DNA from: an uncultured Actinomycetota bacterium
GTDB taxonomy: Bacteria > Actinomycetota > Actinomycetes > Prado026
Length of the DNA: 64,000 bases
NCBI GenBank assembly: GCA_963849365.1
Contig: CAWKHA010000004.1
Location: 1,570,051 to 1,634,050, forward strand
Reading direction: 5' to 3'
A program made the position numbers and the translations under genes. Every line of letters starts with the position of its first letter. The stretch's first letter is position 1. Positions 1 to 64,000 of this stretch are shown here, piece by piece. Below the pieces are notes generated by a model. The model was not told where the DNA came from. It searched no databases and worked only from the letters and a program-made list of their open reading frames with translations.

Positions 1-555
1 CGACCGCCGGCAACCTCACGGGCAACAAGGCCCGGAACCGAGGACACCGTGACGCGCTCCCTTGAGACCCGAGTCGCCAAGCTTGGCTTCCCGAGCCCCA
101 TGACCGCATTCTCCTCAGCGCACTTCGCCGCTGCGACACGAGCCCGCGGGTAGAGAAGCGTTCAACAGGATGCTGGCGACGACACCTCGGTCCTGCACCG
201 GCGCGGCACCACTCCGCCGTTTGCATGCAGTCCTCGACAGGGAAACCGCGAACGTGGTCGATGATGAAGCGCATCTCCACCCCCCAGTTCGCTCGAGCCA
301 CGCCAGCACCCTCCGCGATGGCAGTCATCACCTCATCAACAGGCATCCCCTTGAACCGAAGATGTGTGCCAGCGGTGAAGGTCACCTCGGCGTAACGCAC
401 ACCGTTTGCCGATAGGTCCTCTCCGAGCTGCTCAGTATCTAGCTTGAAGGCCTCGGGCCTCGCCAGGGCGTAAGTGGTCTCGCCGTACAGCTCCATGAGT
501 GCTCGAAGCTTGAGAACCTGAAGTACTCGCGGACGCCAGCTAGTGCCGTGTCAGG
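1..555 (-). pseudogene. adenosine/adenine deaminase-like amidohydrolase remnant, 5' truncated and running off the window edge
   Basis: Minus-strand frame reads LYGETTYALARPEAFKLDTEQLGEDLSANGVRYAEVTFTAGTHLRFKGMPVDEVMTAIAEGAGVARANWGVEMRFIIDHVRGFP, like the DGVxYxEVRF...EVxxAVxxG block of adenosine deaminases. An in-frame TGA near 556 removes the N-terminal HxH region. The expected RGVV continuation appears only in another frame (shift near 190-200). Confidence 0.3.
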
Positions 556-588
556 CAACGTTTGCCTTCTTGATGATCTCGGTGAGTG

Positions 589-795
589 AAACTGGGCTTC
601 GATCCGGTTCAGCCAGGACGCGTAGAACGGGACGTAGGCCAGCTCGAGGTTGTTCGCCGCGGCCCAGTCCCCGACCCGGGTGTCCGTGGCGGTGGAACGG
701 TGGCGGCTCCAGTTGTCCAGGACGATTGCGATCCGCACTCCGGGTGGGTGCTGGCGTGGGAGACGCGCTGCCGCTGAGCCAAATGCACCGAAGTG
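589..795 (-). mobile_element. IS630-family transposase C-terminal fragment (no intact IS, no terminal repeats seen)
   Basis: RIAIVLDNWSRHRS...AAANNLELAYVPFYASWLNRIEAQF resembles the LDNxxxH...P.Y.P.LN.IE..W region of IS630/Tc1-type DDE transposases. There is a stop at 796-798 upstream, and the frame degenerates after AQF. Confidence 0.5.
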
Positions 796-891
796 TCACA
801 TTGCGCGTGCGCTCCCGACCGAGGGACTCGATACGGCCGGATCGATGTCGTTGCCGCGTCGGACAGCGTGGCTCCTTGACATCAAAATGCA

Positions 892-908
892 ATATCGTGA
901 TGAGACAT
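892..908. promoter_or_regulatory. weak RTATCG-N5-CGATAY box upstream of racemase-like gene 1
   Basis: ATATCG tgatg AGACAT, with TTGACA at 876-881 just upstream. The right half-site is poor. Confidence 0.35.
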
Positions 909-1045
909 TGCCGGTGATCTCGATCTGGATGGCGATCGATGCAACAGCGCGAGTTGCGGTCGGGTGCCCCGCATGCCGGTGTAGTGGGACTCGGCTGCAT
1001 GGGCATGTCTTTCGGCTATCCGTGTCTGCGTGGAGAGGACTCAGC

Positions 1046-1795
1046 ATGGCGAAGCTCACTGGAGGCCGCACCCTTTACGGTCATGCGCTTGGTGTGATCA
1101 TGCTTGACACCGTGTTTCCGCGAGTGCCCGGCGACGTCGGCAACGCCCTCACCTGGCCGTTTCCGGTGCGATACCGGATCGTGCCCGGCGCGCGCGTTGC
1201 CCAGGTCATCGGGCCGGAGCCGGATTTCTCGCTGCTCGAACCACTGCTGGATGCTGCGCGTGAGCTCGAGGCCGACGGCGTGCGAGCGATCACGACCAGT
1301 TGCGGGCTGCTGGCGATGTTCCAGCGCGAAATGGCCGCTGCGGTTTCGGTTCCGGTCCTCACGTCGGCGCTCTTGCAGATGCCCCTGGTGGCGCAGCTGA
1401 TCCGGCCCGACCAGGCGATCGGCGTCCTTACTGCCCGCGTAAGTGAACTCACCGCACGGCATTTTGCCTATGCCGGGTGGTCGGTTGACCAAGTGCCGGT
1501 GCGGGTGGGCGAGGTCGCGCCGGATGCGCTGCTCCACACCGTATACACCGACGACGCCGCCGTGGCCGACATTGAGGCGCTCGAAGCCGAACTGGTCGAC
1601 GCCGCGAGGCACCTTGTGCACGAGCACCCCGACGTCGGAGTGCTCCTGCTGGAGTGCACCAATTTCGTTCCGTTCAGCCAGGCGATTCGCGCCGCCACGG
1701 GCCGTCCCGTGTTCGACCTCTTCACGCTGGTCATGCAGATCTACAACGCGACCGCCGGTCACGATTTCACCCGCCGCGGACCCGCCGATCTTTGA
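1046..1795 (+). CDS. Asp/Glu/hydantoin racemase superfamily protein (paralog 1 of 3)
   Basis: ATG 1046 follows GGAGAGGA (1032-1039). MAKLTGGRTLYGHALGVIMLDTVFPRVPGDVGNALTWPFPV... aligns end to end with the products of 17089-17862(-) and 36383-37168(-). The ORF-track start at 650 is rejected because that N-terminus looks non-coding. Confidence 0.8.
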   Translation: MAKLTGGRTLYGHALGVIMLDTVFPRVPGDVGNALTWPFPVRYRIVPGARVAQVIGPEPDFSLLEPLLDAARELEADGVRAITTSCGLLAMFQREMAAAVSVPVLTSALLQMPLVAQLIRPDQAIGVLTARVSELTARHFAYAGWSVDQVPVRVGEVAPDALLHTVYTDDAAVADIEALEAELVDAARHLVHEHPDVGVLLLECTNFVPFSQAIRAATGRPVFDLFTLVMQIYNATAGHDFTRRGPADL

Positions 1796-1824
1796 TACCG
1801 AACGGCGATACCGTGTTACGATAT
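1795..1824. promoter_or_regulatory. two overlapping RTATCG-N5-CGATAY boxes plus -10 element of the aminotransferase gene
   Basis: ATACCG aacgg CGATAC (1795-1811) and ATACCG tgtta CGATAT (1808-1824). TACGAT at 1817-1822 is followed 6 nt later by ATG 1829, a leaderless layout. Confidence 0.6.
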
Positions 1825-1828
1825 TGTG

Positions 1829-2779
1829 ATGGGCTCCACGTTCAGCTGGATGGACGGACGGCTCGTACCGGAGGCAGACGCTGCGCTCCCGGTCACGAGC
1901 GAGGCGGTATTGCGTGGGGCGACCGTCTTCGAGGGCGTCCGCGCATATCAAGGTGACGACGGTGAGCTGCTCCTCTTCCGGCTCGGTGATCACCTCGACC
2001 GGTTGTTCGAGACATCGATGAAGTTCCTGCGGATGCGCCTCGCGTACGGGCGGGACGAACTCACCGAGGCCATCTTCACGCTGCTCGAGGCGAACGCAAT
2101 CGCGGCCGACGCGTACATCCGTGTCAACATCTACCTGGGCGAGCCGCTGGCGTATGGCGACGCGGACACACCCACCGGCGCATTCATCCTCGCCGAAGAA
2201 GGCTTCAAGCCGGCGCCGTCGTCGATGCGAGTCACGCTCAGTCCGTGGCGGCGCATGAGCGATCTGATGCTGCCGCCGCGCGTGAAGTCGAGCGCCAACT
2301 ACCTGAACAGCCGGATCGCGATGCTAGACGCGCGGCGCAAGGGCTTCGACACTGCGGTGCTGCTCAACGAGCGTGGCAAGGTGTCCGAGGGCCCGGCCAT
2401 GAATGTGTTCATGGTCCGGTCCGGCCGGCTGATCACGCCGCGTGCTACGGACGGCATTCTCGAAGGCATCACCCGTGCGACCGTCATCGAGATCGCAGCG
2501 CGAGAGTTAGGCATTCCGGTCGACGAGCGGGAGATCGACCCGACCGAGCTGTACCTCGCGAACGAGATGTTCCTGTGCGGCACAGCGTTCGAGATCGCCC
2601 CGGTCAGCGAGGTTGACGGCTACGACATCGGCAACGGCCAGGCCGGACCGATCACCGCCAGCCTCCAGGAGTGCTACGCCGAGTACGTTCGCGGTCGACG
2701 CGTTGCCCCCGACGGGTGGGTCACCCCAGTCGTCCGTGGCCGGCGGATCTTCCCGGCGCACCCGGCTAAGAACTCCTGA
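1829..2779 (+). CDS. fold-type IV PLP aminotransferase (branched-chain / D-amino-acid aminotransferase family)
   Basis: VFEGVRAY, KSSANYLNSRIAMLDARRKGFDTAVLLNERGKVSEGPAMNVFMV and GILEGITR blocks are typical of class IV aminotransferases. GTG 1826 is an alternative start. Confidence 0.85.
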   Translation: MGSTFSWMDGRLVPEADAALPVTSEAVLRGATVFEGVRAYQGDDGELLLFRLGDHLDRLFETSMKFLRMRLAYGRDELTEAIFTLLEANAIAADAYIRVNIYLGEPLAYGDADTPTGAFILAEEGFKPAPSSMRVTLSPWRRMSDLMLPPRVKSSANYLNSRIAMLDARRKGFDTAVLLNERGKVSEGPAMNVFMVRSGRLITPRATDGILEGITRATVIEIAARELGIPVDEREIDPTELYLANEMFLCGTAFEIAPVSEVDGYDIGNGQAGPITASLQECYAEYVRGRRVAPDGWVTPVVRGRRIFPAHPAKNS

Positions 2780-2782
2780 CTG

Positions 2783-3772
2783 TCAACCGCTCGCCACCCT
2801 GTCGTACGCCTCGAGCGCGGTGCGCAGAACGCGCGTCCAGTACGCCCTCTCCGAGCCGGCTGCAAGGTGTGGCGTGATGATCACGTTGTCACCGGCGAGG
2901 GCAAGCAGAGGGTGCTCCTTCGGCAGCGGCTCATAGTGGAAGACGTCCAACGCAGCGCCGGCGATCTGGCCCTCGCGCAGCGCCGCGACGAGCGCGTCCT
3001 CGTCGAGGATCCGACCGCGCGAGGTGTTTATCAGGAACGCTGAGTTCTTCACCATCGCAAATTCCCGGGCGCCGAACTGGCCTTCGTTGCCGCCGGGCCC
3101 TTCCTGCAGGCGATGGTGCAGCGTGATGAAATCGCATTCCCGAATGAGGTCGTCGAACTCGCGCCACTCGAGATGCAGTCGCTCTTCATCGGCTTCCGGC
3201 AGTCGGTGGCGCTGCGTGTACCGCAGCCGCGCACCGAACGGCGCCAGCATCTGGGCCACCGATGAGCCGATCGCACCGACGCCAATGATGCCGACGACCT
3301 TCTCGAACAGGAACCCGGAACTCTGCAGCTGCGTCCAGTTGTAGACGTACCGCGCCTGGGTGGTCAGCGCCGGTTCGTCGCGGCCCGGTGCCCAAGGGTG
3401 CTCGGTTGCCGTCCGTGCGAGGGCGAGCAGGTTCCGCGCCAGCGCGAGGATCATCGTGACGGCGTATTCCGCGACAACATGGTGTCCCTGCTGCCTCTCT
3501 GTGGACAACCGGACAATCTGGACGTCGTCGAGGCCGCTCGGGATGTCATCGGTGTTCGTGGTGGCGATCAGCCGAAGGCTCGGGCGGGCCCGCCTGACCA
3601 CGCCGGCCTCGAGCGGTCTGTCGACCGCGAGGATCACCGCTGCGTCATCCGGCTCGTCGGCGAGCACCCACCCCTCGGGCAGCGCGGCCTGCAAGGCGGC
3701 AACCGCCTCCGTTGCGAACGTACTTTCCGCGAGCAGCGGATGGAGCCGGTGAGCTGCGTCCGAGTCCTGCAC
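2783..3772 (-). CDS. D-isomer-specific 2-hydroxyacid dehydrogenase family (paralog 1)
   Basis: VGIIGVGAIGSSVA Rossmann motif, FLINTSRGRILDEDALVAALREGQIAGAALDVFHYEPLP and ITPHLAAGS. GTG 3772 follows AGGTGG and gives 329 aa, matching paralog 11711-12697. The ORF-track start at 3820 overlaps an operator box. Confidence 0.85.
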   Translation of the reverse strand: MQDSDAAHRLHPLLAESTFATEAVAALQAALPEGWVLADEPDDAAVILAVDRPLEAGVVRRARPSLRLIATTNTDDIPSGLDDVQIVRLSTERQQGHHVVAEYAVTMILALARNLLALARTATEHPWAPGRDEPALTTQARYVYNWTQLQSSGFLFEKVVGIIGVGAIGSSVAQMLAPFGARLRYTQRHRLPEADEERLHLEWREFDDLIRECDFITLHHRLQEGPGGNEGQFGAREFAMVKNSAFLINTSRGRILDEDALVAALREGQIAGAALDVFHYEPLPKEHPLLALAGDNVIITPHLAAGSERAYWTRVLRTALEAYDRVASG

Positions 3773-3811
3773 GACTTGCCACCTACCCTTCGTCTCGCAC
3801 CCGGAGTCTAG

Positions 3812-3858
3812 ATGTCGCAAACCGATATTGCCTGAATGCTAGTATCGGAATACGATAC
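3812..3858. promoter_or_regulatory. two RTATCG-N5-CGATAY boxes (one perfect) upstream of 2-hydroxyacid dehydrogenase 1
   Basis: ATGTCG caaac CGATAT (3812-3828) and perfect palindrome GTATCG gaata CGATAC (3842-3858). Confidence 0.65.
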
Positions 3859-3912
3859 CGATGAGGAGTCAGGAGCGTTGATGGCGCAGTACACCGACGA
3901 CCGGCGACTGGG

Positions 3913-4266
3913 TCATGTGCAGCAACGACGGCACGGGTCGGGCCCTTGTTGATCCTGGTGTTGGCCTGAGGTCATGCTCGGCCTGGTCCGCGCCTGGATG
4001 CCCCGCAGCAGCGCCGCAACCTCGCCGAGCACACACTCCTGCAACGCGTCCGTGGCGGAGTCCCCGCCCGGCTCAACGTCGACGGTCAGGCGGATGTTCA
4101 TCAGCAGCCGACGGATGAAGTCGGCCCACTCGGGGGCCAGTTCACCCTCGTCATCGACCTGCCGCTTCAGAAGCTGGAGCATCAGGAGCTGCTCCTCGAA
4201 CAGCTTGCGGCGCCGCTCTAGTCCGCCTCGCGCCTGGCGACGCAGCGACCTGCGAACCGCTCGCAC
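3913..4266 (-). CDS. hypothetical helical protein (start uncertain)
   Basis: High third-position GC over ...LERRRKLFEEQLLMLQLLKRQVDDEGELAPEWADFIRRLLMNIRLTVDVEPGGDSATDALQECVLGEVAALLRGIQ. No family recognised. GTG 4266 is the candidate start. Confidence 0.3.
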   Translation of the reverse strand: MRAVRRSLRRQARGGLERRRKLFEEQLLMLQLLKRQVDDEGELAPEWADFIRRLLMNIRLTVDVEPGGDSATDALQECVLGEVAALLRGIQARTRPSMTSGQHQDQQGPDPCRRCCT

Positions 4267-4361
4267 CTTCCATCCAGAGGTCCAACAACGTCCGCAAGTC
4301 GGCGCGGTTACTCCGTCATGGATGCTGATGACGACTACGCCGGGTTCACTGAGAGGTCTCC

Positions 4362-5249
4362 ATGACAGAGCTGCACGGGGTCCTGACCGCACTCGCCACG
4401 CCGTTCGGGCCGGACGGGGCCATCGACACCACGCTGCTGGGCAGGCTGGTCGACCGCAGCATCGACGGCGGGGTGCACGGCGTGGTCGCGTGCGGGTCGA
4501 CGGGTGAGTTCGCGGCGATGACGAGCGCGGAGCGCCGCCTGGTGGTCGAGACGGTGGTCGACCACGTGGGTGGTCGCGTACCCGTCGTGGCGCAGACCGG
4601 CGCGACGAGCACCGCGGAGGCCATCGAGCTGTCGCGGCATGCGCAGGGCGCCGGGGCCTCGGTCGTCATGGTGGTCGCGCCGTACTACGAGCCGCTCACC
4701 CTGGACGAGACGCTCGACTACCTGCGTGCCGTCGCCGACGCAGTCCAGATCCCGGTCATGCTCTACAACCTGCCCTCGGCGACCGGCGTCAACCTCGCGC
4801 CGGATACTGTCGGGCAGCTCGCGCGCGAGGTCGAGAACATCCGGTACATCAAGGACACCAGCGCCGACATGGCCCAGGCGGGCCGGCTCATCCACACGTA
4901 CGGGGACCTGGTCGGCACCTTCGTCGGCTGGGACAGCCTGCTCCTCGCCGCGCTCACCGAGGGCGCCGCCGGGGTGATGGCCGGCACCGCCAACGTGATG
5001 CCCGCCGAGCTGGTGTCGATCCACGACGCACTCGCTGCCGGGGACCTCGACCGGGCGCAGTCGGAGTGGGCGACGATCTACTCGCTGATGGACGCGATCG
5101 TTTCCGCGCCATTCATCCCGGCCGTCAAGGCCGCCCTGAACGCGCTCGGGTTCCCCGCCGGCAGCCCCCGGCCGCCGTTGCACGATCTCGACGGGGCCGC
5201 CGCGGCCCGGATCGGCTCACTCGCGGCCGCCCTGCTCCAGCCTGTCTGA
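4362..5249 (+). CDS. DapA/DHDPS-N-acetylneuraminate lyase family class I aldolase/lyase
   Basis: GVLTALATPF, GVVACGSTGEFAAMTSAER, MLYNLPSATG and IRYIKDTS blocks. RBS GAGAGG lies before the ATG. No operator box upstream. Confidence 0.85.
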   Translation: MTELHGVLTALATPFGPDGAIDTTLLGRLVDRSIDGGVHGVVACGSTGEFAAMTSAERRLVVETVVDHVGGRVPVVAQTGATSTAEAIELSRHAQGAGASVVMVVAPYYEPLTLDETLDYLRAVADAVQIPVMLYNLPSATGVNLAPDTVGQLAREVENIRYIKDTSADMAQAGRLIHTYGDLVGTFVGWDSLLLAALTEGAAGVMAGTANVMPAELVSIHDALAAGDLDRAQSEWATIYSLMDAIVSAPFIPAVKAALNALGFPAGSPRPPLHDLDGAAAARIGSLAAALLQPV

Positions 5250-5312
5250 TCCCGCGCAGCAACCGCATCAGCCTCCACCGAACCGGTGGCGCTGGCGAGA
5301 GGAGCCGGAGAA

Positions 5313-6493
5313 TTGGAGACCTGGATTCTTGCCGGTCAGTCCGGCATGGAAGGTCGGGGGTTGCTCCACGACCCGCGGGCGCTACTGGAGCCGGTCGACG
5401 GGGTCCGTGCGCTGAACAGCGCCGGCGAGTGGGAGGTCGCAGCCGACCCCCTGTACCGTATGTGGGAGAGTCTCACTCCCATTCATCGCGTCCTGTCGCG
5501 GCGAAGCTCGAACGAAATGAACCGCACTTGCAGCATCTCACCGATGCTGAGCTGGCCCGCCGCGATCGACTTCACGGCAAGGCCGGCGCGGGACTCAGCG
5601 TCGCATTTGGACAAGCGCTCGCCCAGGCCAAGGGCACGCAGATCGGGCTCATTCCGGCTGCCCACGGGGGCACTTCGCTGGAAGAGTGGCGCGTAGGGCC
5701 GGTGCCCGACGGCGGACAAACCTTGTTCGGGAGTCTGTGGGAGCGAGTCTTGCGGGCTCGCGCGACCGCCCCGGCGAAGCTCGCTGGAATTCTCTGGTAC
5801 CAGGGCGAGAGCGATGGCACCCTGGAGGACTCCGCGTCCTATGCGCAGCAGTTCGACACCTGGGTGAACGACGTCCGGGAGCTGCTCGAAGAGACCCGGC
5901 TTCCGGTGTACATCGTTCAACTCAGCCGAATGGTCGCCACGGAGCTCGGCCCTGGCGTCCCACCCGAAGGCTGGGTTCCGGCCGGCTGGGACGTCGTCCG
6001 GGAGGCGCAGCGCACCGCACCGGATCGATTGGCTGACGTCGGGGTGGTTTCTGCCATCGACCTGGGCCTCGTCGACGATTGCCACGTCGACAGCGCAGGA
6101 TTGGTTCGGCTCGGACGTCGGCTGGCTCGCCTCGCCCTAAGCGACGGGCGAGCGCCTCGCGTCGTACGAGTGGAGCGCGGACCCGATGCCGGCAACGGTC
6201 TGCACCAGGTCCGTGTCGTCTGCGATGAGGTCGACGGTGGTTGGCGACCGGCTAGCCATATCACCGGATTCGAAATCCGTGACGCCTCGAATGAGCGGCA
6301 TCGAGAGGTTGACGTCGTCGACGCCCATCCCGATTGGGATGACCCGCGGAACATCAATATCGTTCTCAACAGCGAAGGTGACTTCGATCCACAGATGAGA
6401 GTTGGCTACGGTCTGGGCTTCAACCCTCCCTGTACGGCTGTCGACGCTGCGGATATGGCGATGCCTGCTTTTGCCCCGCAGGCGGTCGCCTGA
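5313..6493 (+). pseudogene. SGNH/DUF303 sialate-O-acetylesterase-like hydrolase, frameshifted
   Basis: The N-terminal ETWILAGQSGMEGRG (GQSNM-type catalytic Ser motif) is in the frame of ORF 5286-5696. The downstream IGLIPAAHGGTSLEEW and ILWYQGESD blocks are in the frame of ORF 5066-6493. The frames must switch between about 5490 and 5575. Confidence 0.6.
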
Positions 6494-6542
6494 AGTAGGA
6501 GGAGATCGACCGCCGACGCGACGGACCGCGCTCCTTACCCGT

Positions 6543-7976
6543 CTATGAGCGAGCTTCATCTGTGGCAGGGCGCAACATGGCACGGCCGGAGCGGCCGACT
6601 GTCGACGGCACGTGTGCGGCGACTGCGTCAACTCCGAGGCGCCCTGTGAAGACCATCCCGATGGTGAGCACCACCGTCATCGTCAGATTCATGATCAGGA
6701 AGGTCGTGTCAAAGCTGAGCGCTCCACGTGCAGCCGTGGCCACGAGCACGCCACCCAACCCGGTCAGCACAGCTGTCCCTGCCGCTCCCGCCAACTGAGT
6801 TGCGGCGGAATTGAAGCCGCGCTCTTCCTCAGTGGTCCGCCTCTGCACCAGCACGTTGACGGTCGTCATGGTGAGCCCGGCTCCAACACTTGCCAGACAC
6901 GAGGCAGCCAGCGCCCACCAGCCGGAAACCGTCGGAAAGGCGACGGCCGCGGCTACGAGAGTCGCGAGCGCGGTAAGGCCGAAGCCGAGCCTGACGAGCC
7001 GAATCCGGTAGACCTCATCGTCGCCCCGGGTCGGTCGGCTCTGCAGCCAGGATCCGACGGACCAGGCCGTCCCACCTACGGCAAGTGGCAGCCCGGCAAG
7101 CATTGGGCTGTACCCGTGCTGGACGGTCAGCATCAGCGGAATAACGGACTCGAGCCCCATCACGACGCCGGCGAGGATACCGCGAAGACCGATCGGCGCG
7201 GCTACGCCTCGGCGCAGCTGGAACGTCCCGCTGGGCAGCACGCCGCGCAGCCCCCAGGCGAGCAGCAGTCCAGAGCAGGTGGCGACGCCGACGAGGACCG
7301 GCCACGCCGGCGGGTGCTGGCCTACGTGCTCCAGAACCGCAATGGCAGCCGCGACGCCGAGCGCGAACGCCAGGTTCTTGCGACGCATGGCCGGCGCCGC
7401 GGGCCGGTGCAGCGCGCGCAGCACTGGGACCATCAGCAGCATAGCCACGACGGCGAGCGGAATGAGTCCGAAGAACGTCCATCGCCAGCTCGTGTACTGG
7501 GCGATGACCCCGGCGACCAACGGCCCCATCAGGGAGGGGACGACGAAGGTATATCCGATGACCGACTGGACCCTGGGCGCCTTCGCGGCCGAGAACATTC
7601 TGCCGATCACGACGTACACCGAGGTGAGCAGCATCCCGGTGCCGCAACCTTGGAGCAAGCGACCCACGATCACCCAGCTCATCGTCGGCGCCGCACCAAT
7701 CGCTAGCGAGCTCAATGGGAAGAGCAACATGCCTGCTATCAGCGGCGATCGAGGCCCGCGGGTGTCGCTGTACTGCGCCGCCAGAACAAGTCCGACGATC
7801 TTCGCCGTGACGAACCCGGTATAGACCCAGCCAAACGACCCGATACCGCCAAGGTCCTTAGCCGCCGTCGGCAGCACTGCGCCGGCCGACGTCTCCTGAA
7901 AGGCCATCAGCGTGAAGAGAACGAACACCCCGACCAACGTCGCCCGTTCACGCGCGTCAAACGAGGTAGATGGCAT
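6543..7976 (-). CDS. MFS transporter (paralog of 38597-39991)
   Basis: Many hydrophobic spans. MPSTSFDARERATLVGVFVLFTLMAFQETSAGAVLPTAAKDLG... aligns with the MFS at 38597-39991. ATG 7976 follows AGGAAG. Confidence 0.85.
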   Translation of the reverse strand: MPSTSFDARERATLVGVFVLFTLMAFQETSAGAVLPTAAKDLGGIGSFGWVYTGFVTAKIVGLVLAAQYSDTRGPRSPLIAGMLLFPLSSLAIGAAPTMSWVIVGRLLQGCGTGMLLTSVYVVIGRMFSAAKAPRVQSVIGYTFVVPSLMGPLVAGVIAQYTSWRWTFFGLIPLAVVAMLLMVPVLRALHRPAAPAMRRKNLAFALGVAAAIAVLEHVGQHPPAWPVLVGVATCSGLLLAWGLRGVLPSGTFQLRRGVAAPIGLRGILAGVVMGLESVIPLMLTVQHGYSPMLAGLPLAVGGTAWSVGSWLQSRPTRGDDEVYRIRLVRLGFGLTALATLVAAAVAFPTVSGWWALAASCLASVGAGLTMTTVNVLVQRRTTEEERGFNSAATQLAGAAGTAVLTGLGGVLVATAARGALSFDTTFLIMNLTMTVVLTIGMVFTGRLGVDAVAAHVPSTVGRSGRAMLRPATDEARS

Positions 7977-8001
7977 GAGTCTTCCTGGCCGCGCCCTAGC
8001 C

Positions 8002-8031
8002 GTATCAGATACCGATATCAGCAAAGAATAC
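8002..8031. promoter_or_regulatory. two overlapping RTATCG-N5-CGATAY boxes in the MFS / cupin divergent region
   Basis: GTATCA gatac CGATAT (8002-8018) and ATATCA gcaaa GAATAC (8015-8031). Confidence 0.65.
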
Positions 8032-8160
8032 GAGTGCACGAGGGTTATCTCCACCGTGGACCACATCGTGGAAGCACGACGACCATGTGACCGTGCTGCA
8101 GCGTCTGTGCCGAACGCGGTCGTCCACCGGCTGCCATGCGGAGGGTGCTGTCGGGTAGCG

Positions 8161-8177
8161 ATATCGTGCTAGGATAC
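8161..8177. promoter_or_regulatory. RTATCG-N5-CGATAY box overlapping the extended -10 of the cupin gene
   Basis: ATATCG tgcta GGATAC. TGcTAGGAT extended -10 (8167-8175), with ATG 8182 seven nt after the -10, a leaderless layout. Confidence 0.65.
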
Positions 8178-8181
8178 AGCG

Positions 8182-8535
8182 ATGACAGATGTCGAGCGGC
8201 TGTTGCCTGCACGCTTGCGCGCGCTGCTGCCTCGACGTGGAGACGCCGTCCCCGCGTACTGGCTGAGAGCGCCCGGCTGCGATGTGTTGTTCGTGGTGGC
8301 GCCGGCGGGGAGCAGCCTGGCGCCACACGTTCACGACACTGACAACGCCACTGTCGTGGTGTCCGGCGAGACGGTCTTGACGACGGCCCGGGGGGAGGAG
8401 CGATACAGCCAGGGACAGTGGTACGAGACGCGCGCAAACGAGCAGCACAGCGTGCGGTTCGAGGTCCCCACGCTCCAGGTCGAGCTGCGCTTTTCCGGAT
8501 CGACGAACCGCGACGGCTCACGTCCGCACGACTAA
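8182..8535 (+). CDS. cupin-fold protein
   Basis: 117 aa with SSLAPHVHDTDNATVVVSGE...W...EQHSV, a cupin-like metal motif spacing. Convergent 4-nt overlap with the next gene. Confidence 0.65.
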   Translation: MTDVERLLPARLRALLPRRGDAVPAYWLRAPGCDVLFVVAPAGSSLAPHVHDTDNATVVVSGETVLTTARGEERYSQGQWYETRANEQHSVRFEVPTLQVELRFSGSTNRDGSRPHD

Positions 8536-9626
8536 GCGCGAGCTCCTTGTCCCTCGTCCTGGCGTTCGTCGATGTCCAGCCAGGACGAGCCTGTCGCGCT
8601 GCAGGTGCCGCCACACGGGCAGTCCGGGATGTCTTCGCCGTAGTTCGCGGTGAAGTACTTGTGTGCGAGCCGTAGCGCCTCGTCCTCTGTGATGCCCCAG
8701 GACGACCAGTTGGCACGGGACGCCTCCATCACCTTGACCGGGTCGCCCATCCGCCAGTACTCGGAGAACCGGTCCGGCTTCCCGACCCCCAGCGCCTGCG
8801 CCAGGACGCTGATGTAGTGCTTGATCGGCAGCCGGTCGTTCGCGAACTTGCTCAGCTCGCGCGTGCACGAGTGATACAGCGTGACAAGAGTGTTCGCACC
8901 GGACGCAGCCAGGTACTGCTCGAGCTTCTGCTGCGCCGCCAGGTACTCGGCTGTTCCCATGGCCGCGATGACCAGACCCTGGTTGTCGCAGATGTCGAGC
9001 ACCTCAGTCTCCGCGTAGTCCACGTACTCGACGCCCGGAACCCGCTTTAGCAGCTCCGCGGCGATCTTCGGGTGCCGGTCGCGCACCGCGTGCTCCCCGA
9101 GATGTCCGTGCACGACTGCCTTCACATCGACCTCAGACTTCCAAGGCACCTGGTCACCAAGAGCATCGATGCGTTCGACGAGGAAGGCGGCCAGCGGTTC
9201 GCTCGTGAACTCGATGGTCTTGCTCGCACCGAACACGTCGCTGAACTGCATCTCACAAGCTGAGCACCACTGAATGGTTCGCTTGGGCTGGTACGCGGCC
9301 ATCCGCTCGACCGACGTGTTGATGATCTGACCGGCCATGTCGGGGAAGCCGAGGCCGCTGTAGACCTTCCCGCAGCACGTCCGCTGCCCGGCGATGGCAG
9401 AGAAGTCGACGCCGAGCGCCTCCATGACGGCCACCGCCTCACGCTGGAGGTGCGGCGTCTGCCGGACGTTGCAGCCGAAGTTGAGCAGGATCTCGACGGG
9501 CCGTGCGGGAACTTCGCCTGCCTCGGACCAGACCGCCTCCTCCCGCGACACCTGCATGTGCTCGCGCTCCATCATCGCCCGGTAGAACTCGGGGATGGTG
9601 AAGTCACTGAGTCTGGGTCCGGCCAT
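8532..9626 (-). CDS. CCG-motif cysteine-rich protein, HdrB/GlpC/LutA-like (paralog 1 of 3)
   Basis: NFGCNVRQTPHL...TCCGKVYSG...WCSACEMQF fits C-Xn-CCG-Xm-C-X2-C. The second half has a degenerate repeat. C-terminal tail is DCPCGGTC. ATG 9626 follows GGGAGGTG. Confidence 0.8.
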   Translation of the reverse strand: MAGPRLSDFTIPEFYRAMMEREHMQVSREEAVWSEAGEVPARPVEILLNFGCNVRQTPHLQREAVAVMEALGVDFSAIAGQRTCCGKVYSGLGFPDMAGQIINTSVERMAAYQPKRTIQWCSACEMQFSDVFGASKTIEFTSEPLAAFLVERIDALGDQVPWKSEVDVKAVVHGHLGEHAVRDRHPKIAAELLKRVPGVEYVDYAETEVLDICDNQGLVIAAMGTAEYLAAQQKLEQYLAASGANTLVTLYHSCTRELSKFANDRLPIKHYISVLAQALGVGKPDRFSEYWRMGDPVKVMEASRANWSSWGITEDEALRLAHKYFTANYGEDIPDCPCGGTCSATGSSWLDIDERQDEGQGARA

Positions 9627-9669
9627 CGCGGTCACCTCCCGCATGTCATCTCTGTCGACTGGTAACGTG

Positions 9670-9699
9670 ATAACGCTAGCAGATATCGGATGCCGACCT
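9670..9699. promoter_or_regulatory. RTATCG-N5-CGATAY boxes upstream of CCG gene 1
   Basis: ATAACG ctagc AGATAT (9670-9686) and ATATCG gatgc CGACCT (9683-9699, weak right half). Confidence 0.5.
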
Positions 9700-9733
9700 G
9701 TCGGGCTCCGAGGAGCTACCCCTCTGGCCTCGG

Positions 9734-10234
9734 CTAGTGAGCGCCGCCAAGCTCATATTCCGTGTCGATGGTGAGCCACCGGTGGCTGATCTTCCAGTCG
9801 CCGTTGACCTTCCGCAGCTTCCTGATGTCGGTGCCGGTCGCGCACACGCTGCGCGGGTCACCGAGCAGCAGCGTGTGGTGGTAGGCGCACAGGTAGGCCT
9901 CGCTCGTCCGGTCGACGATACGGACGAGGACGTTGGACCAGATGTGCCGGGTGCCGTTCCAGGTGGCGAAGTTGTCGAGGTACTTCTTGCGCAGCTCGTC
10001 CGAGCCGTTGACGGCGCCACGCGGGCTGTGGACCACGCAGTCCGCGGCGAAGAAGTCGATGATGGCGTCCAGATCGCGGTTGTCGTACACGTAGCCGTAG
10101 ACGGTGAAGTCGTCGCGGATCCGTGTTTCCTCCTCGATCAGCTGGGATCGCTCAACCTCGCCCGTCCCGGCCGGCCACCGCGGCAGCTGCGCGATCTCCT
10201 GAAGTGCGGCCACTCCGCCCGCTCCAAGGTCCAC
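9734..10234 (-). CDS. SnoaL-like / NTF2-fold protein (paralog 1 of 3)
   Basis: YVYDNRDLDAIIDFFAADCVVHSPRG...TRHIWSNVLV...AYLCAYHH...NGDWKISHRWLTID is a typical SnoaL_4 pattern. GTG 10234 follows GGAG. Confidence 0.75.
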   Translation of the reverse strand: MDLGAGGVAALQEIAQLPRWPAGTGEVERSQLIEEETRIRDDFTVYGYVYDNRDLDAIIDFFAADCVVHSPRGAVNGSDELRKKYLDNFATWNGTRHIWSNVLVRIVDRTSEAYLCAYHHTLLLGDPRSVCATGTDIRKLRKVNGDWKISHRWLTIDTEYELGGAH

Positions 10235-10266
10235 GATCCGTACTCCGTTCGGTCGCGATGTGATGG

Positions 10267-10368
10267 CTACTCGGCGGCGTCCAGGACGGCGCGGGGGATC
10301 AGTCCCCAGTACTCCCGCTCGTCTGCCGCGGCGATGTGTGGCGTGATGAGCGGTGCAAGGTCACACAT
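10267..10368 (-). pseudogene. 3'-terminal stump of a third D-2-hydroxyacid dehydrogenase paralog
   Basis: APLITPHIAAADEREYWGLIPRAVLDAAE-stop aligns with the C-termini VIITPHLAAGSERAYWTRVLRTALEAY and VILTPHIAAGTEVEYWRYTLRTVLEAY of the two intact paralogs. Nothing homologous lies upstream. Confidence 0.5.
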
Positions 10369-10405
10369 GACCGCCGGGCGCCGCGGATATCGACAGCCCC
10401 GGGGA

Positions 10406-11599
10406 TCAGATCGAGAGCTGCTTGCAGATGGCGTCGATGTCGGTGCGGCGCAGCTGCGAGGCAAAGCACGAGCCTTCCCGGTCGCACGAGCAGAATTGGA
10501 CGCTGGACGCGTATTCGGGAACGAAGTACTTCGTCACCAGCTCGCGGGCCTTGGCCTCGCTGATGTCCCACGATTCCCAGTACGACCGGCTCTCCTGGAG
10601 GATCTGCTCGGGTCCGAGCTGCCAGAAGCGGCGGAACCGGTCCTCGATCATGATGCCGAGCGTCTCGAGCAGCAGGCTCTGATAGTGGATGACCGGTAGC
10701 TCCGGGCTGCTGAACTTCGACCACTCGCGGTGGCACTTGTGGTGGTGGGTCAGGATGCCTTCCGCTCCAACAGCGCGGGCCTGCTCGAGCAGCTCAGCCT
10801 GAACGCTGCGGTACTCCTCCGTGCTGATGTCGCTCAGCTTGGTGTGCCCATACGCATCCCCCAGCTCGGGCCGGGAGTTGCTGGTGCATGGGCTTCCCAC
10901 GGATGGCGCAGTGACCATGCCTGCGAACTCGACACCAGGCATGAGGTCGAGCGTCTCGATGACGGCGTTGCGCGCCTCGAGCTTCGTCGCGTGCACCTCG
11001 GCGCCCTCAGCATGCAGCAGGAATCGTCGGGTGCGTGCCGGGTTCGGGTCGGCCCACGGGACCGAGTCCCCCATCTCCCTGAGCCGGCGCAGCACGAAGT
11101 CGGTGATGTGGACGACCTCGAAGGGAGCGCTTCCGGTCTGTTCGCGCATCTGCGCCACGTTGTGCTGGAACTGGATGAGGCACGAGCCGCACTGCTGCAC
11201 GTTGATCGTCGAGTGCCACGTCGCGAGCCGACCGACGCTGTGCCAGCAGACCCGGTCACCGAGCACGGCGTCGCCGGCGGCGCCGAACGGGCGGCCGCAA
11301 CAGAACTGGGTGCCGGCGGTGGCGACGAAGTCGATGCCGAGGGCCTCGAACAGCGCGACCTGGGTCAGCATGAGGTGCGGCGTCGCCTGAACCCCGCAGC
11401 TGAGGTTCAGCACGACCTCCGCGTCCTGCGTGCGCTTCTTGGGCGTCATCTCCCAGGCGATCTCGTCACGGCGGACCTGCATGCGGTAGCACTCTTCGAG
11501 GTTGCGGTAGTGCCCCTGGGGGTCGAACGGGACGTCGTCGTCGTCCTCGAGGTCGCCGTCGGAACGGCCCATGGCCCGGTCGCCCGTGTAGCTCTCCAT
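10406..11599 (-). CDS. CCG-motif cysteine-rich protein (paralog 2 of 3)
   Basis: NLSCGVQATPHL...FCCGRPFG...QQCGSCLIQF. C-terminal tail is FCSCDREGSC. ATG 11599 follows AGGTAGGAG. Confidence 0.8.
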   Translation of the reverse strand: MESYTGDRAMGRSDGDLEDDDDVPFDPQGHYRNLEECYRMQVRRDEIAWEMTPKKRTQDAEVVLNLSCGVQATPHLMLTQVALFEALGIDFVATAGTQFCCGRPFGAAGDAVLGDRVCWHSVGRLATWHSTINVQQCGSCLIQFQHNVAQMREQTGSAPFEVVHITDFVLRRLREMGDSVPWADPNPARTRRFLLHAEGAEVHATKLEARNAVIETLDLMPGVEFAGMVTAPSVGSPCTSNSRPELGDAYGHTKLSDISTEEYRSVQAELLEQARAVGAEGILTHHHKCHREWSKFSSPELPVIHYQSLLLETLGIMIEDRFRRFWQLGPEQILQESRSYWESWDISEAKARELVTKYFVPEYASSVQFCSCDREGSCFASQLRRTDIDAICKQLSI

Positions 11600-11651
11600 C
11601 AGCACTCCTACCTGCCTGTCATGATCGCGCAACTACTGAAATCGCGACCCA

Positions 11652-11668
11652 ATATCATCGTACGCTAC
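11652..11668. promoter_or_regulatory. RTATCG-N5-CGATAY box upstream of CCG gene 2
   Basis: ATATCA tcgta CGCTAC, between the 2-hydroxyacid dehydrogenase 2 stop and the CCG2 start. Confidence 0.5.
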
Positions 11669-11710
11669 CGACGCGTCAGCACCAACGATCGGCGCGATCG
11701 CCGAAGCATG

Positions 11711-12697
11711 TCACCCGGCGTAGGCCTCGAGCACGGTGCGCAGGGTGTACCTCCAGTACTCGACCTCGGTCCCCGCCGCGATGTGCGGCGTCAGGATCAC
11801 CCGGTCATCGGCCATCGCCAGCAGCGGATGTTCCTTGGGCAGCGGCTCGTAGCGGAAGACGTCGAGTCCGACGCCGGCGATCTCGCCGTTCTTCAGGGCA
11901 CCGACGAGCGCGTCGTCGTCAATGACGCGCCCGCGAGCGGTGTTGATCAGGAACGCGGTCGGCTTCATCATCGCGAACTCGCGGGCGCCGAACTGGTTCT
12001 CGTTGCCGCCAGGCCCGAGCTGCAGCCGGTGGTTGAGCACAAGGAAGTCCGATTCTCGCAAGAGGTCGTCGAACTCTCGCCATTCCACCCCGAGCCGCTG
12101 CTCGTCCTCGATCGGCAACCGGTGACGCTGGTTGTAGCGCAGCCGAACGCCGAACGGCGCGAGCAGCTTGGCCATGTTCGCGCCGATGGTGCCGACTCCG
12201 ACGAGGCCGACCACGTTTCCGCGCAGGAAGCCGGACCCCTGCACGCCTGGCCAGTTGTAGACGTAGGTCTCCTGGTCGGTCAGCACCGGCACATCACGCC
12301 CCGGCAGCCATTCGGCGGCCCTCATCTCGCGCGCGATCGTGAGGATGTTGTGTGCCAGCGTCAGCATCAGGGTGACGGCGAACTCGGCGACCGAGATCCG
12401 CGAGAACGCCGATTCGTTGGGCAGCGTGAGGACCTGGACCTCGGCATGGCCGTCCACTGCCCCGGCTACCGTTGGGCCGCTCGTCGCGACGACCCGGAGG
12501 GCGGGCAGCGCCCGGCGCACTGTCGCGCTGTCGAGGTCGCCGTCGACGGCGAAGATCGCTGCGGCCCCGTCCGGTTCGTCAGCCAGTACCCAGCCCACCG
12601 GCAGCACGTCCCGTATGAAGCCGCGCGCCTCCACGCCGTCCTCGTCATCGGCCATGAGGACGTACAGACGATGGACATGGGGACCATCGGTTGTCAT
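11711..12697 (-). CDS. D-isomer-specific 2-hydroxyacid dehydrogenase family (paralog 2)
   Basis: VGLVGVGTIGANMA, FLINTARGRVIDDDALVGALKNGEIAGVGLDVFRYEPLP and LTPHIAAGT. ATG 12697 follows GAGGTG. Confidence 0.85.
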   Translation of the reverse strand: MTTDGPHVHRLYVLMADDEDGVEARGFIRDVLPVGWVLADEPDGAAAIFAVDGDLDSATVRRALPALRVVATSGPTVAGAVDGHAEVQVLTLPNESAFSRISVAEFAVTLMLTLAHNILTIAREMRAAEWLPGRDVPVLTDQETYVYNWPGVQGSGFLRGNVVGLVGVGTIGANMAKLLAPFGVRLRYNQRHRLPIEDEQRLGVEWREFDDLLRESDFLVLNHRLQLGPGGNENQFGAREFAMMKPTAFLINTARGRVIDDDALVGALKNGEIAGVGLDVFRYEPLPKEHPLLAMADDRVILTPHIAAGTEVEYWRYTLRTVLEAYAG

Positions 12698-12718
12698 GGG
12701 CACCTCGCACGGTCGTTA

Positions 12719-12748
12719 ATAGCGGGATACGATATCGACATCCGACCC
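12719..12748. promoter_or_regulatory. RTATCG-N5-CGATAY boxes in the dehydrogenase / molybdoenzyme divergent region
   Basis: ATAGCG ggata CGATAT (12719-12735) and ATATCG acatc CGACCC (12732-12748). The string GATATCGACATCCGAC recurs at 56830. Confidence 0.55.
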
Positions 12749-12910
12749 TAATGGGTACCCGTCCAGCAAGATTCTGGGGGACGGCCGTGCTGCAGCCTCC
12801 GACGCTGGCCCTGACTCGAACCGCAATACTGCACAGATGAGGTTCCTCGTCGACGTCGAGCGCTGGCCCAGCCGGGGCGCCGCGCGAACCGGCGGCCACT
12901 GAGCGATGCC

Positions 12911-15307
12911 ATGACCAGGCGGACCGTACGCACCTACTGCTCGATGTGCGGAGTGGGCTGCCCGGCAGCGATCACTGTGGACGGAGGGCAGGTGCTCGCC
13001 CTGACCGCGGACCGCGCCCACCCCTCCGGGGGACTGATGTGTCCGAAGGGCCGAGCGGCGCCGGAGATCCACGACCATCCGCACCGGGTGAACTACCCGA
13101 TGCGGCGCACCCGGCCCAAGACTGCGGCCGACCCGGGCTGGCAGCGTATGTCATGGGACGAGGCGCTCGACCTGATCGCCAGGGAGCTGGGACGAATCCG
13201 CAGCGACCACGGGCCGGAAGCGGTCGTGGTGGGCCGCGGCACCTCGAGCGGGACCGGCCTCGGCCCGACCGAGCCGTGGGTGGCGCGCTTCTGCGAGTCG
13301 TTCGGCTCGCCGAACTACATGACGAACACGAACCTGTGCGCGTTCGCCCGCGACGGCGCCTTCTACTACACCTTCGGCGAGAACGGGCAGCCGCCGCCGG
13401 ACGTCGAGCACAGCGGCTGCGTGATCGTGTGGGGGGCCAACCCGCTGGCCACCCGGATCGACCTCGGCGCCGCGATCAGCGCGGCCAAGCAACGTGGCGC
13501 CCGGCTCATCGTGGTGGATCCACGGCGAGCGGGTCTGGCCGGACGCTCGGATCTGCTCCTCCAGGTGCGCCCGGGGACCGACGGCGCCCTGGCCCTCAGC
13601 TTCGTCCACCTCTTGATCGAGAACCGCTGGTACGACGAGGGATTCGTCAAGGAGTGGACGAACGCCGCGTTGCTCATCCGGGAGGACACCGCTCGCCCGT
13701 TGCGGAGCCGTGATGTGGGGGAGGGGCTGCGCACGGTCGCCGGGCCACGCGATGAGGACGGATTCGTCGGCCTGGACTCCGACGCTGGCCAGCTGGTCGA
13801 GTACCGACCGTCGGCTCGGCGCTATGCCTGCGCGCCGGCCGCGCTCAGCCTGACCGGGAAGGTCACCGTAGAGCTCCGCGACGGCTCGCGGGTTCGTTGC
13901 CGCCCGGTCTTCGAAGTGCTAGCCGAGGTGGCCCGACAGTGCGCGCCGGACGTGGCCGCGCAGATCACCGGCGTCGCCGAAGCGCAGATCCGGCGTGCGG
14001 TGCGCATGGTCTACGAGAACCGGCCGGTGTCGCACCACGTGTGGAACGGGATCGTCCAGCACACGAACGGGACGCAGGCGGGGCGCGCGATCGAGATCTT
14101 CTACGCGCTCATTGGCGACTGGGACCGGCGCGGCGCGAACGTCATCCCGCCGCCGCCGGCCACCGGCAGGATCGCGGGGCTCGGACTGCTGCCGCAGGAG
14201 CGGGCCGCGCGTCGGCTGGGACTGGCCGAGCGCCCGCTCGGGCCCGCGGCCGTCGACGGGGACGTCGTGGCGCCGGACGTCTTCACCGCGATCCTCGAGG
14301 GGCATCCGTACCGGGTGCGCGGCCTGCTCTCCTTCGGCAGCAACACCCTGCTCAACACGGGCGACCCGCTCCGGGGACGGGCGGCTCTGCAGAAGCTCGA
14401 GTTCTTCGCCCAGGCCGAGCAGTTCCACACGCCCACCAGCGATCTTGCCGACGTGATCCTGCCGGCCACGACATTCCTCGAGAGCGACCTGCTGATCGTG
14501 ACCCGCGACGGTCGGGCCGAGCGTCGCCTGCCGGCCGTGGCGCCGCAGTACGAGCGACGGTCCGACATCCAGATCATCTTCGATCTCGCGGCCCGCCTCG
14601 GCCTGGGCGAGTGGTTTGCCGACGGGAGCGTGGTGGATGCCTACGACGCAATCCTCGAGCCGGCCGGCCTGACCTGGGACGGGCTGCTGGAGCACCCGAA
14701 CGGTGTCAACGTGCGTCCGGAGGTGGAGCACAAGAAGCATGCGGCGTCGGCCGGTGGGGGCCAGCGTCTCGGGTTCGGTACGCCGTCCGGACTGGTCGAG
14801 CTCTTCTCCGAGCGTTTCGCCGACCACGGTTACCCACCGTTGCCAAGCTACGTGGAACCGGTCGAGAGTCCGGTCGGCACCCCTGAACTCGCTCGCGACT
14901 ACCCGCTCGTGCTCACCAACGCCAAACGGGGCCACTTCCTGCACAGCCAGCATCGCGGCATCGCCAGCCTCCGGCGGCACTACCCACAGCCGACTGTCGA
15001 GATCCACCCGGAGACCGCTGCGCGGCACGGCATCGCTGACGGCGCCCTGGTCGCTCTCGAAACGCCCAGGGGCGGAATCCGGGTCACGGCGAAGGTCACC
15101 GAGACGATCCGTCCGGGCGTTGTGTGCGCCAACCACGGCTGGTGGGAGGGCTGTGAGGAGCTCGGCCTGGATGCGCTCGACCCGCTCGACGAGACCGGCG
15201 CGAACGTCAATTTGCTGGTCCACAACGACATGCGCGACCCGATCGGTGGGGGCGTCGGCCACCGGTCCGCCCTCTGCCGACTCCGTCCGCTGCCGGACCT
15301 CGCCTGA
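12911..15307 (+). CDS. molybdopterin (bis-MGD) oxidoreductase, DMSO-reductase superfamily, cytoplasmic
   Basis: N-terminal CSMCGVGC...CPKG 4Fe-4S motif, 798 aa, VWGANP and VVDPRR blocks. No Tat signal. Confidence 0.85.
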   Translation: MTRRTVRTYCSMCGVGCPAAITVDGGQVLALTADRAHPSGGLMCPKGRAAPEIHDHPHRVNYPMRRTRPKTAADPGWQRMSWDEALDLIARELGRIRSDHGPEAVVVGRGTSSGTGLGPTEPWVARFCESFGSPNYMTNTNLCAFARDGAFYYTFGENGQPPPDVEHSGCVIVWGANPLATRIDLGAAISAAKQRGARLIVVDPRRAGLAGRSDLLLQVRPGTDGALALSFVHLLIENRWYDEGFVKEWTNAALLIREDTARPLRSRDVGEGLRTVAGPRDEDGFVGLDSDAGQLVEYRPSARRYACAPAALSLTGKVTVELRDGSRVRCRPVFEVLAEVARQCAPDVAAQITGVAEAQIRRAVRMVYENRPVSHHVWNGIVQHTNGTQAGRAIEIFYALIGDWDRRGANVIPPPPATGRIAGLGLLPQERAARRLGLAERPLGPAAVDGDVVAPDVFTAILEGHPYRVRGLLSFGSNTLLNTGDPLRGRAALQKLEFFAQAEQFHTPTSDLADVILPATTFLESDLLIVTRDGRAERRLPAVAPQYERRSDIQIIFDLAARLGLGEWFADGSVVDAYDAILEPAGLTWDGLLEHPNGVNVRPEVEHKKHAASAGGGQRLGFGTPSGLVELFSERFADHGYPPLPSYVEPVESPVGTPELARDYPLVLTNAKRGHFLHSQHRGIASLRRHYPQPTVEIHPETAARHGIADGALVALETPRGGIRVTAKVTETIRPGVVCANHGWWEGCEELGLDALDPLDETGANVNLLVHNDMRDPIGGGVGHRSALCRLRPLPDLA

Positions 15308-15354
15308 TTGATCCCCTCGACGTCGCGAGCTGGGGCCTGGACCAGGTCGGACCG

Positions 15355-15384
15355 ATACGGCAGACTGATATCGAGATACGATGT
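15355..15384. promoter_or_regulatory. tandem RTATCG-N5-CGATAY boxes upstream of the MDR reductase gene
   Basis: ATACGG cagac TGATAT (15355-15371) and ATATCG agata CGATGT (15368-15384). A weaker third unit follows. Confidence 0.55.
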
Positions 15385-15420
15385 CGTAGCGATGCGTCTC
15401 GGCTAGGAGGAGCGGCGAAG

Positions 15421-16308
15421 ATGGCAGTGCGCGCGCTACAGGCCGACGGCAATGGCGGTATCGAGGTCCTCACCCTGCGTGACGTGCCGGCGCCGGAGGC
15501 GACGTCGGGACAGATCCTGGTCCGGACGGTATCGAGCACGATCAACCCGCTCGACATCAAGATGCGGGGCAAGAACGTTCCGTTCCCGGTCACCCTGGGC
15601 TGCGACGTCGCCGGCATCGTTGTCGAGAGCGAGGCCGCGGACTATCGGCCCGGCGACCGGGTCATCGGTCTGACCTACCCGGACGACGGCGCCGGCGCGT
15701 GGACCGACCTGGTCGCGCTCAGCCCGGTCCAGGTGGCTCATGCGCCCGCCAGCGTCTCGCTGGCGGAGGCGGCCACGATCCCGCTCGCCGGCCTGACGGC
15801 GCTGCAGACGTGGGACGCCCTCACGCTGTCCCCTGGCGCTCGGGTGCTGGTGCTGGGAGCGGCGGGAGGGATCGGTGGCTTCGCTGTGCAGCTCGCGGTG
15901 CACGCCGGGATGAATGTCGACGCGCTCGTCGCCTGTGCCGAGCAGATCGACTCGGTGCTCAGTCTCGGCGCGGATCTCGTCACGGACAATCATGCAGCGC
16001 TGCCCGGCCACGCCTACGACGCCGTCTTCGACCCGATCGTCGCGCCGCGGCTGGGCATCGACGTACGCGAATTCGTCACCCCGGACGCCCAGTACGTGGC
16101 GGTCGGGAGCGACGAGTCGCAGATCCCAGGTGGGCAGGAAGTCTCGGTCGACGACGACCCGGACGGATTGCGTCGGCTGGCCGAGCTGGTCGACTCCGGT
16201 GCCGTCAAGGCGCGCATCGCCGGCCACTATCCGGTCCAGCAGTTCCGGGCCGCTCATCAGCGGTTCGAGGCGGGCGGCCTGTCCGGGAGGGTCGTGCTGC
16301 ACTTCTGA
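15421..16308 (+). CDS. MDR-family NAD(P)H quinone oxidoreductase / zinc-type alcohol dehydrogenase-like
   Basis: ILVRTVSSTINPLDIKMRG...LGCDVAGIVV...PGDRVIG and VLVLGAAGGIGGFAVQLA. RBS AGGAGGAG. Confidence 0.8.
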   Translation: MAVRALQADGNGGIEVLTLRDVPAPEATSGQILVRTVSSTINPLDIKMRGKNVPFPVTLGCDVAGIVVESEAADYRPGDRVIGLTYPDDGAGAWTDLVALSPVQVAHAPASVSLAEAATIPLAGLTALQTWDALTLSPGARVLVLGAAGGIGGFAVQLAVHAGMNVDALVACAEQIDSVLSLGADLVTDNHAALPGHAYDAVFDPIVAPRLGIDVREFVTPDAQYVAVGSDESQIPGGQEVSVDDDPDGLRRLAELVDSGAVKARIAGHYPVQQFRAAHQRFEAGGLSGRVVLHF

Positions 16309-16357
16309 CCACGCGGCGCCGTCGCCGACCTTCCACGCTCCTGTGAATCGTGCAACA

Positions 16358-16374
16358 ATATCGACTACTGATAT
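16358..16374. promoter_or_regulatory. RTATCG-N5-CGATAY box upstream of the metallophosphoesterase gene
   Basis: ATATCG actac TGATAT. Confidence 0.6.
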
Positions 16375-16414
16375 AGCGGGACTTCGGGCATCCGCCGAAG
16401 GGAGTGTCATCGAG

Positions 16415-17092
16415 ATGACCGCTGTCGAACAGCTGCCCGACGAGCAGGCCATGGCCGGGGTCACCGACGTGACCGCACGCCGGATCGGCTTGCTGGGCGA
16501 CGACCACAACGAGCAAGAGGATGGCAGCGATCTGCCCGATGAGGTGCTCACCGCTTTCGACGGCGTGGATCTCATCGTCCATCTCGGGCACATGGGCTCT
16601 GGCGACGTCTTCGCAAGAGGTGTGCTCGATCGGCTTGCCAAGGTGGCCCCGGTTCTCGCGGTCCGCGACTACATGACCAACGGCGCGAAGCAGCTGGTCA
16701 TCACGCCGGCCGACGGCGAGCGCGTCGCCGGGCTGACACGGGTCATCAAGGCCGGTGGTGTCCGCATCGGCGCGTTGCACAATCCCGGCCGCGGTCCAGG
16801 TCCGGAGATCGAGACACCGCCGGGTGGCCTGCCCGAGCTGCACGGTGTGGCGGTCGGCGACGTCCTCGCCGCGAAGTTCGGGGGCCCGGTGGATGTGGTG
16901 GCCTACGCAGGCAGCCACCGGGCGGCGACGCTGCTTGCCGACGGCGTGCTGTTCGTCAATCCCGGCAGCCCGACCTACCCGAAGGGGCCGGGACGGGTCG
17001 CAGGGGAGTGGGCGCTCGGCACGGTGGGCATCCTCGACGTCGCCGACGGCGTCGCGGCGTTCGAGACGGTGGAGCTCTCGCTGCTCAGCTAG
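16415..17092 (+). CDS. YfcE/MJ0936-like metallophosphoesterase
   Basis: RIGLLGDDHN, DLIVHLGHMG, AYAGSHRA and LFVNPGSPTYP blocks. ATG 16415 follows GAAGGGAG. Confidence 0.65.
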   Translation: MTAVEQLPDEQAMAGVTDVTARRIGLLGDDHNEQEDGSDLPDEVLTAFDGVDLIVHLGHMGSGDVFARGVLDRLAKVAPVLAVRDYMTNGAKQLVITPADGERVAGLTRVIKAGGVRIGALHNPGRGPGPEIETPPGGLPELHGVAVGDVLAAKFGGPVDVVAYAGSHRAATLLADGVLFVNPGSPTYPKGPGRVAGEWALGTVGILDVADGVAAFETVELSLLS

Positions 17093-17862
17093 TCAGCTGC
17101 GCTCATCAGGCGATCGGTTTGCATCTGCTCAGGAGCCGGGGGATGGAGCCAGTCGGGGCCAGACGTTCCGAGATAGGCGTGGATGCCGAGGGTGTAGAGG
17201 TCGAAGACCGGTAGGTGGCTGGTCTCGCGCACCGTCTGGCTGAACGGCGCGAGGTTCGCGCACTCGAGCACGATGGCGCCGACCTCGGGGTGCTCGATGC
17301 ACATCTCGCGCGTGAGCTCCTCGAGTTCGGCATGGATCCGTGCCGGGTCGCACTCGGGCGCATCGCCGACGAAGGTCCGGGAAAAGTGGCTGTCCGGTCT
17401 GGGCGCCGCTTGCACGATCGGGATGTCGTCGGCTGACCAGCCGCAGCCTGTGAAGTGCAGCTCGTTCAGCACCGCGTTCGCGGTGATGATGCCCACCTTC
17501 TGGCCCGGCCTGATGCTCGCGGCGGCGAGCGGAACCTGCAACAGGGAAGACGCGAACACCGGGACGGAGACAGCGGCCGCGAGCTTCGGCTGGTGTGCAG
17601 CCAGAAACCCGCAGCTGGTGAGGATCGCGCGCACACCGTCGGCCTCGAGCTCGTGGACCGCGTCGATCATCGGTGCGAGCAGAGACGGGTCGGGCTCGCT
17701 GACGGCTAGACGCTCCGGGATGGCGCCTCGGACCACGCGATACAGCACCGGAAAGGGCCAGGTGCGTGCATTGCCGATGTCTCCGCGCAGTCGGGGGAAC
17801 TTCGTGTCCAACATGAGGACCCCGACGGGAAGCCCGTACAGGGTGTGCCCACCCCTCAGCAT
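17089..17862 (-). CDS. Asp/Glu/hydantoin racemase superfamily protein (paralog 2 of 3)
   Basis: MLRGGHTLYGLPVGVLMLDTKFPRLRGDIGNARTWPFPV aligns with paralog 1 from residue 1. TATCAT -10 (17874-17869, minus strand) places the transcription start on ATG 17862. ATG 17880 is an alternative start. Confidence 0.8.
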   Translation of the reverse strand: MLRGGHTLYGLPVGVLMLDTKFPRLRGDIGNARTWPFPVLYRVVRGAIPERLAVSEPDPSLLAPMIDAVHELEADGVRAILTSCGFLAAHQPKLAAAVSVPVFASSLLQVPLAAASIRPGQKVGIITANAVLNELHFTGCGWSADDIPIVQAAPRPDSHFSRTFVGDAPECDPARIHAELEELTREMCIEHPEVGAIVLECANLAPFSQTVRETSHLPVFDLYTLGIHAYLGTSGPDWLHPPAPEQMQTDRLMSAAD

Positions 17863-17881
17863 CGGGCCATGATAGACCATA

Positions 17882-17898
17882 GTATCGGAACACGATAT
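17882..17898. promoter_or_regulatory. RTATCG-N5-CGATAY box at the -35 position of the racemase-like gene 2 promoter
   Basis: GTATCG gaaca CGATAT. Confidence 0.65.
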
Positions 17899-17945
17899 AG
17901 CGACCTGACGTGTCGCGCGGGCGGCGCCAGCCCCGAGCGGGGGAA

Positions 17946-19250
17946 TCAGCCCAGCACCGTCATTGTCGACTCCGCGTTGGGGACTCGCTTGCGCGAGAAC
18001 TCCCCGAGGTTGATGACGTGACCGGTGTAGTCGCACTCGTACCGGAGCGGATCCACATCGTGGTCGTGCCCGGCCTCGACACCATCCACCAGCGTCGCGA
18101 TGAACCGGCCTGCGAGGGGCGCGTTCTTGAACTGATTGCCGCTGGTCCCCATGGCCACGTAGTAGCCGTCGAGATCGGCGCGGTCGTAGATCGGCGCCCA
18201 GTCGTCGGACACGTCGTACACGCCCGCTACCCCCGTCGGGCGGTCGGGCACGCCCAGCTCGGGCAACCGGCGTGCCAGGCGGGTGACCTGCACGCGGAAG
18301 CGTTCGGCCGTGGCCCGTGGGCTGGCCGCGTCCGGGTCATCCACCCACTCCAACGGATCGCACTCCGGTTCCGTGCCGCCGACGAGGAGGAAGCCGCCAG
18401 GTGCCGTTCGCCAGTAGATGCCGAGGTCCAGGTCCGCGACCACGATGGCCAGCTCGGCACCGTCACGACTGCGTGGGGCCGCGACCTGATGCACCTCCTG
18501 CCGCATGGGGCGAACGCCGACGGAGAACTCCGCGCCCACGCCGGCGAGCCGATTCAGACTCGTCGACCATGGGCCCGCCGCGTTGACCAGCACCGGGGCG
18601 TACACATGGGTTCCGTCCGCCAGGCGCACGCCGACAACTCGACCGCCCTGTTCCTCGACTCCGGTCACGTTCTGGTTGAAGAGGAACTCCACGCCGGCGC
18701 GTTGCCCGGCGAACGCCAGGTTCTGGGTCGCGAGCTGCGGGTCGCTGATGTACCCACCGTCTGGTGTGTAGATCGCGCCGAGCCGTTCCGTTGCGTCATC
18801 GGCGAAGGCCGCGTCGTCGACCCGTCTGGGCGGCCAGTACCTGCCGGTGTCGATCCCCGGGATCCGTGCCTGCAAGGTGTCGGCGTCCCACTGCTCGTAC
18901 GGCACGCCGACCTCGTCGAACAACGCGATCACGCGGTCACGGGGGAGGATAGGGACATCCAGCAGCGCGTAGCCGGTGCGGACGAACGTCGCGAGCTGCG
19001 CCTCGTCGCCGGACCGCACATGCTCCGGCCAGTTCGCCCAGTAGTGCTTCGACTCCCACGCGGTGGCCACGGCGTCGCGGGTGGGGTACTCGAACCGAAC
19101 GATGGCGCTCGACGCGCCCGTCGACCCCAGACCGGGTCCGCCGGCCTTGTCGACGACGATGACCGTGCGACCACGTCGGGCCAGCTCCAGCGCCGCGGAA
19201 CAGCCCATCACGCCGGCGCCCACGACGACCACGTCCGCGGAGCGTGACAT
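17946..19250 (-). CDS. DAO-family FAD-dependent oxidoreductase (sarcosine-oxidase-beta / D-amino-acid dehydrogenase-like)
   Basis: MSRSADVVVVGAGVMGCSAALELARRG dinucleotide fold sits right at ATG 19250. The 733-aa ORF-track extension upstream is antisense to the next gene. Confidence 0.85.
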   Translation of the reverse strand: MSRSADVVVVGAGVMGCSAALELARRGRTVIVVDKAGGPGLGSTGASSAIVRFEYPTRDAVATAWESKHYWANWPEHVRSGDEAQLATFVRTGYALLDVPILPRDRVIALFDEVGVPYEQWDADTLQARIPGIDTGRYWPPRRVDDAAFADDATERLGAIYTPDGGYISDPQLATQNLAFAGQRAGVEFLFNQNVTGVEEQGGRVVGVRLADGTHVYAPVLVNAAGPWSTSLNRLAGVGAEFSVGVRPMRQEVHQVAAPRSRDGAELAIVVADLDLGIYWRTAPGGFLLVGGTEPECDPLEWVDDPDAASPRATAERFRVQVTRLARRLPELGVPDRPTGVAGVYDVSDDWAPIYDRADLDGYYVAMGTSGNQFKNAPLAGRFIATLVDGVEAGHDHDVDPLRYECDYTGHVINLGEFSRKRVPNAESTMTVLG

Positions 19251-19340
19251 CCCTACGACACCACCCGAGACACGTGCACGACGCAATCGCCGTCGGCGCC
19301 GATAGTCACTCGCTGCCTCCCGCCCCTGTCCCCCGAGTCG

Positions 19341-19370
19341 GTGACGTATTACGATATCTATAAACGATAT
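19341..19370. promoter_or_regulatory. RTATCG-N5-CGATAY boxes in the FAD oxidoreductase / dehydratase divergent region
   Basis: GTGACG tatta CGATAT (19341-19357, weak left half) and ATATCT ataaa CGATAT (19354-19370). Confidence 0.55.
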
Positions 19371-19395
19371 TGGATGCAAGGCACTGGAGCGGGTG

Positions 19396-20400
19396 ATGAC
19401 AGGCCTTTCAGCGCTGGCGCGCACGGTGGCGACGATGTCGGAGAACGTCGCTCCGAAGATCGCCCCGTACGTCGTCTGCACGCCGTTGGTGCATTTCGCC
19501 GCGGCGAGCCAGGCCTGCGACTCCACGCTGCTGGTCAAGAGCGAGCACCAGCAGTACACCGGGTCTTTCAAGCTGCGCGGAGCCCTATCGAAGATCCTCA
19601 GCCTGTCGGCGGAGGAGCGAAGCCGCGGAGTCGTGACGTCCTCGACCGGCAACCATGGTCTCGGGCTCGCGCAGGCCCTCGAGTCGCTCGGTGGCCGCGG
19701 CATCGTCTGCGTCCCTGAGGGTGCCTCGCCCGCGAAGCTCGCCGCCCTGTCCCGCTTCGACGTCGAGCTCAGGACCCTCGGCAAGGAGGCGGGCGAGACC
19801 GAGACCCTCGGGCGGAAGCTCGCCGATGACCTCGGCATAGTCTTCGTCAGCCCGTACAACGACCTCGACGTGATCGCCGGCCAGGGCACGGTAGGCCGGG
19901 AGATCGTCGCGCAGCTCGGCTCGAGCCCGCTCACCACCGTGGTCACGTCGGTCGGCGGCGGCGGGCTGATAGCGGGAGTAGCTGCCTCGGTGAAGGCGGC
20001 GCTGCCGACCGCCCGCGTCATTGGCGCCTCACCCGCGAACGACGCGGCCATGGCGGCTTCCGTCCGCGCTGGGAAGATCATCGAGATCGACGCGCTGTCC
20101 ACCATCAGCGACGGCACCGCCGGCGGTATCGAGCCCGGCTCGATCACCTACCCGCTGTGCGCCGAGCTCGTCGACGAATGGGTCCTCGTCAGCGAGCAAC
20201 AGATCTACGAGGCGCTGCGGCTGACCATCGACACCGAGCACCAGCTCATCGAGGGGGCCGCAGCGGTCGCCATCGCGGCCGCCATCGAGGCTGGCCGAGC
20301 ACACCCGAACCAGACCCTGGCAGTCGTCTCGTGCGGTGCGAACATCTCGACGTCGACGCTGCGGATCGCCCTAGGATCGGCCGAGAGGAGACCATCGTGA
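19396..20400 (+). CDS. PLP-dependent threonine/serine dehydratase family enzyme
   Basis: GSFKLRGA (PLP lysine), SSTGNHG and GGGGLIAG blocks. GTG 19393 is an alternative start. Confidence 0.85.
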   Translation: MTGLSALARTVATMSENVAPKIAPYVVCTPLVHFAAASQACDSTLLVKSEHQQYTGSFKLRGALSKILSLSAEERSRGVVTSSTGNHGLGLAQALESLGGRGIVCVPEGASPAKLAALSRFDVELRTLGKEAGETETLGRKLADDLGIVFVSPYNDLDVIAGQGTVGREIVAQLGSSPLTTVVTSVGGGGLIAGVAASVKAALPTARVIGASPANDAAMAASVRAGKIIEIDALSTISDGTAGGIEPGSITYPLCAELVDEWVLVSEQQIYEALRLTIDTEHQLIEGAAAVAIAAAIEAGRAHPNQTLAVVSCGANISTSTLRIALGSAERRPS

Positions 20401-20759
20401 CCTTCACGACTCTGCACAGTCCCGACGTCCCTCAACCGACGGGCGCCTACAGCCAAGGCCGGCGGATCGGGCCGTTCGTCCAGACCAGTGGCCAGGTCGC
20501 CAAGGACCTCGACCTGGACATCGAGGGCCAGACTGTCCAGGCACTGGAGCAGATCCAGGCACTGCTCACCCACGAGGGTCTGGGTTGGCCAGACGTGCTG
20601 ATGATTCGCGTCTTCCTCGCCGACGACGCGCTCTGGCACGGCATGGACGTGGCCTACCGTCGTGTCGTCGCGCAGCCGTACCCGCCGCGCACCACGGTCG
20701 GCGCCACCCTCGGACCGGACATGCTCGTCGAGATCGACGCGCTGGCGGTGATCGCGTGA
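20397..20759 (+). CDS. ridA: RidA/YjgF family reactive-imine deaminase
   Basis: PQPTGAYSQG...VQTSGQV...IRVFL...YPPRTTVGA...VEIDALAV. GTG 20397 follows GAGAGGAG and overlaps the upstream stop (GTGA). Confidence 0.85.
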   Translation: MTFTTLHSPDVPQPTGAYSQGRRIGPFVQTSGQVAKDLDLDIEGQTVQALEQIQALLTHEGLGWPDVLMIRVFLADDALWHGMDVAYRRVVAQPYPPRTTVGATLGPDMLVEIDALAVIA

Positions 20760-21766
20760 CCACCGGCGACCGATCGGTCTTCGACCAGCCACCTCGAGTG
20801 AACAGCGGCGGGCACGTCGGCCCGATCGACGCCTCGCTCGTCCCCCGTTTCGTCGGCGAAGCGACGTTCCTGCGCCTACCACGGCCAGGCGAGGTCGGCG
20901 ACATCGACATCGCCATTCTCGGGGTCCCCTTCGACTCCGGGGTCTCCTTCCGGCCCGGCGCGCGGTTCGGCCCGGCACACGTCCGGGAGTCGTCCAGGCT
21001 GATCCGGCCCTACAACCCCGCACTGGGCATCGAGCCGTTCGCCGTCGCCCAGGTCTGCGACGTGGGCGACCTGGCGGTCACGCCTTACTCCATCGACGAA
21101 GCGGTAGCCACCATCCAGGCGGGCGCACGGGAGCTGAGTGAGCGAGCCGCGCACCTGGTCGCGATCGGGGGTGACCACACGATCGCGCTCCCGCTGCTGC
21201 GCGATGTGCACCGCCGGCACGGACGCGTCGCGGTCGTGCACTTCGACGCGCACCTCGACACGTGGGACACCTACTTCGGCCAGCCGATCACCCACGGCAC
21301 GCTGTTCCGGCGTGCGGCAGAGGAGGGTCTGCTCGATCGGGACGGCTGCCTGCACATCGGGACCCGGGCATCGTTGTACGCCGCCTCCGACCTCACCGAC
21401 GACCGAAGCTTCGGCTTCGACATCATCTCGGCCGACGACCTGCAGGACCTCGGCACCCGAGCAACGGTCGAGCGGATGCGCGAACGGCTTCAGGACCGAC
21501 CCGTCTACGTGTCGGTCGACATCGACGTGCTGGAACCCGGGCTGGCGCCGGGCACCGGCACTCCCGAGCTCGGCGGCCTGCTCGGTCGCGAGCTACTCGG
21601 TCTGATCCGAGGTTTGGCCGGGCTGAACATCGTCGGGGGTGACGTCGTCGAGGTTGCCCCCGCCTACGACCACGCACAGATCACGGGGATCGCTGCGGCA
21701 CACGTTCTGTACGAACTCGTCTCCGCCATCGCGGTCACCCGCAGAATCAGGGGGAGCAGCTCGTGA
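20756..21766 (+). CDS. agmatinase/arginase-family ureohydrolase (guanidino-acid hydrolase candidate)
   Basis: Mn-site motifs GGDHTIALP, VHFDAHLDT and SVDIDVLEP. GTG 20756 overlaps the ridA stop (GTGA). Confidence 0.85.
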   Translation: MTTGDRSVFDQPPRVNSGGHVGPIDASLVPRFVGEATFLRLPRPGEVGDIDIAILGVPFDSGVSFRPGARFGPAHVRESSRLIRPYNPALGIEPFAVAQVCDVGDLAVTPYSIDEAVATIQAGARELSERAAHLVAIGGDHTIALPLLRDVHRRHGRVAVVHFDAHLDTWDTYFGQPITHGTLFRRAAEEGLLDRDGCLHIGTRASLYAASDLTDDRSFGFDIISADDLQDLGTRATVERMRERLQDRPVYVSVDIDVLEPGLAPGTGTPELGGLLGRELLGLIRGLAGLNIVGGDVVEVAPAYDHAQITGIAAAHVLYELVSAIAVTRRIRGSSS

Positions 21767-23367
21767 CCGCAGGCGTCCAGATCGAGACAGCGAGCAGCAA
21801 CGGAGGGGCCGCGGTCGTCCGTACTCTCCAGGCTCACGGCGTGCGCACCGTGTTCGGCATCCCCGGCACGCACAATCTCGAGATCTACCGCCACCTGGCC
21901 GAGTCGTCCATTCGAGTGGTCACCACTCGCCACGAGCAGGGCGCCGGTTACGCCGCCGACGGCTACGCGCAGGTCAGCCGTACCCCCGGCGTCGTCATCA
22001 CCACCACCGGTCCCGGCGCGCTGAACGCGGCCACTGCCGTCGCCACGTCGTATGCCGAGTCGCGACCGGTCCTGCTCATCTCCTCGGGTCTGCCCCTCGG
22101 CGCCAACGACCGTGACCTCGGCGGCCTGCACGACACCAAGGACATCCTTGGCGCAATGTCGTCCCTGACCGCCTGGAGCGTTCGCCCCGGGACGCCGGAG
22201 GAGGTCGTCGACGCGATCTCACAGGCGTTCACGCTGTTCGCCACCGAGCGACCCCGCCCGGTCTTCATCGAGATTCCGGTCGACGTCCTCGAGTCCGCCT
22301 GGAGCGGCTCGACGACCGCTCCGATCCGATACTCGGCCCGCAGCCTCGCCGATGACGCCGCATTGGCGCAGGCCGCAGCCTTGTTGAGCCGCAGCCGACG
22401 GCCGGCGATGGTCCTCGGCGGCGGTGCGATCGACGCAGCAGCAGAGATCCGCGATCTGGCCGAACGACTCGACACGGTCGTCGTCTCGACATGCAACGGC
22501 AAGGGAGTGGTATCGGAGACGCATCCGCTCAGCGCCGGGGCGTCGATCCGCCTGCGCGCGGTCCAGCGCTACCTCGAACACTGCGACGCGCTCCTCGTCA
22601 TCGGCAGCGAGCTCGGTGACGCCGACCTGTGGGGCGGACAGATCAGCAACCCACACGTGATCCGGATCGACATCGACCCCCGGCAGCTGCACAAGAACCT
22701 CCCGGCGACCGTGCCCCTGCTGGGTGACGCACGCGCCATCGTCGGCGAGCTGGTCAAACGCGTGAATCCCCGCTCGGTCGACACACGAGCGGCCGACGTC
22801 GCCGCCGTCCTTCGCGTGGCAGCAACCGAAGAGGCGCTGCTCGATGGACGCGACTGGGTCGAGATCAACAGTGCGCTGCGTGAGGCACTTCCCCAAGACA
22901 CGATCGTCGCCGGCGACTCGTCACAGGTCACCTACTTCGGAACCGCACACTTCTTCCCGACCGAGCTACCGGCGAGCCTGCTCTACATGCCCCGCAGCGC
23001 AACGCTCGGCTACGCGCTGCCCGCGGCGATCGGGGCGAAGCTGGCCGCCCCGCAGCGGCCGGTGGTCGCGCTGCTCGGTGACGGCGCGTTCATGTTCTCC
23101 GTACAGGAGCTGGTCACGGCTGTCGAGCAAGATCTCGGCATCGCGATCGTCGTGATCAACAACCGGGGGTACTGCGAGATCAAGCAGCAGCAGGCGCGGC
23201 GCGGAGTCGACCCGATCGGAGTCGACCTCTATGTGCCCAATCTCGCGGACCTCGCGCTGTCGTGCGGTGCGGCGGGCGTGACTGCGCGCGACCCTGACCA
23301 TGCCGCGAAGCTGACTGCCGCAGCGGTGAACGGGGCCGGCCCCACCCTTGTCGAGCTGATGGTCTGA
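21763..23367 (+). CDS. thiamine-diphosphate enzyme, acetolactate synthase large subunit / 2-oxoacid decarboxylase family
   Basis: FGIPGTHNL, HEQGAGYAADGYA and TPP motif LLGDGAFMFSVQELVTAVEQDLGIAIVVINN. GTG 21763 overlaps the upstream stop (GTGA). Confidence 0.85.
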   Translation: MTAGVQIETASSNGGAAVVRTLQAHGVRTVFGIPGTHNLEIYRHLAESSIRVVTTRHEQGAGYAADGYAQVSRTPGVVITTTGPGALNAATAVATSYAESRPVLLISSGLPLGANDRDLGGLHDTKDILGAMSSLTAWSVRPGTPEEVVDAISQAFTLFATERPRPVFIEIPVDVLESAWSGSTTAPIRYSARSLADDAALAQAAALLSRSRRPAMVLGGGAIDAAAEIRDLAERLDTVVVSTCNGKGVVSETHPLSAGASIRLRAVQRYLEHCDALLVIGSELGDADLWGGQISNPHVIRIDIDPRQLHKNLPATVPLLGDARAIVGELVKRVNPRSVDTRAADVAAVLRVAATEEALLDGRDWVEINSALREALPQDTIVAGDSSQVTYFGTAHFFPTELPASLLYMPRSATLGYALPAAIGAKLAAPQRPVVALLGDGAFMFSVQELVTAVEQDLGIAIVVINNRGYCEIKQQQARRGVDPIGVDLYVPNLADLALSCGAAGVTARDPDHAAKLTAAAVNGAGPTLVELMV

Positions 23368-23401
23368 GACCCTGAGCGGGAGACCTGTCACGACCAGGCA
23401 C

Positions 23402-24382
23402 TCAGTACCGGGCACCCGCAACGCGAGTGGCAAGTGGGTCTAGGTCAGAAAGATCATCTGCGTCGAGCCGGACGTCCAGTGATCCGACGTTCTCTTCGAG
23501 CCACTTCCTTCGCTTGGTGCCAGGTATCGGAACGACGGGGACCCCGAGCTCGGCGGACCTTCCGCGGACCCACGTCAGTGCGACTTGTGCCGGGGTCGCC
23601 CCCCGTCGAGCAGCCACCGCCGCTACCACTCGTGCGATGGCCTGGTTCGAATCGGCCGCAGGGCCGGTGAACCTCGGGGTTCCGGCCCTCATGTCGCCTG
23701 GTCGGATCGTCAGGGTGTCCAGCGATCCGGTCAGGAAGCCACGCCCGAGTGGCGCGAAGGGGACCAGCGCTACGCCCAGCTCACGGGCGGCTCGCAGCAC
23801 GGTGATCTCGGGGTCGCGCGTCCACAACGAGTACTCGCTCTGCACCGCCGCGATCGGGTGGACGGAGCTTGCTCGCCGTAGGAGCGCGTCGTCCACCTCC
23901 GACAGGCCCAGGTAGCGCACCTTGCCCTCGGCCACCAGGTCCGCCATGGCGCCGACGGTCTCCTCGATCTCGGCATCCTCAGCAGGACGGTGCAGGTAGT
24001 AGAGATCGATGTGCTCGACCCCGAGGCGCAGCAGCGAGCTCACGCAGGACTGCTTGACGTACGCCGGGCTCCCACGCACGCGACGACTCTCCCTCCCCTC
24101 GGACACGTCTATGCCGAACTTCGTCGCCAGCTGCACCTCATCACGTCGGCTCGCGATCGCACGGCCGACGAGCACCTCGTTGTGGCCGGCGCCGTAGACA
24201 TCCGCGGTGTCGAGGAACGTGATCCCCAAGTCCAGAGCGCGGTGGATGGTCTCGGTGGCCTCGTCCCAGTCGGAGGCTCCGTAGCCTTGGCTCATCCCCA
24301 TGCAGCCCAGACCCAACCCGGAGACGGCCAGTCCTCCGATGCTGACGGTCGGCACCGTCACGGGCGCTCGCCGGGAGGTCAT
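23402..24382 (-). CDS. aldo/keto reductase
   Basis: GLGCMGMS, FLDTADVYG and DLYYLHRP blocks. ATGA overlap with the upstream cyclodeaminase-like gene. Confidence 0.85.
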   Translation of the reverse strand: MTSRRAPVTVPTVSIGGLAVSGLGLGCMGMSQGYGASDWDEATETIHRALDLGITFLDTADVYGAGHNEVLVGRAIASRRDEVQLATKFGIDVSEGRESRRVRGSPAYVKQSCVSSLLRLGVEHIDLYYLHRPAEDAEIEETVGAMADLVAEGKVRYLGLSEVDDALLRRASSVHPIAAVQSEYSLWTRDPEITVLRAARELGVALVPFAPLGRGFLTGSLDTLTIRPGDMRAGTPRFTGPAADSNQAIARVVAAVAARRGATPAQVALTWVRGRSAELGVPVVPIPGTKRRKWLEENVGSLDVRLDADDLSDLDPLATRVAGARY

Positions 24383-25296
24383 CGGTACTCGCCTTGCATG
24401 ACAGCTGTGGCCACGACGAGATCCTGCCAGGCCATCCCCACGCTCTTGAACACCAGCGGTCGATCAGCGGGCAGCTCGACGGCGCCCAGCACGACATCGC
24501 GCATCGGCACCAGGTCTTTGCGATCCAGCACTCCCTCGTCGACAGCCAGGGCCACGTCGCCGGCCTCGCGCAGGGCAGTGCTGACATCCTCGACGATGAC
24601 ACATGCCCGGCCGACGAGGCGCGCATCCGGCTCGCGCGCGTCGGGCTCGTGCGAGCCGACGGCCACCACCACCGCGTCGTCGCGCAGGAGCTCGGTGTCG
24701 AACAGTGGCGACCGAGCTGACGTTGCGCAGACAACTACGTCGGCTGCGCGCAGCACCTCCTCCGCCTGCCGCGAGTCCAGGAGAACCGTGCCACGCGGGT
24801 CCTGGGGGTCGCGGACCACGAACGTGGCGTCATCCAGGGGTCGCACGGCAGCCAGGGCGGCCATGTGTCCGACGGCCTGAGGGCCGGCGCCGATCACCGC
24901 AACTCTCAGCGGCCGGTCCGTCAGGCGCCCGAGGATGGCCGCAACAGAGACCGCCGGGGTGCGCAGCGTTGTCAGCGCGGTCCCGTCGAGGATGGCTCGC
25001 AGCTGGAGGGTGTCGGCGTCGAACAGCAGGTAGGCAGCCTGGATGCGGGGTAGCCCCCGGCTCGGGTTTCCCGGGGCGACCGTAGCCACCTTGACGCCGA
25101 CCGCTGAGGGGGACCCTGAGGGCATGAGGAGGAACTGGCCGTGGTCCAGGTCTACCGGAACTCGGGCCGGATCGGCGGCAGGGTCGAGGCCGCTGCGCAA
25201 CGCGTCCGTGATGGCCGCCACCGCAGCGACTGGTCCAAGCCTCGCTACGGCGACAGCATCGACGTACCTCACGGCAGTGGACAGGGCCAGCATCAT
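24379..25296 (-). CDS. ornithine cyclodeaminase / mu-crystallin family (imine reductase-type) protein
   Basis: KVATVAPGNP, LTTLRTPAVS and RVAVIGAGPQA blocks. TATGGT -10 (25310-25305, minus strand) places the transcription start at GTG 25299 / ATG 25296, a leaderless layout. Confidence 0.8.
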   Translation of the reverse strand: MMLALSTAVRYVDAVAVARLGPVAAVAAITDALRSGLDPAADPARVPVDLDHGQFLLMPSGSPSAVGVKVATVAPGNPSRGLPRIQAAYLLFDADTLQLRAILDGTALTTLRTPAVSVAAILGRLTDRPLRVAVIGAGPQAVGHMAALAAVRPLDDATFVVRDPQDPRGTVLLDSRQAEEVLRAADVVVCATSARSPLFDTELLRDDAVVVAVGSHEPDAREPDARLVGRACVIVEDVSTALREAGDVALAVDEGVLDRKDLVPMRDVVLGAVELPADRPLVFKSVGMAWQDLVVATAVMQGEYR

Positions 25297-25321
25297 CACC
25301 ACAAACCATAGAAACAGTTGC

Positions 25322-25340
25322 CGATATCGGAGCATAGGAC
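25322..25340. promoter_or_regulatory. palindromic core CGATATCG between divergent promoters (cyclodeaminase-like / FAD oxidoreductase)
   Basis: CGATATCG at 25322-25329. The flanking half-sites are poor (ATATCG gagca TAGGAC). Confidence 0.45.
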
Positions 25341-25411
25341 TGTAGAGTCGCTCCCGCAACCGACCGAGTTCGCGCGTTCGACCAGTGCGCCGGTCCGCGA
25401 GGAGATGACTG

Positions 25412-26527
25412 ATGGGTGTGGAGTCGTACGACGTCCTCGTCGTCGGCGGCGGGATGGCCGGTGTCTCGATCGGGTTCGAGCTCGCGGCAGACCGGAGCGT
25501 CCTGGTCGCGGACATGGAACGCACGCTCGCGTTCCACACCACCGGGCGGTCTGCCGCGATGCTGCAGCAGTGCTACGGAAGCCCGACGATCCGCATGCTG
25601 ACGGCTGCGAGTCGCAGCTACCTGGAGGACCCGCCCTGGGAGCAACAGCTGCTGTCGCCGATGCCGATGCTGTACATCGGCCGGGCCGGCCGTGGCGACG
25701 CCGTCGCCGAGCTCTATCGGGAGGTCCAGCCGCTTGTCCCGGAAGTGGCGCTGCTCGATGCCGCCGAAGCTGTTGCGCTGCAGCCGTTGTTGCGACCGGG
25801 CAGCGTGGATCTGGCGCTGGTCGAGCCGCACGCGATGACGATCGACGTGCACGCCCTGCACCAGGGCTACGTCCAGGGCCTGCGCGCCCGCGGGAGCGCG
25901 ACCATGGTCGACGCACAGGTCTGCTCGGCCTCACGGGACGTTGAGGGGTGGACGGTGCAGCTGACTGGCGGCCGCACGGTCCGGGTCGAGCTGGTCGTGA
26001 ACGCGGCTGGCGCCTGGGCCGACCGGCTTGCCGAGCGTTGCGCAGTCCCGGCGGTCGGGCTGCGCCCCCTTCGCCGCAGCGTCTTCATGGTCGACGCACC
26101 GGCTGGCGCGGCCGCGCCGATGATCGACGACATCGACGAAGCCTTCTACGTTAAGCCAGAGGCCGGCGGATTGCTCTGCTCGCCCGAGGACAAGACGCCG
26201 CAGGACCCCGGGGACCCTCGACCCGACGAGCTGGAGATCGCGCGCGCGATCGAGGTGATCAACGAAGTCACCACGCTCGATGTGCGGCACATCCGGTCAG
26301 CGTGGGCGGGACTGCGCAACTTCGTCGCCGACGGCGAGCCGGTCGTCGGGTTCGACCCGACAGTCGAGGGGTTCTTCTGGTTCGCCGGCCAGGGCGGGTA
26401 CGGGATCATGACGGCACCGGCGCTGGCCCGGATGGGCGCTGCCCTGGTCCGCCGTGAGCCGGTCCCTGCCGACCTCACCCAGCGGGGCCTGACCGACTGG
26501 GAGCTGGCGCCCAGCCGATTCGGGTGA
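25412..26527 (+). CDS. DAO-family FAD-dependent oxidoreductase
   Basis: YDVLVVGGGMAGVSIGFELA dinucleotide fold and HTTGRSAAM. RBS GAGGAG. Confidence 0.85.
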   Translation: MGVESYDVLVVGGGMAGVSIGFELAADRSVLVADMERTLAFHTTGRSAAMLQQCYGSPTIRMLTAASRSYLEDPPWEQQLLSPMPMLYIGRAGRGDAVAELYREVQPLVPEVALLDAAEAVALQPLLRPGSVDLALVEPHAMTIDVHALHQGYVQGLRARGSATMVDAQVCSASRDVEGWTVQLTGGRTVRVELVVNAAGAWADRLAERCAVPAVGLRPLRRSVFMVDAPAGAAAPMIDDIDEAFYVKPEAGGLLCSPEDKTPQDPGDPRPDELEIARAIEVINEVTTLDVRHIRSAWAGLRNFVADGEPVVGFDPTVEGFFWFAGQGGYGIMTAPALARMGAALVRREPVPADLTQRGLTDWELAPSRFG

Positions 26528-26575
26528 GATCGATGGCCACCCGTCTCCTCCTCTTCCCCCTGACTCCACCCGGCG

Positions 26576-26592
26576 ATATCGTGCTCGGATAT
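26576..26592. promoter_or_regulatory. RTATCG-N5-CGATAY box upstream of the amidohydrolase gene
   Basis: ATATCG tgctc GGATAT. Same GCGATATCGTGCT string as at 8159 and 52282. Confidence 0.6.
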
Positions 26593-26626
26593 TACTCGAA
26601 CCTGGCCGCAGGGTAGGAGGCTCGTC

Positions 26627-28666
26627 GTGAGCGTCGCGTTCGAAGACGTGTCGGTCGTCCCGATGGACGCCGAGCACGTCGTCCATGGCCAGACCGTCGT
26701 CGTCGAGGACGACCGGATCACCTGGGTCGGACCCGCCACGGACGCGCATGTCCCAGCCGGAGCCCAGCGCATCGATGGGAGCGGGAAGTTCCTGATGCCG
26801 GGGTTGGCGGACATGCACTGCCACCCGTGTGACGAAGACGACCTGCTGCTGCTGGTGGCGCACGGCGTCACGACCATCCGCAACCTGGAGGGCATGCCGC
26901 GCCATGTGCTCTGGCGGGAGCGCGTCGCCTCGGGCCAGATGCTGGGCCCGACGATCTACACGTCCGGTCCGATCGTGGACGGTCGGCCGGTCCGCGGCTT
27001 CGGCAGTCTGTCGGTCGTCACCGCAGAGGAGGCGGTCGCGGCGATCGAGCAGACCAAGCGCGGCGGGTACGACTGCGTCAAGGTCTACGACCAGCTGTCC
27101 CCCGAGGCGTACGGCTGGGTCGTGGCGGCAGCCCGGGAGCGCGATCTGCCGGTGGTGGGGCACATCCCGTTCCAGGTCGGGCTCTACGAGATCCTCTCCA
27201 GTGGTCAGCGCTCGATCGAGCACCTCTACGGCTACCCGCAGGCGCTGCAACCACAGTCGCGAGCGGTCGAAGCGCCGCACGACCTCGGACAGCTGCGCAA
27301 GGGACTGTTCGACATGGCTCAGCACGCGGAGCTGGGACGCCTCCCGGAACTCGCGGCTCAGACGCGGGAGGCGGGCACGTGGAACTGCGCGACGCTGATC
27401 GTCCGTGGCCGGTGGCTGGCCGGACCGGCTGCGCTGTCCGCGCTGCCTGAGCTGGCGTACCTGTCGCCGTTGCGTGCGGCCCAGGCCCGGGACTTCTTCC
27501 ATCACTACCCGACCGAACCGGAGCGCTTCGCGGTGCCGGAGTTCAACGCGGCTGTCCTGCGCGGCCTGAACGAGGCCGGCGCGGGGGTGCTGGTCGGGAC
27601 CGACGCAGGCGTCCCGGGCTTCGTGTACGGCGCGTCCGAGCACGAAGAGCTGCGGGCGTTCGTGGAGGCCGGCCTCAGCCCCTACGAGGCGCTCCGCGCC
27701 GCGACGACCGCTCCGGCCGAGTTCCTCGGCCAGCCCGGCCAGTGGGGACAGGTCGTCGCCGGCGCCCGTGCGGACCTGGTGCTGCTGGACGCCGACCCGA
27801 TCGCCGACATCGCGAGCACAACGCGCCGCAGCGGCGTCATGGTCCGCGGGCGATGGCTGCCGCAGACGGAGATCGACCTCCTGCTGGCCGACCTCGCGGC
27901 GCGGCGCCGCGAACCCATGGCCTACCGCACGCGCTCAGGGAGCGCACCGGCCGTGCCGAAGGGCAGCGAGGAGCTGCAGTTCGACGTGACCTGGGCCGGT
28001 TTCGCCGTCGGCGAGGAGCACATCGCCGACGAGCAGAACGCACAGGGAGATCGTCGTGTCGTGGCGACGTCGTCCATCGACGGACTGGGCACGGCCCTGG
28101 GTTCGGAGGCCGGCACGTACCGGGCACAGGTGAGCGTGGACTCGGCCGGGGTCGACCAGTCCGCCTGGTTCGAGTTCGACGGCGACGACGGTACGGACCG
28201 GGTCGAGATCACGCGCGTGAACGGGTCGGTGCACGTCCGGCACAGCCAGGCCACCCACGACGAAGAGGTGACTGTCGCCGACCCGGACGCGACCGCCGTG
28301 TTCGGCCGTCCCTTGACCGCCCTGTACCTGCGGCTTGCCGAGCGGCTCGCCGGGCTCGAGGTTGGCGACCAGGTCGACGTGCCCGTCATCGCGCCCGGGA
28401 TCTCGCCGGACCTGACCGTCATGGCGTCGAGCATGCACGCGAAGCGGCTGCCCGCCGCCGGCTCCGACGACCCTGGTCCGCGCTATCTCCTGGAGTTCCA
28501 GCGGCCGAACTGGTCCGCGGTCGCCCGGCTCACCTGCGACGTCGCGAACCGGCCCGTCCGCATCGAGATGAGCACGGACCTGACCTACTGGCACAACAAC
28601 TCCGCCGACAGCCTGCCCGACGACGAGTCCATCGTGCGTGTCACCCGGGTCGCAGCCGCGCGCTAG
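26627..28666 (+). CDS. metal-dependent amidohydrolase with about 250-aa C-terminal domain of unknown function
   Basis: GLADMHCHP (HxH), VKVYDQ, VVGHIP, LVGTDAG and ADLVLLDADP blocks in residues 1-420. Residues from about 425 on match no family I recognise. GTG 26627 follows AGGAGG. Confidence 0.8.
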   Translation: MSVAFEDVSVVPMDAEHVVHGQTVVVEDDRITWVGPATDAHVPAGAQRIDGSGKFLMPGLADMHCHPCDEDDLLLLVAHGVTTIRNLEGMPRHVLWRERVASGQMLGPTIYTSGPIVDGRPVRGFGSLSVVTAEEAVAAIEQTKRGGYDCVKVYDQLSPEAYGWVVAAARERDLPVVGHIPFQVGLYEILSSGQRSIEHLYGYPQALQPQSRAVEAPHDLGQLRKGLFDMAQHAELGRLPELAAQTREAGTWNCATLIVRGRWLAGPAALSALPELAYLSPLRAAQARDFFHHYPTEPERFAVPEFNAAVLRGLNEAGAGVLVGTDAGVPGFVYGASEHEELRAFVEAGLSPYEALRAATTAPAEFLGQPGQWGQVVAGARADLVLLDADPIADIASTTRRSGVMVRGRWLPQTEIDLLLADLAARRREPMAYRTRSGSAPAVPKGSEELQFDVTWAGFAVGEEHIADEQNAQGDRRVVATSSIDGLGTALGSEAGTYRAQVSVDSAGVDQSAWFEFDGDDGTDRVEITRVNGSVHVRHSQATHDEEVTVADPDATAVFGRPLTALYLRLAERLAGLEVGDQVDVPVIAPGISPDLTVMASSMHAKRLPAAGSDDPGPRYLLEFQRPNWSAVARLTCDVANRPVRIEMSTDLTYWHNNSADSLPDDESIVRVTRVAAAR

Positions 28667-28683
28667 CCGCCAGGTCGAGTCCG

Positions 28684-29925
28684 TTGATCCAGCGCTACCG
28701 CACGCTCTTCCGCGCGCCCGGCGCCGCGGCGTTCTGCTGCGCGTCGTTCGTGCAGCGCATGCCGGTCGCGATGTACCCGCTCGGGATCATCCTGATCATC
28801 GCTGCACGCGACGGTCGGTACGGCTTCGCGGGCGTGCTGAGCGCGCTCTACCTCCTCGGCAACGCGGCAGGCAGCCCGGTGCTAGCCGGACTGGCCGACC
28901 GGCACGGACAGCGGCGGGTGCTGCTGCCGGGTGCTGCGGTGCATGCAGCCGGTGTCGCGACGTTCGCGGTCCTGCTGAGCAACGACGTGCCGGACTGGCT
29001 GCTCGCTGTCCCCGTCGTGGTGTTCGGCTTCAGCTACGTCTCGGTGGCCTCGCTCGTCCGGGCGCGCTGGGTGTTCGTGCTGCACGGCGCACCGGGTCTG
29101 GCCACAGCGCTCTCGCTGGAGTCCGTGCTGGACGAGGTCGTCTGGATCGTCGGGCCGCTGGTCGCGACGGTGCTGGTGACGGACGGTGCGTCGCTGTTCA
29201 TCCTCGCCGTCGGAGTCGTCCTCGTCGTCACCGGATCCATCGGCTTGGCCTCCCTGCGCGGCACCGCACCGCGGCCGCCCCCGCGCGACAGTGCCGCGCG
29301 CGCCTCCGCGCTGCGCACCCGCGGCATGGCTCGGATCACGCTGGCGACCGCCGGGGTGGGGGGAGTGTTCGCCAGCTCCGAGGTGGCGATGGTGGCGTTC
29401 TGCGCTCAGCACGGGCAGCGCGCGCTGAGCGGCGTGGTGCTCGCGCTGGCAGCCGCCGGTAGCGCCGTGGCGGGTCTCCTGTACGGCGCCGTCGACTGGC
29501 GCACCGACGTGCTGGACCGATACCGGGTGCACGCGGTGACGTTCGCCGTGCTGCCAGCCATGCTCTTCGCCGCAGCGAACGTGCCGGCGCTGGCCGTGGC
29601 CAGCTTCGTCCTGGGCCTGGGCACCGCACCGGCGCTCATCACGACGTTCGGCCTGGTCCAGCAGATCGTCCCTGCCCGCTCACTCACCGAGGGACTGGCC
29701 TGGGCCAACGCCGGGATCAAGGTCGGCTACGCCCCCGGCGCGGCGCTCGCCGGCATCGTCGCCGACCAGCACGGCGCCCGGGCCGCGTTCCTCGTTACAG
29801 TCGTGGCGTCCGTCTTCGTGGCGCTGTTCGCCCTTTCCGTCCGCGTGCGCCGTGACCCGGGACCGCCGTCCCACCATCCACTGGATGGGGTAGTCCGGGT
29901 CGGTCAGCGCCGGGCGCTCGGGTGA
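28684..29925 (+). CDS. MFS transporter (start uncertain)
   Basis: About 12 hydrophobic spans, LADRHGQRRVLL loop motif. TTG 28684 is the first start after the upstream stop. The last ~20 codons read antisense through the oxidase stump at 29865-29988. Confidence 0.7.
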   Translation: MIQRYRTLFRAPGAAAFCCASFVQRMPVAMYPLGIILIIAARDGRYGFAGVLSALYLLGNAAGSPVLAGLADRHGQRRVLLPGAAVHAAGVATFAVLLSNDVPDWLLAVPVVVFGFSYVSVASLVRARWVFVLHGAPGLATALSLESVLDEVVWIVGPLVATVLVTDGASLFILAVGVVLVVTGSIGLASLRGTAPRPPPRDSAARASALRTRGMARITLATAGVGGVFASSEVAMVAFCAQHGQRALSGVVLALAAAGSAVAGLLYGAVDWRTDVLDRYRVHAVTFAVLPAMLFAAANVPALAVASFVLGLGTAPALITTFGLVQQIVPARSLTEGLAWANAGIKVGYAPGAALAGIVADQHGARAAFLVTVVASVFVALFALSVRVRRDPGPPSHHPLDGVVRVGQRRALG

Positions 29926-29988
29926 GAAGGACTGGACCCACTCTGTGCGCGGTCGTGCTGTCCCAGTGCCATCGCGGCCAGCAGTCGG
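29865..29988 (-). pseudogene. 3' stump of a sarcosine-oxidase-like gene (near-identical copy of 35181-35305)
   Basis: About 94% nucleotide identity by eye to the 3' end of the gene at 35185-36390, with a 1-nt deletion. Translates LLAAMALGQHDR then out of frame. Confidence 0.65.
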
Positions 29989-30000
29989 TCGTTAGCACGG

Positions 30001-30029
30001 TTGACGATATCGCCAAGTGAGAGCAGACT
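30001..30029 (+). promoter_or_regulatory. sigma70-like promoter with embedded CGATATCG core (copy of 37187-37215)
   Basis: TTGACG (30001-30006), a 17-nt spacer containing CGATATCG, then CAGACT (30024-29). 29991-30030 matches 37177-37216. Confidence 0.55.
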
Positions 30030-30061
30030 GGAGTCCCATCCCTCGGCGAAAGCGTGGCGGC

Positions 30062-30217
30062 ATGACCAGTGCTCACACGTGCAGCCGCTGCGGGAACCCC
30101 CGGCTGATCATGCAGCTGAGCTTCGACCCGGTGCCGCGGGTGCGCACCGAGTGCCGGGAGTGCGGCACCGTCACGACCGGCTTCACGGTGCACGATCTGG
30201 CCGAGGACGCCCAGTGA
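30062..30217 (+). CDS. small zinc-ribbon / rubredoxin-knuckle-like protein (51 aa)
   Basis: MTSAHTCSRCGNP...TECRECGTV has two CxxCG knuckles. The N-terminal half recurs after the Rieske gene (38418: MAAERTCRHCGNP...TECR). RBS is weak. Confidence 0.4.
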   Translation: MTSAHTCSRCGNPRLIMQLSFDPVPRVRTECRECGTVTTGFTVHDLAEDAQ

Positions 30218-30255
30218 CCGCCTAGCTGTGCCCTGAGGATTGCGGTTGGGCTCGG

Positions 30256-31404
30256 CTATCGCCGTCGACCCGACTCACGCGCTGCCATCGCCTCGCGCAC
30301 CCGCCGCCTGGCCAGGTCGCGCCCGGCGGCATGCGTCGTGCTCCCGTCCGCCTCGGCCTTCGTCAGCACCTGGACGGTGTTGGCGGCGATCCGCCGCTCC
30401 ACGTCAGCCAGCAGCTCGTCCCGCTGCACCGGGAAGCCGGTCCGTCTGCTGCGGATCTCGTACGCGGCCGCGATCACGCCGCCGGCGTTGGCGATCAGGT
30501 CGGGGACGACGGTGACGCCGCGGGAGGACAGCAGACTGATCGCGTCCTCCGTGCAGGGCAGGTTCGCCCCCTCGACAAGGACCCTGGCTGCGATGGACGC
30601 GGCTTCCGCGGCCCCGATGACGTCCTGGGTCGCGGCAGGGATCAGGACGTCGCAGTCCAGTCGCAGCTGCGCGTCGGGAGCCACCGGGGTCGCCCCGCTG
30701 GCGGTGGCGAGGCACCCGTCGCCCATCTCCTCGCGCGCCTCGAGCGGTCCGGGGACGTCGAGCCCGTCCTCGTCCAGGATGGCGCCGTCAGCGGTGGACA
30801 CCGAGATGATCGAGGCACCGAGCCGGTGCAGTCTCGCGGCGGTCGCTGCGCCGACGGCGCCGAAGCCCTGGACGACTACCCGAGCTCCGTCGACGGCCAG
30901 GCCGGCGAAGGCCATCGCCTGGATCGCTGACGCGGCGACTCCGTGACCGGTCACGCCCCAGGCGTCGTACGGGACTCCGCCGAGGGCGCTCGGACCCCCG
31001 GTCGCAGCGTCCACCGTCCCCAGCTCGTCCTGCAGGATCGCCGCGTCGACCTCGGTCAGGCCCACGTCGAGACCGAACATGTACTCACGAGGGACCTCGC
31101 TGGCGAGAGCCCGTGCGAACCGTCGCAGCGCGAGCTCCTTGTCGGCGCACTTCGGGTCGAACCGCAGACCGGCTTTGGCGCCGCCGAACCGAAGATCAGC
31201 TGCCGCCCACTTCCACGTCATGACGCGAGCCAGCCGAGCGACCTCGTTGATCGTCAGGGACGGTCGCATCCGCGTGCCGCCCTTGCCGGGTCCGCGGGAC
31301 GTGTTGTCGATGACGAGCGCTCCTTGCATGCCGAGCGCCTCGTCGCGCACGAGGACCACCTTCTCCGGGCCCCACTCGTCGGCCGTGCAGATCTCGTCGA
31401 TCAT
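30256..31404 (-). CDS. Glu/Leu/Phe/Val amino-acid dehydrogenase family
   Basis: GPGKGGTRM, RFGGAKAGL (catalytic Lys region) and VVVQGFGAVGAATA. ATG 31404 follows GGAG. The 836-aa ORF-track extension is rejected. Confidence 0.85.
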   Translation of the reverse strand: MIDEICTADEWGPEKVVLVRDEALGMQGALVIDNTSRGPGKGGTRMRPSLTINEVARLARVMTWKWAAADLRFGGAKAGLRFDPKCADKELALRRFARALASEVPREYMFGLDVGLTEVDAAILQDELGTVDAATGGPSALGGVPYDAWGVTGHGVAASAIQAMAFAGLAVDGARVVVQGFGAVGAATAARLHRLGASIISVSTADGAILDEDGLDVPGPLEAREEMGDGCLATASGATPVAPDAQLRLDCDVLIPAATQDVIGAAEAASIAARVLVEGANLPCTEDAISLLSSRGVTVVPDLIANAGGVIAAAYEIRSRRTGFPVQRDELLADVERRIAANTVQVLTKAEADGSTTHAAGRDLARRRVREAMAARESGRRR

Positions 31405-31449
31405 TCGACTCCAGCCCTCGCCTAGCCCGGCGGTCGTCGACAGAGTACA

Positions 31450-31466
31450 ATATCGGCTACTGATAT
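31450..31466. promoter_or_regulatory. RTATCG-N5-CGATAY box in the amino-acid dehydrogenase / SnoaL divergent region
   Basis: ATATCG gctac TGATAT. Confidence 0.65.
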
Positions 31467-31488
31467 CGTTAGCCTTCGAGGAGGACGG

Positions 31489-32073
31489 GTGCTCGACCTG
31501 ACCAGCGGGAGCGGAGCCCGCCTGCTCCTGTCCGTCACGGGGCTGCCACGCGTTCCTCAGGGTCTCGCCAAGGACCGGGAGCTGGAGCTGGTCGCCGAAG
31601 AGGCTGCGCTGCTGGACTACGTCACGTCGTACGCGCACGTCGTCAACTCCGGGGACATCGACGGGGTCGTGGACAGCTACGCGGCCGACTGCGTGTGCAT
31701 CAGCCCGCGGGGGTGCTACATCGGTACGGCGGAAGTGCGCCGGAACTACGAGCTCTACTACGACCCGGTGCGCTGGTTCACACTCTGGATGAACGTCACG
31801 GTGCGCTTCGTGCGCCCCTTCGACGACGCATACGTGTCCGCCTACCAGTACAGCATCGGCGTCAGTGACGCGGATCCAGTGGCACAGGGCGCGATCTCCA
31901 CCGACGTCTGGCACGTGACGCGGGTCGAGCGGTCGTGGAAGATCGTCGAACGCCGGATCGACTTCGTCGACCGCTGCAACCACCGGCTGCTTCCAGCCGT
32001 CTCGGCCGAGCGGACCGATGGCGGTCTCCGTCCCATCTCTGTACTCTCGGACAGCGATATCTCGCGGCGTTAG
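31489..32073 (+). CDS. SnoaL-like / NTF2-fold protein (paralog 2 of 3)
   Basis: YAHVVNSGDIDGVVDSYAADCVCISPRG...WMNVTV...AYVSAYQY...ERSWKIVERRIDF. GTG 31489 follows GAGGAGG. Confidence 0.75.
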   Translation: MLDLTSGSGARLLLSVTGLPRVPQGLAKDRELELVAEEAALLDYVTSYAHVVNSGDIDGVVDSYAADCVCISPRGCYIGTAEVRRNYELYYDPVRWFTLWMNVTVRFVRPFDDAYVSAYQYSIGVSDADPVAQGAISTDVWHVTRVERSWKIVERRIDFVDRCNHRLLPAVSAERTDGGLRPISVLSDSDISRR

Positions 32074-32088
32074 CAGGAGAGGAACGAC

Positions 32089-33396
32089 GTGGCCGGGGAG
32101 CAGACCAGCGGCCGAGGCGGCATCGTCGTCATCGGCGGCGGCATCGTGGGCGTCAGCACCGCGCTGCACCTGCAGCGGGCGGGTCACCAGGTGACGCTCA
32201 TCGAACGCGACTCGCCGGGATCGGGCGTATCCGGGCACAACGGCGGGGTCTTCAACGTCGGCGAGTGCATGCCGACGGGGACTCCAGGCGTGCTGCGCAG
32301 CATCCCGCGGCTGCTGGTCGATCCGAACGCGGCGCTGATCGTGCGATACCGCTACCTGCCCCAGCTCGCGCCCTGGCTGGTGCGGTTCGTTCGCTCGACC
32401 AGGTCCGAACGCGTCGAGGAGATCGCTGCGGCGATGCAGCAGCTCACCGACCGGTCCATCGACGGGTACCGCCCGCTCGTCGAGCACACTCCGGCCACGG
32501 AGCTCATGCACGAGGGTGGCATCCTGCTCGGCTACCGGACCGAGCAGATGTTCGACGCGGCTCGGTACGGTCGTGAGCTGCGCGTCCGTCACGGGGTCGA
32601 GTTCGACGTCCTCGACGACGTGGAGATCACAGCTCTCGACCCTGTCCTCGCCGGCAGGTTCGACCGGGCGATCTACCGACGACAGCCACACTTCACGGAC
32701 GACTCCCAGCGATTCGTCGAGCTGCTCGCCGACGACTTCGTCGCACGAGGCGGCCTGGTCCGCCACGCCGTCGCCCAGGGCATCGACGCGCGCAACGGCC
32801 GGGTGAAGGCAGTGGACACCACGGCCGGACGGGTGTCTGCGGACGTGGTCGTCATCGCCGCCGGTGCCTGGTCGAGGCGTCTGGTGCGCCAGCTCGGCTT
32901 CGACGTGCCGTTGGAGACCGAGCGCGGCTACGGAGTCTTCCTTCCCGACCCCGGGGTCGAGCTACGGCTGCCGGTCATCCTCGAGGACCTGCACATCGGG
33001 ATCACCCCGACCCGGGCCGGTCTGCAGCTGACCGGGATCGACGAGCTCGCCAGCGCTGACGCGCCGCCTCGGTCCGCGGTCGCCAAGCGGGTCATCCGGG
33101 CGGCGACGACGGTGTTCCCCGAGCTGCGCACCGAGGGTGCGGTGTCGTGGATGCACTGTCGTCCGTCCCTGCCCGACTCCCTGCCCGTCATCGGGGAGGT
33201 GCCCGGACACCGCAACGCGTTCATGGCCTTCGGCCACGGGCACAAGGGCCTGGGCATGGGCGGGATCACCGGCTCGCTGATCCGCCAGCTGGTCGACGGG
33301 GAGCGGCCGAGCCTGGACCTGAAGCCGTACAGCCCGCTGCGGTTCAGCAGACAAGGACGCCGGCAGGTGGCGCGAGACAGCGTCACCGTGGCGTGA
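32089..33396 (+). CDS. DadA-like FAD-dependent D-amino-acid dehydrogenase family
   Basis: IVVIGGGIVGVSTALHLQRAGHQVTLIE and AFGHGHKGLGMG. GTG 32089 follows GGAGAGGA. Confidence 0.85.
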   Translation: MAGEQTSGRGGIVVIGGGIVGVSTALHLQRAGHQVTLIERDSPGSGVSGHNGGVFNVGECMPTGTPGVLRSIPRLLVDPNAALIVRYRYLPQLAPWLVRFVRSTRSERVEEIAAAMQQLTDRSIDGYRPLVEHTPATELMHEGGILLGYRTEQMFDAARYGRELRVRHGVEFDVLDDVEITALDPVLAGRFDRAIYRRQPHFTDDSQRFVELLADDFVARGGLVRHAVAQGIDARNGRVKAVDTTAGRVSADVVVIAAGAWSRRLVRQLGFDVPLETERGYGVFLPDPGVELRLPVILEDLHIGITPTRAGLQLTGIDELASADAPPRSAVAKRVIRAATTVFPELRTEGAVSWMHCRPSLPDSLPVIGEVPGHRNAFMAFGHGHKGLGMGGITGSLIRQLVDGERPSLDLKPYSPLRFSRQGRRQVARDSVTVA

Positions 33397-33414
33397 GATT
33401 GGACGGGTCCAGAC

Positions 33415-34432
33415 GTGTCGACCTCGCAGTACTACCACCGGCTCCGCGACAGCCAGCGCCTGCTCCTGAGGCGGGACGAGGTGCGCTGGCACCTGCAGGT
33501 CACCGAGACGCCGCCGCAGTCCGACGTGGTCGTCGACTTCGGCTGTGGCCAGCAGCTGGTTCCGAGCATCATGGTCGAGATGGTGGACGTGCTGACTGCG
33601 CTCGGTGCTCCGGTGGCCGCGGTGGCGGGCCCGCAGTGGTGCTGCGGGATGCCGGTGGAAGAGGAGGAGGAGGGTGGCAGCCTGCGAGTGGTGAGCGCCT
33701 CGGTCCGTCACCTGTCCAGAGTTCCAGCCACGCATGGTCTTCCAGTCCTGTGGAGCGTGGTGGCCACACACGGCGAAGTTGCGCGAAGCCGGTGAAGCGG
33801 TTCCGTTCGGCCTGGAGCATCTGAGCCAGCTGGTGCTGGACACGCTGCAGGGCCGTGTCGACGACATCGCGTGGCGAGAGGCGCCGACCACCCGGGTGCT
33901 GCTCCATCTCAAGGCGCAGGACGCGACTGAGGAGGACCGGGCCGAGCGGCCCTCGCTCAGCACGACCGACCGCGCGGTGCCAGCGATCCTGGAGCTGATC
34001 CCTTCGGTCGAGATCGTGGGCGAGGTCGAGGCGCCCTCGGCCGGTCGGCCCTGCGAGACGGACGAGGACGGCGACGACGACTCGCTCCTGGCCGCGCTCT
34101 CGGCCCAGGAGCGTCAGGGGGTCTTGGACGAGTTGGTCGCCCAGGCGGATCGGGCCGGCGCTGATCTGATCGTGTGCGCTCACCACCGCTGCTACCAGGA
34201 GTGGGGCAAGTTCGCGAGCGAGCGCCTTCCGGTCCACCACTACATCTCGGTGCTGGCCGACGCGCTGGGGTTGGCTCAACCAAGCCGTTTCCACCAGTGC
34301 TACGCGCTGCCGTCCACCGACGACATCGTCGAGGCGACCGCGCCGCAGTGGCGGTCCTGGGACCTGAACCGGGACGAGGCGGTCGTGATCGCCCAGGAGA
34401 TCTTCCCGAAGCATCCGCGCTCGCGCAGCTGA
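33415..34432 (+). pseudogene. CCG-motif protein (paralog 3 of 3), frameshifted and with degraded CxxC
   Basis: DFGCGQQLVP...WCCGMP is in the frame of ORF 33415-33795. The remainder (EFQPRMVFQSCGAWW...HHRCYQEWGKF...) is in the frame of ORF 33734-34432. Deleting one nt near 33718 restores alignment to paralogs 1 and 2. The CxxC reads CGAW and the C-terminal Cys tail is absent. Confidence 0.7.
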
Positions 34433-34632
34433 CGTGCTGCTCATAGCCACGATCTCGAGCGGTAGCCGTGCCGAAGCCTCCGGTGCCCGATTCTGTGAGC
34501 GCCATCCTGGCCAAGCCCAACCCGGCGGTGAGGGGGGCGATCCGTTCCGACGGCCAGCCCGTCATGGTCGCCTGGAGGTACCTAGCATCTGAGACAGGCA
34601 GGACTGCGGGATCGAGCAGCTGATACCAGATG

Positions 34633-34944
34633 TCATCTCTGCGATGCCTTCACCAACTGGTGGGTCGTGACGAAGCCACTGGACTCGATTTCTGCGACTT
34701 CCGAGGTGGACACGTCGCAAACGGTCACGATCCGCTGGAGTCGACGAACCAGAACGGCGACCTGCGTTGTAGGCGAGGCCTCAACGGTAAGCACAGCGAC
34801 GTCAGGCCAGCCACTCGGTCGCGTCAAGATTACCTCGACCCGCGCCACAGTGAGCGGCAATCGTCCGATGACGCTCACGATTCTGCCTACGTCGCTCATC
34901 CCATCAGTGAACCGAACGACAACTCGATGCCGAAATGCCCGCAT
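34633..34944 (-). CDS. ACT-domain protein, acetolactate-synthase small-subunit-like
   Basis: 103 aa with beta-alpha-beta-beta-alpha-beta-like pattern HRVVVRFTDGMSDVGRIVSVIGRLPLTVARVEV...AVLTVEA...VAVLVRRLQRIVTVCDV. Family call is tentative. Confidence 0.4.
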   Translation of the reverse strand: MRAFRHRVVVRFTDGMSDVGRIVSVIGRLPLTVARVEVILTRPSGWPDVAVLTVEASPTTQVAVLVRRLQRIVTVCDVSTSEVAEIESSGFVTTHQLVKASQR

Positions 34945-34981
34945 GTTGACCAGCTCTTCCTGCCCGGGTTCCCGGACAACG

Positions 34982-35010
34982 AAAAGCCCCGGGTGACAGC
35001 ACTCCGGGGC
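34982..35010 (-). terminator. intrinsic terminator candidate downstream of the racemase-like 3 / sarcosine-oxidase-like operon
   Basis: Perfect 7-bp stem GCCCCGG (34986-92) / CCGGGGC (35004-10) with an 11-nt loop, followed on the minus strand by TTTT. Confidence 0.5.
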
Positions 35011-35184
35011 AGCGGCGTCCGGTCCTCAGTGGAGACCGGCTCGCCGCTAGACGATGATGACGATGTGGCGCGTCATGCACACATGGTGACACCTAGCGGC
35101 CCGCGTGTCGACCGATCACGTGTGTTGACGTGGACACAAGAGCGTTGATTTTGAAGTCCCCTTGGACGCTCATTCAGACTGCCG

Positions 35185-36390
35185 TCACACCATCCACTGG
35201 ATGGGGTAGTCCGGGTCGGTCAGCGCCGCGCGCTCGGGTGAGAAGGACTGGACCCACTCCGCCGTGCGGTCGTGCTGTCCCAGTGCCATGGCGGCCAGCA
35301 GTCGGCCGATGGTCGGGACGAACTTGAAGGCGTGACCTGCGCCGAGAGCGAGGTGCGCGCGCTGCGACCCGGGTACCGCGCCGAGGACGAAGTCGCGGTC
35401 GGCCGGGAGCGTGTACAGGCACCGCACGGACCGGACGGCTGGACCGCTGCCAGGGAACGTCTCAGCCATGAACTGCGAGAGGCGCCCGAGTGCTGCATCG
35501 TCGGTCCCGGGCGTCCGCTTGTCCGGGTCGACGGCGGGCCCGCCGCAGTCCTGTCCTGCCTTGATCGTGGGTTCGCCGTAGCAGGGGAATCCGTAGAAGC
35601 CCGGGTCGTCGATCCAGATCCACACCGGGAACTTGTCTGGCGCGAACGCGTCCGGTCGGCCCGGCTGGAAGTACGTCACCTGCTGGTCGAGCACGGTCAG
35701 CCGCGGCGCCCAACCCAGCGGGGCGACCAACCCGGCGGTCCAGGCGTCGGCGCAGATCACGACCGACTGCGCGGCGAACGTGCGCCGCGCCGTCACCACC
35801 TCGACGGACTCAGGGTGCTCGCGGAGCTCGAGGACCGGTGTGCGATCGACCAGCACCGCCCCCGAGCTCGCCGCCAGGCCGTGCAGGCTGGTCGTGGTCC
35901 GGCCGGCCGACACGATGCCCGTCCGCTCCTGGTAGAGCCCGGCCGTCGACTCCTCGACGCGCACCTGGGGCCAGCGCGCCTGGATCTCCCGCCCGTCGAG
36001 GAGCTCGTACGCGATCCCGGCTCCGGCCAGGCTGGCGGCATAGACGTCCAAGGACAGGTCCGCTGCGGCCGGGCACAGGTCGATGCCCCCGGTCCTGGTC
36101 ACTAGACGCTGCCCGGACGCCGCCTCCAGCTCGGCCCAGTCGTCGTACGCCTGCTTCGTCAGGTCGACGTAGTCCGCCCGGTGGTAGCTGTGCCGGAGGA
36201 TGCGGGAGGTGTCGTGCGAGGCACCCCGGTCGTGACCGAGGGCGAACTGCTCGACACCGAGGACCCGCACCCCGGCGCGCGCGAGCTGGTACGTCGTCGC
36301 GGCTCCCAGACCCCCGAGACCCACCACGATGACGTCATACGTAGCCGGGGCCTCGTCCGCCGTCGACGCGACGACCGGGCTGTCAGACAT
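35185..36390 (-). CDS. monomeric sarcosine oxidase / N-methyl-amino-acid or pipecolate oxidase-like flavoprotein
   Basis: YDVIVVGLGGLGAATTYQLA, GASHDTSRILRHSY (MSOX-type GSSHGxTRIIR block), and VRCLYTLPADRDFVLG with Cys at the covalent-flavin position. Confidence 0.85.
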   Translation of the reverse strand: MSDSPVVASTADEAPATYDVIVVGLGGLGAATTYQLARAGVRVLGVEQFALGHDRGASHDTSRILRHSYHRADYVDLTKQAYDDWAELEAASGQRLVTRTGGIDLCPAAADLSLDVYAASLAGAGIAYELLDGREIQARWPQVRVEESTAGLYQERTGIVSAGRTTTSLHGLAASSGAVLVDRTPVLELREHPESVEVVTARRTFAAQSVVICADAWTAGLVAPLGWAPRLTVLDQQVTYFQPGRPDAFAPDKFPVWIWIDDPGFYGFPCYGEPTIKAGQDCGGPAVDPDKRTPGTDDAALGRLSQFMAETFPGSGPAVRSVRCLYTLPADRDFVLGAVPGSQRAHLALGAGHAFKFVPTIGRLLAAMALGQHDRTAEWVQSFSPERAALTDPDYPIQWMV

Positions 36391-37168
36391 GCCCGTAGAA
36401 GTCTCGGTGGACCGCCAGACTGTACGCGTAGTCGAGCAGGGTGGAGAAGCTGGCCACGGGGATGTCGATCTCGCGCTGGATGGCCCGGGCGAACGGTTGG
36501 AAGCCCGTGCACTCCAGGACGAGTGCTCGGATGCTGGGGAAGCGGTCGACGAAGTCCCGGCAGATGCGGACCATGTCCGCCTCGGCCTTCGCGTAGTCCG
36601 CCGTGGGGATCTCCGGGCGCTTGTTGACCTCCCACAACGAGTCGAATTCGGGGCACTCGTACTCGTCCATGGCGCCCACGATCACGATGTTGCTGTCCGG
36701 GTCGATGCCGACCTTGCGCAGATGGGTGTCGGTCAGTTCCTTGCGCGAGGAGGCGAGCAGGCCCACGTCCGCCCGCGGTCCGATCAGCTGCTGCAGCCAC
36801 GGCACCTGCAGCAGGCTCGACAGGAACACCGGCACGTCGACGGCTGCCGCGACCTCCGGCTGGAAGTACGCGAAGTAGCCACACTCGCCGATGATCGCCC
36901 GGCACCCGAACCGCTCCAGGCGACGCGCCGCGGCCAGGATCGGCTCCAGGCACGGGCCCTTGTCCTCGACCGCGCACAACGCATAGATGTCGATGCCGGT
37001 CACCACGTCGTACTGGATCGGGAAGGGGTACGCGCTCGGGTTGCGGACGTCCCCGGGGAACGCCGGGTACACCTCGTCGAGCAGCATGACGCCCAGGCCC
37101 ATGCCAGACCCAAGGCGTCCCGGGCGTGCGTAGATGCGCGTGATCCCCCGATCGCGTTGCCGGTTCAT
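36383..37168 (-). CDS. Asp/Glu/hydantoin racemase superfamily protein (paralog 3 of 3)
   Basis: GLGVMLLDEVYPAFPGDVRNPSAYPFPIQYDVV aligns with paralogs 1 and 2. 8-nt overlap (ATGTCTGA) with the downstream oxidase gene. Confidence 0.8.
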   Translation of the reverse strand: MNRQRDRGITRIYARPGRLGSGMGLGVMLLDEVYPAFPGDVRNPSAYPFPIQYDVVTGIDIYALCAVEDKGPCLEPILAAARRLERFGCRAIIGECGYFAYFQPEVAAAVDVPVFLSSLLQVPWLQQLIGPRADVGLLASSRKELTDTHLRKVGIDPDSNIVIVGAMDEYECPEFDSLWEVNKRPEIPTADYAKAEADMVRICRDFVDRFPSIRALVLECTGFQPFARAIQREIDIPVASFSTLLDYAYSLAVHRDFYGHV

Positions 37169-37186
37169 CGGGGCAGGTTAGCACGG

Positions 37187-37215
37187 TTGACGATATCGCC
37201 ATACGAGGGCAGACT
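37187..37215 (+). promoter_or_regulatory. sigma70-like promoter with embedded CGATATCG core, Rieske oxygenase / racemase-like 3 divergent region
   Basis: TTGACG (37187-92), a 17-nt spacer containing CGATATCG (37191-98), then CAGACT (37210-15). Confidence 0.55.
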
Positions 37216-37258
37216 GAATGATCGTTGTGGTCCTCTTCCGCCAGGCCAGGAGAAGACG

Positions 37259-38413
37259 GTGGTGAACCTCTCGCGCGTCTCGGAGCTGACCGACCAGGCG
37301 GTAGCGACGGGCAGGTTGCTGCCGCAGGCTGCGTACACCTCGCCAGACTGGTTCGAAGCGGAGCGGCGGCCGATCCGCGAAAGGACCTGGACCTACGTCG
37401 GCCATGCGTCGGACCTGGCGCCAGGGCGCTTCCGTCGGGTCCGCGTTGGTATCGAGGACATGATCGTGACTCGGGACCGCGACGGGGAGCTGCATGCCCT
37501 GCACAACGTGTGCCGGCATCGTGCTGCCGAGGTGGTGACCGAGGAGTGCGGGACAGCTCATTCGCTGGTGTGCCCGTACCACCTGTGGAGCTACGACCTG
37601 GCTGGAAACCTGAAAGTCGCGCACGGCATGCCTGAGCACCTCGCGCTGGCTGACTTCCCGCTGAAGTCGATGACCGTGCGCGTCTGGCAGGGCCTGGTCT
37701 TTGTGGTTCCTGAGGAGAAGGGGCTCGACGGGACCGACTTCGAACCAGCCGCCGACCGTGATGCGGCCGAGTTCGCCAGGCTCCGGCTCGATGAGGCCAA
37801 GGTCGTCCACAGCGAGGTGTACGACATCGCAGCGAACTGGAAGACGGTCTGGGAGAACTTCAGCGAGTGCTACCACTGTTCGGCTAACCACCCCGAGTTC
37901 CTGGCGGCCTACGACCTGGCCAGTCTGTATGACGAGAACGGCGAGACTGGCATCGTGCGGCTCAAGGAGGGGATGTGCTCGCTGAGCCTTGACGGGCAGC
38001 CGGTGTGCCAGCGAGCGCTCGGCGACTTCGTCGACGTGCCGACGAGTGAGTGGACCCTCCAGTTCGCCGGTGCACATCCGACGTTCTCGGTCAGCGCGAC
38101 TCCGGACTACGCCGTCGTGCACTGCTTCACGCCGATCTCGGCTGACCGCACGATCCTCAAGTGCGACTGGCTGGTCCATCGGGACGCCGTCGACAACGTC
38201 GACTACAAGATCAAGGACGTCGTGGTGGTGTGGCACCAGACCAACGTGCAGGACATCGCCCTGTGCGAGTCCGCCCAGCGCGGGATCCGCTCCAGCGCTT
38301 TCGAACCCGGTCCGGTCTCCGCGCTCCGGGAGCCGTTCGTCGCGAGGTTCCACGCTCAGTACGCTGCCTGGCTCCGCCAGGGCCTCCACGAGGTCGCCGA
38401 GGTGGTGGGCTGA
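37259..38413 (+). CDS. Rieske [2Fe-2S] non-haem-iron oxygenase alpha subunit (GbcA/Stc2/choline-monooxygenase-like group)
   Basis: CRHRAAEV...CPYHLW Rieske motif and NWKTVWENFSECYHCSANHPEF mononuclear-iron region. GTG 37259 is 6 nt after AGGAG. Confidence 0.85.
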   Translation: MVNLSRVSELTDQAVATGRLLPQAAYTSPDWFEAERRPIRERTWTYVGHASDLAPGRFRRVRVGIEDMIVTRDRDGELHALHNVCRHRAAEVVTEECGTAHSLVCPYHLWSYDLAGNLKVAHGMPEHLALADFPLKSMTVRVWQGLVFVVPEEKGLDGTDFEPAADRDAAEFARLRLDEAKVVHSEVYDIAANWKTVWENFSECYHCSANHPEFLAAYDLASLYDENGETGIVRLKEGMCSLSLDGQPVCQRALGDFVDVPTSEWTLQFAGAHPTFSVSATPDYAVVHCFTPISADRTILKCDWLVHRDAVDNVDYKIKDVVVVWHQTNVQDIALCESAQRGIRSSAFEPGPVSALREPFVARFHAQYAAWLRQGLHEVAEVVG

Positions 38414-38417
38414 ACGG

Positions 38418-38500
38418 ATGGCCGCTGAGCGCACGTGTCGCCACTGCGGCAACCCCTTCCAGCCGACGGCACTCACCATCGCCACCGAGTGCCGGTCAGC
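38418..38500 (+). pseudogene. degenerate copy of the zinc-ribbon mini-gene
   Basis: MAAERTCRHCGNPFQPTALTIATECR matches 30062-30217 at the first CxxCG and at TECR, then diverges with the second knuckle lost. The open frame continues antisense into the MFS gene. Confidence 0.35.
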
Positions 38501-38596
38501 TGAGCCGCTGAGGCATGTCGGCGCGACTACCCCCACACGTCGAGTGCCTTGTCGCCCGCCGGTGGACAGTCTTGCTCGGGAGCCGGCACCTTCGGT

Positions 38597-39991
38597 CTAT
38601 GTGGCGGGTTGGTCCGATTCCGCCAGTTGCGCGCCCTGGACTAGTCGTAGCCGTCCCGTCAGCGTGAGGCCGATCAGCAGGATCCCGACCATGGTCAGGT
38701 TGACGGTCAGGAACGCCGTGCTGAAGCTGAGGCCACCACGCGCCGCGATGGCTATGAGAACGCCGCCCAATCCGATGGTTACCGCCTGAGCCGTCGCGCT
38801 GGAGAGTTGTGCGGCAGCGGAGTCGAAGCCGCGATTGGCATCGGTGGTCTGGCGTATCACCAGCAGATGGAAGATCGTGAAGGCCAGGCCGAAGCCCAGG
38901 GCGGCCATGCTCCATCCCGGGTACATCAACCAGCCGGGCACGGGCGGTAGCGCGAGGACTGCTGCGACGAGGGCACCAATGATCGCCAGGGCAAAGCCGG
39001 CGCGAACGAGCGCGATCCGGTGCGAGTCGTCGTCCCGCCGCAGGACCCGGCCAGCGATCGATCGCCCGGACGCTTCGGCGAGGCCGGCAGCAGCCAACGG
39101 AAGCGCGGCGGCCGTGGGTCCGTATCCGTGTTGCAGCGTCAACGAGAGCGGAATGAGCGCCTCGACTCCGATGAAGGCGCTGTTGTAGATGCCGCGCATC
39201 GACACGGCCGCCGCGACGCCGCGGCGAACCCGGAATGCGCCGGGTGGCAGCACCGCGCGCAGGCCCCAGGCCAGAAGGCAGCCGGCCAGGATCGTCGCAA
39301 CCGCCAACACCGGCCATCCCGGCGGATGCTGGCCGATGGCCTCCAACACTGTCACGGCCATGACGATGGCCACTGCGAACGGCAGGTTGTTGCGGCGCGA
39401 TGTTGCCATCGACGGCCGAGGCAGGCGCCGCACCACCGGTAGCATCAAGGCGATCGCGAGGACGCTTCCGGGCACCAGCGCGAGGAAGACCCATCGCCAG
39501 CCCACATGCTGGGTCAGCAAGCCAGCAATGAGCGGCCCGAAGAGCGCGGGCGCGACGATCGCCAGTCCGGTCCGGGACAACACGATGGGCACGGACGCGA
39601 CCGGAAAGATCTGTCCGATGAGCACATAGACGGACGTGAACAGCAGGCCGCCGGCGAGCCCGTGGGCGACGCGGCCAGCGACGAGGACAGGCATGTTCGG
39701 CGCAAGCCCGCACACCAGCTGCGCGATCGCGAACAGCACCAGCCCAACTACCAAGACCGCGCCCGGGCCGTGGTTGTCGCTGTACTGCCCAGCCAGGACC
39801 AGGCCCAGCACTCTGGCGATGACTGCGCCGGTCAGCGCCAGGCCGATCCCTCCGATGGCGCCCAGATCCCGTGACGCAGTTGGCAGCACCGCCAGCACCG
39901 CCATGTCCTCGAAGGACGCCATGGTCATGACGGTCAGCACGCCAATCAGCGCGGCGCGTTCGCGCCCGTCGAAGCGTGCTGACCCACGCAC
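38597..39991 (-). CDS. MFS transporter (paralog of 6543-7976)
   Basis: FDGRERAALIGVLTVMTMASFEDMAVLAVLPTASRDLG... aligns with the MFS at 6543-7976. TAACAT -10 (40003-39998, minus strand) puts the transcription start on GTG 39991, a leaderless layout. Confidence 0.85.
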   Translation of the reverse strand: MRGSARFDGRERAALIGVLTVMTMASFEDMAVLAVLPTASRDLGAIGGIGLALTGAVIARVLGLVLAGQYSDNHGPGAVLVVGLVLFAIAQLVCGLAPNMPVLVAGRVAHGLAGGLLFTSVYVLIGQIFPVASVPIVLSRTGLAIVAPALFGPLIAGLLTQHVGWRWVFLALVPGSVLAIALMLPVVRRLPRPSMATSRRNNLPFAVAIVMAVTVLEAIGQHPPGWPVLAVATILAGCLLAWGLRAVLPPGAFRVRRGVAAAVSMRGIYNSAFIGVEALIPLSLTLQHGYGPTAAALPLAAAGLAEASGRSIAGRVLRRDDDSHRIALVRAGFALAIIGALVAAVLALPPVPGWLMYPGWSMAALGFGLAFTIFHLLVIRQTTDANRGFDSAAAQLSSATAQAVTIGLGGVLIAIAARGGLSFSTAFLTVNLTMVGILLIGLTLTGRLRLVQGAQLAESDQPAT

Positions 39992-40000
39992 ATCACGATG

Positions 40001-40017
40001 TTATCAGGACTCGATAT
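40001..40017. promoter_or_regulatory. RTATCG-N5-CGATAY box overlapping the -10 of the MFS paralog 2 promoter
   Basis: TTATCA ggact CGATAT. Same layout (GATATCG-N5-TGATAC) as upstream of the paralogous MFS at 8002-8018. Confidence 0.6.
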
Positions 40018-40210
40018 CGATGCTGGGAGCTACCTCTCGACGACATGAAGGGTTGCGGAGATCGGCTTTGATCTCCCCCGTCGCTGAACATGATCAAGTA
40101 GGCCGCTTGGATTGCGGCGCGGCGACGCGTGACGTTCCTGGTCGACGTCGACTTTGGCACGGATGGAGGGCCGCCCGCCCGAGCCCTTCTCATCGACCGA
40201 CAGGCCTGTG

Positions 40211-40227
40211 ATATCGTAAAGCGTTAT
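40211..40227. promoter_or_regulatory. RTATCG-N5-CGATAY box upstream of chrA
   Basis: ATATCG taaag CGTTAT. Confidence 0.55.
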
Positions 40228-40273
40228 CGACAGCCCGCAACCGACCATCGGCTCGGCGTGAGGAGTCCGAATC

Positions 40274-41542
40274 GTGCTTCGCCGATCGGCCCCCGACGTC
40301 GGATCGCAGCCGGTCGCCGAACCGGTCGCCGACACTGACGGAGAGACCCCGACCTTTGAGCGGGGGTCAGCCTGGGAAGTGTTCCGAGTCGCCTTCCGCC
40401 TCGGTGTCACCTCGTTCGGCGGTCCCATCGCGCACCTGGGGTACTTCCGCACTGAGTACGTGCAACGACGGAAGTGGCTGGACGAGAAGACGTACGCAGA
40501 CCTGATCGCTCTGTCGCAGTTCCTTCCCGGTGCAGCCAGCAGCAAGCTGGGCATGTCAATTGGCATCATGCGGGCTGGCTTGCCCGGAGGTCTGGCGGCC
40601 TGGCTCGGTTTCACGATGCCGTCCGCGATCCTGCTGGCCGCTGCCGCGACCGTCCTGCGCAGTTCGAGCAGCGAGACCACCGACCTGCTGCATGGTCTCA
40701 AGGTGGTTGCCGTCGCCGTTGTCGCGCAGGCCGTGTGGGGGATGGCGAAGGCGTTCGCGCCCGATCGGGGTCGGGCCACGATTGCCCTGGCCTCGGCTGC
40801 GGCGGTGTTGTTGCTGCCGATCTCGTTCGGGCAGATCTCGGTCATCGCCACCGCCGGTCTCATCGGCTACTTCTTCCTGCGGACCGACACCGCCTCGATC
40901 GGGCCCCAACCCGATGTCCGGGTGCCGCGCTGGCTGGGCGTCGCTTCCTGGGCGGTGCTGTTCGGACTTCTGTTCGGCCTTCCGATCGCGCGAAGCCTGA
41001 TCGCCTTCCAGCCGCTGGCGATGTTCGACTCGTTCTTCCGCTCCGGTTCGCTCGTGTTCGGTGGCGGTCACGTCGTCCTGCCGCTGCTGAACGCCGAGGT
41101 GGTGCCGAACCACTGGGTCAACCAGGACCAGTTCCTGTCCGGCTACGGCTTGGCCCAAGCTGTGCCCGGCCCGTTGTTCACCTTCGCGGCCTACCTGGGC
41201 TCAGGGATGCGGCCGACGCCGAACGGCGCTGTGGGCGCCGGGATCGCCGTGTTCGCCATCTTCCTGCCGTCCATGCTGATCACGTTGGGCTCGCTGCCCT
41301 GGTGGGGCGCGCTGCGGACCCGCTTCGGCGCCCAAGCAGCTCTGCGCGGAATCAGCGCAGCCGTCGTCGGCATCCTGTTGGCCGCGCTGTACAACCCGGT
41401 CTGGACCAGCGCGGTGACCCGGCCCGTGGACTTCGTCCTCGCCATCGGCGCCTGTGCATTGCTGATGGTATGGAAGCTCCAACCCTGGATCGTCGTCCTC
41501 GTGACCGGCGCCGCCGGCGCGTTGGTGGCTTGGCTGAGCTGA
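40274..41542 (+). CDS. chrA: chromate ion transporter (CHR family, two fused halves)
   Basis: LGVTSFGGPIAHLGYFRTEYV..., SQFLPGAASS, and second-half SLVFGGGHVVLPLL...GLAQAVPGPLFTFAAYLG. GTG 40274 follows GAGGAG. Confidence 0.85.
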   Translation: MLRRSAPDVGSQPVAEPVADTDGETPTFERGSAWEVFRVAFRLGVTSFGGPIAHLGYFRTEYVQRRKWLDEKTYADLIALSQFLPGAASSKLGMSIGIMRAGLPGGLAAWLGFTMPSAILLAAAATVLRSSSSETTDLLHGLKVVAVAVVAQAVWGMAKAFAPDRGRATIALASAAAVLLLPISFGQISVIATAGLIGYFFLRTDTASIGPQPDVRVPRWLGVASWAVLFGLLFGLPIARSLIAFQPLAMFDSFFRSGSLVFGGGHVVLPLLNAEVVPNHWVNQDQFLSGYGLAQAVPGPLFTFAAYLGSGMRPTPNGAVGAGIAVFAIFLPSMLITLGSLPWWGALRTRFGAQAALRGISAAVVGILLAALYNPVWTSAVTRPVDFVLAIGACALLMVWKLQPWIVVLVTGAAGALVAWLS

Positions 41543-41554
41543 GCGCAGCCAGGA

Positions 41555-42616
41555 TCATCCACCACGCGTGAGGAGATCCCAGATGTCGCTGTCGAGGACT
41601 CGTCGCGCCACGTCCAGGTGAGTCTGACGCTCCGAGCACTCCTCGTCTCGCCACGCCCACAGACGCGTCGTGCTGCGGTGCAGCTGATGCTCCAGCGTGA
41701 AACCGAGCGCCCCGAGCACCTGATGCGCGGCGGTCGCAATCTCGCCCGCGGACCTGCCAGCGGAGGCTTTCGCCGCCGAGATGGCAAAGCCGGCGTTGTC
41801 GGTGTCACCCTGCTCCAGCGCCGCGAGCGCAGCCTGGCCGGCGATCACCATGGCGGATGTCTCGGCTGCGAGACCGGCCAGCAGGTGCTGTACCGCCTGG
41901 AACCGGTCGATGGGACGACCGAACTGTTCCCGCTCGCCCGCGTACCGGACGGCAAGGGAGAGCACCTGTTCTGCCGCCCCCGACATCGCCAGCACCCGGC
42001 CCAGGGCGTAACGGCGCGCCAAGGCAGCCACCGTGACGTCCGCGCCAGGGGAGAGGACGTCTGCCTGCGCGAGGTGGAGGCCGTCAGCCAGCACGTCGTT
42101 GCGCGGCTCGCCGGCCAGGTTGGCTCCCGGCTGCACGGCCACCGCGTCCGGTCGCAGCAGGACGATGCGCGTGCCGTCCGGCGTGGCCAACAGACCCACG
42201 ATGAGCTCGGCAACGCTGGCCCAGGGCACGCGTCGGAGCTCGCCGGTGAACACCCACCCGTTGGCCGCGGGCTCGAGCATCGCGCCCGACTCCACGGGGG
42301 CCGCGGTCAGTGGCCCGGATGGGACCGAGACGCCGGCGCACTCGAGCAGCCAGCCGGCGCCCCACATGGTCTCGACGAGGGGGGCTGCGAGGCTGGCGCG
42401 CCCCGACGCACGGATCACCGCGGCGGCCGCTCGGAGCGAGCCACCACCGCCGCCGTGGTCGATCGGGGTCGAGACCAGCGTGAAGCCGCTGTGCTCAAGC
42501 TGTTGCCAGGTCACGCGATCGAAGGCGGCGCGGTCCTTGTGACCGTCGTGAGCGTCGGACCGCGCGCAGATGCGCTCGACCTCCGCCATCAGGATCGCGG
42601 CCTCGTCTGCGCTCAT
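41555..42616 (-). CDS. acyl-CoA dehydrogenase family protein (short, partner-subunit type)
   Basis: C-terminal ACAD block YAGEREQFGRPIDRFQAVQHLLA...GALGFTLEHQLHRSTTRLWAWR, with a divergent N-terminal half. Confidence 0.75.
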   Translation of the reverse strand: MSADEAAILMAEVERICARSDAHDGHKDRAAFDRVTWQQLEHSGFTLVSTPIDHGGGGGSLRAAAAVIRASGRASLAAPLVETMWGAGWLLECAGVSVPSGPLTAAPVESGAMLEPAANGWVFTGELRRVPWASVAELIVGLLATPDGTRIVLLRPDAVAVQPGANLAGEPRNDVLADGLHLAQADVLSPGADVTVAALARRYALGRVLAMSGAAEQVLSLAVRYAGEREQFGRPIDRFQAVQHLLAGLAAETSAMVIAGQAALAALEQGDTDNAGFAISAAKASAGRSAGEIATAAHQVLGALGFTLEHQLHRSTTRLWAWRDEECSERQTHLDVARRVLDSDIWDLLTRGG

Positions 42617-42636
42617 GACGAGTCGCTCATGACGAG
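42610..42636. repeat. tandem 13/14-bp microduplication at the junction of the two acyl-CoA dehydrogenase genes
   Basis: CGCTCATGACGAG at 42610-22 and again at 42624-36. One copy carries the ATG of the downstream gene and the other the TGA of the upstream gene (minus strand). Confidence 0.7.
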
Positions 42637-43781
42637 GCCAGACCGCGCGCCACGATCCCGCGCAGGATCTCGGTCGCGCCGCCTCGCAAGGTGAATGCTG
42701 GCGAGTGCAGGACAGCCTCGGCGACCATCCGGCACAGCGGATCCTCGCTGTGCAGGTCCACAGCGCCCTGCAGGTTCAGCTGGACGACGTCGACGATCTC
42801 GCGTTCGAGCTGCGTGCCGAGGTCCTTCACCATCGCAGCCTCCACCGCGGGGGACTCGCCCTCGGCCAGTGCGCCGGCCACAGCCAGTGACATCTGGCGC
42901 AACGCCCACAGCCGGCTGACGACGCGACCCAGGCCGTCCGCGACCAGCGGATCGTCCACGCCTGCCTTGCGCAGTCGATCCGTCCACAGCATCAGGAGGG
43001 GCAACGTGCTCATCAGGCGTTCGGGGCCGCTGCGCTCGAAGGTCAGCTCCGCCGTCACCTGCTGCCAGCCGTTCCCGATCACCCCGAGCACGGCGTCGTC
43101 CGGCACGAACACGTCGTCCATGACGACCTCGTTGAAGTGCGGTTCCCCGTCGATGGCGTGGATGGGCCGGACGGTGACGCCGTCGGCGTGCATGTCGATG
43201 ATGACCTGGCTCAGTCCGGCGTGCCGGTCGCCGTCGGAGGGCGAGGTGCGCACGAGCGAGAGCATCCGGTCGGCGACCTGTGCGCCGCTCGTCCACACCT
43301 TCGAGCCCTTGACCAGCCAGCCGCCCGCCGTCGCCGTGGCACGGGTGCGGACCGACGCAAGGTCTGAGCCGGAGTCCGGCTCGCTCATCCCGATGCAGAA
43401 CAGGCATTCCGCGCGCGCCATCGCTGGCAGCAGGCTCTGCTTCTGTTCGTCGGTGCCGAAGCGCAACAGGTTCGGCCCGACTTGTCGATCGGTGATCCAG
43501 TGCGCGGCCACGGGGGCACCAGCTGCGAGCAGCTCCTCGGTCACCACGAACCTGTCCAGCGCGCTGCGCTCCTGGCCTCCGAATTGGCGGGGCCAGGTCA
43601 TGCCCAGCCAGCCACGATCGGCCAACCGTCGGCTGAACGAGCGGTCGACGCCCCCGAGCCAGTTGTCGCAGTGCGGGACGAACCCGCCGGAGGCCAGCTC
43701 GGCCGCCAGGAAGTCACGTACCTGCGCGCGCAGGTCCTCGGTCTCGGCTGGCAGCGCGACGGCGTTCAGGGTCTGGCGCAC
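42627..43781 (-). CDS. acyl-CoA dehydrogenase
   Basis: GWLGMTWPRQFGG, CIGMSEPDSGSDLASVRTRA, GSKVWTSGA and TLRGGATEILRGIVARGL. Confidence 0.85.
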   Translation of the reverse strand: MRQTLNAVALPAETEDLRAQVRDFLAAELASGGFVPHCDNWLGGVDRSFSRRLADRGWLGMTWPRQFGGQERSALDRFVVTEELLAAGAPVAAHWITDRQVGPNLLRFGTDEQKQSLLPAMARAECLFCIGMSEPDSGSDLASVRTRATATAGGWLVKGSKVWTSGAQVADRMLSLVRTSPSDGDRHAGLSQVIIDMHADGVTVRPIHAIDGEPHFNEVVMDDVFVPDDAVLGVIGNGWQQVTAELTFERSGPERLMSTLPLLMLWTDRLRKAGVDDPLVADGLGRVVSRLWALRQMSLAVAGALAEGESPAVEAAMVKDLGTQLEREIVDVVQLNLQGAVDLHSEDPLCRMVAEAVLHSPAFTLRGGATEILRGIVARGLASS

Positions 43782-43807
43782 GGGTGCCTGGTGGGTGAGT
43801 CGACGGC

Positions 43808-44629
43808 TCAGGCGAAGCCGAAGTCGCGGAGGTCGTCGTTCATCTGCACCTTCCGGTCGGTGGACTCGCCACGCTTTCCCACGATGAGCGCACAGGCGAC
43901 CTGGTAGTCACCGCTAGGGAAGGTGCGCGCACGCGTGCCCGGCACCACGATGGAACCCGCCGGGACGCGCCCCTTGTAGGTCACCGGCTCCGGACCGGTC
44001 ACGTCGATGATGTGGCTGGACCCCGTCAGGCATGTCTGAGCGGCGATCACGGCGCCTTCCTCGACGATGACGCCCTCCACGATGATGGAACGCGAGCCGA
44101 TGAACGCGCCGTCCTCGATGATCACGGGGCGTGCGCCGGGCGGCTCGAGAACCCCGCCGATCCCGACGCCACCGGACAGGTGCACGTTCTTGCCGATCTG
44201 AGCGCAGCTGCCAACCGTCGCCCATGCGTCCACCAGGGTGCCGCGGTCGACGTAGGCGCCGATGTTGACGAAGCCGAGGGCGATGATGACCTCGGGCGCC
44301 ACGTACGACCCGTAGCGAACCACGGAGCCGGCGGTGATCCGGTTGCCACGAGCGAGGATGTCGCGCTTGATCGGGATCCGGTCGTGGTACTCCATCGGCC
44401 CCGCGCGCTCGACAATCATCGGCGCCACGTGGAAGTACTGCAGGATCGCCTGCTGCACCCACGTGTTGACCTGCCACTCGCCGTCGATCTTCTCAGCGAT
44501 GCGCAGCATGCCGCGGTCGAGGCAGTCGATGGTCTCCTCGATGGCCGCGCGGTGGCCAGGCGATTCACGAGCGGTGGGATCGTCCACCACCTCGTTGACC
44601 AACTTCTCCAGCTCAGCGACTTCGGACAC
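43808..44629 (-). CDS. dapD: tetrahydrodipicolinate N-succinyltransferase-type hexapeptide acyltransferase (proteobacterial short form)
   Basis: NIGAYVDRGTLVDAWATVGSCAQIGKNVHLSGGVGIGGVLEPPGARPVIIEDGAFIGSRSIIVEGVIVEEG is close to identical in pattern to E. coli DapD as I recall it. GTG 44629 follows GAAGGAG. Confidence 0.85.
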   Translation of the reverse strand: MSEVAELEKLVNEVVDDPTARESPGHRAAIEETIDCLDRGMLRIAEKIDGEWQVNTWVQQAILQYFHVAPMIVERAGPMEYHDRIPIKRDILARGNRITAGSVVRYGSYVAPEVIIALGFVNIGAYVDRGTLVDAWATVGSCAQIGKNVHLSGGVGIGGVLEPPGARPVIIEDGAFIGSRSIIVEGVIVEEGAVIAAQTCLTGSSHIIDVTGPEPVTYKGRVPAGSIVVPGTRARTFPSGDYQVACALIVGKRGESTDRKVQMNDDLRDFGFA

Positions 44630-44692
44630 GCATGAACTCCTTCGAAGTCGATCGGCCGGTCGGGCGGCGGGGCCTACAACTGACGGCATACG

Positions 44693-44709
44693 ATATCGCA
44701 TGCCGATTC
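44693..44709. promoter_or_regulatory. RTATCG-N5-CGATAY box upstream of the dapD-like gene
   Basis: ATATCG catgc CGATTC. The 16-mer GATATCGCATGCCGAT is repeated exactly at 46358. Confidence 0.6.
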
Positions 44710-44742
44710 TGATGTCGAGTCTGTCGTGCAGCCAGCCCCATG

Positions 44743-46218
44743 TCAGTAGGACAGGTACACCGTCTTGGACTCGGTGAAGAACTGGCGGGCGGCCTTGCCC
44801 AGCTCCCGGCCGCCGGACCCGCTGTCCTTCATGCCGCCGAAAGGGACCTGGAGCTCGATGCCCGACGTCCCCTGATTAATGCGGACGATGCCCGCTCGAA
44901 CCTCGGACGTGAACTGCATGGCCCGGTGCAGATCGCGGGTGAACAGGCTCGCGCTCAGCCCGTACGGAGTGTCGTTGGCCAGATGCAGGGCCTCGTCGAA
45001 GGTGTCGACCGGCAGCACCGCCACCACCGGGCCAAAGACCTCGTCCTGGGCGATGGGGTCGTTCGGCTGGACGTCGACGAACACGGTGGGCGGGACGAAG
45101 TAGCCCTCGGCCAGATCGCCGTCGGCCCGCGAACCGCCGGCAATGGCACGAGCGCCCGCCTGATGCGCGGCGGCCAGGTGCCCGAGCACGTCCTGCAGGT
45201 GTTGGGCCGAGGCCAGCGGGCCGAGGGTGGTGCGCGGATCGAGCGGGTCGCCCAGACGCCAGTCCTGCGCACGCTCACACAGGCGCTGGAGCAAGGGCTC
45301 GACCACTGACTTCTCGACGATGACCCGGCTGGTCGCGGTGCACTTCTGGCCGGATCCGCCGAACGCGGCCACGGAGATCTGCTCGGCGGCCAGGTCCAGG
45401 TCGGCATCAGCGAGCACCACGGCCGGGTTCTTACCGCCCAACTCCAGCTGCACCTTCTTGCCGCGGGTCGCGGCCTTGGCCTGCAGTGCACGGCCGACCT
45501 GCGTCGAGCCGGTGAAGGTCACGGCGTCGATGCCGGGGTTCTGCACGAGCTCGTCCCCGACCACCGAGCCCTTGCCCAGGACGAGATTCAGGACGCCGTT
45601 GGGGATGCCAGCGTCGACGAGAGCCTGGGAGAGGTGGACCGAGCTCAGCGGAACGACCTCCGCGGACTTCCAGACCACCGTGTTGCCGAACGCGAGGGCA
45701 GGCGCGAGCTTCCAGCTGGGCAGCGAGATCGGGAAGTTCCACGGTGTGATGACACTGACCACGCCCACCGGCTCGCTGCGCCGGAGCAGCAGCGTGTCGC
45801 TGTTGTGAGACGGGAAGGTCTCGCCGTCGGGGTCCAGCGTCTGCGCTGCGTAGTAGCGGAAGATCCGCGCGCCAAGGGCGACCTCGCGAAGGCTCTCGGC
45901 CTTGGTCTTGCCTTCTTCCCGGGACAGGTCGCGGGCGATGAGGTCCGCACGGGCATCCAGGATGTTGGCGGTCCGCTCGAGCAGCTCGCCGCGCGCCGGT
46001 GCCGCGGTCCGCCGCCAGCGTGTGGAAGCCTCGCCGGCGGCGTCGACAGCGGCACGGGCCAGATCGACATCCGCGAGATGCGTCAGGGCCACATGCTCCG
46101 AGGGGTCCGCCGGGTTCACGTCGGGCGATGTGGCCGGTCCGGAGTGCCAGCTTCCAGCGACGAACGAGCTCAACTCGGGAATCAGCGTCGACGACGCCGG
46201 TGTGGCCGCATCCAGCAT
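44743..46218 (-). CDS. NAD(P)-dependent aldehyde dehydrogenase
   Basis: ITPWNFPISLPSWKLAPALAFGNTVVWK, ELGGKNPAVV, and FGGSGQKCTATSR with the catalytic Cys. Confidence 0.85.
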   Translation of the reverse strand: MLDAATPASSTLIPELSSFVAGSWHSGPATSPDVNPADPSEHVALTHLADVDLARAAVDAAGEASTRWRRTAAPARGELLERTANILDARADLIARDLSREEGKTKAESLREVALGARIFRYYAAQTLDPDGETFPSHNSDTLLLRRSEPVGVVSVITPWNFPISLPSWKLAPALAFGNTVVWKSAEVVPLSSVHLSQALVDAGIPNGVLNLVLGKGSVVGDELVQNPGIDAVTFTGSTQVGRALQAKAATRGKKVQLELGGKNPAVVLADADLDLAAEQISVAAFGGSGQKCTATSRVIVEKSVVEPLLQRLCERAQDWRLGDPLDPRTTLGPLASAQHLQDVLGHLAAAHQAGARAIAGGSRADGDLAEGYFVPPTVFVDVQPNDPIAQDEVFGPVVAVLPVDTFDEALHLANDTPYGLSASLFTRDLHRAMQFTSEVRAGIVRINQGTSGIELQVPFGGMKDSGSGGRELGKAARQFFTESKTVYLSY

Positions 46219-46345
46219 GGCTAGGCACTTCCGATCTCGTAGGACTCGCCAACGCAGTCCGAAGGCGGCACGGAGCAGCCGGGAACTCGCCTCAGTTCCG
46301 TGCGAGACGGCGACCGCCTACCCATCCTCAGGACATGCGGCTATG

Positions 46346-46375
46346 GTATCAGGCCGTGATATCGCATGCCGATGG
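46346..46375. promoter_or_regulatory. two overlapping RTATCG-N5-CGATAY boxes in the aldehyde dehydrogenase / M20 peptidase divergent region
   Basis: GTATCA ggccg TGATAT (46346-62) and ATATCG catgc CGATGG (46359-75). TATGGT -10 at 46342-47. Confidence 0.65.
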
Positions 46376-47555
46376 TTGGGACGGGCCGGCAGGTGGCCTC
46401 GGCGGCCCCGCGGCCAAGGCGGTCCGGACCAGTCTGGAACGCCGGGTCGTCGAGATGACGGCGGTGCTCGGTGAGCTCGTCACCGCGGAGTCGTCGACCG
46501 ACGACCCGCAGGGACTGGCGAGGGTCGCGGAGCTGCTCGAGTCGATGCTGGCGCCCTACGGGACGATCGAGCGACGCCCGTCGGCAACCCATGGAGTGGA
46601 CCACCTTCTCCTCAACGTGCCCGGCGAGCATGCGCAGCTCCCACCCGCGGTGGTGCTGGGTCACTTCGACACCGTGTGGGCCCGCGGGACGATCGAGCAC
46701 ATTCCGTTCCGGGTCAGTGACGTCGGCGTGGTGACCGGACCGGGCTGCTTCGACATGAAGGGCGGTCTGGTCCTTCTGCTGTTCGCCCTGCGAGAGCTGG
46801 CTGCGCTCGGGGTCCGGCCGCGCCGCCCGGTGCGGATCGTGCTCAATGCCGACGAGGAGGTCGGCAGTCCCAGCTCCCGAGGACTCATTGCCGAGGCCGC
46901 GGACGGGGCCGCCGTCGCGCTCGTGCTCGAGGGCCCGCTCCCGGGCGGGACCTTGAAGACAGCGCGCAAGGGGAGCGCCAGCTACACCGTCACGATCACC
47001 GGCCGGGCCGCCCACTCCGGCATCGAGCCAGACAAGGGTGTCAGCGCTGTCCTCGAGCTGGCCCATCAGGTGCTGGCGATGGATGCGCTGAACCACCCCG
47101 ACCGCGGCACGACCGTGAACGTCGGGGTGGTCAGCGGTGGGTCCAGGGTGAACGTCGTTCCGGGGAACGCGGAGGCCAGGATCCACGTACGCAGCGTGAG
47201 CGCCGGCGAAGCCGATCGAGTCCGGGCCGCCCTGCAGGACCTGCAGCCACACCTGCCCGGCGCCAAGATCGACGTGCTCGCCGGGCTGGCGCGCGAGCCG
47301 ATGGAGCGGACGCCGCAGATCGGACAGCTGTTCGCCACGGCAGCGGCCATCGCCGCCGAGATGGGCGTCTGCGACCTGCGGGAGGGATCGACCGGCGGCG
47401 CGAGCGACGGCAATCTCGTCGCGGCGCTCGGCATCCCGACGTTGGACGGCCTCGGCCCAGAAGGGGGTGGCGCTCATGCCGATCACGAGCATGTCGTCGC
47501 CGCCAGCCTGCCACGACGGGCCGCGCTGCTCGCCGGACTGCTCTGCGAGGTCTGA
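46356..47555 (+). CDS. M20-family metallopeptidase (carboxypeptidase G2 / DapE-ArgE deacylase-like)
   Basis: GHFDTVW, DMKGG, NADEEVGS and GGAHADHEHV blocks. GTG 46356 is 8 nt after TATGGT, a leaderless candidate. ATG 46455 is an alternative start. Confidence 0.8.
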   Translation: MISHADGWDGPAGGLGGPAAKAVRTSLERRVVEMTAVLGELVTAESSTDDPQGLARVAELLESMLAPYGTIERRPSATHGVDHLLLNVPGEHAQLPPAVVLGHFDTVWARGTIEHIPFRVSDVGVVTGPGCFDMKGGLVLLLFALRELAALGVRPRRPVRIVLNADEEVGSPSSRGLIAEAADGAAVALVLEGPLPGGTLKTARKGSASYTVTITGRAAHSGIEPDKGVSAVLELAHQVLAMDALNHPDRGTTVNVGVVSGGSRVNVVPGNAEARIHVRSVSAGEADRVRAALQDLQPHLPGAKIDVLAGLAREPMERTPQIGQLFATAAAIAAEMGVCDLREGSTGGASDGNLVAALGIPTLDGLGPEGGGAHADHEHVVAASLPRRAALLAGLLCEV

Positions 47556-47563
47556 CGGCTATG

Positions 47564-47580
47564 ATGTCGGATGGCGATAT
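47564..47580. promoter_or_regulatory. RTATCG-N5-CGATAY box upstream of the 2-oxoacid dehydrogenase operon
   Basis: ATGTCG gatgg CGATAT. TATAGT -10 at 47584-89, with GTG 47598 eight nt later. Confidence 0.65.
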
Positions 47581-47597
47581 CGCTATAGTGACCCCGT

Positions 47598-48668
47598 GTG
47601 GGTGACCGACCGGAGTCCGCGAGGCGACAGATGCCAGAGCAGCTGCAGCAGATACTGACTCCCGAGGGGGTCCTGGTCGCCGAGGCGCCGGTGGACCTCG
47701 ATGGCGCGGTGCAGCTGTACCGATGGATGGTGGAAGCGCGCGTCTACGACAAGAAGGGCGTCGCGCTGCAGAAGCAGGGCAGGCTCGCGACCTACGCGCC
47801 GTTCGAGGGCCAGGAGGCCGCTCAGGTCGGCAGTGCCGCCGTTCTCCGCCCGGACGACTGGGTCGTTCCGTCGTATCGCGATCCGATCCCGATGTGGATG
47901 CAGGGCTATCCGATGGACCTGCTCTTCGCGGCGCGGCGCGGCACAGAGCTGGGAAACTCTCCGCCACCGGGGGTGAACGTCCTGCCGCCGTCGATCACCG
48001 TCGGTGGACACATGGTCCATGCCGTGGGACTCGCGTGGGCGGAGCAGCTGCGTGGCACCGGTCGAGTGGCCATGACGTACTTCGGTGACGGCGCGACCTC
48101 CGAGGGTGACTTCCACGAGGCGATGAACTTCGCCGGCGTCATGAAGGCCGGCTGTGTGTTCCTGTGCCAGAACAACGGGTGGGCGATCTCCCTGCCGTTC
48201 GAGGAGCAGAGCGGGTCTGCGACTGTCGCGGCGAAGGGGGCCGCCTACGGCATGCCCGGTGTGCGTGTGGACGGCAACGACGTCTTCGCGGTGTATCAGG
48301 CGTCCCGGCAGGCGGTCGACCTGGCTCGCGAGGGCGGCGGTCCGACCCTGATCGAGGCGGTGACCTACCGGATGGGACCGCACAGCACCGCGGACGACCC
48401 CAGCCGTTACCGCGACTCGGAGATGCTGACCGGCTGGCGCGAGCGTGATCCGCTGGAGCGCCTGCGTCGGTACCTGGCAGCGGCGGATCGATGGACGCCT
48501 CAGTGGCAGGCCGAGCTCGAGGAGCAGGGGTCGCAACGCGTCCTGGACGCGGTGTCGGCCGCCGAGCTGCTCGACCCGTTCACGCCTGGCGAGCTGTTCG
48601 ACGCGATGTTCGCCGTGCTGCCGCCGGCGCTCGCCAAGCAGCGCGCCCAGGCCGTGGAGGAGGCCTGA
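47598..48668 (+). CDS. 2-oxoacid dehydrogenase E1 component, alpha subunit (TPP-binding)
   Basis: YFGDGATSEGDFHEAMNFAGV...FLCQNNGWAIS TPP motif and YRMGPHSTADDPSRYR. Confidence 0.85.
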   Translation: MGDRPESARRQMPEQLQQILTPEGVLVAEAPVDLDGAVQLYRWMVEARVYDKKGVALQKQGRLATYAPFEGQEAAQVGSAAVLRPDDWVVPSYRDPIPMWMQGYPMDLLFAARRGTELGNSPPPGVNVLPPSITVGGHMVHAVGLAWAEQLRGTGRVAMTYFGDGATSEGDFHEAMNFAGVMKAGCVFLCQNNGWAISLPFEEQSGSATVAAKGAAYGMPGVRVDGNDVFAVYQASRQAVDLAREGGGPTLIEAVTYRMGPHSTADDPSRYRDSEMLTGWRERDPLERLRRYLAAADRWTPQWQAELEEQGSQRVLDAVSAAELLDPFTPGELFDAMFAVLPPALAKQRAQAVEEA

Positions 48669-49645
48669 TGGCCAGCCGTACCTTTGCCCAGGCTCTCAAC
48701 CTCGCGCTCGACACGGCGCTGACCCAGTACGACGACGTCGTCGTCCTGGGGGAGGACGTTGGCCGCACCGGCGGCGTCTTCCGCATCACTGACGGCCTGC
48801 GCGACCGGCACGGCCCCAACCGCGTGATCGACTCCCCGCTGGCGGAGTCGGGCATCGTGGGGGTCGGCCTGGGAATGGCGATCGCCGGCCTGCGTCCGGT
48901 GCTCGAGCTTCAGTTCATGGGGTTCTCCTATCCCGCCTTCGACCAGATCATCAGCCACGTGTCGAGAGTCCGTAACCGAAGCCGGCACCGATTCACCGCG
49001 CCGCTGGTGATCCGGATCCCCTTCGGCGGCGGCATCGGCGCGGCCGAGCACCACTCGGAGTCGGCCGAGGCGATCTATGCGCACACCCCGGGCCTGAAGG
49101 TCGTGGTGGCCTCCCGGCCGAGCGACGCGGCCAGCATGCTGCTGGCCGCGATCGAGGATCCCGACCCCGTCATCTTCCTCGAGCCCATCCGGCTGTACCG
49201 GGCGGTCAAAGAGGAGATGTCGGACACGGTCACCGCAGGTGGGCTCGGGACCGCAGCGCTGGACCGTGCCGGTGACGACATCACGCTGGTCTCCTGGGGG
49301 GCGATGATGACGGAGACGCGAAAGGCCGCCGACGCCCTCGCGGACGCCGGGATCTCGGCGGAGGTCGTCGACATGCGGAGCCTCGCCCCGATCGACATCG
49401 GCCCGCTCGCGGAATCCGTGCGCAAGACCGGTCGAGGAGTGGTCATCCACGAAGCGCCGCGCAGCGCTGGCCTCGGCGCCGAGATCATCGCTCAGCTGCA
49501 GGAGCACTGCGCTTACGACCTCGAGGCGCCGGTCGCCCGGGTGACCGGCTGGGACACGGTCTTCCCGTTGAAGATGGCCGAGCACCACTACCTGCCCAGC
49601 GTGCAACGGATCGTCGCGGCGGCCAAGGGGGTGCTCGACGCATGA
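48668..49645 (+). CDS. 2-oxoacid dehydrogenase E1 component, beta subunit
   Basis: VVVLGEDVGRTGGVFRIT, VIDSPLAESGIVG and HSESAEAIYAHTPGLKVV. ATG overlaps the alpha-subunit stop (TGATG). Confidence 0.85.
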   Translation: MASRTFAQALNLALDTALTQYDDVVVLGEDVGRTGGVFRITDGLRDRHGPNRVIDSPLAESGIVGVGLGMAIAGLRPVLELQFMGFSYPAFDQIISHVSRVRNRSRHRFTAPLVIRIPFGGGIGAAEHHSESAEAIYAHTPGLKVVVASRPSDAASMLLAAIEDPDPVIFLEPIRLYRAVKEEMSDTVTAGGLGTAALDRAGDDITLVSWGAMMTETRKAADALADAGISAEVVDMRSLAPIDIGPLAESVRKTGRGVVIHEAPRSAGLGAEIIAQLQEHCAYDLEAPVARVTGWDTVFPLKMAEHHYLPSVQRIVAAAKGVLDA

Positions 49646-50886
49646 CAGCTCGGGAGTTCCTGCTGCCGGACATCGGCGAGGGCCTGGTCGAGGCGGAGAT
49701 CGTGCACTGGCTGGTCCCGGTCGGCGGCGAGGTGAAGGTCGACGAGTCGCTGGTCGAGGTCGAGACAGCCAAAGCCGTCACCGAGATCCCGAGCCCGTTC
49801 GCGGGCACGGTGATCTACCACGGCGCGGCGGAGGGCGAGATGCTCGAGGTCGGGCGCACGCTAGTGGTCATCGGCGACCCGGCTGAGGTGTGGCCCGTTG
49901 CCACCGACGGTCGACCCACCAGCAGCGCGGACGCCCGTCCCATCGTCGGAAGCCTGGTTGAGGATCCGGTGGATCTGACGCCCGCGCCCGCGGCTGCCGG
50001 GGGGCTGGCCACGCGGTCAGCCGCCATGCCACTGGTGCGCCGGCTGGCCAAGGATCTCGGTGTGGACCTGGGCGGCATCACCGGCACCGGGCGGGACGGC
50101 CGCATCACTCGTGGCGATGTCGAGGCGGCCGCGGCCCGGACGCGGTCGGGTCAGGCGACCACTTCGCCGCAGGGGCGGCACGAGCCGCCGGCCTCGCGCG
50201 ACGGTGACGACCGACAGCCGCTGGGTCGGCTGCGGTCCAGGATCGCGGCGAACGTGAGCCGCTCCTGGGCGGAGATCCCCCAGGTGACGGCCTTCGACGA
50301 GGTCGACGCGACGCGGCTGTTGGCGGCACGGTCGGTGCTGCAGAAGCGCCTGGGCGTTCCGATGCCCATCGACGCGCTGGTCGTGGCCTCCCTGATCTCG
50401 GCACTTCGTGAGGTGCCGGTCCTGAACGCCGCCCTGGACGGTGATGAGATCGTCTACCACTCCCAGCATGACATCGGCGTTGCCGTGGACACCCCGGATG
50501 GTGTCGTAGTCGCGGTGATCGCGGACGCCGGCAACATGGGCGTGACTCAGCTGGCAGCTGAGGTGACCAGACTCAGCGAGAGCGCCAGAAGCCAGTCGCT
50601 GCGCCCGCGCGAGCTCACGGGTCAGAGCTTCACGCTGTCCAACATCGGCGCCGCGAACGGTGGCTGGGGCACACCGCTGGTGCCGTACGGCACGGTCGCG
50701 ATCCTGTCGATCGGCCGGGCGAAGGACCGCCCCATCGCTCGGGACGGTCAGCTGGCCGTTGCCCCAGTGATGCCGTTGTCGCTGTCGTTCGATCACCGTG
50801 TCGCCGACGGGGCGTCGGGTCGGCGATTCCTGACGGTCCTGATCGAGAACCTCAGCGAGCCGGCCCTGCTCCTCGCCAACGGTTGA
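49642..50886 (+). CDS. dihydrolipoamide acyltransferase E2 component
   Basis: Lipoyl domain LVEVETAKAVTEIPSPFAG, peripheral-subunit-binding segment, and catalytic DHRVADG. ATGA overlap with E1 beta. Confidence 0.85.
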   Translation: MTAREFLLPDIGEGLVEAEIVHWLVPVGGEVKVDESLVEVETAKAVTEIPSPFAGTVIYHGAAEGEMLEVGRTLVVIGDPAEVWPVATDGRPTSSADARPIVGSLVEDPVDLTPAPAAAGGLATRSAAMPLVRRLAKDLGVDLGGITGTGRDGRITRGDVEAAAARTRSGQATTSPQGRHEPPASRDGDDRQPLGRLRSRIAANVSRSWAEIPQVTAFDEVDATRLLAARSVLQKRLGVPMPIDALVVASLISALREVPVLNAALDGDEIVYHSQHDIGVAVDTPDGVVVAVIADAGNMGVTQLAAEVTRLSESARSQSLRPRELTGQSFTLSNIGAANGGWGTPLVPYGTVAILSIGRAKDRPIARDGQLAVAPVMPLSLSFDHRVADGASGRRFLTVLIENLSEPALLLANG

Positions 50887-50892
50887 TGCCCG

Positions 50893-51414
50893 CTAGGGCA
50901 CGAACGGCGTGCAGGCCGCCGCCACGTCGATGCAGACGGCGCGGGCCCGGATCTTCCACTGGTCACCGCGCTTGACCAGGTTGTCGCAGATCAGACCGGC
51001 GACGGTTCGGGACACTGAGCTGCTGTTGTCGAGCACTCCGTAGTGGTAGACGCACGTCCAGGCCTCGGTGAGATCGTCGGACAACCGCACGACCAGGTTG
51101 CCGAACCGGTGATGCTGATGCGGGAGGTCGCGATGCATCGCCTCGTAGTTGGCCCGGATCGCGTCGGCGCCGGACGCTTGACCGCGACTGTTGGTGAGGG
51201 CGGCGTCAGGCGTGAAGAAGGCCATGAGGCCGTCGATGTCGCCGGAGTCCCAGGTGTAGGCGTAGCGGGCCACCAGGTCGTGCAGGGCCAGCTCCTCGCT
51301 GAGGTACTGCAGACTCGGACGGCCTGGTCGAGGGCGCCGCAGCTGGGCGCGTGCCCACTCCCAGGCGGTCGAGGCGCCGACGTCCGGCGCGAACGCGCTC
51401 GTCAGGGCCGACAT
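50893..51414 (-). CDS. SnoaL-like / NTF2-fold protein (paralog 3 of 3)
   Basis: YAYTWDSGDIDGLMAFFTPDAALTNSRG...HHRFGNLVV...AWTCVYHY...GDQWKIRARAV. TAGTAT -10 (51428-23, minus strand) lies 8 nt before ATG 51414. ATG 51432 is an alternative start. Confidence 0.7.
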   Translation of the reverse strand: MSALTSAFAPDVGASTAWEWARAQLRRPRPGRPSLQYLSEELALHDLVARYAYTWDSGDIDGLMAFFTPDAALTNSRGQASGADAIRANYEAMHRDLPHQHHRFGNLVVRLSDDLTEAWTCVYHYGVLDNSSSVSRTVAGLICDNLVKRGDQWKIRARAVCIDVAAACTPFVP

Positions 51415-51438
51415 GAGGCGACATACTAACATCTAGCG

Positions 51439-51455
51439 ATATCGGTAACCGATGA
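51439..51455. promoter_or_regulatory. RTATCG-N5-CGATAY box between SnoaL 3 and the enoyl-CoA hydratase gene
   Basis: ATATCG gtaac CGATGA. TACTCT -10 (51458-63) lies 7 nt before ATG 51471. Confidence 0.6.
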
Positions 51456-51470
51456 CATACTCTGCCGCCC

Positions 51471-52235
51471 ATGACGGAGGTCGGGTACCGGGTCATCGAC
51501 CATGTGGCTGTCATTGAGCTGACCGCGCCGGAACGGCGGAATGCTCTGACGCCGTCGACAGCGCTCGCGGTCGCCAGTGCGGTGGCCGAGGCCGATCACG
51601 ACGCCGAGGTCGGAGCCATCGTCGTCCACGGAGGGCCGCACTTCTGCGCAGGCGCCGACCTCAGCACGCTCAGCGATGCGCAGACCGATCCGGCTCACCC
51701 TGACAACTACAGCGCGGTAGGCCAGATCTACGAGGCGTTCCTGCGCCTGGGCGCGGCCGAGGCGCCGACGATTGCAGCGATCCGTGGCGCGGCTGTCGGC
51801 GCCGGCCTGAACCTCGCTCTCGCGGCCGACCTGCGCATCGTCGCCAAGGACGCGCGGCTGATGTCAGGTTTCGGCAGGATCGGCGCGCACCCTGGGGGCG
51901 GTCACTTCGCCCTGCTCACCCGCGCGGCCGGGCGCGAGGCCGGCGCGGCGATGGGGCTCTTCGGCGTCGAGGTGAGCGGCGCCCGCGCTGCCGAGATCGG
52001 GTTGGCCTGGGCAGCCGTCGACGATGCCGAGACCGAGTCGGTCGCCATGGAGCACGCACGGCGAGTGGCGGCGGATCCGGAGCTGGCCCGCGCCATGGTC
52101 ACGTCGTTCCGGCAGCAGGCCGACCTCCCCGGTCTGCCGTGGGCCGTGGCCGTTCAGCTCGAGCGTGGTCCGCAGATGTGGTCGCTGCGTCGAGCAGCTG
52201 ACGTCGACTCGGCACGCAACGGGCGGGGTCACTAG
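51471..52235 (+). CDS. enoyl-CoA hydratase/isomerase (crotonase) family
   Basis: RRNALT, FCAGADL and GAAVGAGLNLALAAD oxyanion-hole blocks. Confidence 0.85.
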   Translation: MTEVGYRVIDHVAVIELTAPERRNALTPSTALAVASAVAEADHDAEVGAIVVHGGPHFCAGADLSTLSDAQTDPAHPDNYSAVGQIYEAFLRLGAAEAPTIAAIRGAAVGAGLNLALAADLRIVAKDARLMSGFGRIGAHPGGGHFALLTRAAGREAGAAMGLFGVEVSGARAAEIGLAWAAVDDAETESVAMEHARRVAADPELARAMVTSFRQQADLPGLPWAVAVQLERGPQMWSLRRAADVDSARNGRGH

Positions 52236-52271
52236 AGACGTCCGGGCGGATCCAGCCGAAGCGGGCTCATG

Positions 52272-52288
52272 GTATCAGTCAGCGATAT
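52272..52288. promoter_or_regulatory. RTATCG-N5-CGATAY box upstream of the dapB-like gene
   Basis: GTATCA gtcag CGATAT. TGcTAGCGT extended -10 (52291-99), with GTG 52306 seven nt after it. Confidence 0.65.
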
Positions 52289-52305
52289 CGTGCTAGCGTA
52301 GAAGC

Positions 52306-53124
52306 GTGACCGAGAATCGCCGAAGCAACGGTCCCGCAGCAGCGATCAGGGTTGTCGTGGCAGGGCCGAACGGGAAGATGGGCAGCGTCATGATGTCCGG
52401 GCTCCCGGAGCAGCCCGGCATTGAAGTCACCGGTGGGTTGACACGCGACGATCCGAACGCCGCGCAGCTGCTCGCAGGCGCCGATGTGCTCGTGGACTTC
52501 ACGATCGCCGAGGCCGCGATCCCCCTGATGCTCGCCGCGATCGACGCCGGCGTCCGGCCGGTGAGCGGAACGTCGGGGCTGGGCGAGCAGGCCCTGGACG
52601 AGGTCGATCGCGCGGCGCGGGCCAGGGGCCTACCGGCTGTCTGGGCATCGCAGTTCACCCCGGGCGGCGCGCTGATGATGCACTTCTGCCGGCTGGCCGC
52701 GCGCTACCTCGACGCGGCAGTCGTGACCGAGTGCCACCACGCCACAAAGGCTGACGCGCCGTCAGGAACCGCCTGGGAGCTGGCCAAGCAGATCCGGATC
52801 GCGCACGGCGCCGATCTCGTCGACTACCCGCCGCAGACCCAGCCGGTCGCGTCGGTGATGGGCGGTGACGAGGGTGGAGTGCGCATCCACAGCATGCGCC
52901 TGCCGGGAGCGCTCGGCTGGAACGAGGTGACGTTCGCGGGCCCGCATGAGACGCTCTCGATCCGGCAGACAGACGGCGACCGCGTGGGCTTTGTCCCGTT
53001 CGTCGCGCGCGCCGTTCACGAAGTCATGAACACAGATCGCGTCGGGCTCATCCGTGGGTTCGGCTCCGTCATCGGCCTGGAAGTCGAGCCAACAGACGCC
53101 ACGCCGGTCCCGGCGTCAGCATAA
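52306..53124 (+). CDS. 4-hydroxy-tetrahydrodipicolinate reductase (DapB) family imine reductase
   Basis: IRVVVAGPNGKMG and the signature ECHHATKADAPSGTA. Confidence 0.8.
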   Translation: MTENRRSNGPAAAIRVVVAGPNGKMGSVMMSGLPEQPGIEVTGGLTRDDPNAAQLLAGADVLVDFTIAEAAIPLMLAAIDAGVRPVSGTSGLGEQALDEVDRAARARGLPAVWASQFTPGGALMMHFCRLAARYLDAAVVTECHHATKADAPSGTAWELAKQIRIAHGADLVDYPPQTQPVASVMGGDEGGVRIHSMRLPGALGWNEVTFAGPHETLSIRQTDGDRVGFVPFVARAVHEVMNTDRVGLIRGFGSVIGLEVEPTDATPVPASA

Positions 53125-53134
53125 GGAGTCCGAC

Positions 53135-54112
53135 GTGGAGGCAGTCAGGGTCCACCAGCACGGCGGCCCAGAGGTGATGCAGCTCGAGACGCTGCCGACG
53201 CCGGAACCGGGACCCGGCCAGGCGCTCGTCCAGCTCACGACGTCGGGTGTGAACTACTTCGACCTGCGGCAGCGCAGTGGCGACAAGCCATGCGTCCTAC
53301 CGATCACGCTCGGGAACGAAGGCGTCGGCGCGGTCACGGCACTCGGCCCTGGCGCCGTAGCATCCGGTGTCGAGGTCGGGACCCGAGTGGCCTGGCAGAT
53401 GCAGCAAGGCACGTACGCGACCCATGCGGTGGCGCCGGCTGACGCGCTGGTCCCACTGCCGGACGCCATCGACGACCGCACCGCGGCGGCAGTCATGCTG
53501 CAGGGACTGACGGCCCAGGCGATGGCCTGCTCGGCATACGAGATCCAGGCGGGCGAGACCGCTCTGGTTCACGCAGCCGCCGGTGGTGTCGGCGGCCTCC
53601 TGACCCAGATCGCGACGGCTCGCGGCGCCCGGGTGATCGGAACCGTCTCGACGTCGGACAAGGTGGAACCTGCCCGGAAGGCTGGCGCCACCGACGTCAT
53701 CGTGCGCAGTGAGCAGGACGTCGCGGCGGAGGCGCGGTCACTCACCGACGGCCGGGGCGTGGACGTCGTGTTCGACGGCATCGGTAAGGCCACGTTCGAC
53801 GAGAGCCTGCACGCGCTGCGCCCGCACGGCTTCCTGATCCTGTACGGCGTCGCCAGTGGCGCCGTACCGCCGGTGGACACCCACACGTTGGCCCACGACG
53901 GTGGCCGGTACCTCACGCACGCCATGGTCGGGCAGTTCGTGACGGACCGCGATCAGCTGCTGCGCCGCTCGTCCGAGCTGTTCAACTGGATCATCGGCGG
54001 ACAGCTCGAGGTCAACATCGCGCAGACCTACCCGCTGGCAGACGCGGCCCAGGCCCACGCGGCCATGGGAAGCGGGAGGACAGTCGGCAAGCTGCTGCTC
54101 TCCATCGCATGA
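53135..54112 (+). CDS. MDR-family quinone oxidoreductase
   Basis: LGNEGVGAV and VHAAAGGVGGLLTQIA. GTG 53135 follows AAGGAG, 10 nt after the dapB-like stop. Confidence 0.8.
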   Translation: MEAVRVHQHGGPEVMQLETLPTPEPGPGQALVQLTTSGVNYFDLRQRSGDKPCVLPITLGNEGVGAVTALGPGAVASGVEVGTRVAWQMQQGTYATHAVAPADALVPLPDAIDDRTAAAVMLQGLTAQAMACSAYEIQAGETALVHAAAGGVGGLLTQIATARGARVIGTVSTSDKVEPARKAGATDVIVRSEQDVAAEARSLTDGRGVDVVFDGIGKATFDESLHALRPHGFLILYGVASGAVPPVDTHTLAHDGGRYLTHAMVGQFVTDRDQLLRRSSELFNWIIGGQLEVNIAQTYPLADAAQAHAAMGSGRTVGKLLLSIA

Positions 54113-54207
54113 CGTCCGGCGAAACGATCGTGAGCTGCGGTTCGAGGGTGCCCCCACGCGACAGCTGAAGGAGGGCCCGCCGCGCGTCCATGCCGTTCCA
54201 CTGGCCC

Positions 54208-55413
54208 TCAGCCGGTGGCCTCGCGCACGGCCTCGTCGAAGGAGACGCCGCGGGCGATCATGGCCCGTAGCCTGGGTAGTAGGCGCGTCTGGTTCATCCC
54301 GAACGCGCCGGTCAGCCGTGCCCCCGTACGATGCAGGGCCACATAGGCCTCGTCTGCCTCGCTATCGAGCAGGGTGACGACTTCGTCGGCGGCGACGTCT
54401 CCGACGAACTGCAGCCGGGTTCCGTACTGGTCGGACCACACGTATGGGACCGTCGTGAACGCCTCGGCGTCCTCTGGTAGGACCGCGTTGCGCCCGGCCA
54501 ACCGGCCCTGCTCGGCCGCGCTGGTCCAGTTCTCCAGGCGGACCGGCTCCGCTGAGTTCGGCGGGGTCCAGCGGACAACGTCGCCGGCCCCGAAGATCCC
54601 CGCAGAGCCGGCATTCAGCGTGGCATCGCAGACGAGCCCTCCGGTCAGGTCCAGGCCGCAGTCGCGCAGCCAGCCGGTCTCCGGCTCGACGCCGATGCCC
54701 ACGACCACGAGGTCGGCGTCCAGTGACGTCCCATCTGACAGCAGCACCTGCTCCACCCGGTTGGAGCCCTTGAGGTCGGTCACGAACACCCCCGTGAGCA
54801 GGGTGGTCCCGTTGCGCTCGTGCAGCCGCGCGCAGACGGCGCCGCTCTGTTCCCCGACAACGCGCGCAAGCGGTGTCGGCATCGGCTCGACGACGGTGAC
54901 GGTCACTCCGCGCTTGCGCGCGGCTGAGGCGACTTCTGAGCCGATCAGGCCGGCGCCCACGACGACCAACCGGGCAGTCCGTTCGAACGCCGTGCGGATA
55001 CTCAGCGCATCGTCAAGGGTTCGAAGTGTGACGACGCCGTCCAGGCTGTTGTCGTCCGAGCCGGGCAGCCGACGCGGCGTGCTCCCGGTGGCAATGACCA
55101 GCGCCGTGTAGGTCACCGGCTCGTCTGCCAGCCAGACGGTGCGTGCGTCGACGTCCAGACACGTCGCCGGCGCGCCGATCCTCAGGTCGACGCCCAGCTT
55201 GTCGCGCAGCGCCTCGCGCGAGCGGTATACCGGAGGTTGCGGCTCGGCGTCGGTGGCTGTGAGGAACTCCTTGGACAGCGGCGGTCGGTCGTAAGGTAGG
55301 TGCGGCTCGTTGCCGACCAACGTGATCGTTCCGCCGTAGCCGGCACGCCTGGCCCCGTCGACAGCGAACAACCCGGCTCGGGAGGCGCCGACCACGACGA
55401 GGTTCTCGCGCAC
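54208..55413 (-). CDS. ferredoxin-NAD(P)+ reductase (pyridine nucleotide-disulfide oxidoreductase family)
   Basis: LVVVGASRAG, PYDRPPLSK, VVVGAGLIGSEVA and GAGDV. GTG 55413 lies downstream of GGAGGA. Confidence 0.85.
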   Translation of the reverse strand: MRENLVVVGASRAGLFAVDGARRAGYGGTITLVGNEPHLPYDRPPLSKEFLTATDAEPQPPVYRSREALRDKLGVDLRIGAPATCLDVDARTVWLADEPVTYTALVIATGSTPRRLPGSDDNSLDGVVTLRTLDDALSIRTAFERTARLVVVGAGLIGSEVASAARKRGVTVTVVEPMPTPLARVVGEQSGAVCARLHERNGTTLLTGVFVTDLKGSNRVEQVLLSDGTSLDADLVVVGIGVEPETGWLRDCGLDLTGGLVCDATLNAGSAGIFGAGDVVRWTPPNSAEPVRLENWTSAAEQGRLAGRNAVLPEDAEAFTTVPYVWSDQYGTRLQFVGDVAADEVVTLLDSEADEAYVALHRTGARLTGAFGMNQTRLLPRLRAMIARGVSFDEAVREATG

Positions 55414-55461
55414 GACGACTCCGTCCTCCAGCCTTGCATGCTGGGTCGTTAACACTCTACA

Positions 55462-55478
55462 GTATCGGCTGCCGATAC
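55462..55478. promoter_or_regulatory. perfect RTATCG-N5-CGATAY box between ferredoxin reductase and ferredoxin genes
   Basis: GTATCG gctgc CGATAC, both half-sites perfect. Confidence 0.7.
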
Positions 55479-55492
55479 CGGAGGTGGGTCGA

Positions 55493-55732
55493 TTGACTGA
55501 CACGGAAGAGCGCGTGATCGGGGACATCCTGGTCCGGATCGACCGGTCGGTGTGTGTGGGGTTCGGTCATTGCGTCGACGAGAGCGGTGAGGCGTTCCAT
55601 CTGGAGGACGACAACATCGTCGCCTTCCAGCAGCCGGAGCAGGTTGACCGGGCACGTTTGCTGGCCGCGTGCGAAGCGTGCCCCGTCGGCGCCCTGAGCG
55701 TGTTCACCACCTCCGGCGAGCAGCTCGTCTGA
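55493..55732 (+). CDS. small single-cluster ferredoxin (3Fe-4S/4Fe-4S type)
   Basis: RIDRSVCVGFGHCV...ACEACPVGAL cluster ligand pattern. TTG 55493 follows GGAGGTG. GTG 55484 and GTG 55514 are alternative starts. Confidence 0.75.
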   Translation: MTDTEERVIGDILVRIDRSVCVGFGHCVDESGEAFHLEDDNIVAFQQPEQVDRARLLAACEACPVGALSVFTTSGEQLV

Positions 55733-55809
55733 AGCAGCCCCCACGCAGCAGGTGACCTTCGTCAGCGGCATGAGGCGGCAGCTCAGCCATCACGAGGACG
55801 GGAAGTGAC

Positions 55810-56256
55810 GTGACTGACGAGATCAGAGTCAGGACGGAAGACAACGAGCTCACGCTCGAGGAGATGTCCGCCGCCCTTCCTGACACGGCGGGAATCATGG
55901 AGAAGGTCGGCCACAGCTGGTGGCATGTCGCCTACGCCGCCCGCGGCGGCAACTGGGGCCTTGCGGAGTACTACGTCAAGCGGATGACCAAGCTGGAGAA
56001 CACCCTCAAGGTGCTCCGTCCCAAGCACCGCGAGCGCCTGGAGCGCTTCCAGGCGGAGGCGTTGCCCGCGGTCCGGGCGGCGATCGACGCGAAAGACCTG
56101 GATCGGTTCGAAGCGGCCTTCGCCGCGGCGACGGACATGGCGAATGATCTCCACGCGGAGTCGGGCTACCCGTACATCAAGTGGGTGCTGCCTGAGCAGG
56201 CGCCGCAGGGGCTGGTGCTCGATCTGGTGGCAGAGCCGAGTCCTGCCGACGCCTAG
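55810..56256 (+). CDS. conserved-looking hypothetical protein (148 aa), no family recognised
   Basis: High third-position GC, helical composition, WWHVAYAARGGNWGLAEYYVKRM. Immediately downstream of the ferredoxin gene. Confidence 0.5.
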   Translation: MTDEIRVRTEDNELTLEEMSAALPDTAGIMEKVGHSWWHVAYAARGGNWGLAEYYVKRMTKLENTLKVLRPKHRERLERFQAEALPAVRAAIDAKDLDRFEAAFAAATDMANDLHAESGYPYIKWVLPEQAPQGLVLDLVAEPSPADA

Positions 56257-56290
56257 AGGTTGCGCCGAGCCGAGAGGTTGCGAGCGACGT

Positions 56291-56710
56291 TCAGCGCCGT
56301 GACGACGCTGACGCGGTGGACGAGCGTGACGGCTTCCGGCTCGAATCGCCGTCGCTGACCTCCTGGACCAGGTCGATGACCTTGGCCCTGGCCTCGTCCA
56401 ACGCTCGCTGGCCCAGCGGAGTGATTCCGTAGTACTTGCGGATCTTGCCCCCGACGACGCGGTCCTGGCGAACCAGGAACTGGGCCCCCTCCAGGTTGTG
56501 CAGCAATGGGTAGAGCGTGCCGGGCGAGAGGCGGTAGCCGTGCTTCTCGAGCTCTTCGGTGAGGCCGACGCCATAGACCGGCCCCATGCTCGCGTGATAG
56601 AGCACGTGGATCTTGACGAAACCGAGCAGGAGGTCGCGGAAGATCTTCGAGTGCTCCTCCAGTGACCTGTGGACCGCCGCCGGATCGGTCGCAGACGTGC
56701 GCGTTGCCAT
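56291..56710 (-). CDS. PadR-family transcriptional regulator
   Basis: LLGFVKIHVLYHAS...GVGLTEELEKHGYRLSPGTLYPLLHNLEGAQFL...YYGITPLG winged-helix pattern. ATG 56737 is an alternative start. Confidence 0.8.
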   Translation of the reverse strand: MATRTSATDPAAVHRSLEEHSKIFRDLLLGFVKIHVLYHASMGPVYGVGLTEELEKHGYRLSPGTLYPLLHNLEGAQFLVRQDRVVGGKIRKYYGITPLGQRALDEARAKVIDLVQEVSDGDSSRKPSRSSTASASSRR

Positions 56711-56751
56711 AGGACGGCCAACCCTTCGTCTCTTCATCGAATCGTAAACCG

Positions 56752-56768
56752 TGATCGGTGATCGATAT
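56752..56768. promoter_or_regulatory. RTATCG-N5-CGATAY box proximal to the PadR gene
   Basis: TGATCG gtgat CGATAT. Confidence 0.5.
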
Positions 56769-56830
56769 TAGCGGCCGACCCGGCGTTGCGTGTGCGAACG
56801 GCGCTGGCCTTGTCGTGCCGCTGGATACCG

Positions 56831-56847
56831 ATATCGACATCCGACAC
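56831..56847. promoter_or_regulatory. RTATCG-N5-CGATAY box proximal to TPP enzyme gene 2
   Basis: ATATCG acatc CGACAC. GATATCGACATCCGAC is shared with 12731. Confidence 0.55.
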
Positions 56848-56861
56848 CGTAATCCAATATC

Positions 56862-58556
56862 ATGGCTTCCGTGGATCAGACGCTCGCGCACGACGCAGCC
56901 TTGGGACGAGATCTCCTCTTCCGGTACCTGGTCGACCTCGACATCCCGTACATCTTCGGCAACCCGGGGACGACCGAGCTTCCGCTGATCGACGGCTGCA
57001 ACGACTACGCCTCGGTCGACTACGTGCTGGCGCTGCACGAGGACATCGCGGTTGCCCAGGCCATTGGCTATGCCCGCGGCTCGGGCAAGATCGGTGTTGT
57101 CAACCTGCATGTGACGCCCGGGGTGGCCCATGGGCTGGGCAACATCTACAACGCCTTCCGCGCGCGGGTTCCGCTGCTCATCGTGGCCGGCCAGCACCAC
57201 AGCGGTCTCAATGTCTACGACCCGATCCTCACCGCGGACCTGGGCGGCCTGATGCGCCCGTTCACCAAGTGGTCGTACGAAGTCTCCTCGCTCCCCGACC
57301 TGCCTATCGCGCTGCAACGGGCGTTCAAGGAGTTGACGACGCCGCCGTACGGCCCGGTGTTCCTGTCCATCGCCACCGACCTGTTCCTGGCCGAGTACCC
57401 CGACCCACCGGGCCCCAGGTTGAGCAAGATCGGGCCCACCCGGGCGCTCGAGAGCGCGGTCGAGCACGCGGCAACTCTGCTTGCGGAAGCTGCCAATCCG
57501 CTCATCCTCGCCGGCGACGGCGTGGGCTTGAACGGCGCCTGGGAGGACATGGTCGCCCTGGCCGAGAGCCTGGACGCGGTCGTGCTGACCGAGGGGTACG
57601 CCACGTTGTGGAACTTCCCATCGAACCACCGGCTCTTTGCTGGCCCGATGCCGAACCTTGCGACCGAGATGCGCAAGCAGCTCGACGACGTCGACGTCCT
57701 CCTCACCTGCGGAGTGACCTGCCAGGCCCCGGTGTCCCGCTACGACGGCGGCGGCCCGCTCGTGCCGTGGCGGGTGCGCACGATCACCGTCGACGACAGC
57801 CCTTGGGAGATCGGCAAGAACGAGCCGGTCGAGGTGGGTCTGCTCGGCGATGTGAAGGCGAACCTGGCGGCGCTGGCCGCGGCGGTCCGGCGCAGATCCG
57901 TCGTCGGGGCACAGCGCGAGCATCGCCGAGCGGCCGCCGAGGCGCGATGTAGGCATCGGGTCGACCAGTGGGCGGATCGGGCCGCGCGTGCCCTGGAGGC
58001 GAACCGGCTGTCCGCGGACCTGGTCGCAGCCGAGCTGCGTGACCGGCTTCCTCATGACGCCATTTTCGTTGACGAGTCAATCTCCAACCGACCGTCGTTC
58101 GTGAACATCCTGCAGTTCCGCGACCCCCTGTCCTACTTCAACGTCAACGGCCTGTCCCTCGGCTACTCGCCAGCCGCAGCAGTGGGCATCCACCAGGCGC
58201 TGCCGCATCGGAAGGTCGTCAACGTGGTGGGCGACGGGTCCCTCATGTACTACCCGCAGGCCTTGTGGAATGCGGCCGCCGATGAGGCGCCGATCCTGTT
58301 CGTGGTGCTCAAGAACGGGACCTACCGCGTCCTGAGCCTGATCATCGACCGCATGGGCGGTCCCTGGGGCGCCGAGGGGCTGCCGGTGCCCGGTCTGAGC
58401 CTGGACGCGTCGACGATCGACTTCGTCGCGCTGGCGGGCGCGCAGGGTGTGCCGGGCGAACGAGCAGCCGACCCCGCGCAGCTGCGTGCCGCGCTCGAGA
58501 AGGGGCTGACCTCCGAGGGGCCGTACCTGGTCGAGGTCGTGCTGGACCAGCGGTAG
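56862..58556 (+). CDS. thiamine-diphosphate enzyme, benzoylformate decarboxylase / acetolactate synthase-like
   Basis: IFGNPGTTELP, HEDIAVAQAIGYA and TPP motif VVGDGSLMYYPQALWNAAADEAPILFVVLKN. Confidence 0.85.
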   Translation: MASVDQTLAHDAALGRDLLFRYLVDLDIPYIFGNPGTTELPLIDGCNDYASVDYVLALHEDIAVAQAIGYARGSGKIGVVNLHVTPGVAHGLGNIYNAFRARVPLLIVAGQHHSGLNVYDPILTADLGGLMRPFTKWSYEVSSLPDLPIALQRAFKELTTPPYGPVFLSIATDLFLAEYPDPPGPRLSKIGPTRALESAVEHAATLLAEAANPLILAGDGVGLNGAWEDMVALAESLDAVVLTEGYATLWNFPSNHRLFAGPMPNLATEMRKQLDDVDVLLTCGVTCQAPVSRYDGGGPLVPWRVRTITVDDSPWEIGKNEPVEVGLLGDVKANLAALAAAVRRRSVVGAQREHRRAAAEARCRHRVDQWADRAARALEANRLSADLVAAELRDRLPHDAIFVDESISNRPSFVNILQFRDPLSYFNVNGLSLGYSPAAAVGIHQALPHRKVVNVVGDGSLMYYPQALWNAAADEAPILFVVLKNGTYRVLSLIIDRMGGPWGAEGLPVPGLSLDASTIDFVALAGAQGVPGERAADPAQLRAALEKGLTSEGPYLVEVVLDQR

Positions 58557-58646
58557 GGGGAGGCTGTCGGGGGGCACGTGCGCGGGGTTGTCGACTGCGC
58601 CGGAAGGTGGCGGGCGATCGTTACGCAACCGCGTCTTCAGCGGACG

Positions 58647-58685
58647 TTGACAGGCACCCCACCCATCGTTACCGTGTGCCGATAT
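58647..58685 (+). promoter_or_regulatory. sigma70-like promoter with overlapping RTATCG-N5-CGATAY box, ABC importer operon
   Basis: TTGACA (58647-52), 17 nt, TACCGT (58670-75). Box TTACCG tgtgc CGATAT (58669-85) covers the -10 and the start site. Confidence 0.6.
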
Positions 58686-58805
58686 CGGAGACCAAGCGTA
58701 GCCCGTGGAAGTGAGCTAAGAGCAATATGGTCGGCAGGCGCCGATAGCGATCCCAGCCCCGGTTGGAGGTCGCTCCTCTGGGGTTGATTCGAAGCGGGGC
58801 TGCGT

Positions 58806-59786
58806 GTGCTGAGGTACGTGATACGGCGGTCAGCCTGGGCGGCGTTCACGCTCTGGGCAATCTCGCTCGTCTCCTTCGTGGTGATCCAGCTGCCGCCGGG
58901 CGACTTCGCGAGCGAGTACTACGCGCGGCTCGCCGAGAGCGGCATCTCGCCGCCCGCCCTGAACCAGATCCGTAAGAACCTGGGTCTGGACGAGCCGGCG
59001 TACCTGCAGTACCTGCACTGGGTGACCGGCATGGTGCACGGCGACTTCGGCCTCTCATTGAGCATGCAGGAGCCGGTCTCGACGATCATCGCCGGCGCCG
59101 CCGGCTACACCGTGCTGATCGCCGTGCTCTCGGTCGGCGTCACGTGGTTCCTCGCGGTGCCGCTCGGGATCTACTCCGCGGTCCGCCGGTACTCGTTCTT
59201 CGACTACGTGATCACCACCATCGGCTTCATCGGCCTGGGCGTGCCGTCGTTCCTGCTGGCGCTGGCGCTGATGTACTTCGCGTTCCAGTGGTTCGGCATC
59301 AACCTCGGCGGTCTGTTCTCGCCGGAGTACGTGACCGCGCCGTGGAGCATCGGCAAGCTGATCAACATGGTCGAGCACCTCATCATCCCGGCGATCGTGC
59401 TCGGGATCGGCGGCATCGCGTATCTGCACCGGGTCATGCGCGCCAACCTGCTGGACGAGCTCGGCAAGCCGTACGTGGTGACCGCGCAGGCAAAGGGACT
59501 GTCGCGGTGGCGGGTCATCAGGAAGTATCCGGTTCGGGTGGCGCTGAACCCCTTTGCCAGCTCGATCGGCCTGCTCCTCCGTGAGGCCATGTCGGACACC
59601 ATCATCATCTCCGTCGTGCTGGCGCTGCCCACGCTGGGTCCGATCCTGCTGGTCTCCCTGCGCGCTCAGGACATGCTGCTGGCCGGTGCGATCATCATGC
59701 TGCTGGGAGTCATCACCGTCGTGGGCACGTTCATCTCGGACATGGTGCTGATGGCTCTCGACCCGCGGATCCGCCATGCTGGATGA
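58806..59786 (+). CDS. ABC importer permease (DppB/OppB type)
   Basis: MLRYVIRRSAWAAFTLWAISLVSFVVIQLPPGD is a typical N-terminus. Multiple TM spans. Confidence 0.85.
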   Translation: MLRYVIRRSAWAAFTLWAISLVSFVVIQLPPGDFASEYYARLAESGISPPALNQIRKNLGLDEPAYLQYLHWVTGMVHGDFGLSLSMQEPVSTIIAGAAGYTVLIAVLSVGVTWFLAVPLGIYSAVRRYSFFDYVITTIGFIGLGVPSFLLALALMYFAFQWFGINLGGLFSPEYVTAPWSIGKLINMVEHLIIPAIVLGIGGIAYLHRVMRANLLDELGKPYVVTAQAKGLSRWRVIRKYPVRVALNPFASSIGLLLREAMSDTIIISVVLALPTLGPILLVSLRAQDMLLAGAIIMLLGVITVVGTFISDMVLMALDPRIRHAG

Positions 59787-60993
59787 CGTCAGGAAGCACC
59801 GACTGCCATTCCGGCTGCACCGCGGGGGACGCAGTGGTTCGGCCGTAGAGCAGGTGCCGCCGTCGGCCGCGGGACCCGCCACCCTGCTCACCGAGCAGCG
59901 ACTCGCGGTCGCCAGTCAGCGACAGCTGGTCTGGTGGCGGTTCCGCCGGCACAAGATGGCCATGGTCAGTGCGGCGATCCTGATCCTCATGTACATGGTC
60001 GTGATCTTCGCCGACTTCCTCGCCACGCATGATCCGCAAGACTCCAGCGCTGCGCGCATCTTCATGCCCCCCCAGCGGGTCCAGCTCTTCGACGGCCTCT
60101 CGTTCTCACCCCACATCCACCCGGTCCAAGGTCACCGTGACCCGGTCACCCTCCAGCCGGTGTACACCGTCAACGACTCGACGAACATTCCCGTGCACTT
60201 CTTCGTGCACGGCTACTCGTACAAGCTCTTCGGCCTGTTCACCACCGACATCCACCTGATGGGCGTGGACGGTCAGGTGAACGGGCAGCCGGCGTCGAAT
60301 TCGCTGGCTCTGGTGGGCGCGGACGAGGAGGGTCGCGACGTGTACTCGCGGCTGATGGTCGCCACCCGGACCTCGATGAGCATCGGGTTGATCGGCGTCT
60401 CGATCAGTCTCGTGCTCGGCTGCCTGCTCGGCGGCATCTCCGGCTACTACGGCGGCCTCATCGACACGCTCGTGCAGCGACTCATCGAGGTCATCCGGGC
60501 GATCCCCACGATCCCACTCTGGATGGGGCTTGCCGCAGCCATGCCGCGGGACTGGAGCGTGATCAAGGTCTACTTCTGCATCACGCTGATCATCTCGTTC
60601 ATCGGGTGGACCGGGCTGGCCAGAGAAGTGCGAGGCCGATTCCTCCAAGTGCGCAACGAGGACTTCGTGACAGCGGCCGAGCTCGCCGGCACCCGCCCGC
60701 GACGGGTGATCACCACGCACATGCTGCCGCTGTTCACCAGCCACATCATCGCTACGACCACCTTGGCGCTTCCCGGCATGATCGTCGCGGAGACGTCACT
60801 GAGCTTCCTGGGGCTCGGGCTGCGTCCCCCGGCGGTCTCCTGGGGTGTGATGCTCCAGGAAGCCCAGAACATCCAGGCCGTCGCTCTGACGCCCTGGCTG
60901 CTCGCGCCGGTCGTGCCCGTGGTCGTGTCGTGCCTGGCCTTCAATTTCGTCGGAGACGGACTTCGAGATGCCGCTGACCCGTACGGAAACTGA
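59776..60993 (+). CDS. ABC importer permease (DppC/OppC type) with long periplasmic loop
   Basis: LVGADEEGRDVYSRLM, IGLIGVSISLVLG and IRAIPTIPLWMGLAAAMP. Overlaps the upstream stop. Confidence 0.85.
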   Translation: MLDDVRKHRLPFRLHRGGRSGSAVEQVPPSAAGPATLLTEQRLAVASQRQLVWWRFRRHKMAMVSAAILILMYMVVIFADFLATHDPQDSSAARIFMPPQRVQLFDGLSFSPHIHPVQGHRDPVTLQPVYTVNDSTNIPVHFFVHGYSYKLFGLFTTDIHLMGVDGQVNGQPASNSLALVGADEEGRDVYSRLMVATRTSMSIGLIGVSISLVLGCLLGGISGYYGGLIDTLVQRLIEVIRAIPTIPLWMGLAAAMPRDWSVIKVYFCITLIISFIGWTGLAREVRGRFLQVRNEDFVTAAELAGTRPRRVITTHMLPLFTSHIIATTTLALPGMIVAETSLSFLGLGLRPPAVSWGVMLQEAQNIQAVALTPWLLAPVVPVVVSCLAFNFVGDGLRDAADPYGN

Positions 60994-63226
60994 GTTGGCG
61001 CCGGCTGATCCCGCGCCGATGCCCGGATCGGACATCCTGCTGTCCGTCCGCGACCTGGCGACGCACTTCCAGACCCCCGAAGGCATCGTCAGGGCCGTCG
61101 ACGGCGTGTCGTTCGACATCCCGACCGGCAAGGTCGTTGGTCTGGTCGGCGAGACGGGCTGCGGCAAGAGCGTCGCGGCCCGCTCACTCCTGCGGATCGT
61201 GGAGCAGCCCGGGAAGATCGTCGGCGGCCAGATCCTGCTGCGACAGGACGACCAGTGGTGCGACCTCGTCGAGCTCGACCCGTTCGGCGACGAGATACGG
61301 CGGGTACGAGGTGGCGAGATCGGCCTGGTGTTCCAGGAGCCGGGGACCTCCTTCAGCCCAGTGCACACCATCGGCAACCAGCTGCTCGAGGCCGTGCAGC
61401 TGCACTCCGACCTGTCCGGCGATGCCGCCCGCCAGCGTGGCGTCGAGCTGCTCACCATGGTCGGGGTGCCCCGACCAGACGGGTACCTCGACTCGTACTC
61501 CTGGCAGATGTCCGGCGGCCTGCGGCAGCGCGCGATGATCGCCATGGCGCTGGCCGGGACGCCGCGCCTGCTCATCGCGGACGAACCGACCACCGCCCTG
61601 GACGTGATCACCCAGGCGCAGATCCTGCGCACCATGCGCGACCTGCAGAAGAGCGCCGGCCTCAGCCTGCTGATGATCACGCATGACCTCGGCGTGATCG
61701 CCCAGATGGCGGACGAGGTCGTCGTGATGTACCTGGGCCGGGCGGTCGAGCGCGGACCGGTCGACCAGATCTTCCACGACCCGCACCACCCCTACACCAA
61801 AGCCCTGCTGCAATCGGTGCCCAGTGCCCAGCGTGGCAAACGTTCGCGGTTGACGACCATCTCCGGAACGGTGCCGCACCCGCTGCACCGGCCGGATGGG
61901 TGCGCGTTCCATCCGCGGTGCCAGTCGCGGATCGGGGAGATCTGCGAGAACTCCCAGCCCAGCGTGCACACCCTCGGTCAGCGCCAGGAGTACGAGTGTC
62001 ACCTGGTCGAGCAGTCGGCGGACACGGCGCAGCTGGGGAGTGCTGCGACCGCCGTGGCGCTGGCCGCGCCGCCCGTGGATTCGGCCGCCGGGAGGGTCCT
62101 CCTGACGATCGAGCCGGTCGAACCGGCTCCGAGGGCTTCGGCTCAGCTTGCACCTGACCCGAAGCTGCCGGTGCTCGAGGTGGTCGAGCTGTACAAGACC
62201 TTCACCATCCAAGGGCGCTCGCTGGGCCGCGCCAAGGGCCGTATCCAAGCCGTCCAGGACGTGACCTTCTCACTGGCGCCGGGGGAGACCTTGGCACTGG
62301 TCGGTGAGAGCGGCTCGGGCAAGACCACGACGGCGCGTTGCGTGATGCGCGACCACACCCCCGACGGCGGGCAGATCATCTTCCGCCCCAACGACTCGGT
62401 CGAGGTGGATCTTGCGAAGCTGGGCAAGAGGCAGCTGCGTTCGGTCCGGCGCGACCTCCAGATGGTGTTCCAGGATCCGTACTCCTCGCTCAACCCCCGC
62501 ATGACGGTGGTCGAGATCATCAGCGAGCCGCTTCTCGTCAACCACGTCGGTGACAAGCGGTCGCGCAAGGAACGGGTCGGCGAGCTGCTCGACCTGGTGG
62601 GGCTGCGCCGGGAGTACATGCACCGGTATCCGCATGCCTTCAGCGGCGGTCAACGGCAACGGATCGGCATCGCACGAGCACTGGCGATGAACCCCCGGCT
62701 GGTCGTGGCGGACGAGCCGGTCTCCGCTCTTGACGTGTCGGTTCAGGCACAGACCCTCAACCTTCTCCTCGACCTGCAGACTCGGCTGGGGCTCACGTAC
62801 CTGTTCGTGTCGCACGATCTGAGCGTCGTGCGCCACATCAGTGATCGGATCGCGGTCATGTACGCCGGTCAGATCGTCGAGATGGGTGAGCGAGACCAGG
62901 TGCTCATGACGCCACGGCATCCCTACACCTCAGCGCTGCTGGGTGCCGTGCTCAGGCCCGATCCCCGGCAGCGCGCCACGCTCGATCCGCCGCCCGGGAG
63001 CGTGGCCAACCTGGCGGACCTGCCCACCGGCTGCTACTTCCACCCGCGCTGCCCGTTCGCGATCGACAAGTGCAGGACCCAAGCCCCGGCGCTCGAGGCC
63101 ACCCCCGACGGCCACCAGGCCCGATGCCACCGGGCGTCCGAGCTGCGGCTTCCGGGCATGGACGATGCGCAGGCGCAACCACCGGGTGGCCCGGCGCACC
63201 CCCAGGCCAACGGGTCATTGACATGA
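60968..63226 (+). CDS. fused double ATPase of peptide/opine-type ABC importer (DppD-DppF fusion)
   Basis: Two Walker A motifs (GETGCGKS, GESGSGKT) and two signature motifs (MSGGLRQR, FSGGQRQR) in one 752-aa ORF. Confidence 0.85.
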   Translation: MPLTRTETELAPADPAPMPGSDILLSVRDLATHFQTPEGIVRAVDGVSFDIPTGKVVGLVGETGCGKSVAARSLLRIVEQPGKIVGGQILLRQDDQWCDLVELDPFGDEIRRVRGGEIGLVFQEPGTSFSPVHTIGNQLLEAVQLHSDLSGDAARQRGVELLTMVGVPRPDGYLDSYSWQMSGGLRQRAMIAMALAGTPRLLIADEPTTALDVITQAQILRTMRDLQKSAGLSLLMITHDLGVIAQMADEVVVMYLGRAVERGPVDQIFHDPHHPYTKALLQSVPSAQRGKRSRLTTISGTVPHPLHRPDGCAFHPRCQSRIGEICENSQPSVHTLGQRQEYECHLVEQSADTAQLGSAATAVALAAPPVDSAAGRVLLTIEPVEPAPRASAQLAPDPKLPVLEVVELYKTFTIQGRSLGRAKGRIQAVQDVTFSLAPGETLALVGESGSGKTTTARCVMRDHTPDGGQIIFRPNDSVEVDLAKLGKRQLRSVRRDLQMVFQDPYSSLNPRMTVVEIISEPLLVNHVGDKRSRKERVGELLDLVGLRREYMHRYPHAFSGGQRQRIGIARALAMNPRLVVADEPVSALDVSVQAQTLNLLLDLQTRLGLTYLFVSHDLSVVRHISDRIAVMYAGQIVEMGERDQVLMTPRHPYTSALLGAVLRPDPRQRATLDPPPGSVANLADLPTGCYFHPRCPFAIDKCRTQAPALEATPDGHQARCHRASELRLPGMDDAQAQPPGGPAHPQANGSLT

Positions 63227-63272
63227 GATGTATCGGTTATTACTATCGCCTAGCAATATCGGGGGTCGAGTT
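63218..63272 (+). promoter_or_regulatory. sigma70-like promoter with three tandem RTATCG-N5-CGATAY boxes, solute-binding-protein gene
   Basis: TTGACA (63218-23), 17 nt, TACTAT (63241-46). Boxes are GTATCG gttat TACTAT (63230), CTATCG cctag CAATAT (63243) and ATATCG ggggt CGAGTT (63256), in 13-bp register. Confidence 0.6.
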
Positions 63273-63390
63273 TTCCTAGATCCGTGCATGGCAGTGGGTC
63301 GCCGGAGACGCACGGCTCCGGGTCAGACACATGATCGTGAAGGTGACCGGCCGAAAGCCGGGACCTGTCAGACCTCGGAGTGTGAACCAG

Positions 63391-64000
63391 ATGGCGTTCG
63401 ACATCTCCCGCAGGCAGTTGCTAGGCAACGCCGTGCTCCTGGGCGGCGCGACGGCCCTTCTGGGCGCGTGCACGAGCAAGGGCGGAGCCTCGCCGTCCTC
63501 CACCTCGGTCGCGGGGACGTCGATCGAGGGCTACGACGTCATCAGTGACCGGTCGAAGTTCCCCACGACGTTCCACGAGCGGCCGGAGTTCGCCGCTCAG
63601 GTCGCCGCCGGCAAGCTCCCCCCGGTCGATCAACGGATCGGCCAGGACCCACTGGTCATCAGGGCGCAGAGCGTCGGCAAGTACGGTGGCCAGATCCGGA
63701 TGGGGATGGTCTCCAACGACTCTGACAACGCCGACATCCTGGCCGGCCCGGACAGCCTGCTCTTCTTCGACCACACCGGAAAGACCATCATCCCCAACAT
63801 CGCGCTCGGCTACGAGCTGAGCGGCGACTTCAAGCAGCTGACGCTGCACCTGCGTAACGGCATGAAGTGGTCCGACGGTCATCCGTTCACCGCGGACGAC
63901 CTGGTCTTCTGGCGCAACGACGTCAACCTCGACGACGACATCGGGTACCAGTCGGGCGCACTGACCATCGGCGGCGAGAACGTCACGATGGAGAAGGTCG
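63391..64000 (+). CDS. ABC importer family-5 solute-binding lipoprotein (partial, continues past the window)
   Basis: MAFDISRRQLLGNAVLLGGATALLGAC Tat/lipobox-like signal, then GGQIRMGM...LTLHLRNGMKWSDGHPFTADDLVFW typical of peptide/opine-binding proteins. Not in the ORF track because it has no stop in the window. Confidence 0.8.
   Translation, partial: MAFDISRRQLLGNAVLLGGATALLGACTSKGGASPSSTSVAGTSIEGYDVISDRSKFPTTFHERPEFAAQVAAGKLPPVDQRIGQDPLVIRAQSVGKYGGQIRMGMVSNDSDNADILAGPDSLLFFDHTGKTIIPNIALGYELSGDFKQLTLHLRNGMKWSDGHPFTADDLVFWRNDVNLDDDIGYQSGALTIGGENVTMEKV

Follow-up and report, generated by a model that had tools for sequence, protein, structure and literature searches.

We describe here a second, short-form DapD encoded within 64,000 nucleotides of DNA from an uncultured Actinomycetota bacterium (the window), and propose that it serves a catabolic cassette and not lysine synthesis. 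The constant pairing of this extra DapD with a keto-acid decarboxylase points to an undescribed breakdown route for diaminopimelate (DAP)-type compounds, and no published description of the cassette was found in the literature. Our best model, based on sequence analysis and in our estimate about equally likely to stand or fall as a whole, is that a copy of a short-form tetrahydrodipicolinate (THDP) N-succinyltransferase has been neofunctionalised, or at least re-deployed, and may act with a thiamine diphosphate (TPP)-dependent enzyme (TPP2), an aldehyde dehydrogenase (ALDH) and an M20 hydrolase to degrade DAP.

The DapD-like gene (43808..44629, minus strand) encodes a 273 amino acid protein, a 100% match to the called protein P0001, from a GTG start with AAGGAG in front; an alternative ATG start at 44701 (297 amino acids) falls within an operator-like palindrome of two overlapping boxes (44676..44713) in the spacer between this gene and that of the ALDH. 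The protein incorporates a THDPS_N_2 domain and hexapeptide repeats (Pfam), and scores above the cut-off of the NCBIfam model NF008808 (305.6 bits against 204) but below that of TIGR00965 (258.5 against 375.4). It shares about 55% identity with solved short-form DapDs and only 23% with the canonical DapD of its own genome, an actinobacterial-type protein (479 bits, C4:1861739-1862641) encoded divergently from a canonical dapE (496 bits). Since canonical dapA (C1:621388) and dapB (C1:653210) are also found elsewhere in the genome, the dap look-alikes of the window are extra copies, and a Jatrophihabitans MAG likewise possesses both the cassette and a canonical actinobacterial-type DapD. The original prediction had listed the gene content correctly (DapD-like, ALDH, M20, DapA- and DapB-like), although with coordinates that we have corrected, and its view that these are not housekeeping genes is supported by the full canonical set. 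It was also right about the likeness to short DapDs but not about a proteobacterial origin, as the nearest canonical relatives come from Acidimicrobiia-type dapC-dapD-dapE operons (about 60% identity). On the tree, the TPP-linked DapD-like proteins form a single clade (SH-aLRT 96); P0077 and P0036, which are sister and basal to it, come from aminotransferase (DapC)-DapD-M20 (DapE) operons, which suggests that the upstream enzyme for the 2-oxo group of the DapD product was switched from a transaminase to a decarboxylase.

This decarboxylase was overlooked in the original interpretation, which is otherwise partly supported. In the window TPP2, a benzoylformate-decarboxylase-like TPP enzyme (56862..58556, plus strand), lies 12 kb from the DapD-like gene behind the same operator-like box, and its ortholog immediately precedes the DapD-like gene in all eight readable foreign contexts (L015, L016, L128, L129, L132, L141, L142 and one further contig; 58-72% identity). 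When the search was seeded from TPP2 homologs, the link held at 64% and 56% identity and was lost at 50%. A decarboxylase in this position would insert a 2-oxoacid decarboxylation between the DapD and ALDH steps. It could be argued that the DapD-like protein is simply a redundant second biosynthetic enzyme gained by transfer, and its NF008808 score and complete set of catalytic residues would agree with this. However, distant Actinomycetota preserve the gene order with the TPP decarboxylase, ALDH, acyl-CoA dehydrogenases and importers, dapC and dapE are never neighbours in the compared contexts, the operator-like box is common to the DapD-like and catabolic genes, and the copy is missing from genomes of the same genus and family, which rely on the actinobacterial-type DapD; we thus consider a role without catabolism highly improbable.

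In the proposed route, DAP would be converted to L-2-amino-6-oxopimelate, in equilibrium with THDP, either at the D-centre of meso-DAP by a DadA-like FAD dehydrogenase (DAO_c; 32089..33396, plus strand), a candidate imine producer whose orthologs in L016 and L141 (48-49%) adjoin the cassette, or, in some relatives, by a DapL-like aminotransferase acting on LL-DAP. The DapD-like enzyme and succinyl-CoA would trap the open chain as the 2-oxoacid N-succinyl-2-amino-6-oxopimelate, which TPP2 would decarboxylate to N-succinyl-2-aminoadipate semialdehyde and the ALDH would oxidise to N-succinyl-2-aminoadipate. The M20 hydrolase would then take off succinate, and the resulting 2-aminoadipate could be processed through 2-oxoadipate by a 2-oxoacid dehydrogenase complex, the paired acyl-CoA dehydrogenases and an enoyl-CoA hydratase. 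The paralogy, the single clade, the conserved order of the genes, the kept active-site residues and the common operator-like box are seen directly in the sequences; all of these substrates and reactions, the order of the last two steps and the role of the acyl-CoA dehydrogenase pair are what we infer.

The identity of the DapD substrate is suggested by the active site. All 24 clade members retain the residues that do not vary among canonical short DapDs (D83, K88, R97, R105, N122, D134, H150, E162, R180 and R268), including every canonical-invariant Arg, Asp and Asn. In PaDapD two arginines, placed by an aspartate, hold the distal carboxylate of the substrate (PMC3281039), and by analogy R97 and R105 may do so here; from the kept invariants and this arginine pair, the substrate is argued to be a C7 dicarboxylate. 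Nevertheless, the clade has fixed changes at otherwise conserved sites (K84R, Y120F, N198Q and P206H) and in most members K59Q and S152A, the window protein having Q59, R84, F120, Q198 and H206. These substitutions could reflect a change of substrate or acyl donor, which counts against the DAP model.

A second line of evidence comes from aminotransferases encoded nearby. The one in L141 is a DapL-like LL-diaminopimelate aminotransferase (TIGR03540, 508 bits; NF006756, 505 bits for a cut-off of 507) whose gene shares an operon with that of the ALDH and diverges from the TPP and DapD-like genes, and L142 also has one (516 and 509 bits). Such class-I aminotransferases adjoining the cassette may also be consistent with direct succinylation of an acyclic amino acid (LL- or meso-DAP, or 2-aminopimelate) by the DapD-like enzyme, after which a transaminase or dehydrogenase would provide the N-succinyl 2-oxoacid for TPP2. 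Such a scheme would parallel the arginine succinyltransferase (AST) pathway, and DapDs do accept the acyclic analogue L-2-aminopimelate (PMC3281039). However, the L141 and L142 enzymes match DapL, an enzyme of free DAP/THDP, at 508-516 bits but the succinyl-DAP transaminase DapC at only 255-263 bits, and the window genome lacks a gene of this DapL-like kind, an absence that also counts against the DAP model; we regard direct succinylation as very unlikely.

The original prediction raised the possibility of a monocarboxylic cyclic imino acid, delta1-piperideine-2-carboxylate or delta1-pyrroline-2-carboxylate, and with a decarboxylase added essentially the same proposal can still be made without changing the cassette logic. 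D-lysine, D-ornithine, proline or hydroxyproline would supply the imine via oxidases of the island, succinylation would open the ring to an omega-succinylamino-2-oxoacid, and decarboxylation and oxidation would give N-succinyl-5-aminovalerate or N-succinyl-GABA. Besides the clade-specific substitutions, this is favoured by several DAO oxidases in the window, by a likely ketoarginine-type route in the same island (20585-23367, an arginase family protein and the AruI-like TPP1), and by imino-acid genes that count against the DAP model: Ldh_2 (a DpkA-family imino-acid reductase) near the cassette in L016, L132, L142 and one further contig, AcnX (cis-3-hydroxyproline dehydratase family) with racemases in L142, and an OCD/mu-crystallin protein in the window with a weak Pyr2C/P2C reductase-family match (140 bits against a cut-off of 322). 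On the other hand, PaDapD refuses lysine, 2-aminoadipate and norleucine (PMC3281039), and the succinyl nitrogen would end in an omega-amide without an alpha-carboxylate, which is unusual for a CPG2-like M20 enzyme. Because the canonical-invariant Arg, Asp and Asn residues are kept and DapL-like aminotransferases occur in two contexts, THDP/2-amino-6-oxopimelate is the more likely substrate, and we regard the imino acids as unlikely, if credible, candidates.

The succinyl protection, aldehyde oxidation and desuccinylation originally envisaged do fit the neighbours. The ALDH (44743..46218, minus strand; Aldedh, 529 bits), the proposed oxidiser of the TPP2 product, has its best NCBIfam match to alpha-ketoglutaric semialdehyde dehydrogenase (537 bits against a cut-off of 770), and its orthologs adjoin the cassette in three foreign contexts (L128, L132 and L141; 58-67%). 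The M20 gene, divergent from that of the ALDH (46356, GTG, or 46335, ATG, to 47555, plus strand) and without an evident signal peptide, has orthologs in L128, L129, L132 and L141 (53-63%). Of its earlier description as DapE/CPG2-like only the second half stands: the nearest solved relative is carboxypeptidase G2, and the score against TIGR01900 is 54 bits for a cut-off of 304. Carboxypeptidase G2 cuts N-acyl acidic alpha-amino acids, and by analogy N-succinyl-2-aminoadipate would fit as the substrate of this putative desuccinylase.

For the later steps, the E1alpha (47598-48668), E1beta (open reading frame 48491-49645, the start probably lying near 48671) and E2 (49642-50886) genes, all on the plus strand, have orthologs in L016 and L129 (59-75%), although known 2-oxoadipate dehydrogenases are not of the E1alpha/beta type, which counts against the DAP model. 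A LysA-family paralog at the flank of the island was counted in its favour. On the minus strand, a pimC-like large acyl-CoA dehydrogenase subunit (42627..43781; orthologs in L015, L128, L132 and L141, 56-67%) begins 26 bp 3' of the DapD-like gene and is followed by a small partner subunit (41555..42616; 48-52% in L015 and L128). This tight operon is left unaccounted for by early desuccinylation, a further point against the DAP model.

The catabolic, co-regulated setting that had been predicted is supported by the operator-like box, whose 16-mer occurs nine times at three or fewer mismatches against 0.42 expected. The 16-mer count and a PWM scan place it upstream of the genes for DapD-like, M20/ALDH (46352-46379, overlapping the M20 start region), E1alpha (47557-47584), TPP2 (56827-56854), a ChrA-family transporter (40274..41542, plus strand; box at 40204) and a solute-binding protein. 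A PadR-family regulator divergent from TPP2 (56291..56737, minus strand) is a candidate for this regulon, and the cassette has PadR genes as neighbours in L016, L132, L141, L142 and another contig. Other companions are a 148 amino acid protein without a Pfam or NCBIfam match (55810..56256, plus strand; 68-72% in L129, directly 5' of the TPP gene, and L132), ChrA (67% in L016, and present in three further contexts) and an Opp-type ABC importer (58806..64000, plus strand; 62-73% in L015 and L128) with permeases (58806-60993), fused ATPases (60968-63226) and a 698 amino acid family-5 binding protein running from 63331 past the window end.

The DapA-family (4362..5249, plus strand; TIGR00674, 208 bits against 206) and DapB-family (52306..53124, plus strand; TIGR00036, 135 against 122) paralogs were previously placed in the same regulon. 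The genes exist, and boxes precede the DapA-like gene (3805-3865), but the PWM scan found no intergenic box before the enoyl-CoA hydratase/DapB-like operon, and none of these three proteins has orthologs in the compared contexts, so DapA-like and DapB-like were rejected as conserved partners. Separately, FhuF (six contexts), MmgE/PrpD (five) and CCG proteins recur beside the cassette and have no role in the DAP model. Together with a molybdopterin oxidoreductase, ChrA, the family-5 binding-protein importers and two DapB-family paralogs in or beside the island, they might indicate that the cassette helps to degrade a chelator, an opine or an aminopolycarboxylate taken up by the cell (dipicolinate, once its ring is reduced, being one possibility), in which case the substrate of the DapD-like enzyme would be an amine or imine different from THDP. 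This is distinctly doubtful: FhuF, MmgE/PrpD and Ldh_2 are all absent from the window genome and thus dispensable for the cassette, the DapB-like genes are not conserved partners, and the known dipicolinate pathway begins with a monooxygenase and does not include DapD (PMC11472048).

Compared with known systems, the DapD-like protein shares the THDPS_N_2 domain, left-handed beta-helix and invariants of the short E. coli-type DapDs (PDB 1KGQ, 3BXY, 3GOS and 9O8N), but is a second copy, bears the clade's fixed substitutions, and is always by a TPP decarboxylase. The Acidimicrobiia-type operons also have an M20 gene near dapD; here, however, the decarboxylase is in the transaminase's place, the M20 enzyme is only 28% identical to their DapEs, and the cassette aminotransferase, where present, is DapL-like and not DapC-like. 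The ketoarginine route (AruI 5-guanidino-2-oxopentanoate decarboxylase, KauB and GbuA) similarly couples TPP-dependent decarboxylation of a basic amino acid's 2-oxoacid to aldehyde oxidation by an ALDH, whereas TPP2 is not AruI-like and N-succinylation would have to come first, presumably to keep the 2-oxoacid from cyclising. Finally, the AST pathway uses succinyl-CoA-dependent N-protection, semialdehyde oxidation by an ALDH and then desuccinylation. The gene content of the cassette suggests the same strategy, but with a hexapeptide-repeat DapD homolog instead of AstA, an ALDH closest to ketoglutarate-semialdehyde dehydrogenases (the 25 matches listed do not include AstD), an M20 deacylase instead of AstE, and an added TPP-dependent decarboxylation.

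Family searches of the window confirmed that DapD-like, M20, DapA-family and DapB-family genes lie within a catabolic island, as the original prediction had claimed. The G+C content of the window is 64-72% and genes were called by codon-position G+C. Specifically, the minus strand carries genes for an aldehyde dehydrogenase (ALDH, 44743-46218), the short DapD-type N-succinyltransferase, here called DapD-like (43808-44629, a 273-aa gene call), and two acyl-CoA dehydrogenases (ACAD, 42627-43781 and 41555-42616), with gaps of 26 and 10 bp around the latter two. Divergent from the ALDH gene, on the plus strand, are genes for an M20 hydrolase (ending at 47555) and for the E1alpha, E1beta and E2 components of a 2-oxoacid dehydrogenase (47598-50886). 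To the right of E2 follow a SnoaL-like protein, an enoyl-CoA hydratase and a DapB-family protein (52306-53124), and then a quinone oxidoreductase, a ferredoxin reductase, a ferredoxin, a 148-aa protein without a family match and a PadR regulator. After PadR comes the gene for a benzoylformate-decarboxylase-like thiamine diphosphate (TPP) enzyme, TPP2 (56862-58556, plus strand), and an Opp-type ABC importer, the closest solved relatives of whose binding protein were uninformative. Elsewhere in the window an arginase/agmatinase-family gene is followed by another TPP enzyme gene (20585-23367; best match 5-guanidino-2-oxopentanoate decarboxylase, 462 bits against 500), and this pair looks like a ketoarginine-type route whose logic parallels that of the DapD-like/TPP2 pair. 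The window (30256-32073) and a further locus, L134, each have a Glu/Leu/Phe/Val-type dehydrogenase gene that diverges from a SnoaL-like gene. In L134 (15028-17757) the gene for a second DapB-family paralog, with 56% identity to the window's DapB-like protein, comes after the two; the window's own DapB-like gene is near a third SnoaL-like gene (50893-51432, within the stretch 50893-53124).

The DapD-like protein scores above the cut-off of NF008808 (305.6 bits, cut-off 204) and below that of TIGR00965 (258.5 bits, cut-off 375.4). It contains matches to PF14805 (THDPS_N_2) and to the hexapeptide families PF00132 and PF14602, that is, an N-terminal domain and a beta-helix, and it aligns over residues 23-269 with the solved short-form DapDs at about 55% identity. 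The 273-aa protein starts from a GTG (44629) with AAGGAG ahead of it; a longer ATG start falls inside an operator-like palindrome. The genome (3.84 Mb, 97.6% complete) also has an actinobacterial-type dapD (479 bits, cut-off 441), divergent from a true dapE (496 bits), and contig C1 of the same genome carries a dapA and a dapB that score better than the window copies. Since canonical dapD, dapE, dapA and dapB are present elsewhere, the dap look-alikes of the window are not housekeeping genes, and the idea of a catabolic paralog set apart from a canonical dapABDE set, with catabolic neighbours, has held. The two DapD proteins of the genome share 23% identity, and the DapD-like gene lacks a biosynthetic context, its neighbours being ALDH, ACAD, M20 and TPP enzyme genes, with the dapD/dapE pair elsewhere. 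A LysA-family (diaminopimelate decarboxylase) gene, one of three in the genome, lies just right of the window (L135:3598-4983, C4:1637654-1638859; 362 bits against 298), directly after the island importer and an MFS gene; a class-III transaminase gene (PRK07046, 653 bits) diverges from it.

The M20 protein had been described as DapE/CPG2-like, and only the second half of this description stands. Carboxypeptidase G2 is its nearest solved relative and one of its best matches, together with PRK07338 'hydrolase' (259 bits against 357), but it falls far short of DapE, with 53-54 bits against TIGR01900 (cut-off 304) and 37 bits against TIGR01246 (cut-off 362). No obvious signal peptide was found in it. 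TPP2 has all three TPP-enzyme domains; it scores 347.6 bits against NF005485 (cut-off 493) and its nearest solved structures are benzoylformate decarboxylases (about 230 bits).

An operator-like box, with a consensus of approximately GATATCG-N-AT-N-CCGATA, occurs in the window in nine copies at three or fewer mismatches, against 0.42 expected. A matrix was built from these first nine matches, so that only additional sites count as new evidence. In the matrix scan, boxes precede the DapD-like gene, as two overlapping copies that make up the palindrome, and also M20/ALDH, E1alpha, ChrA, the binding-protein gene, a molybdopterin oxidoreductase and a CCG protein; others lie between PadR and TPP2 and in the spacer before the DapA-like gene. 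With copies ahead of both, TPP2 is tied to the DapD-like operon by a common predicted box, despite a distance of 12 kb. The scan found no intergenic box ahead of the enoyl-CoA hydratase/DapB-like operon. The M20 start candidates, ATG 46335 and GTG 46356, adjoin or underlie the box at 46352-46379. A strict palindrome model of the operator gave four matches against 1.9 expected and did not generalise, whereas the half-site box did.

In other genomes, a TPP2 ortholog (58-72% identity) is directly upstream of the DapD-like gene in every foreign context with a readable upstream gene, these being the loci L015, L016, L128, L129, L132, L141 and L142 and one further contig; one additional contig begins inside the upstream gene and is hence outside this count. 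In the reverse search, a DapD-like gene follows the TPP2 homologs chosen at 64% and 56% identity but not one at 50%. Around this TPP enzyme/DapD-like cassette, orthologs of the ACAD large subunit are found in L015, L128, L132 and L141, of M20 in L128, L129, L132 and L141, of ALDH in L128, L132 and L141, of E1alpha/beta-E2 in L016 and L129, of the Opp importer in L015 and L128, of an Asp/Glu-racemase-like protein in L128 and L129, and of the 148-aa protein in L129 and L132; PadR, ChrA and a DadA-like FAD dehydrogenase recur in various contexts. The proposed succinyl-protection logic holds, in that ALDH and M20 are conserved neighbours, but the pathway as first drawn was incomplete because it missed the TPP decarboxylase. 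The partnership with DapA and DapB does not hold, as orthologs of DapA-like, DapB-like and enoyl-CoA hydratase proteins occur in none of the compared foreign contexts. At present the TPP-linked copies all carry ordinary DapD names. The conserved order of catabolic genes makes it unlikely that the DapD-like gene is a redundant biosynthetic copy.

The 148-158-aa protein, which has no Pfam or NCBIfam match, is 68-72% conserved (window 55810-56256, L129:5826-6302 and L132:1060-1536), and in L129 its gene is directly upstream of the TPP gene. A Metallophos_2 phosphoesterase gene of the window (16415-17070) has a 67% ortholog beside the cassette in L132 (327-1022, adjoining PadR) and so is probably not in the island by accident. 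Other genomes repeatedly have FhuF, MmgE/PrpD and CCG proteins close to the cassette; as FhuF, MmgE/PrpD and Ldh_2 are absent from the whole window genome, the cassette does not need these three. L142, which has the most divergent cassette and comes from a 4.39-Mb genome, carries large and small AcnX subunits, two Ldh_2 and two Asp/Glu-racemase-like genes within 9 kb, a group (L142:1-4058) that resembles a 3-hydroxyproline/imino-acid module.

We placed the DapD-like protein in an unrooted tree of 93 sequences (IQ-TREE quick search, SH-aLRT support only). The contig search for loci returned mainly canonical Bacteroidota DapDs, which were used as outgroups only, and representative-library matches, being mostly fragments, were kept out. 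The TPP-linked proteins form a single clade of 24 rows (support 96), in which the L141 and L142 proteins find their nearest relatives and show the signature residues. The original prediction had suggested a horizontal, proteobacterial origin, and the tree speaks against a proteobacterial source: neighbouring rows include sequences named Acidimicrobiia, and the two examined are in aminotransferase-DapD-M20 operons whose aminotransferases match DapC (TIGR03537). Given these DapC-DapD-M20 neighbours, the clade looks, from sequence, like an offshoot of ordinary succinylase-branch DapD. The closest homologs (60-78% identity) are from metagenomes and from Jatrophihabitans, Kribbella, Streptosporangiaceae and Acidimicrobiales assemblies. 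The distribution of the cassette is patchy. Short DapD was found in none of 11 same-family genomes searched, two of them of the same genus; the island DNA is absent, paralog-level matches aside, from two genomes of the same genus and two of the same family; no further TPP2 ortholog was found among 400 sampled genomes of the phylum (three candidates scored per genome), and no close DapD-like ortholog among 400 of the class (a tally including the unpublished genomes G029, G031 and G042, which bear on nothing else here but the next count). A short DapD homolog with 42-56% identity to the query is present in 108 of 401 sampled same-class genomes (L099-L127, again including G029, G031 and G042); the 12 such rows included in the tree make up a clade of their own, with long branches, and the window's own family uses actino-type DapD.

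When the 24 clade rows were compared with 68 canonical short DapD rows, every column with 95% or more conservation among the canonical rows was identical in the clade, all conserved Arg, Asp, Asn, Glu and His residues among them; D134, R97, R105 and N122 belong to this set. We take D134 to be Asp141 of 1KGQ, from the offset in the alignment to solved DapDs. At otherwise conserved positions the clade has K84R, Y120F, N198Q, P206H and usually K59Q; S152A is found in 21 of the 24 members, and the window protein keeps Ser. In Pseudomonas DapD (PaDapD) the distal carboxylate is bound by two arginines, which an aspartate holds; the alpha-carboxylate is contacted by an asparagine, and the amino group lies opposite an acidic residue. 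According to the authors, the short-form complex conserves these contacts (PMC3281039). By likeness to PaDapD, the retained clade residues may be ligand contacts, and on these two grounds the clade probably still binds a seven-carbon dicarboxylate. Residue spacing matched by hand between PaDapD and the short form gave no fit except a tentative D83/R97/R105/N122/D134 correspondence.

The alternative, in line with the Delta1-piperideine or Delta1-pyrroline carboxylates first suggested, is that the cassette acts on a monocarboxylate imino acid. This reading is still alive, with Ldh_2 (DpkA family) in four contexts, AcnX in L142 and an OCD/mu-crystallin protein in the window, but is probably wrong given the retained canonical residues and the DapL-like aminotransferases of L141 and L142. 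In L141 an aminotransferase and ALDH operon is divergent from the TPP-DapD-like genes, and L142 has a related aminotransferase nearby. These enzymes score 508 and 516 bits against DapL TIGR03540 (cut-off 593), compared with 255 and 263 bits against DapC, and 505 and 509 bits against NF006756 (cut-off 507), one narrowly above. DapL interconverts LL-diaminopimelate (LL-DAP) and tetrahydrodipicolinate (THDP). No DapL-like aminotransferase gene was found in the window genome, which has a DadA-like dehydrogenase; in L016 and L141, orthologs of the latter border the cassette.

We propose, at slightly less than even confidence, that a dedicated route of DAP catabolism, from THDP (C7) to 2-aminoadipate (C6) via N-succinyl intermediates, has this cassette at its core. 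In relatives with a DapL-like gene, DapL run in reverse would feed THDP from LL-DAP to the DapD-like enzyme, whose product would be N-succinyl-2-amino-6-oxopimelate, a 2-oxoacid. TPP2 would decarboxylate this to N-succinyl-2-aminoadipate semialdehyde, ALDH would oxidise the semialdehyde to N-succinyl-2-aminoadipate, and M20, as an N-acyl-amino-acid hydrolase, would release 2-aminoadipate and succinate. The E1alpha/beta-E2 complex could then carry the carbon onward via 2-oxoadipate and glutaryl-CoA, with an NDP-forming acyl-CoA synthetase perhaps in its place in L132 and L141; in either case the pimCD-like ACAD pair would act next. Alternatively, the ACAD pair may act on a still-succinylated CoA ester, with M20 last.

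Dead bacterial cell walls release large quantities of DAP, the signature amino acid of peptidoglycan. It is not known to be used by any route other than decarboxylation to lysine. Neither a DapD with a catabolic role nor N-succinyl-2-aminoadipate nor a comparable pathway of DAP breakdown turned up in our literature searches. If the proposal is true, TPP2 has a new activity, N-succinyl-2-amino-6-oxopimelate decarboxylase, and N-succinyl-2-aminoadipate is a new metabolite. If the model holds, a biosynthetic enzyme has been re-used for breakdown, a short DapD with R84, F120, Q198 and H206 that adjoins a TPP enzyme should not be annotated as a lysine-pathway gene, and necromass recycling by soil Actinomycetota becomes testable.

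The dipicolinate dip cluster is without a DapD (PMC11472048), and a homarine paper (PMC13236597) that matched by keyword proved unrelated. The likeness to the arginine succinyltransferase pathway is in logic only, AstA-, AstD- and AstE-family proteins being absent among the matches listed for the cluster proteins. In the biosynthetic succinylase branch a transaminase takes the DapD product, whereas the clade described here has a 2-oxoacid decarboxylase as its neighbour instead.
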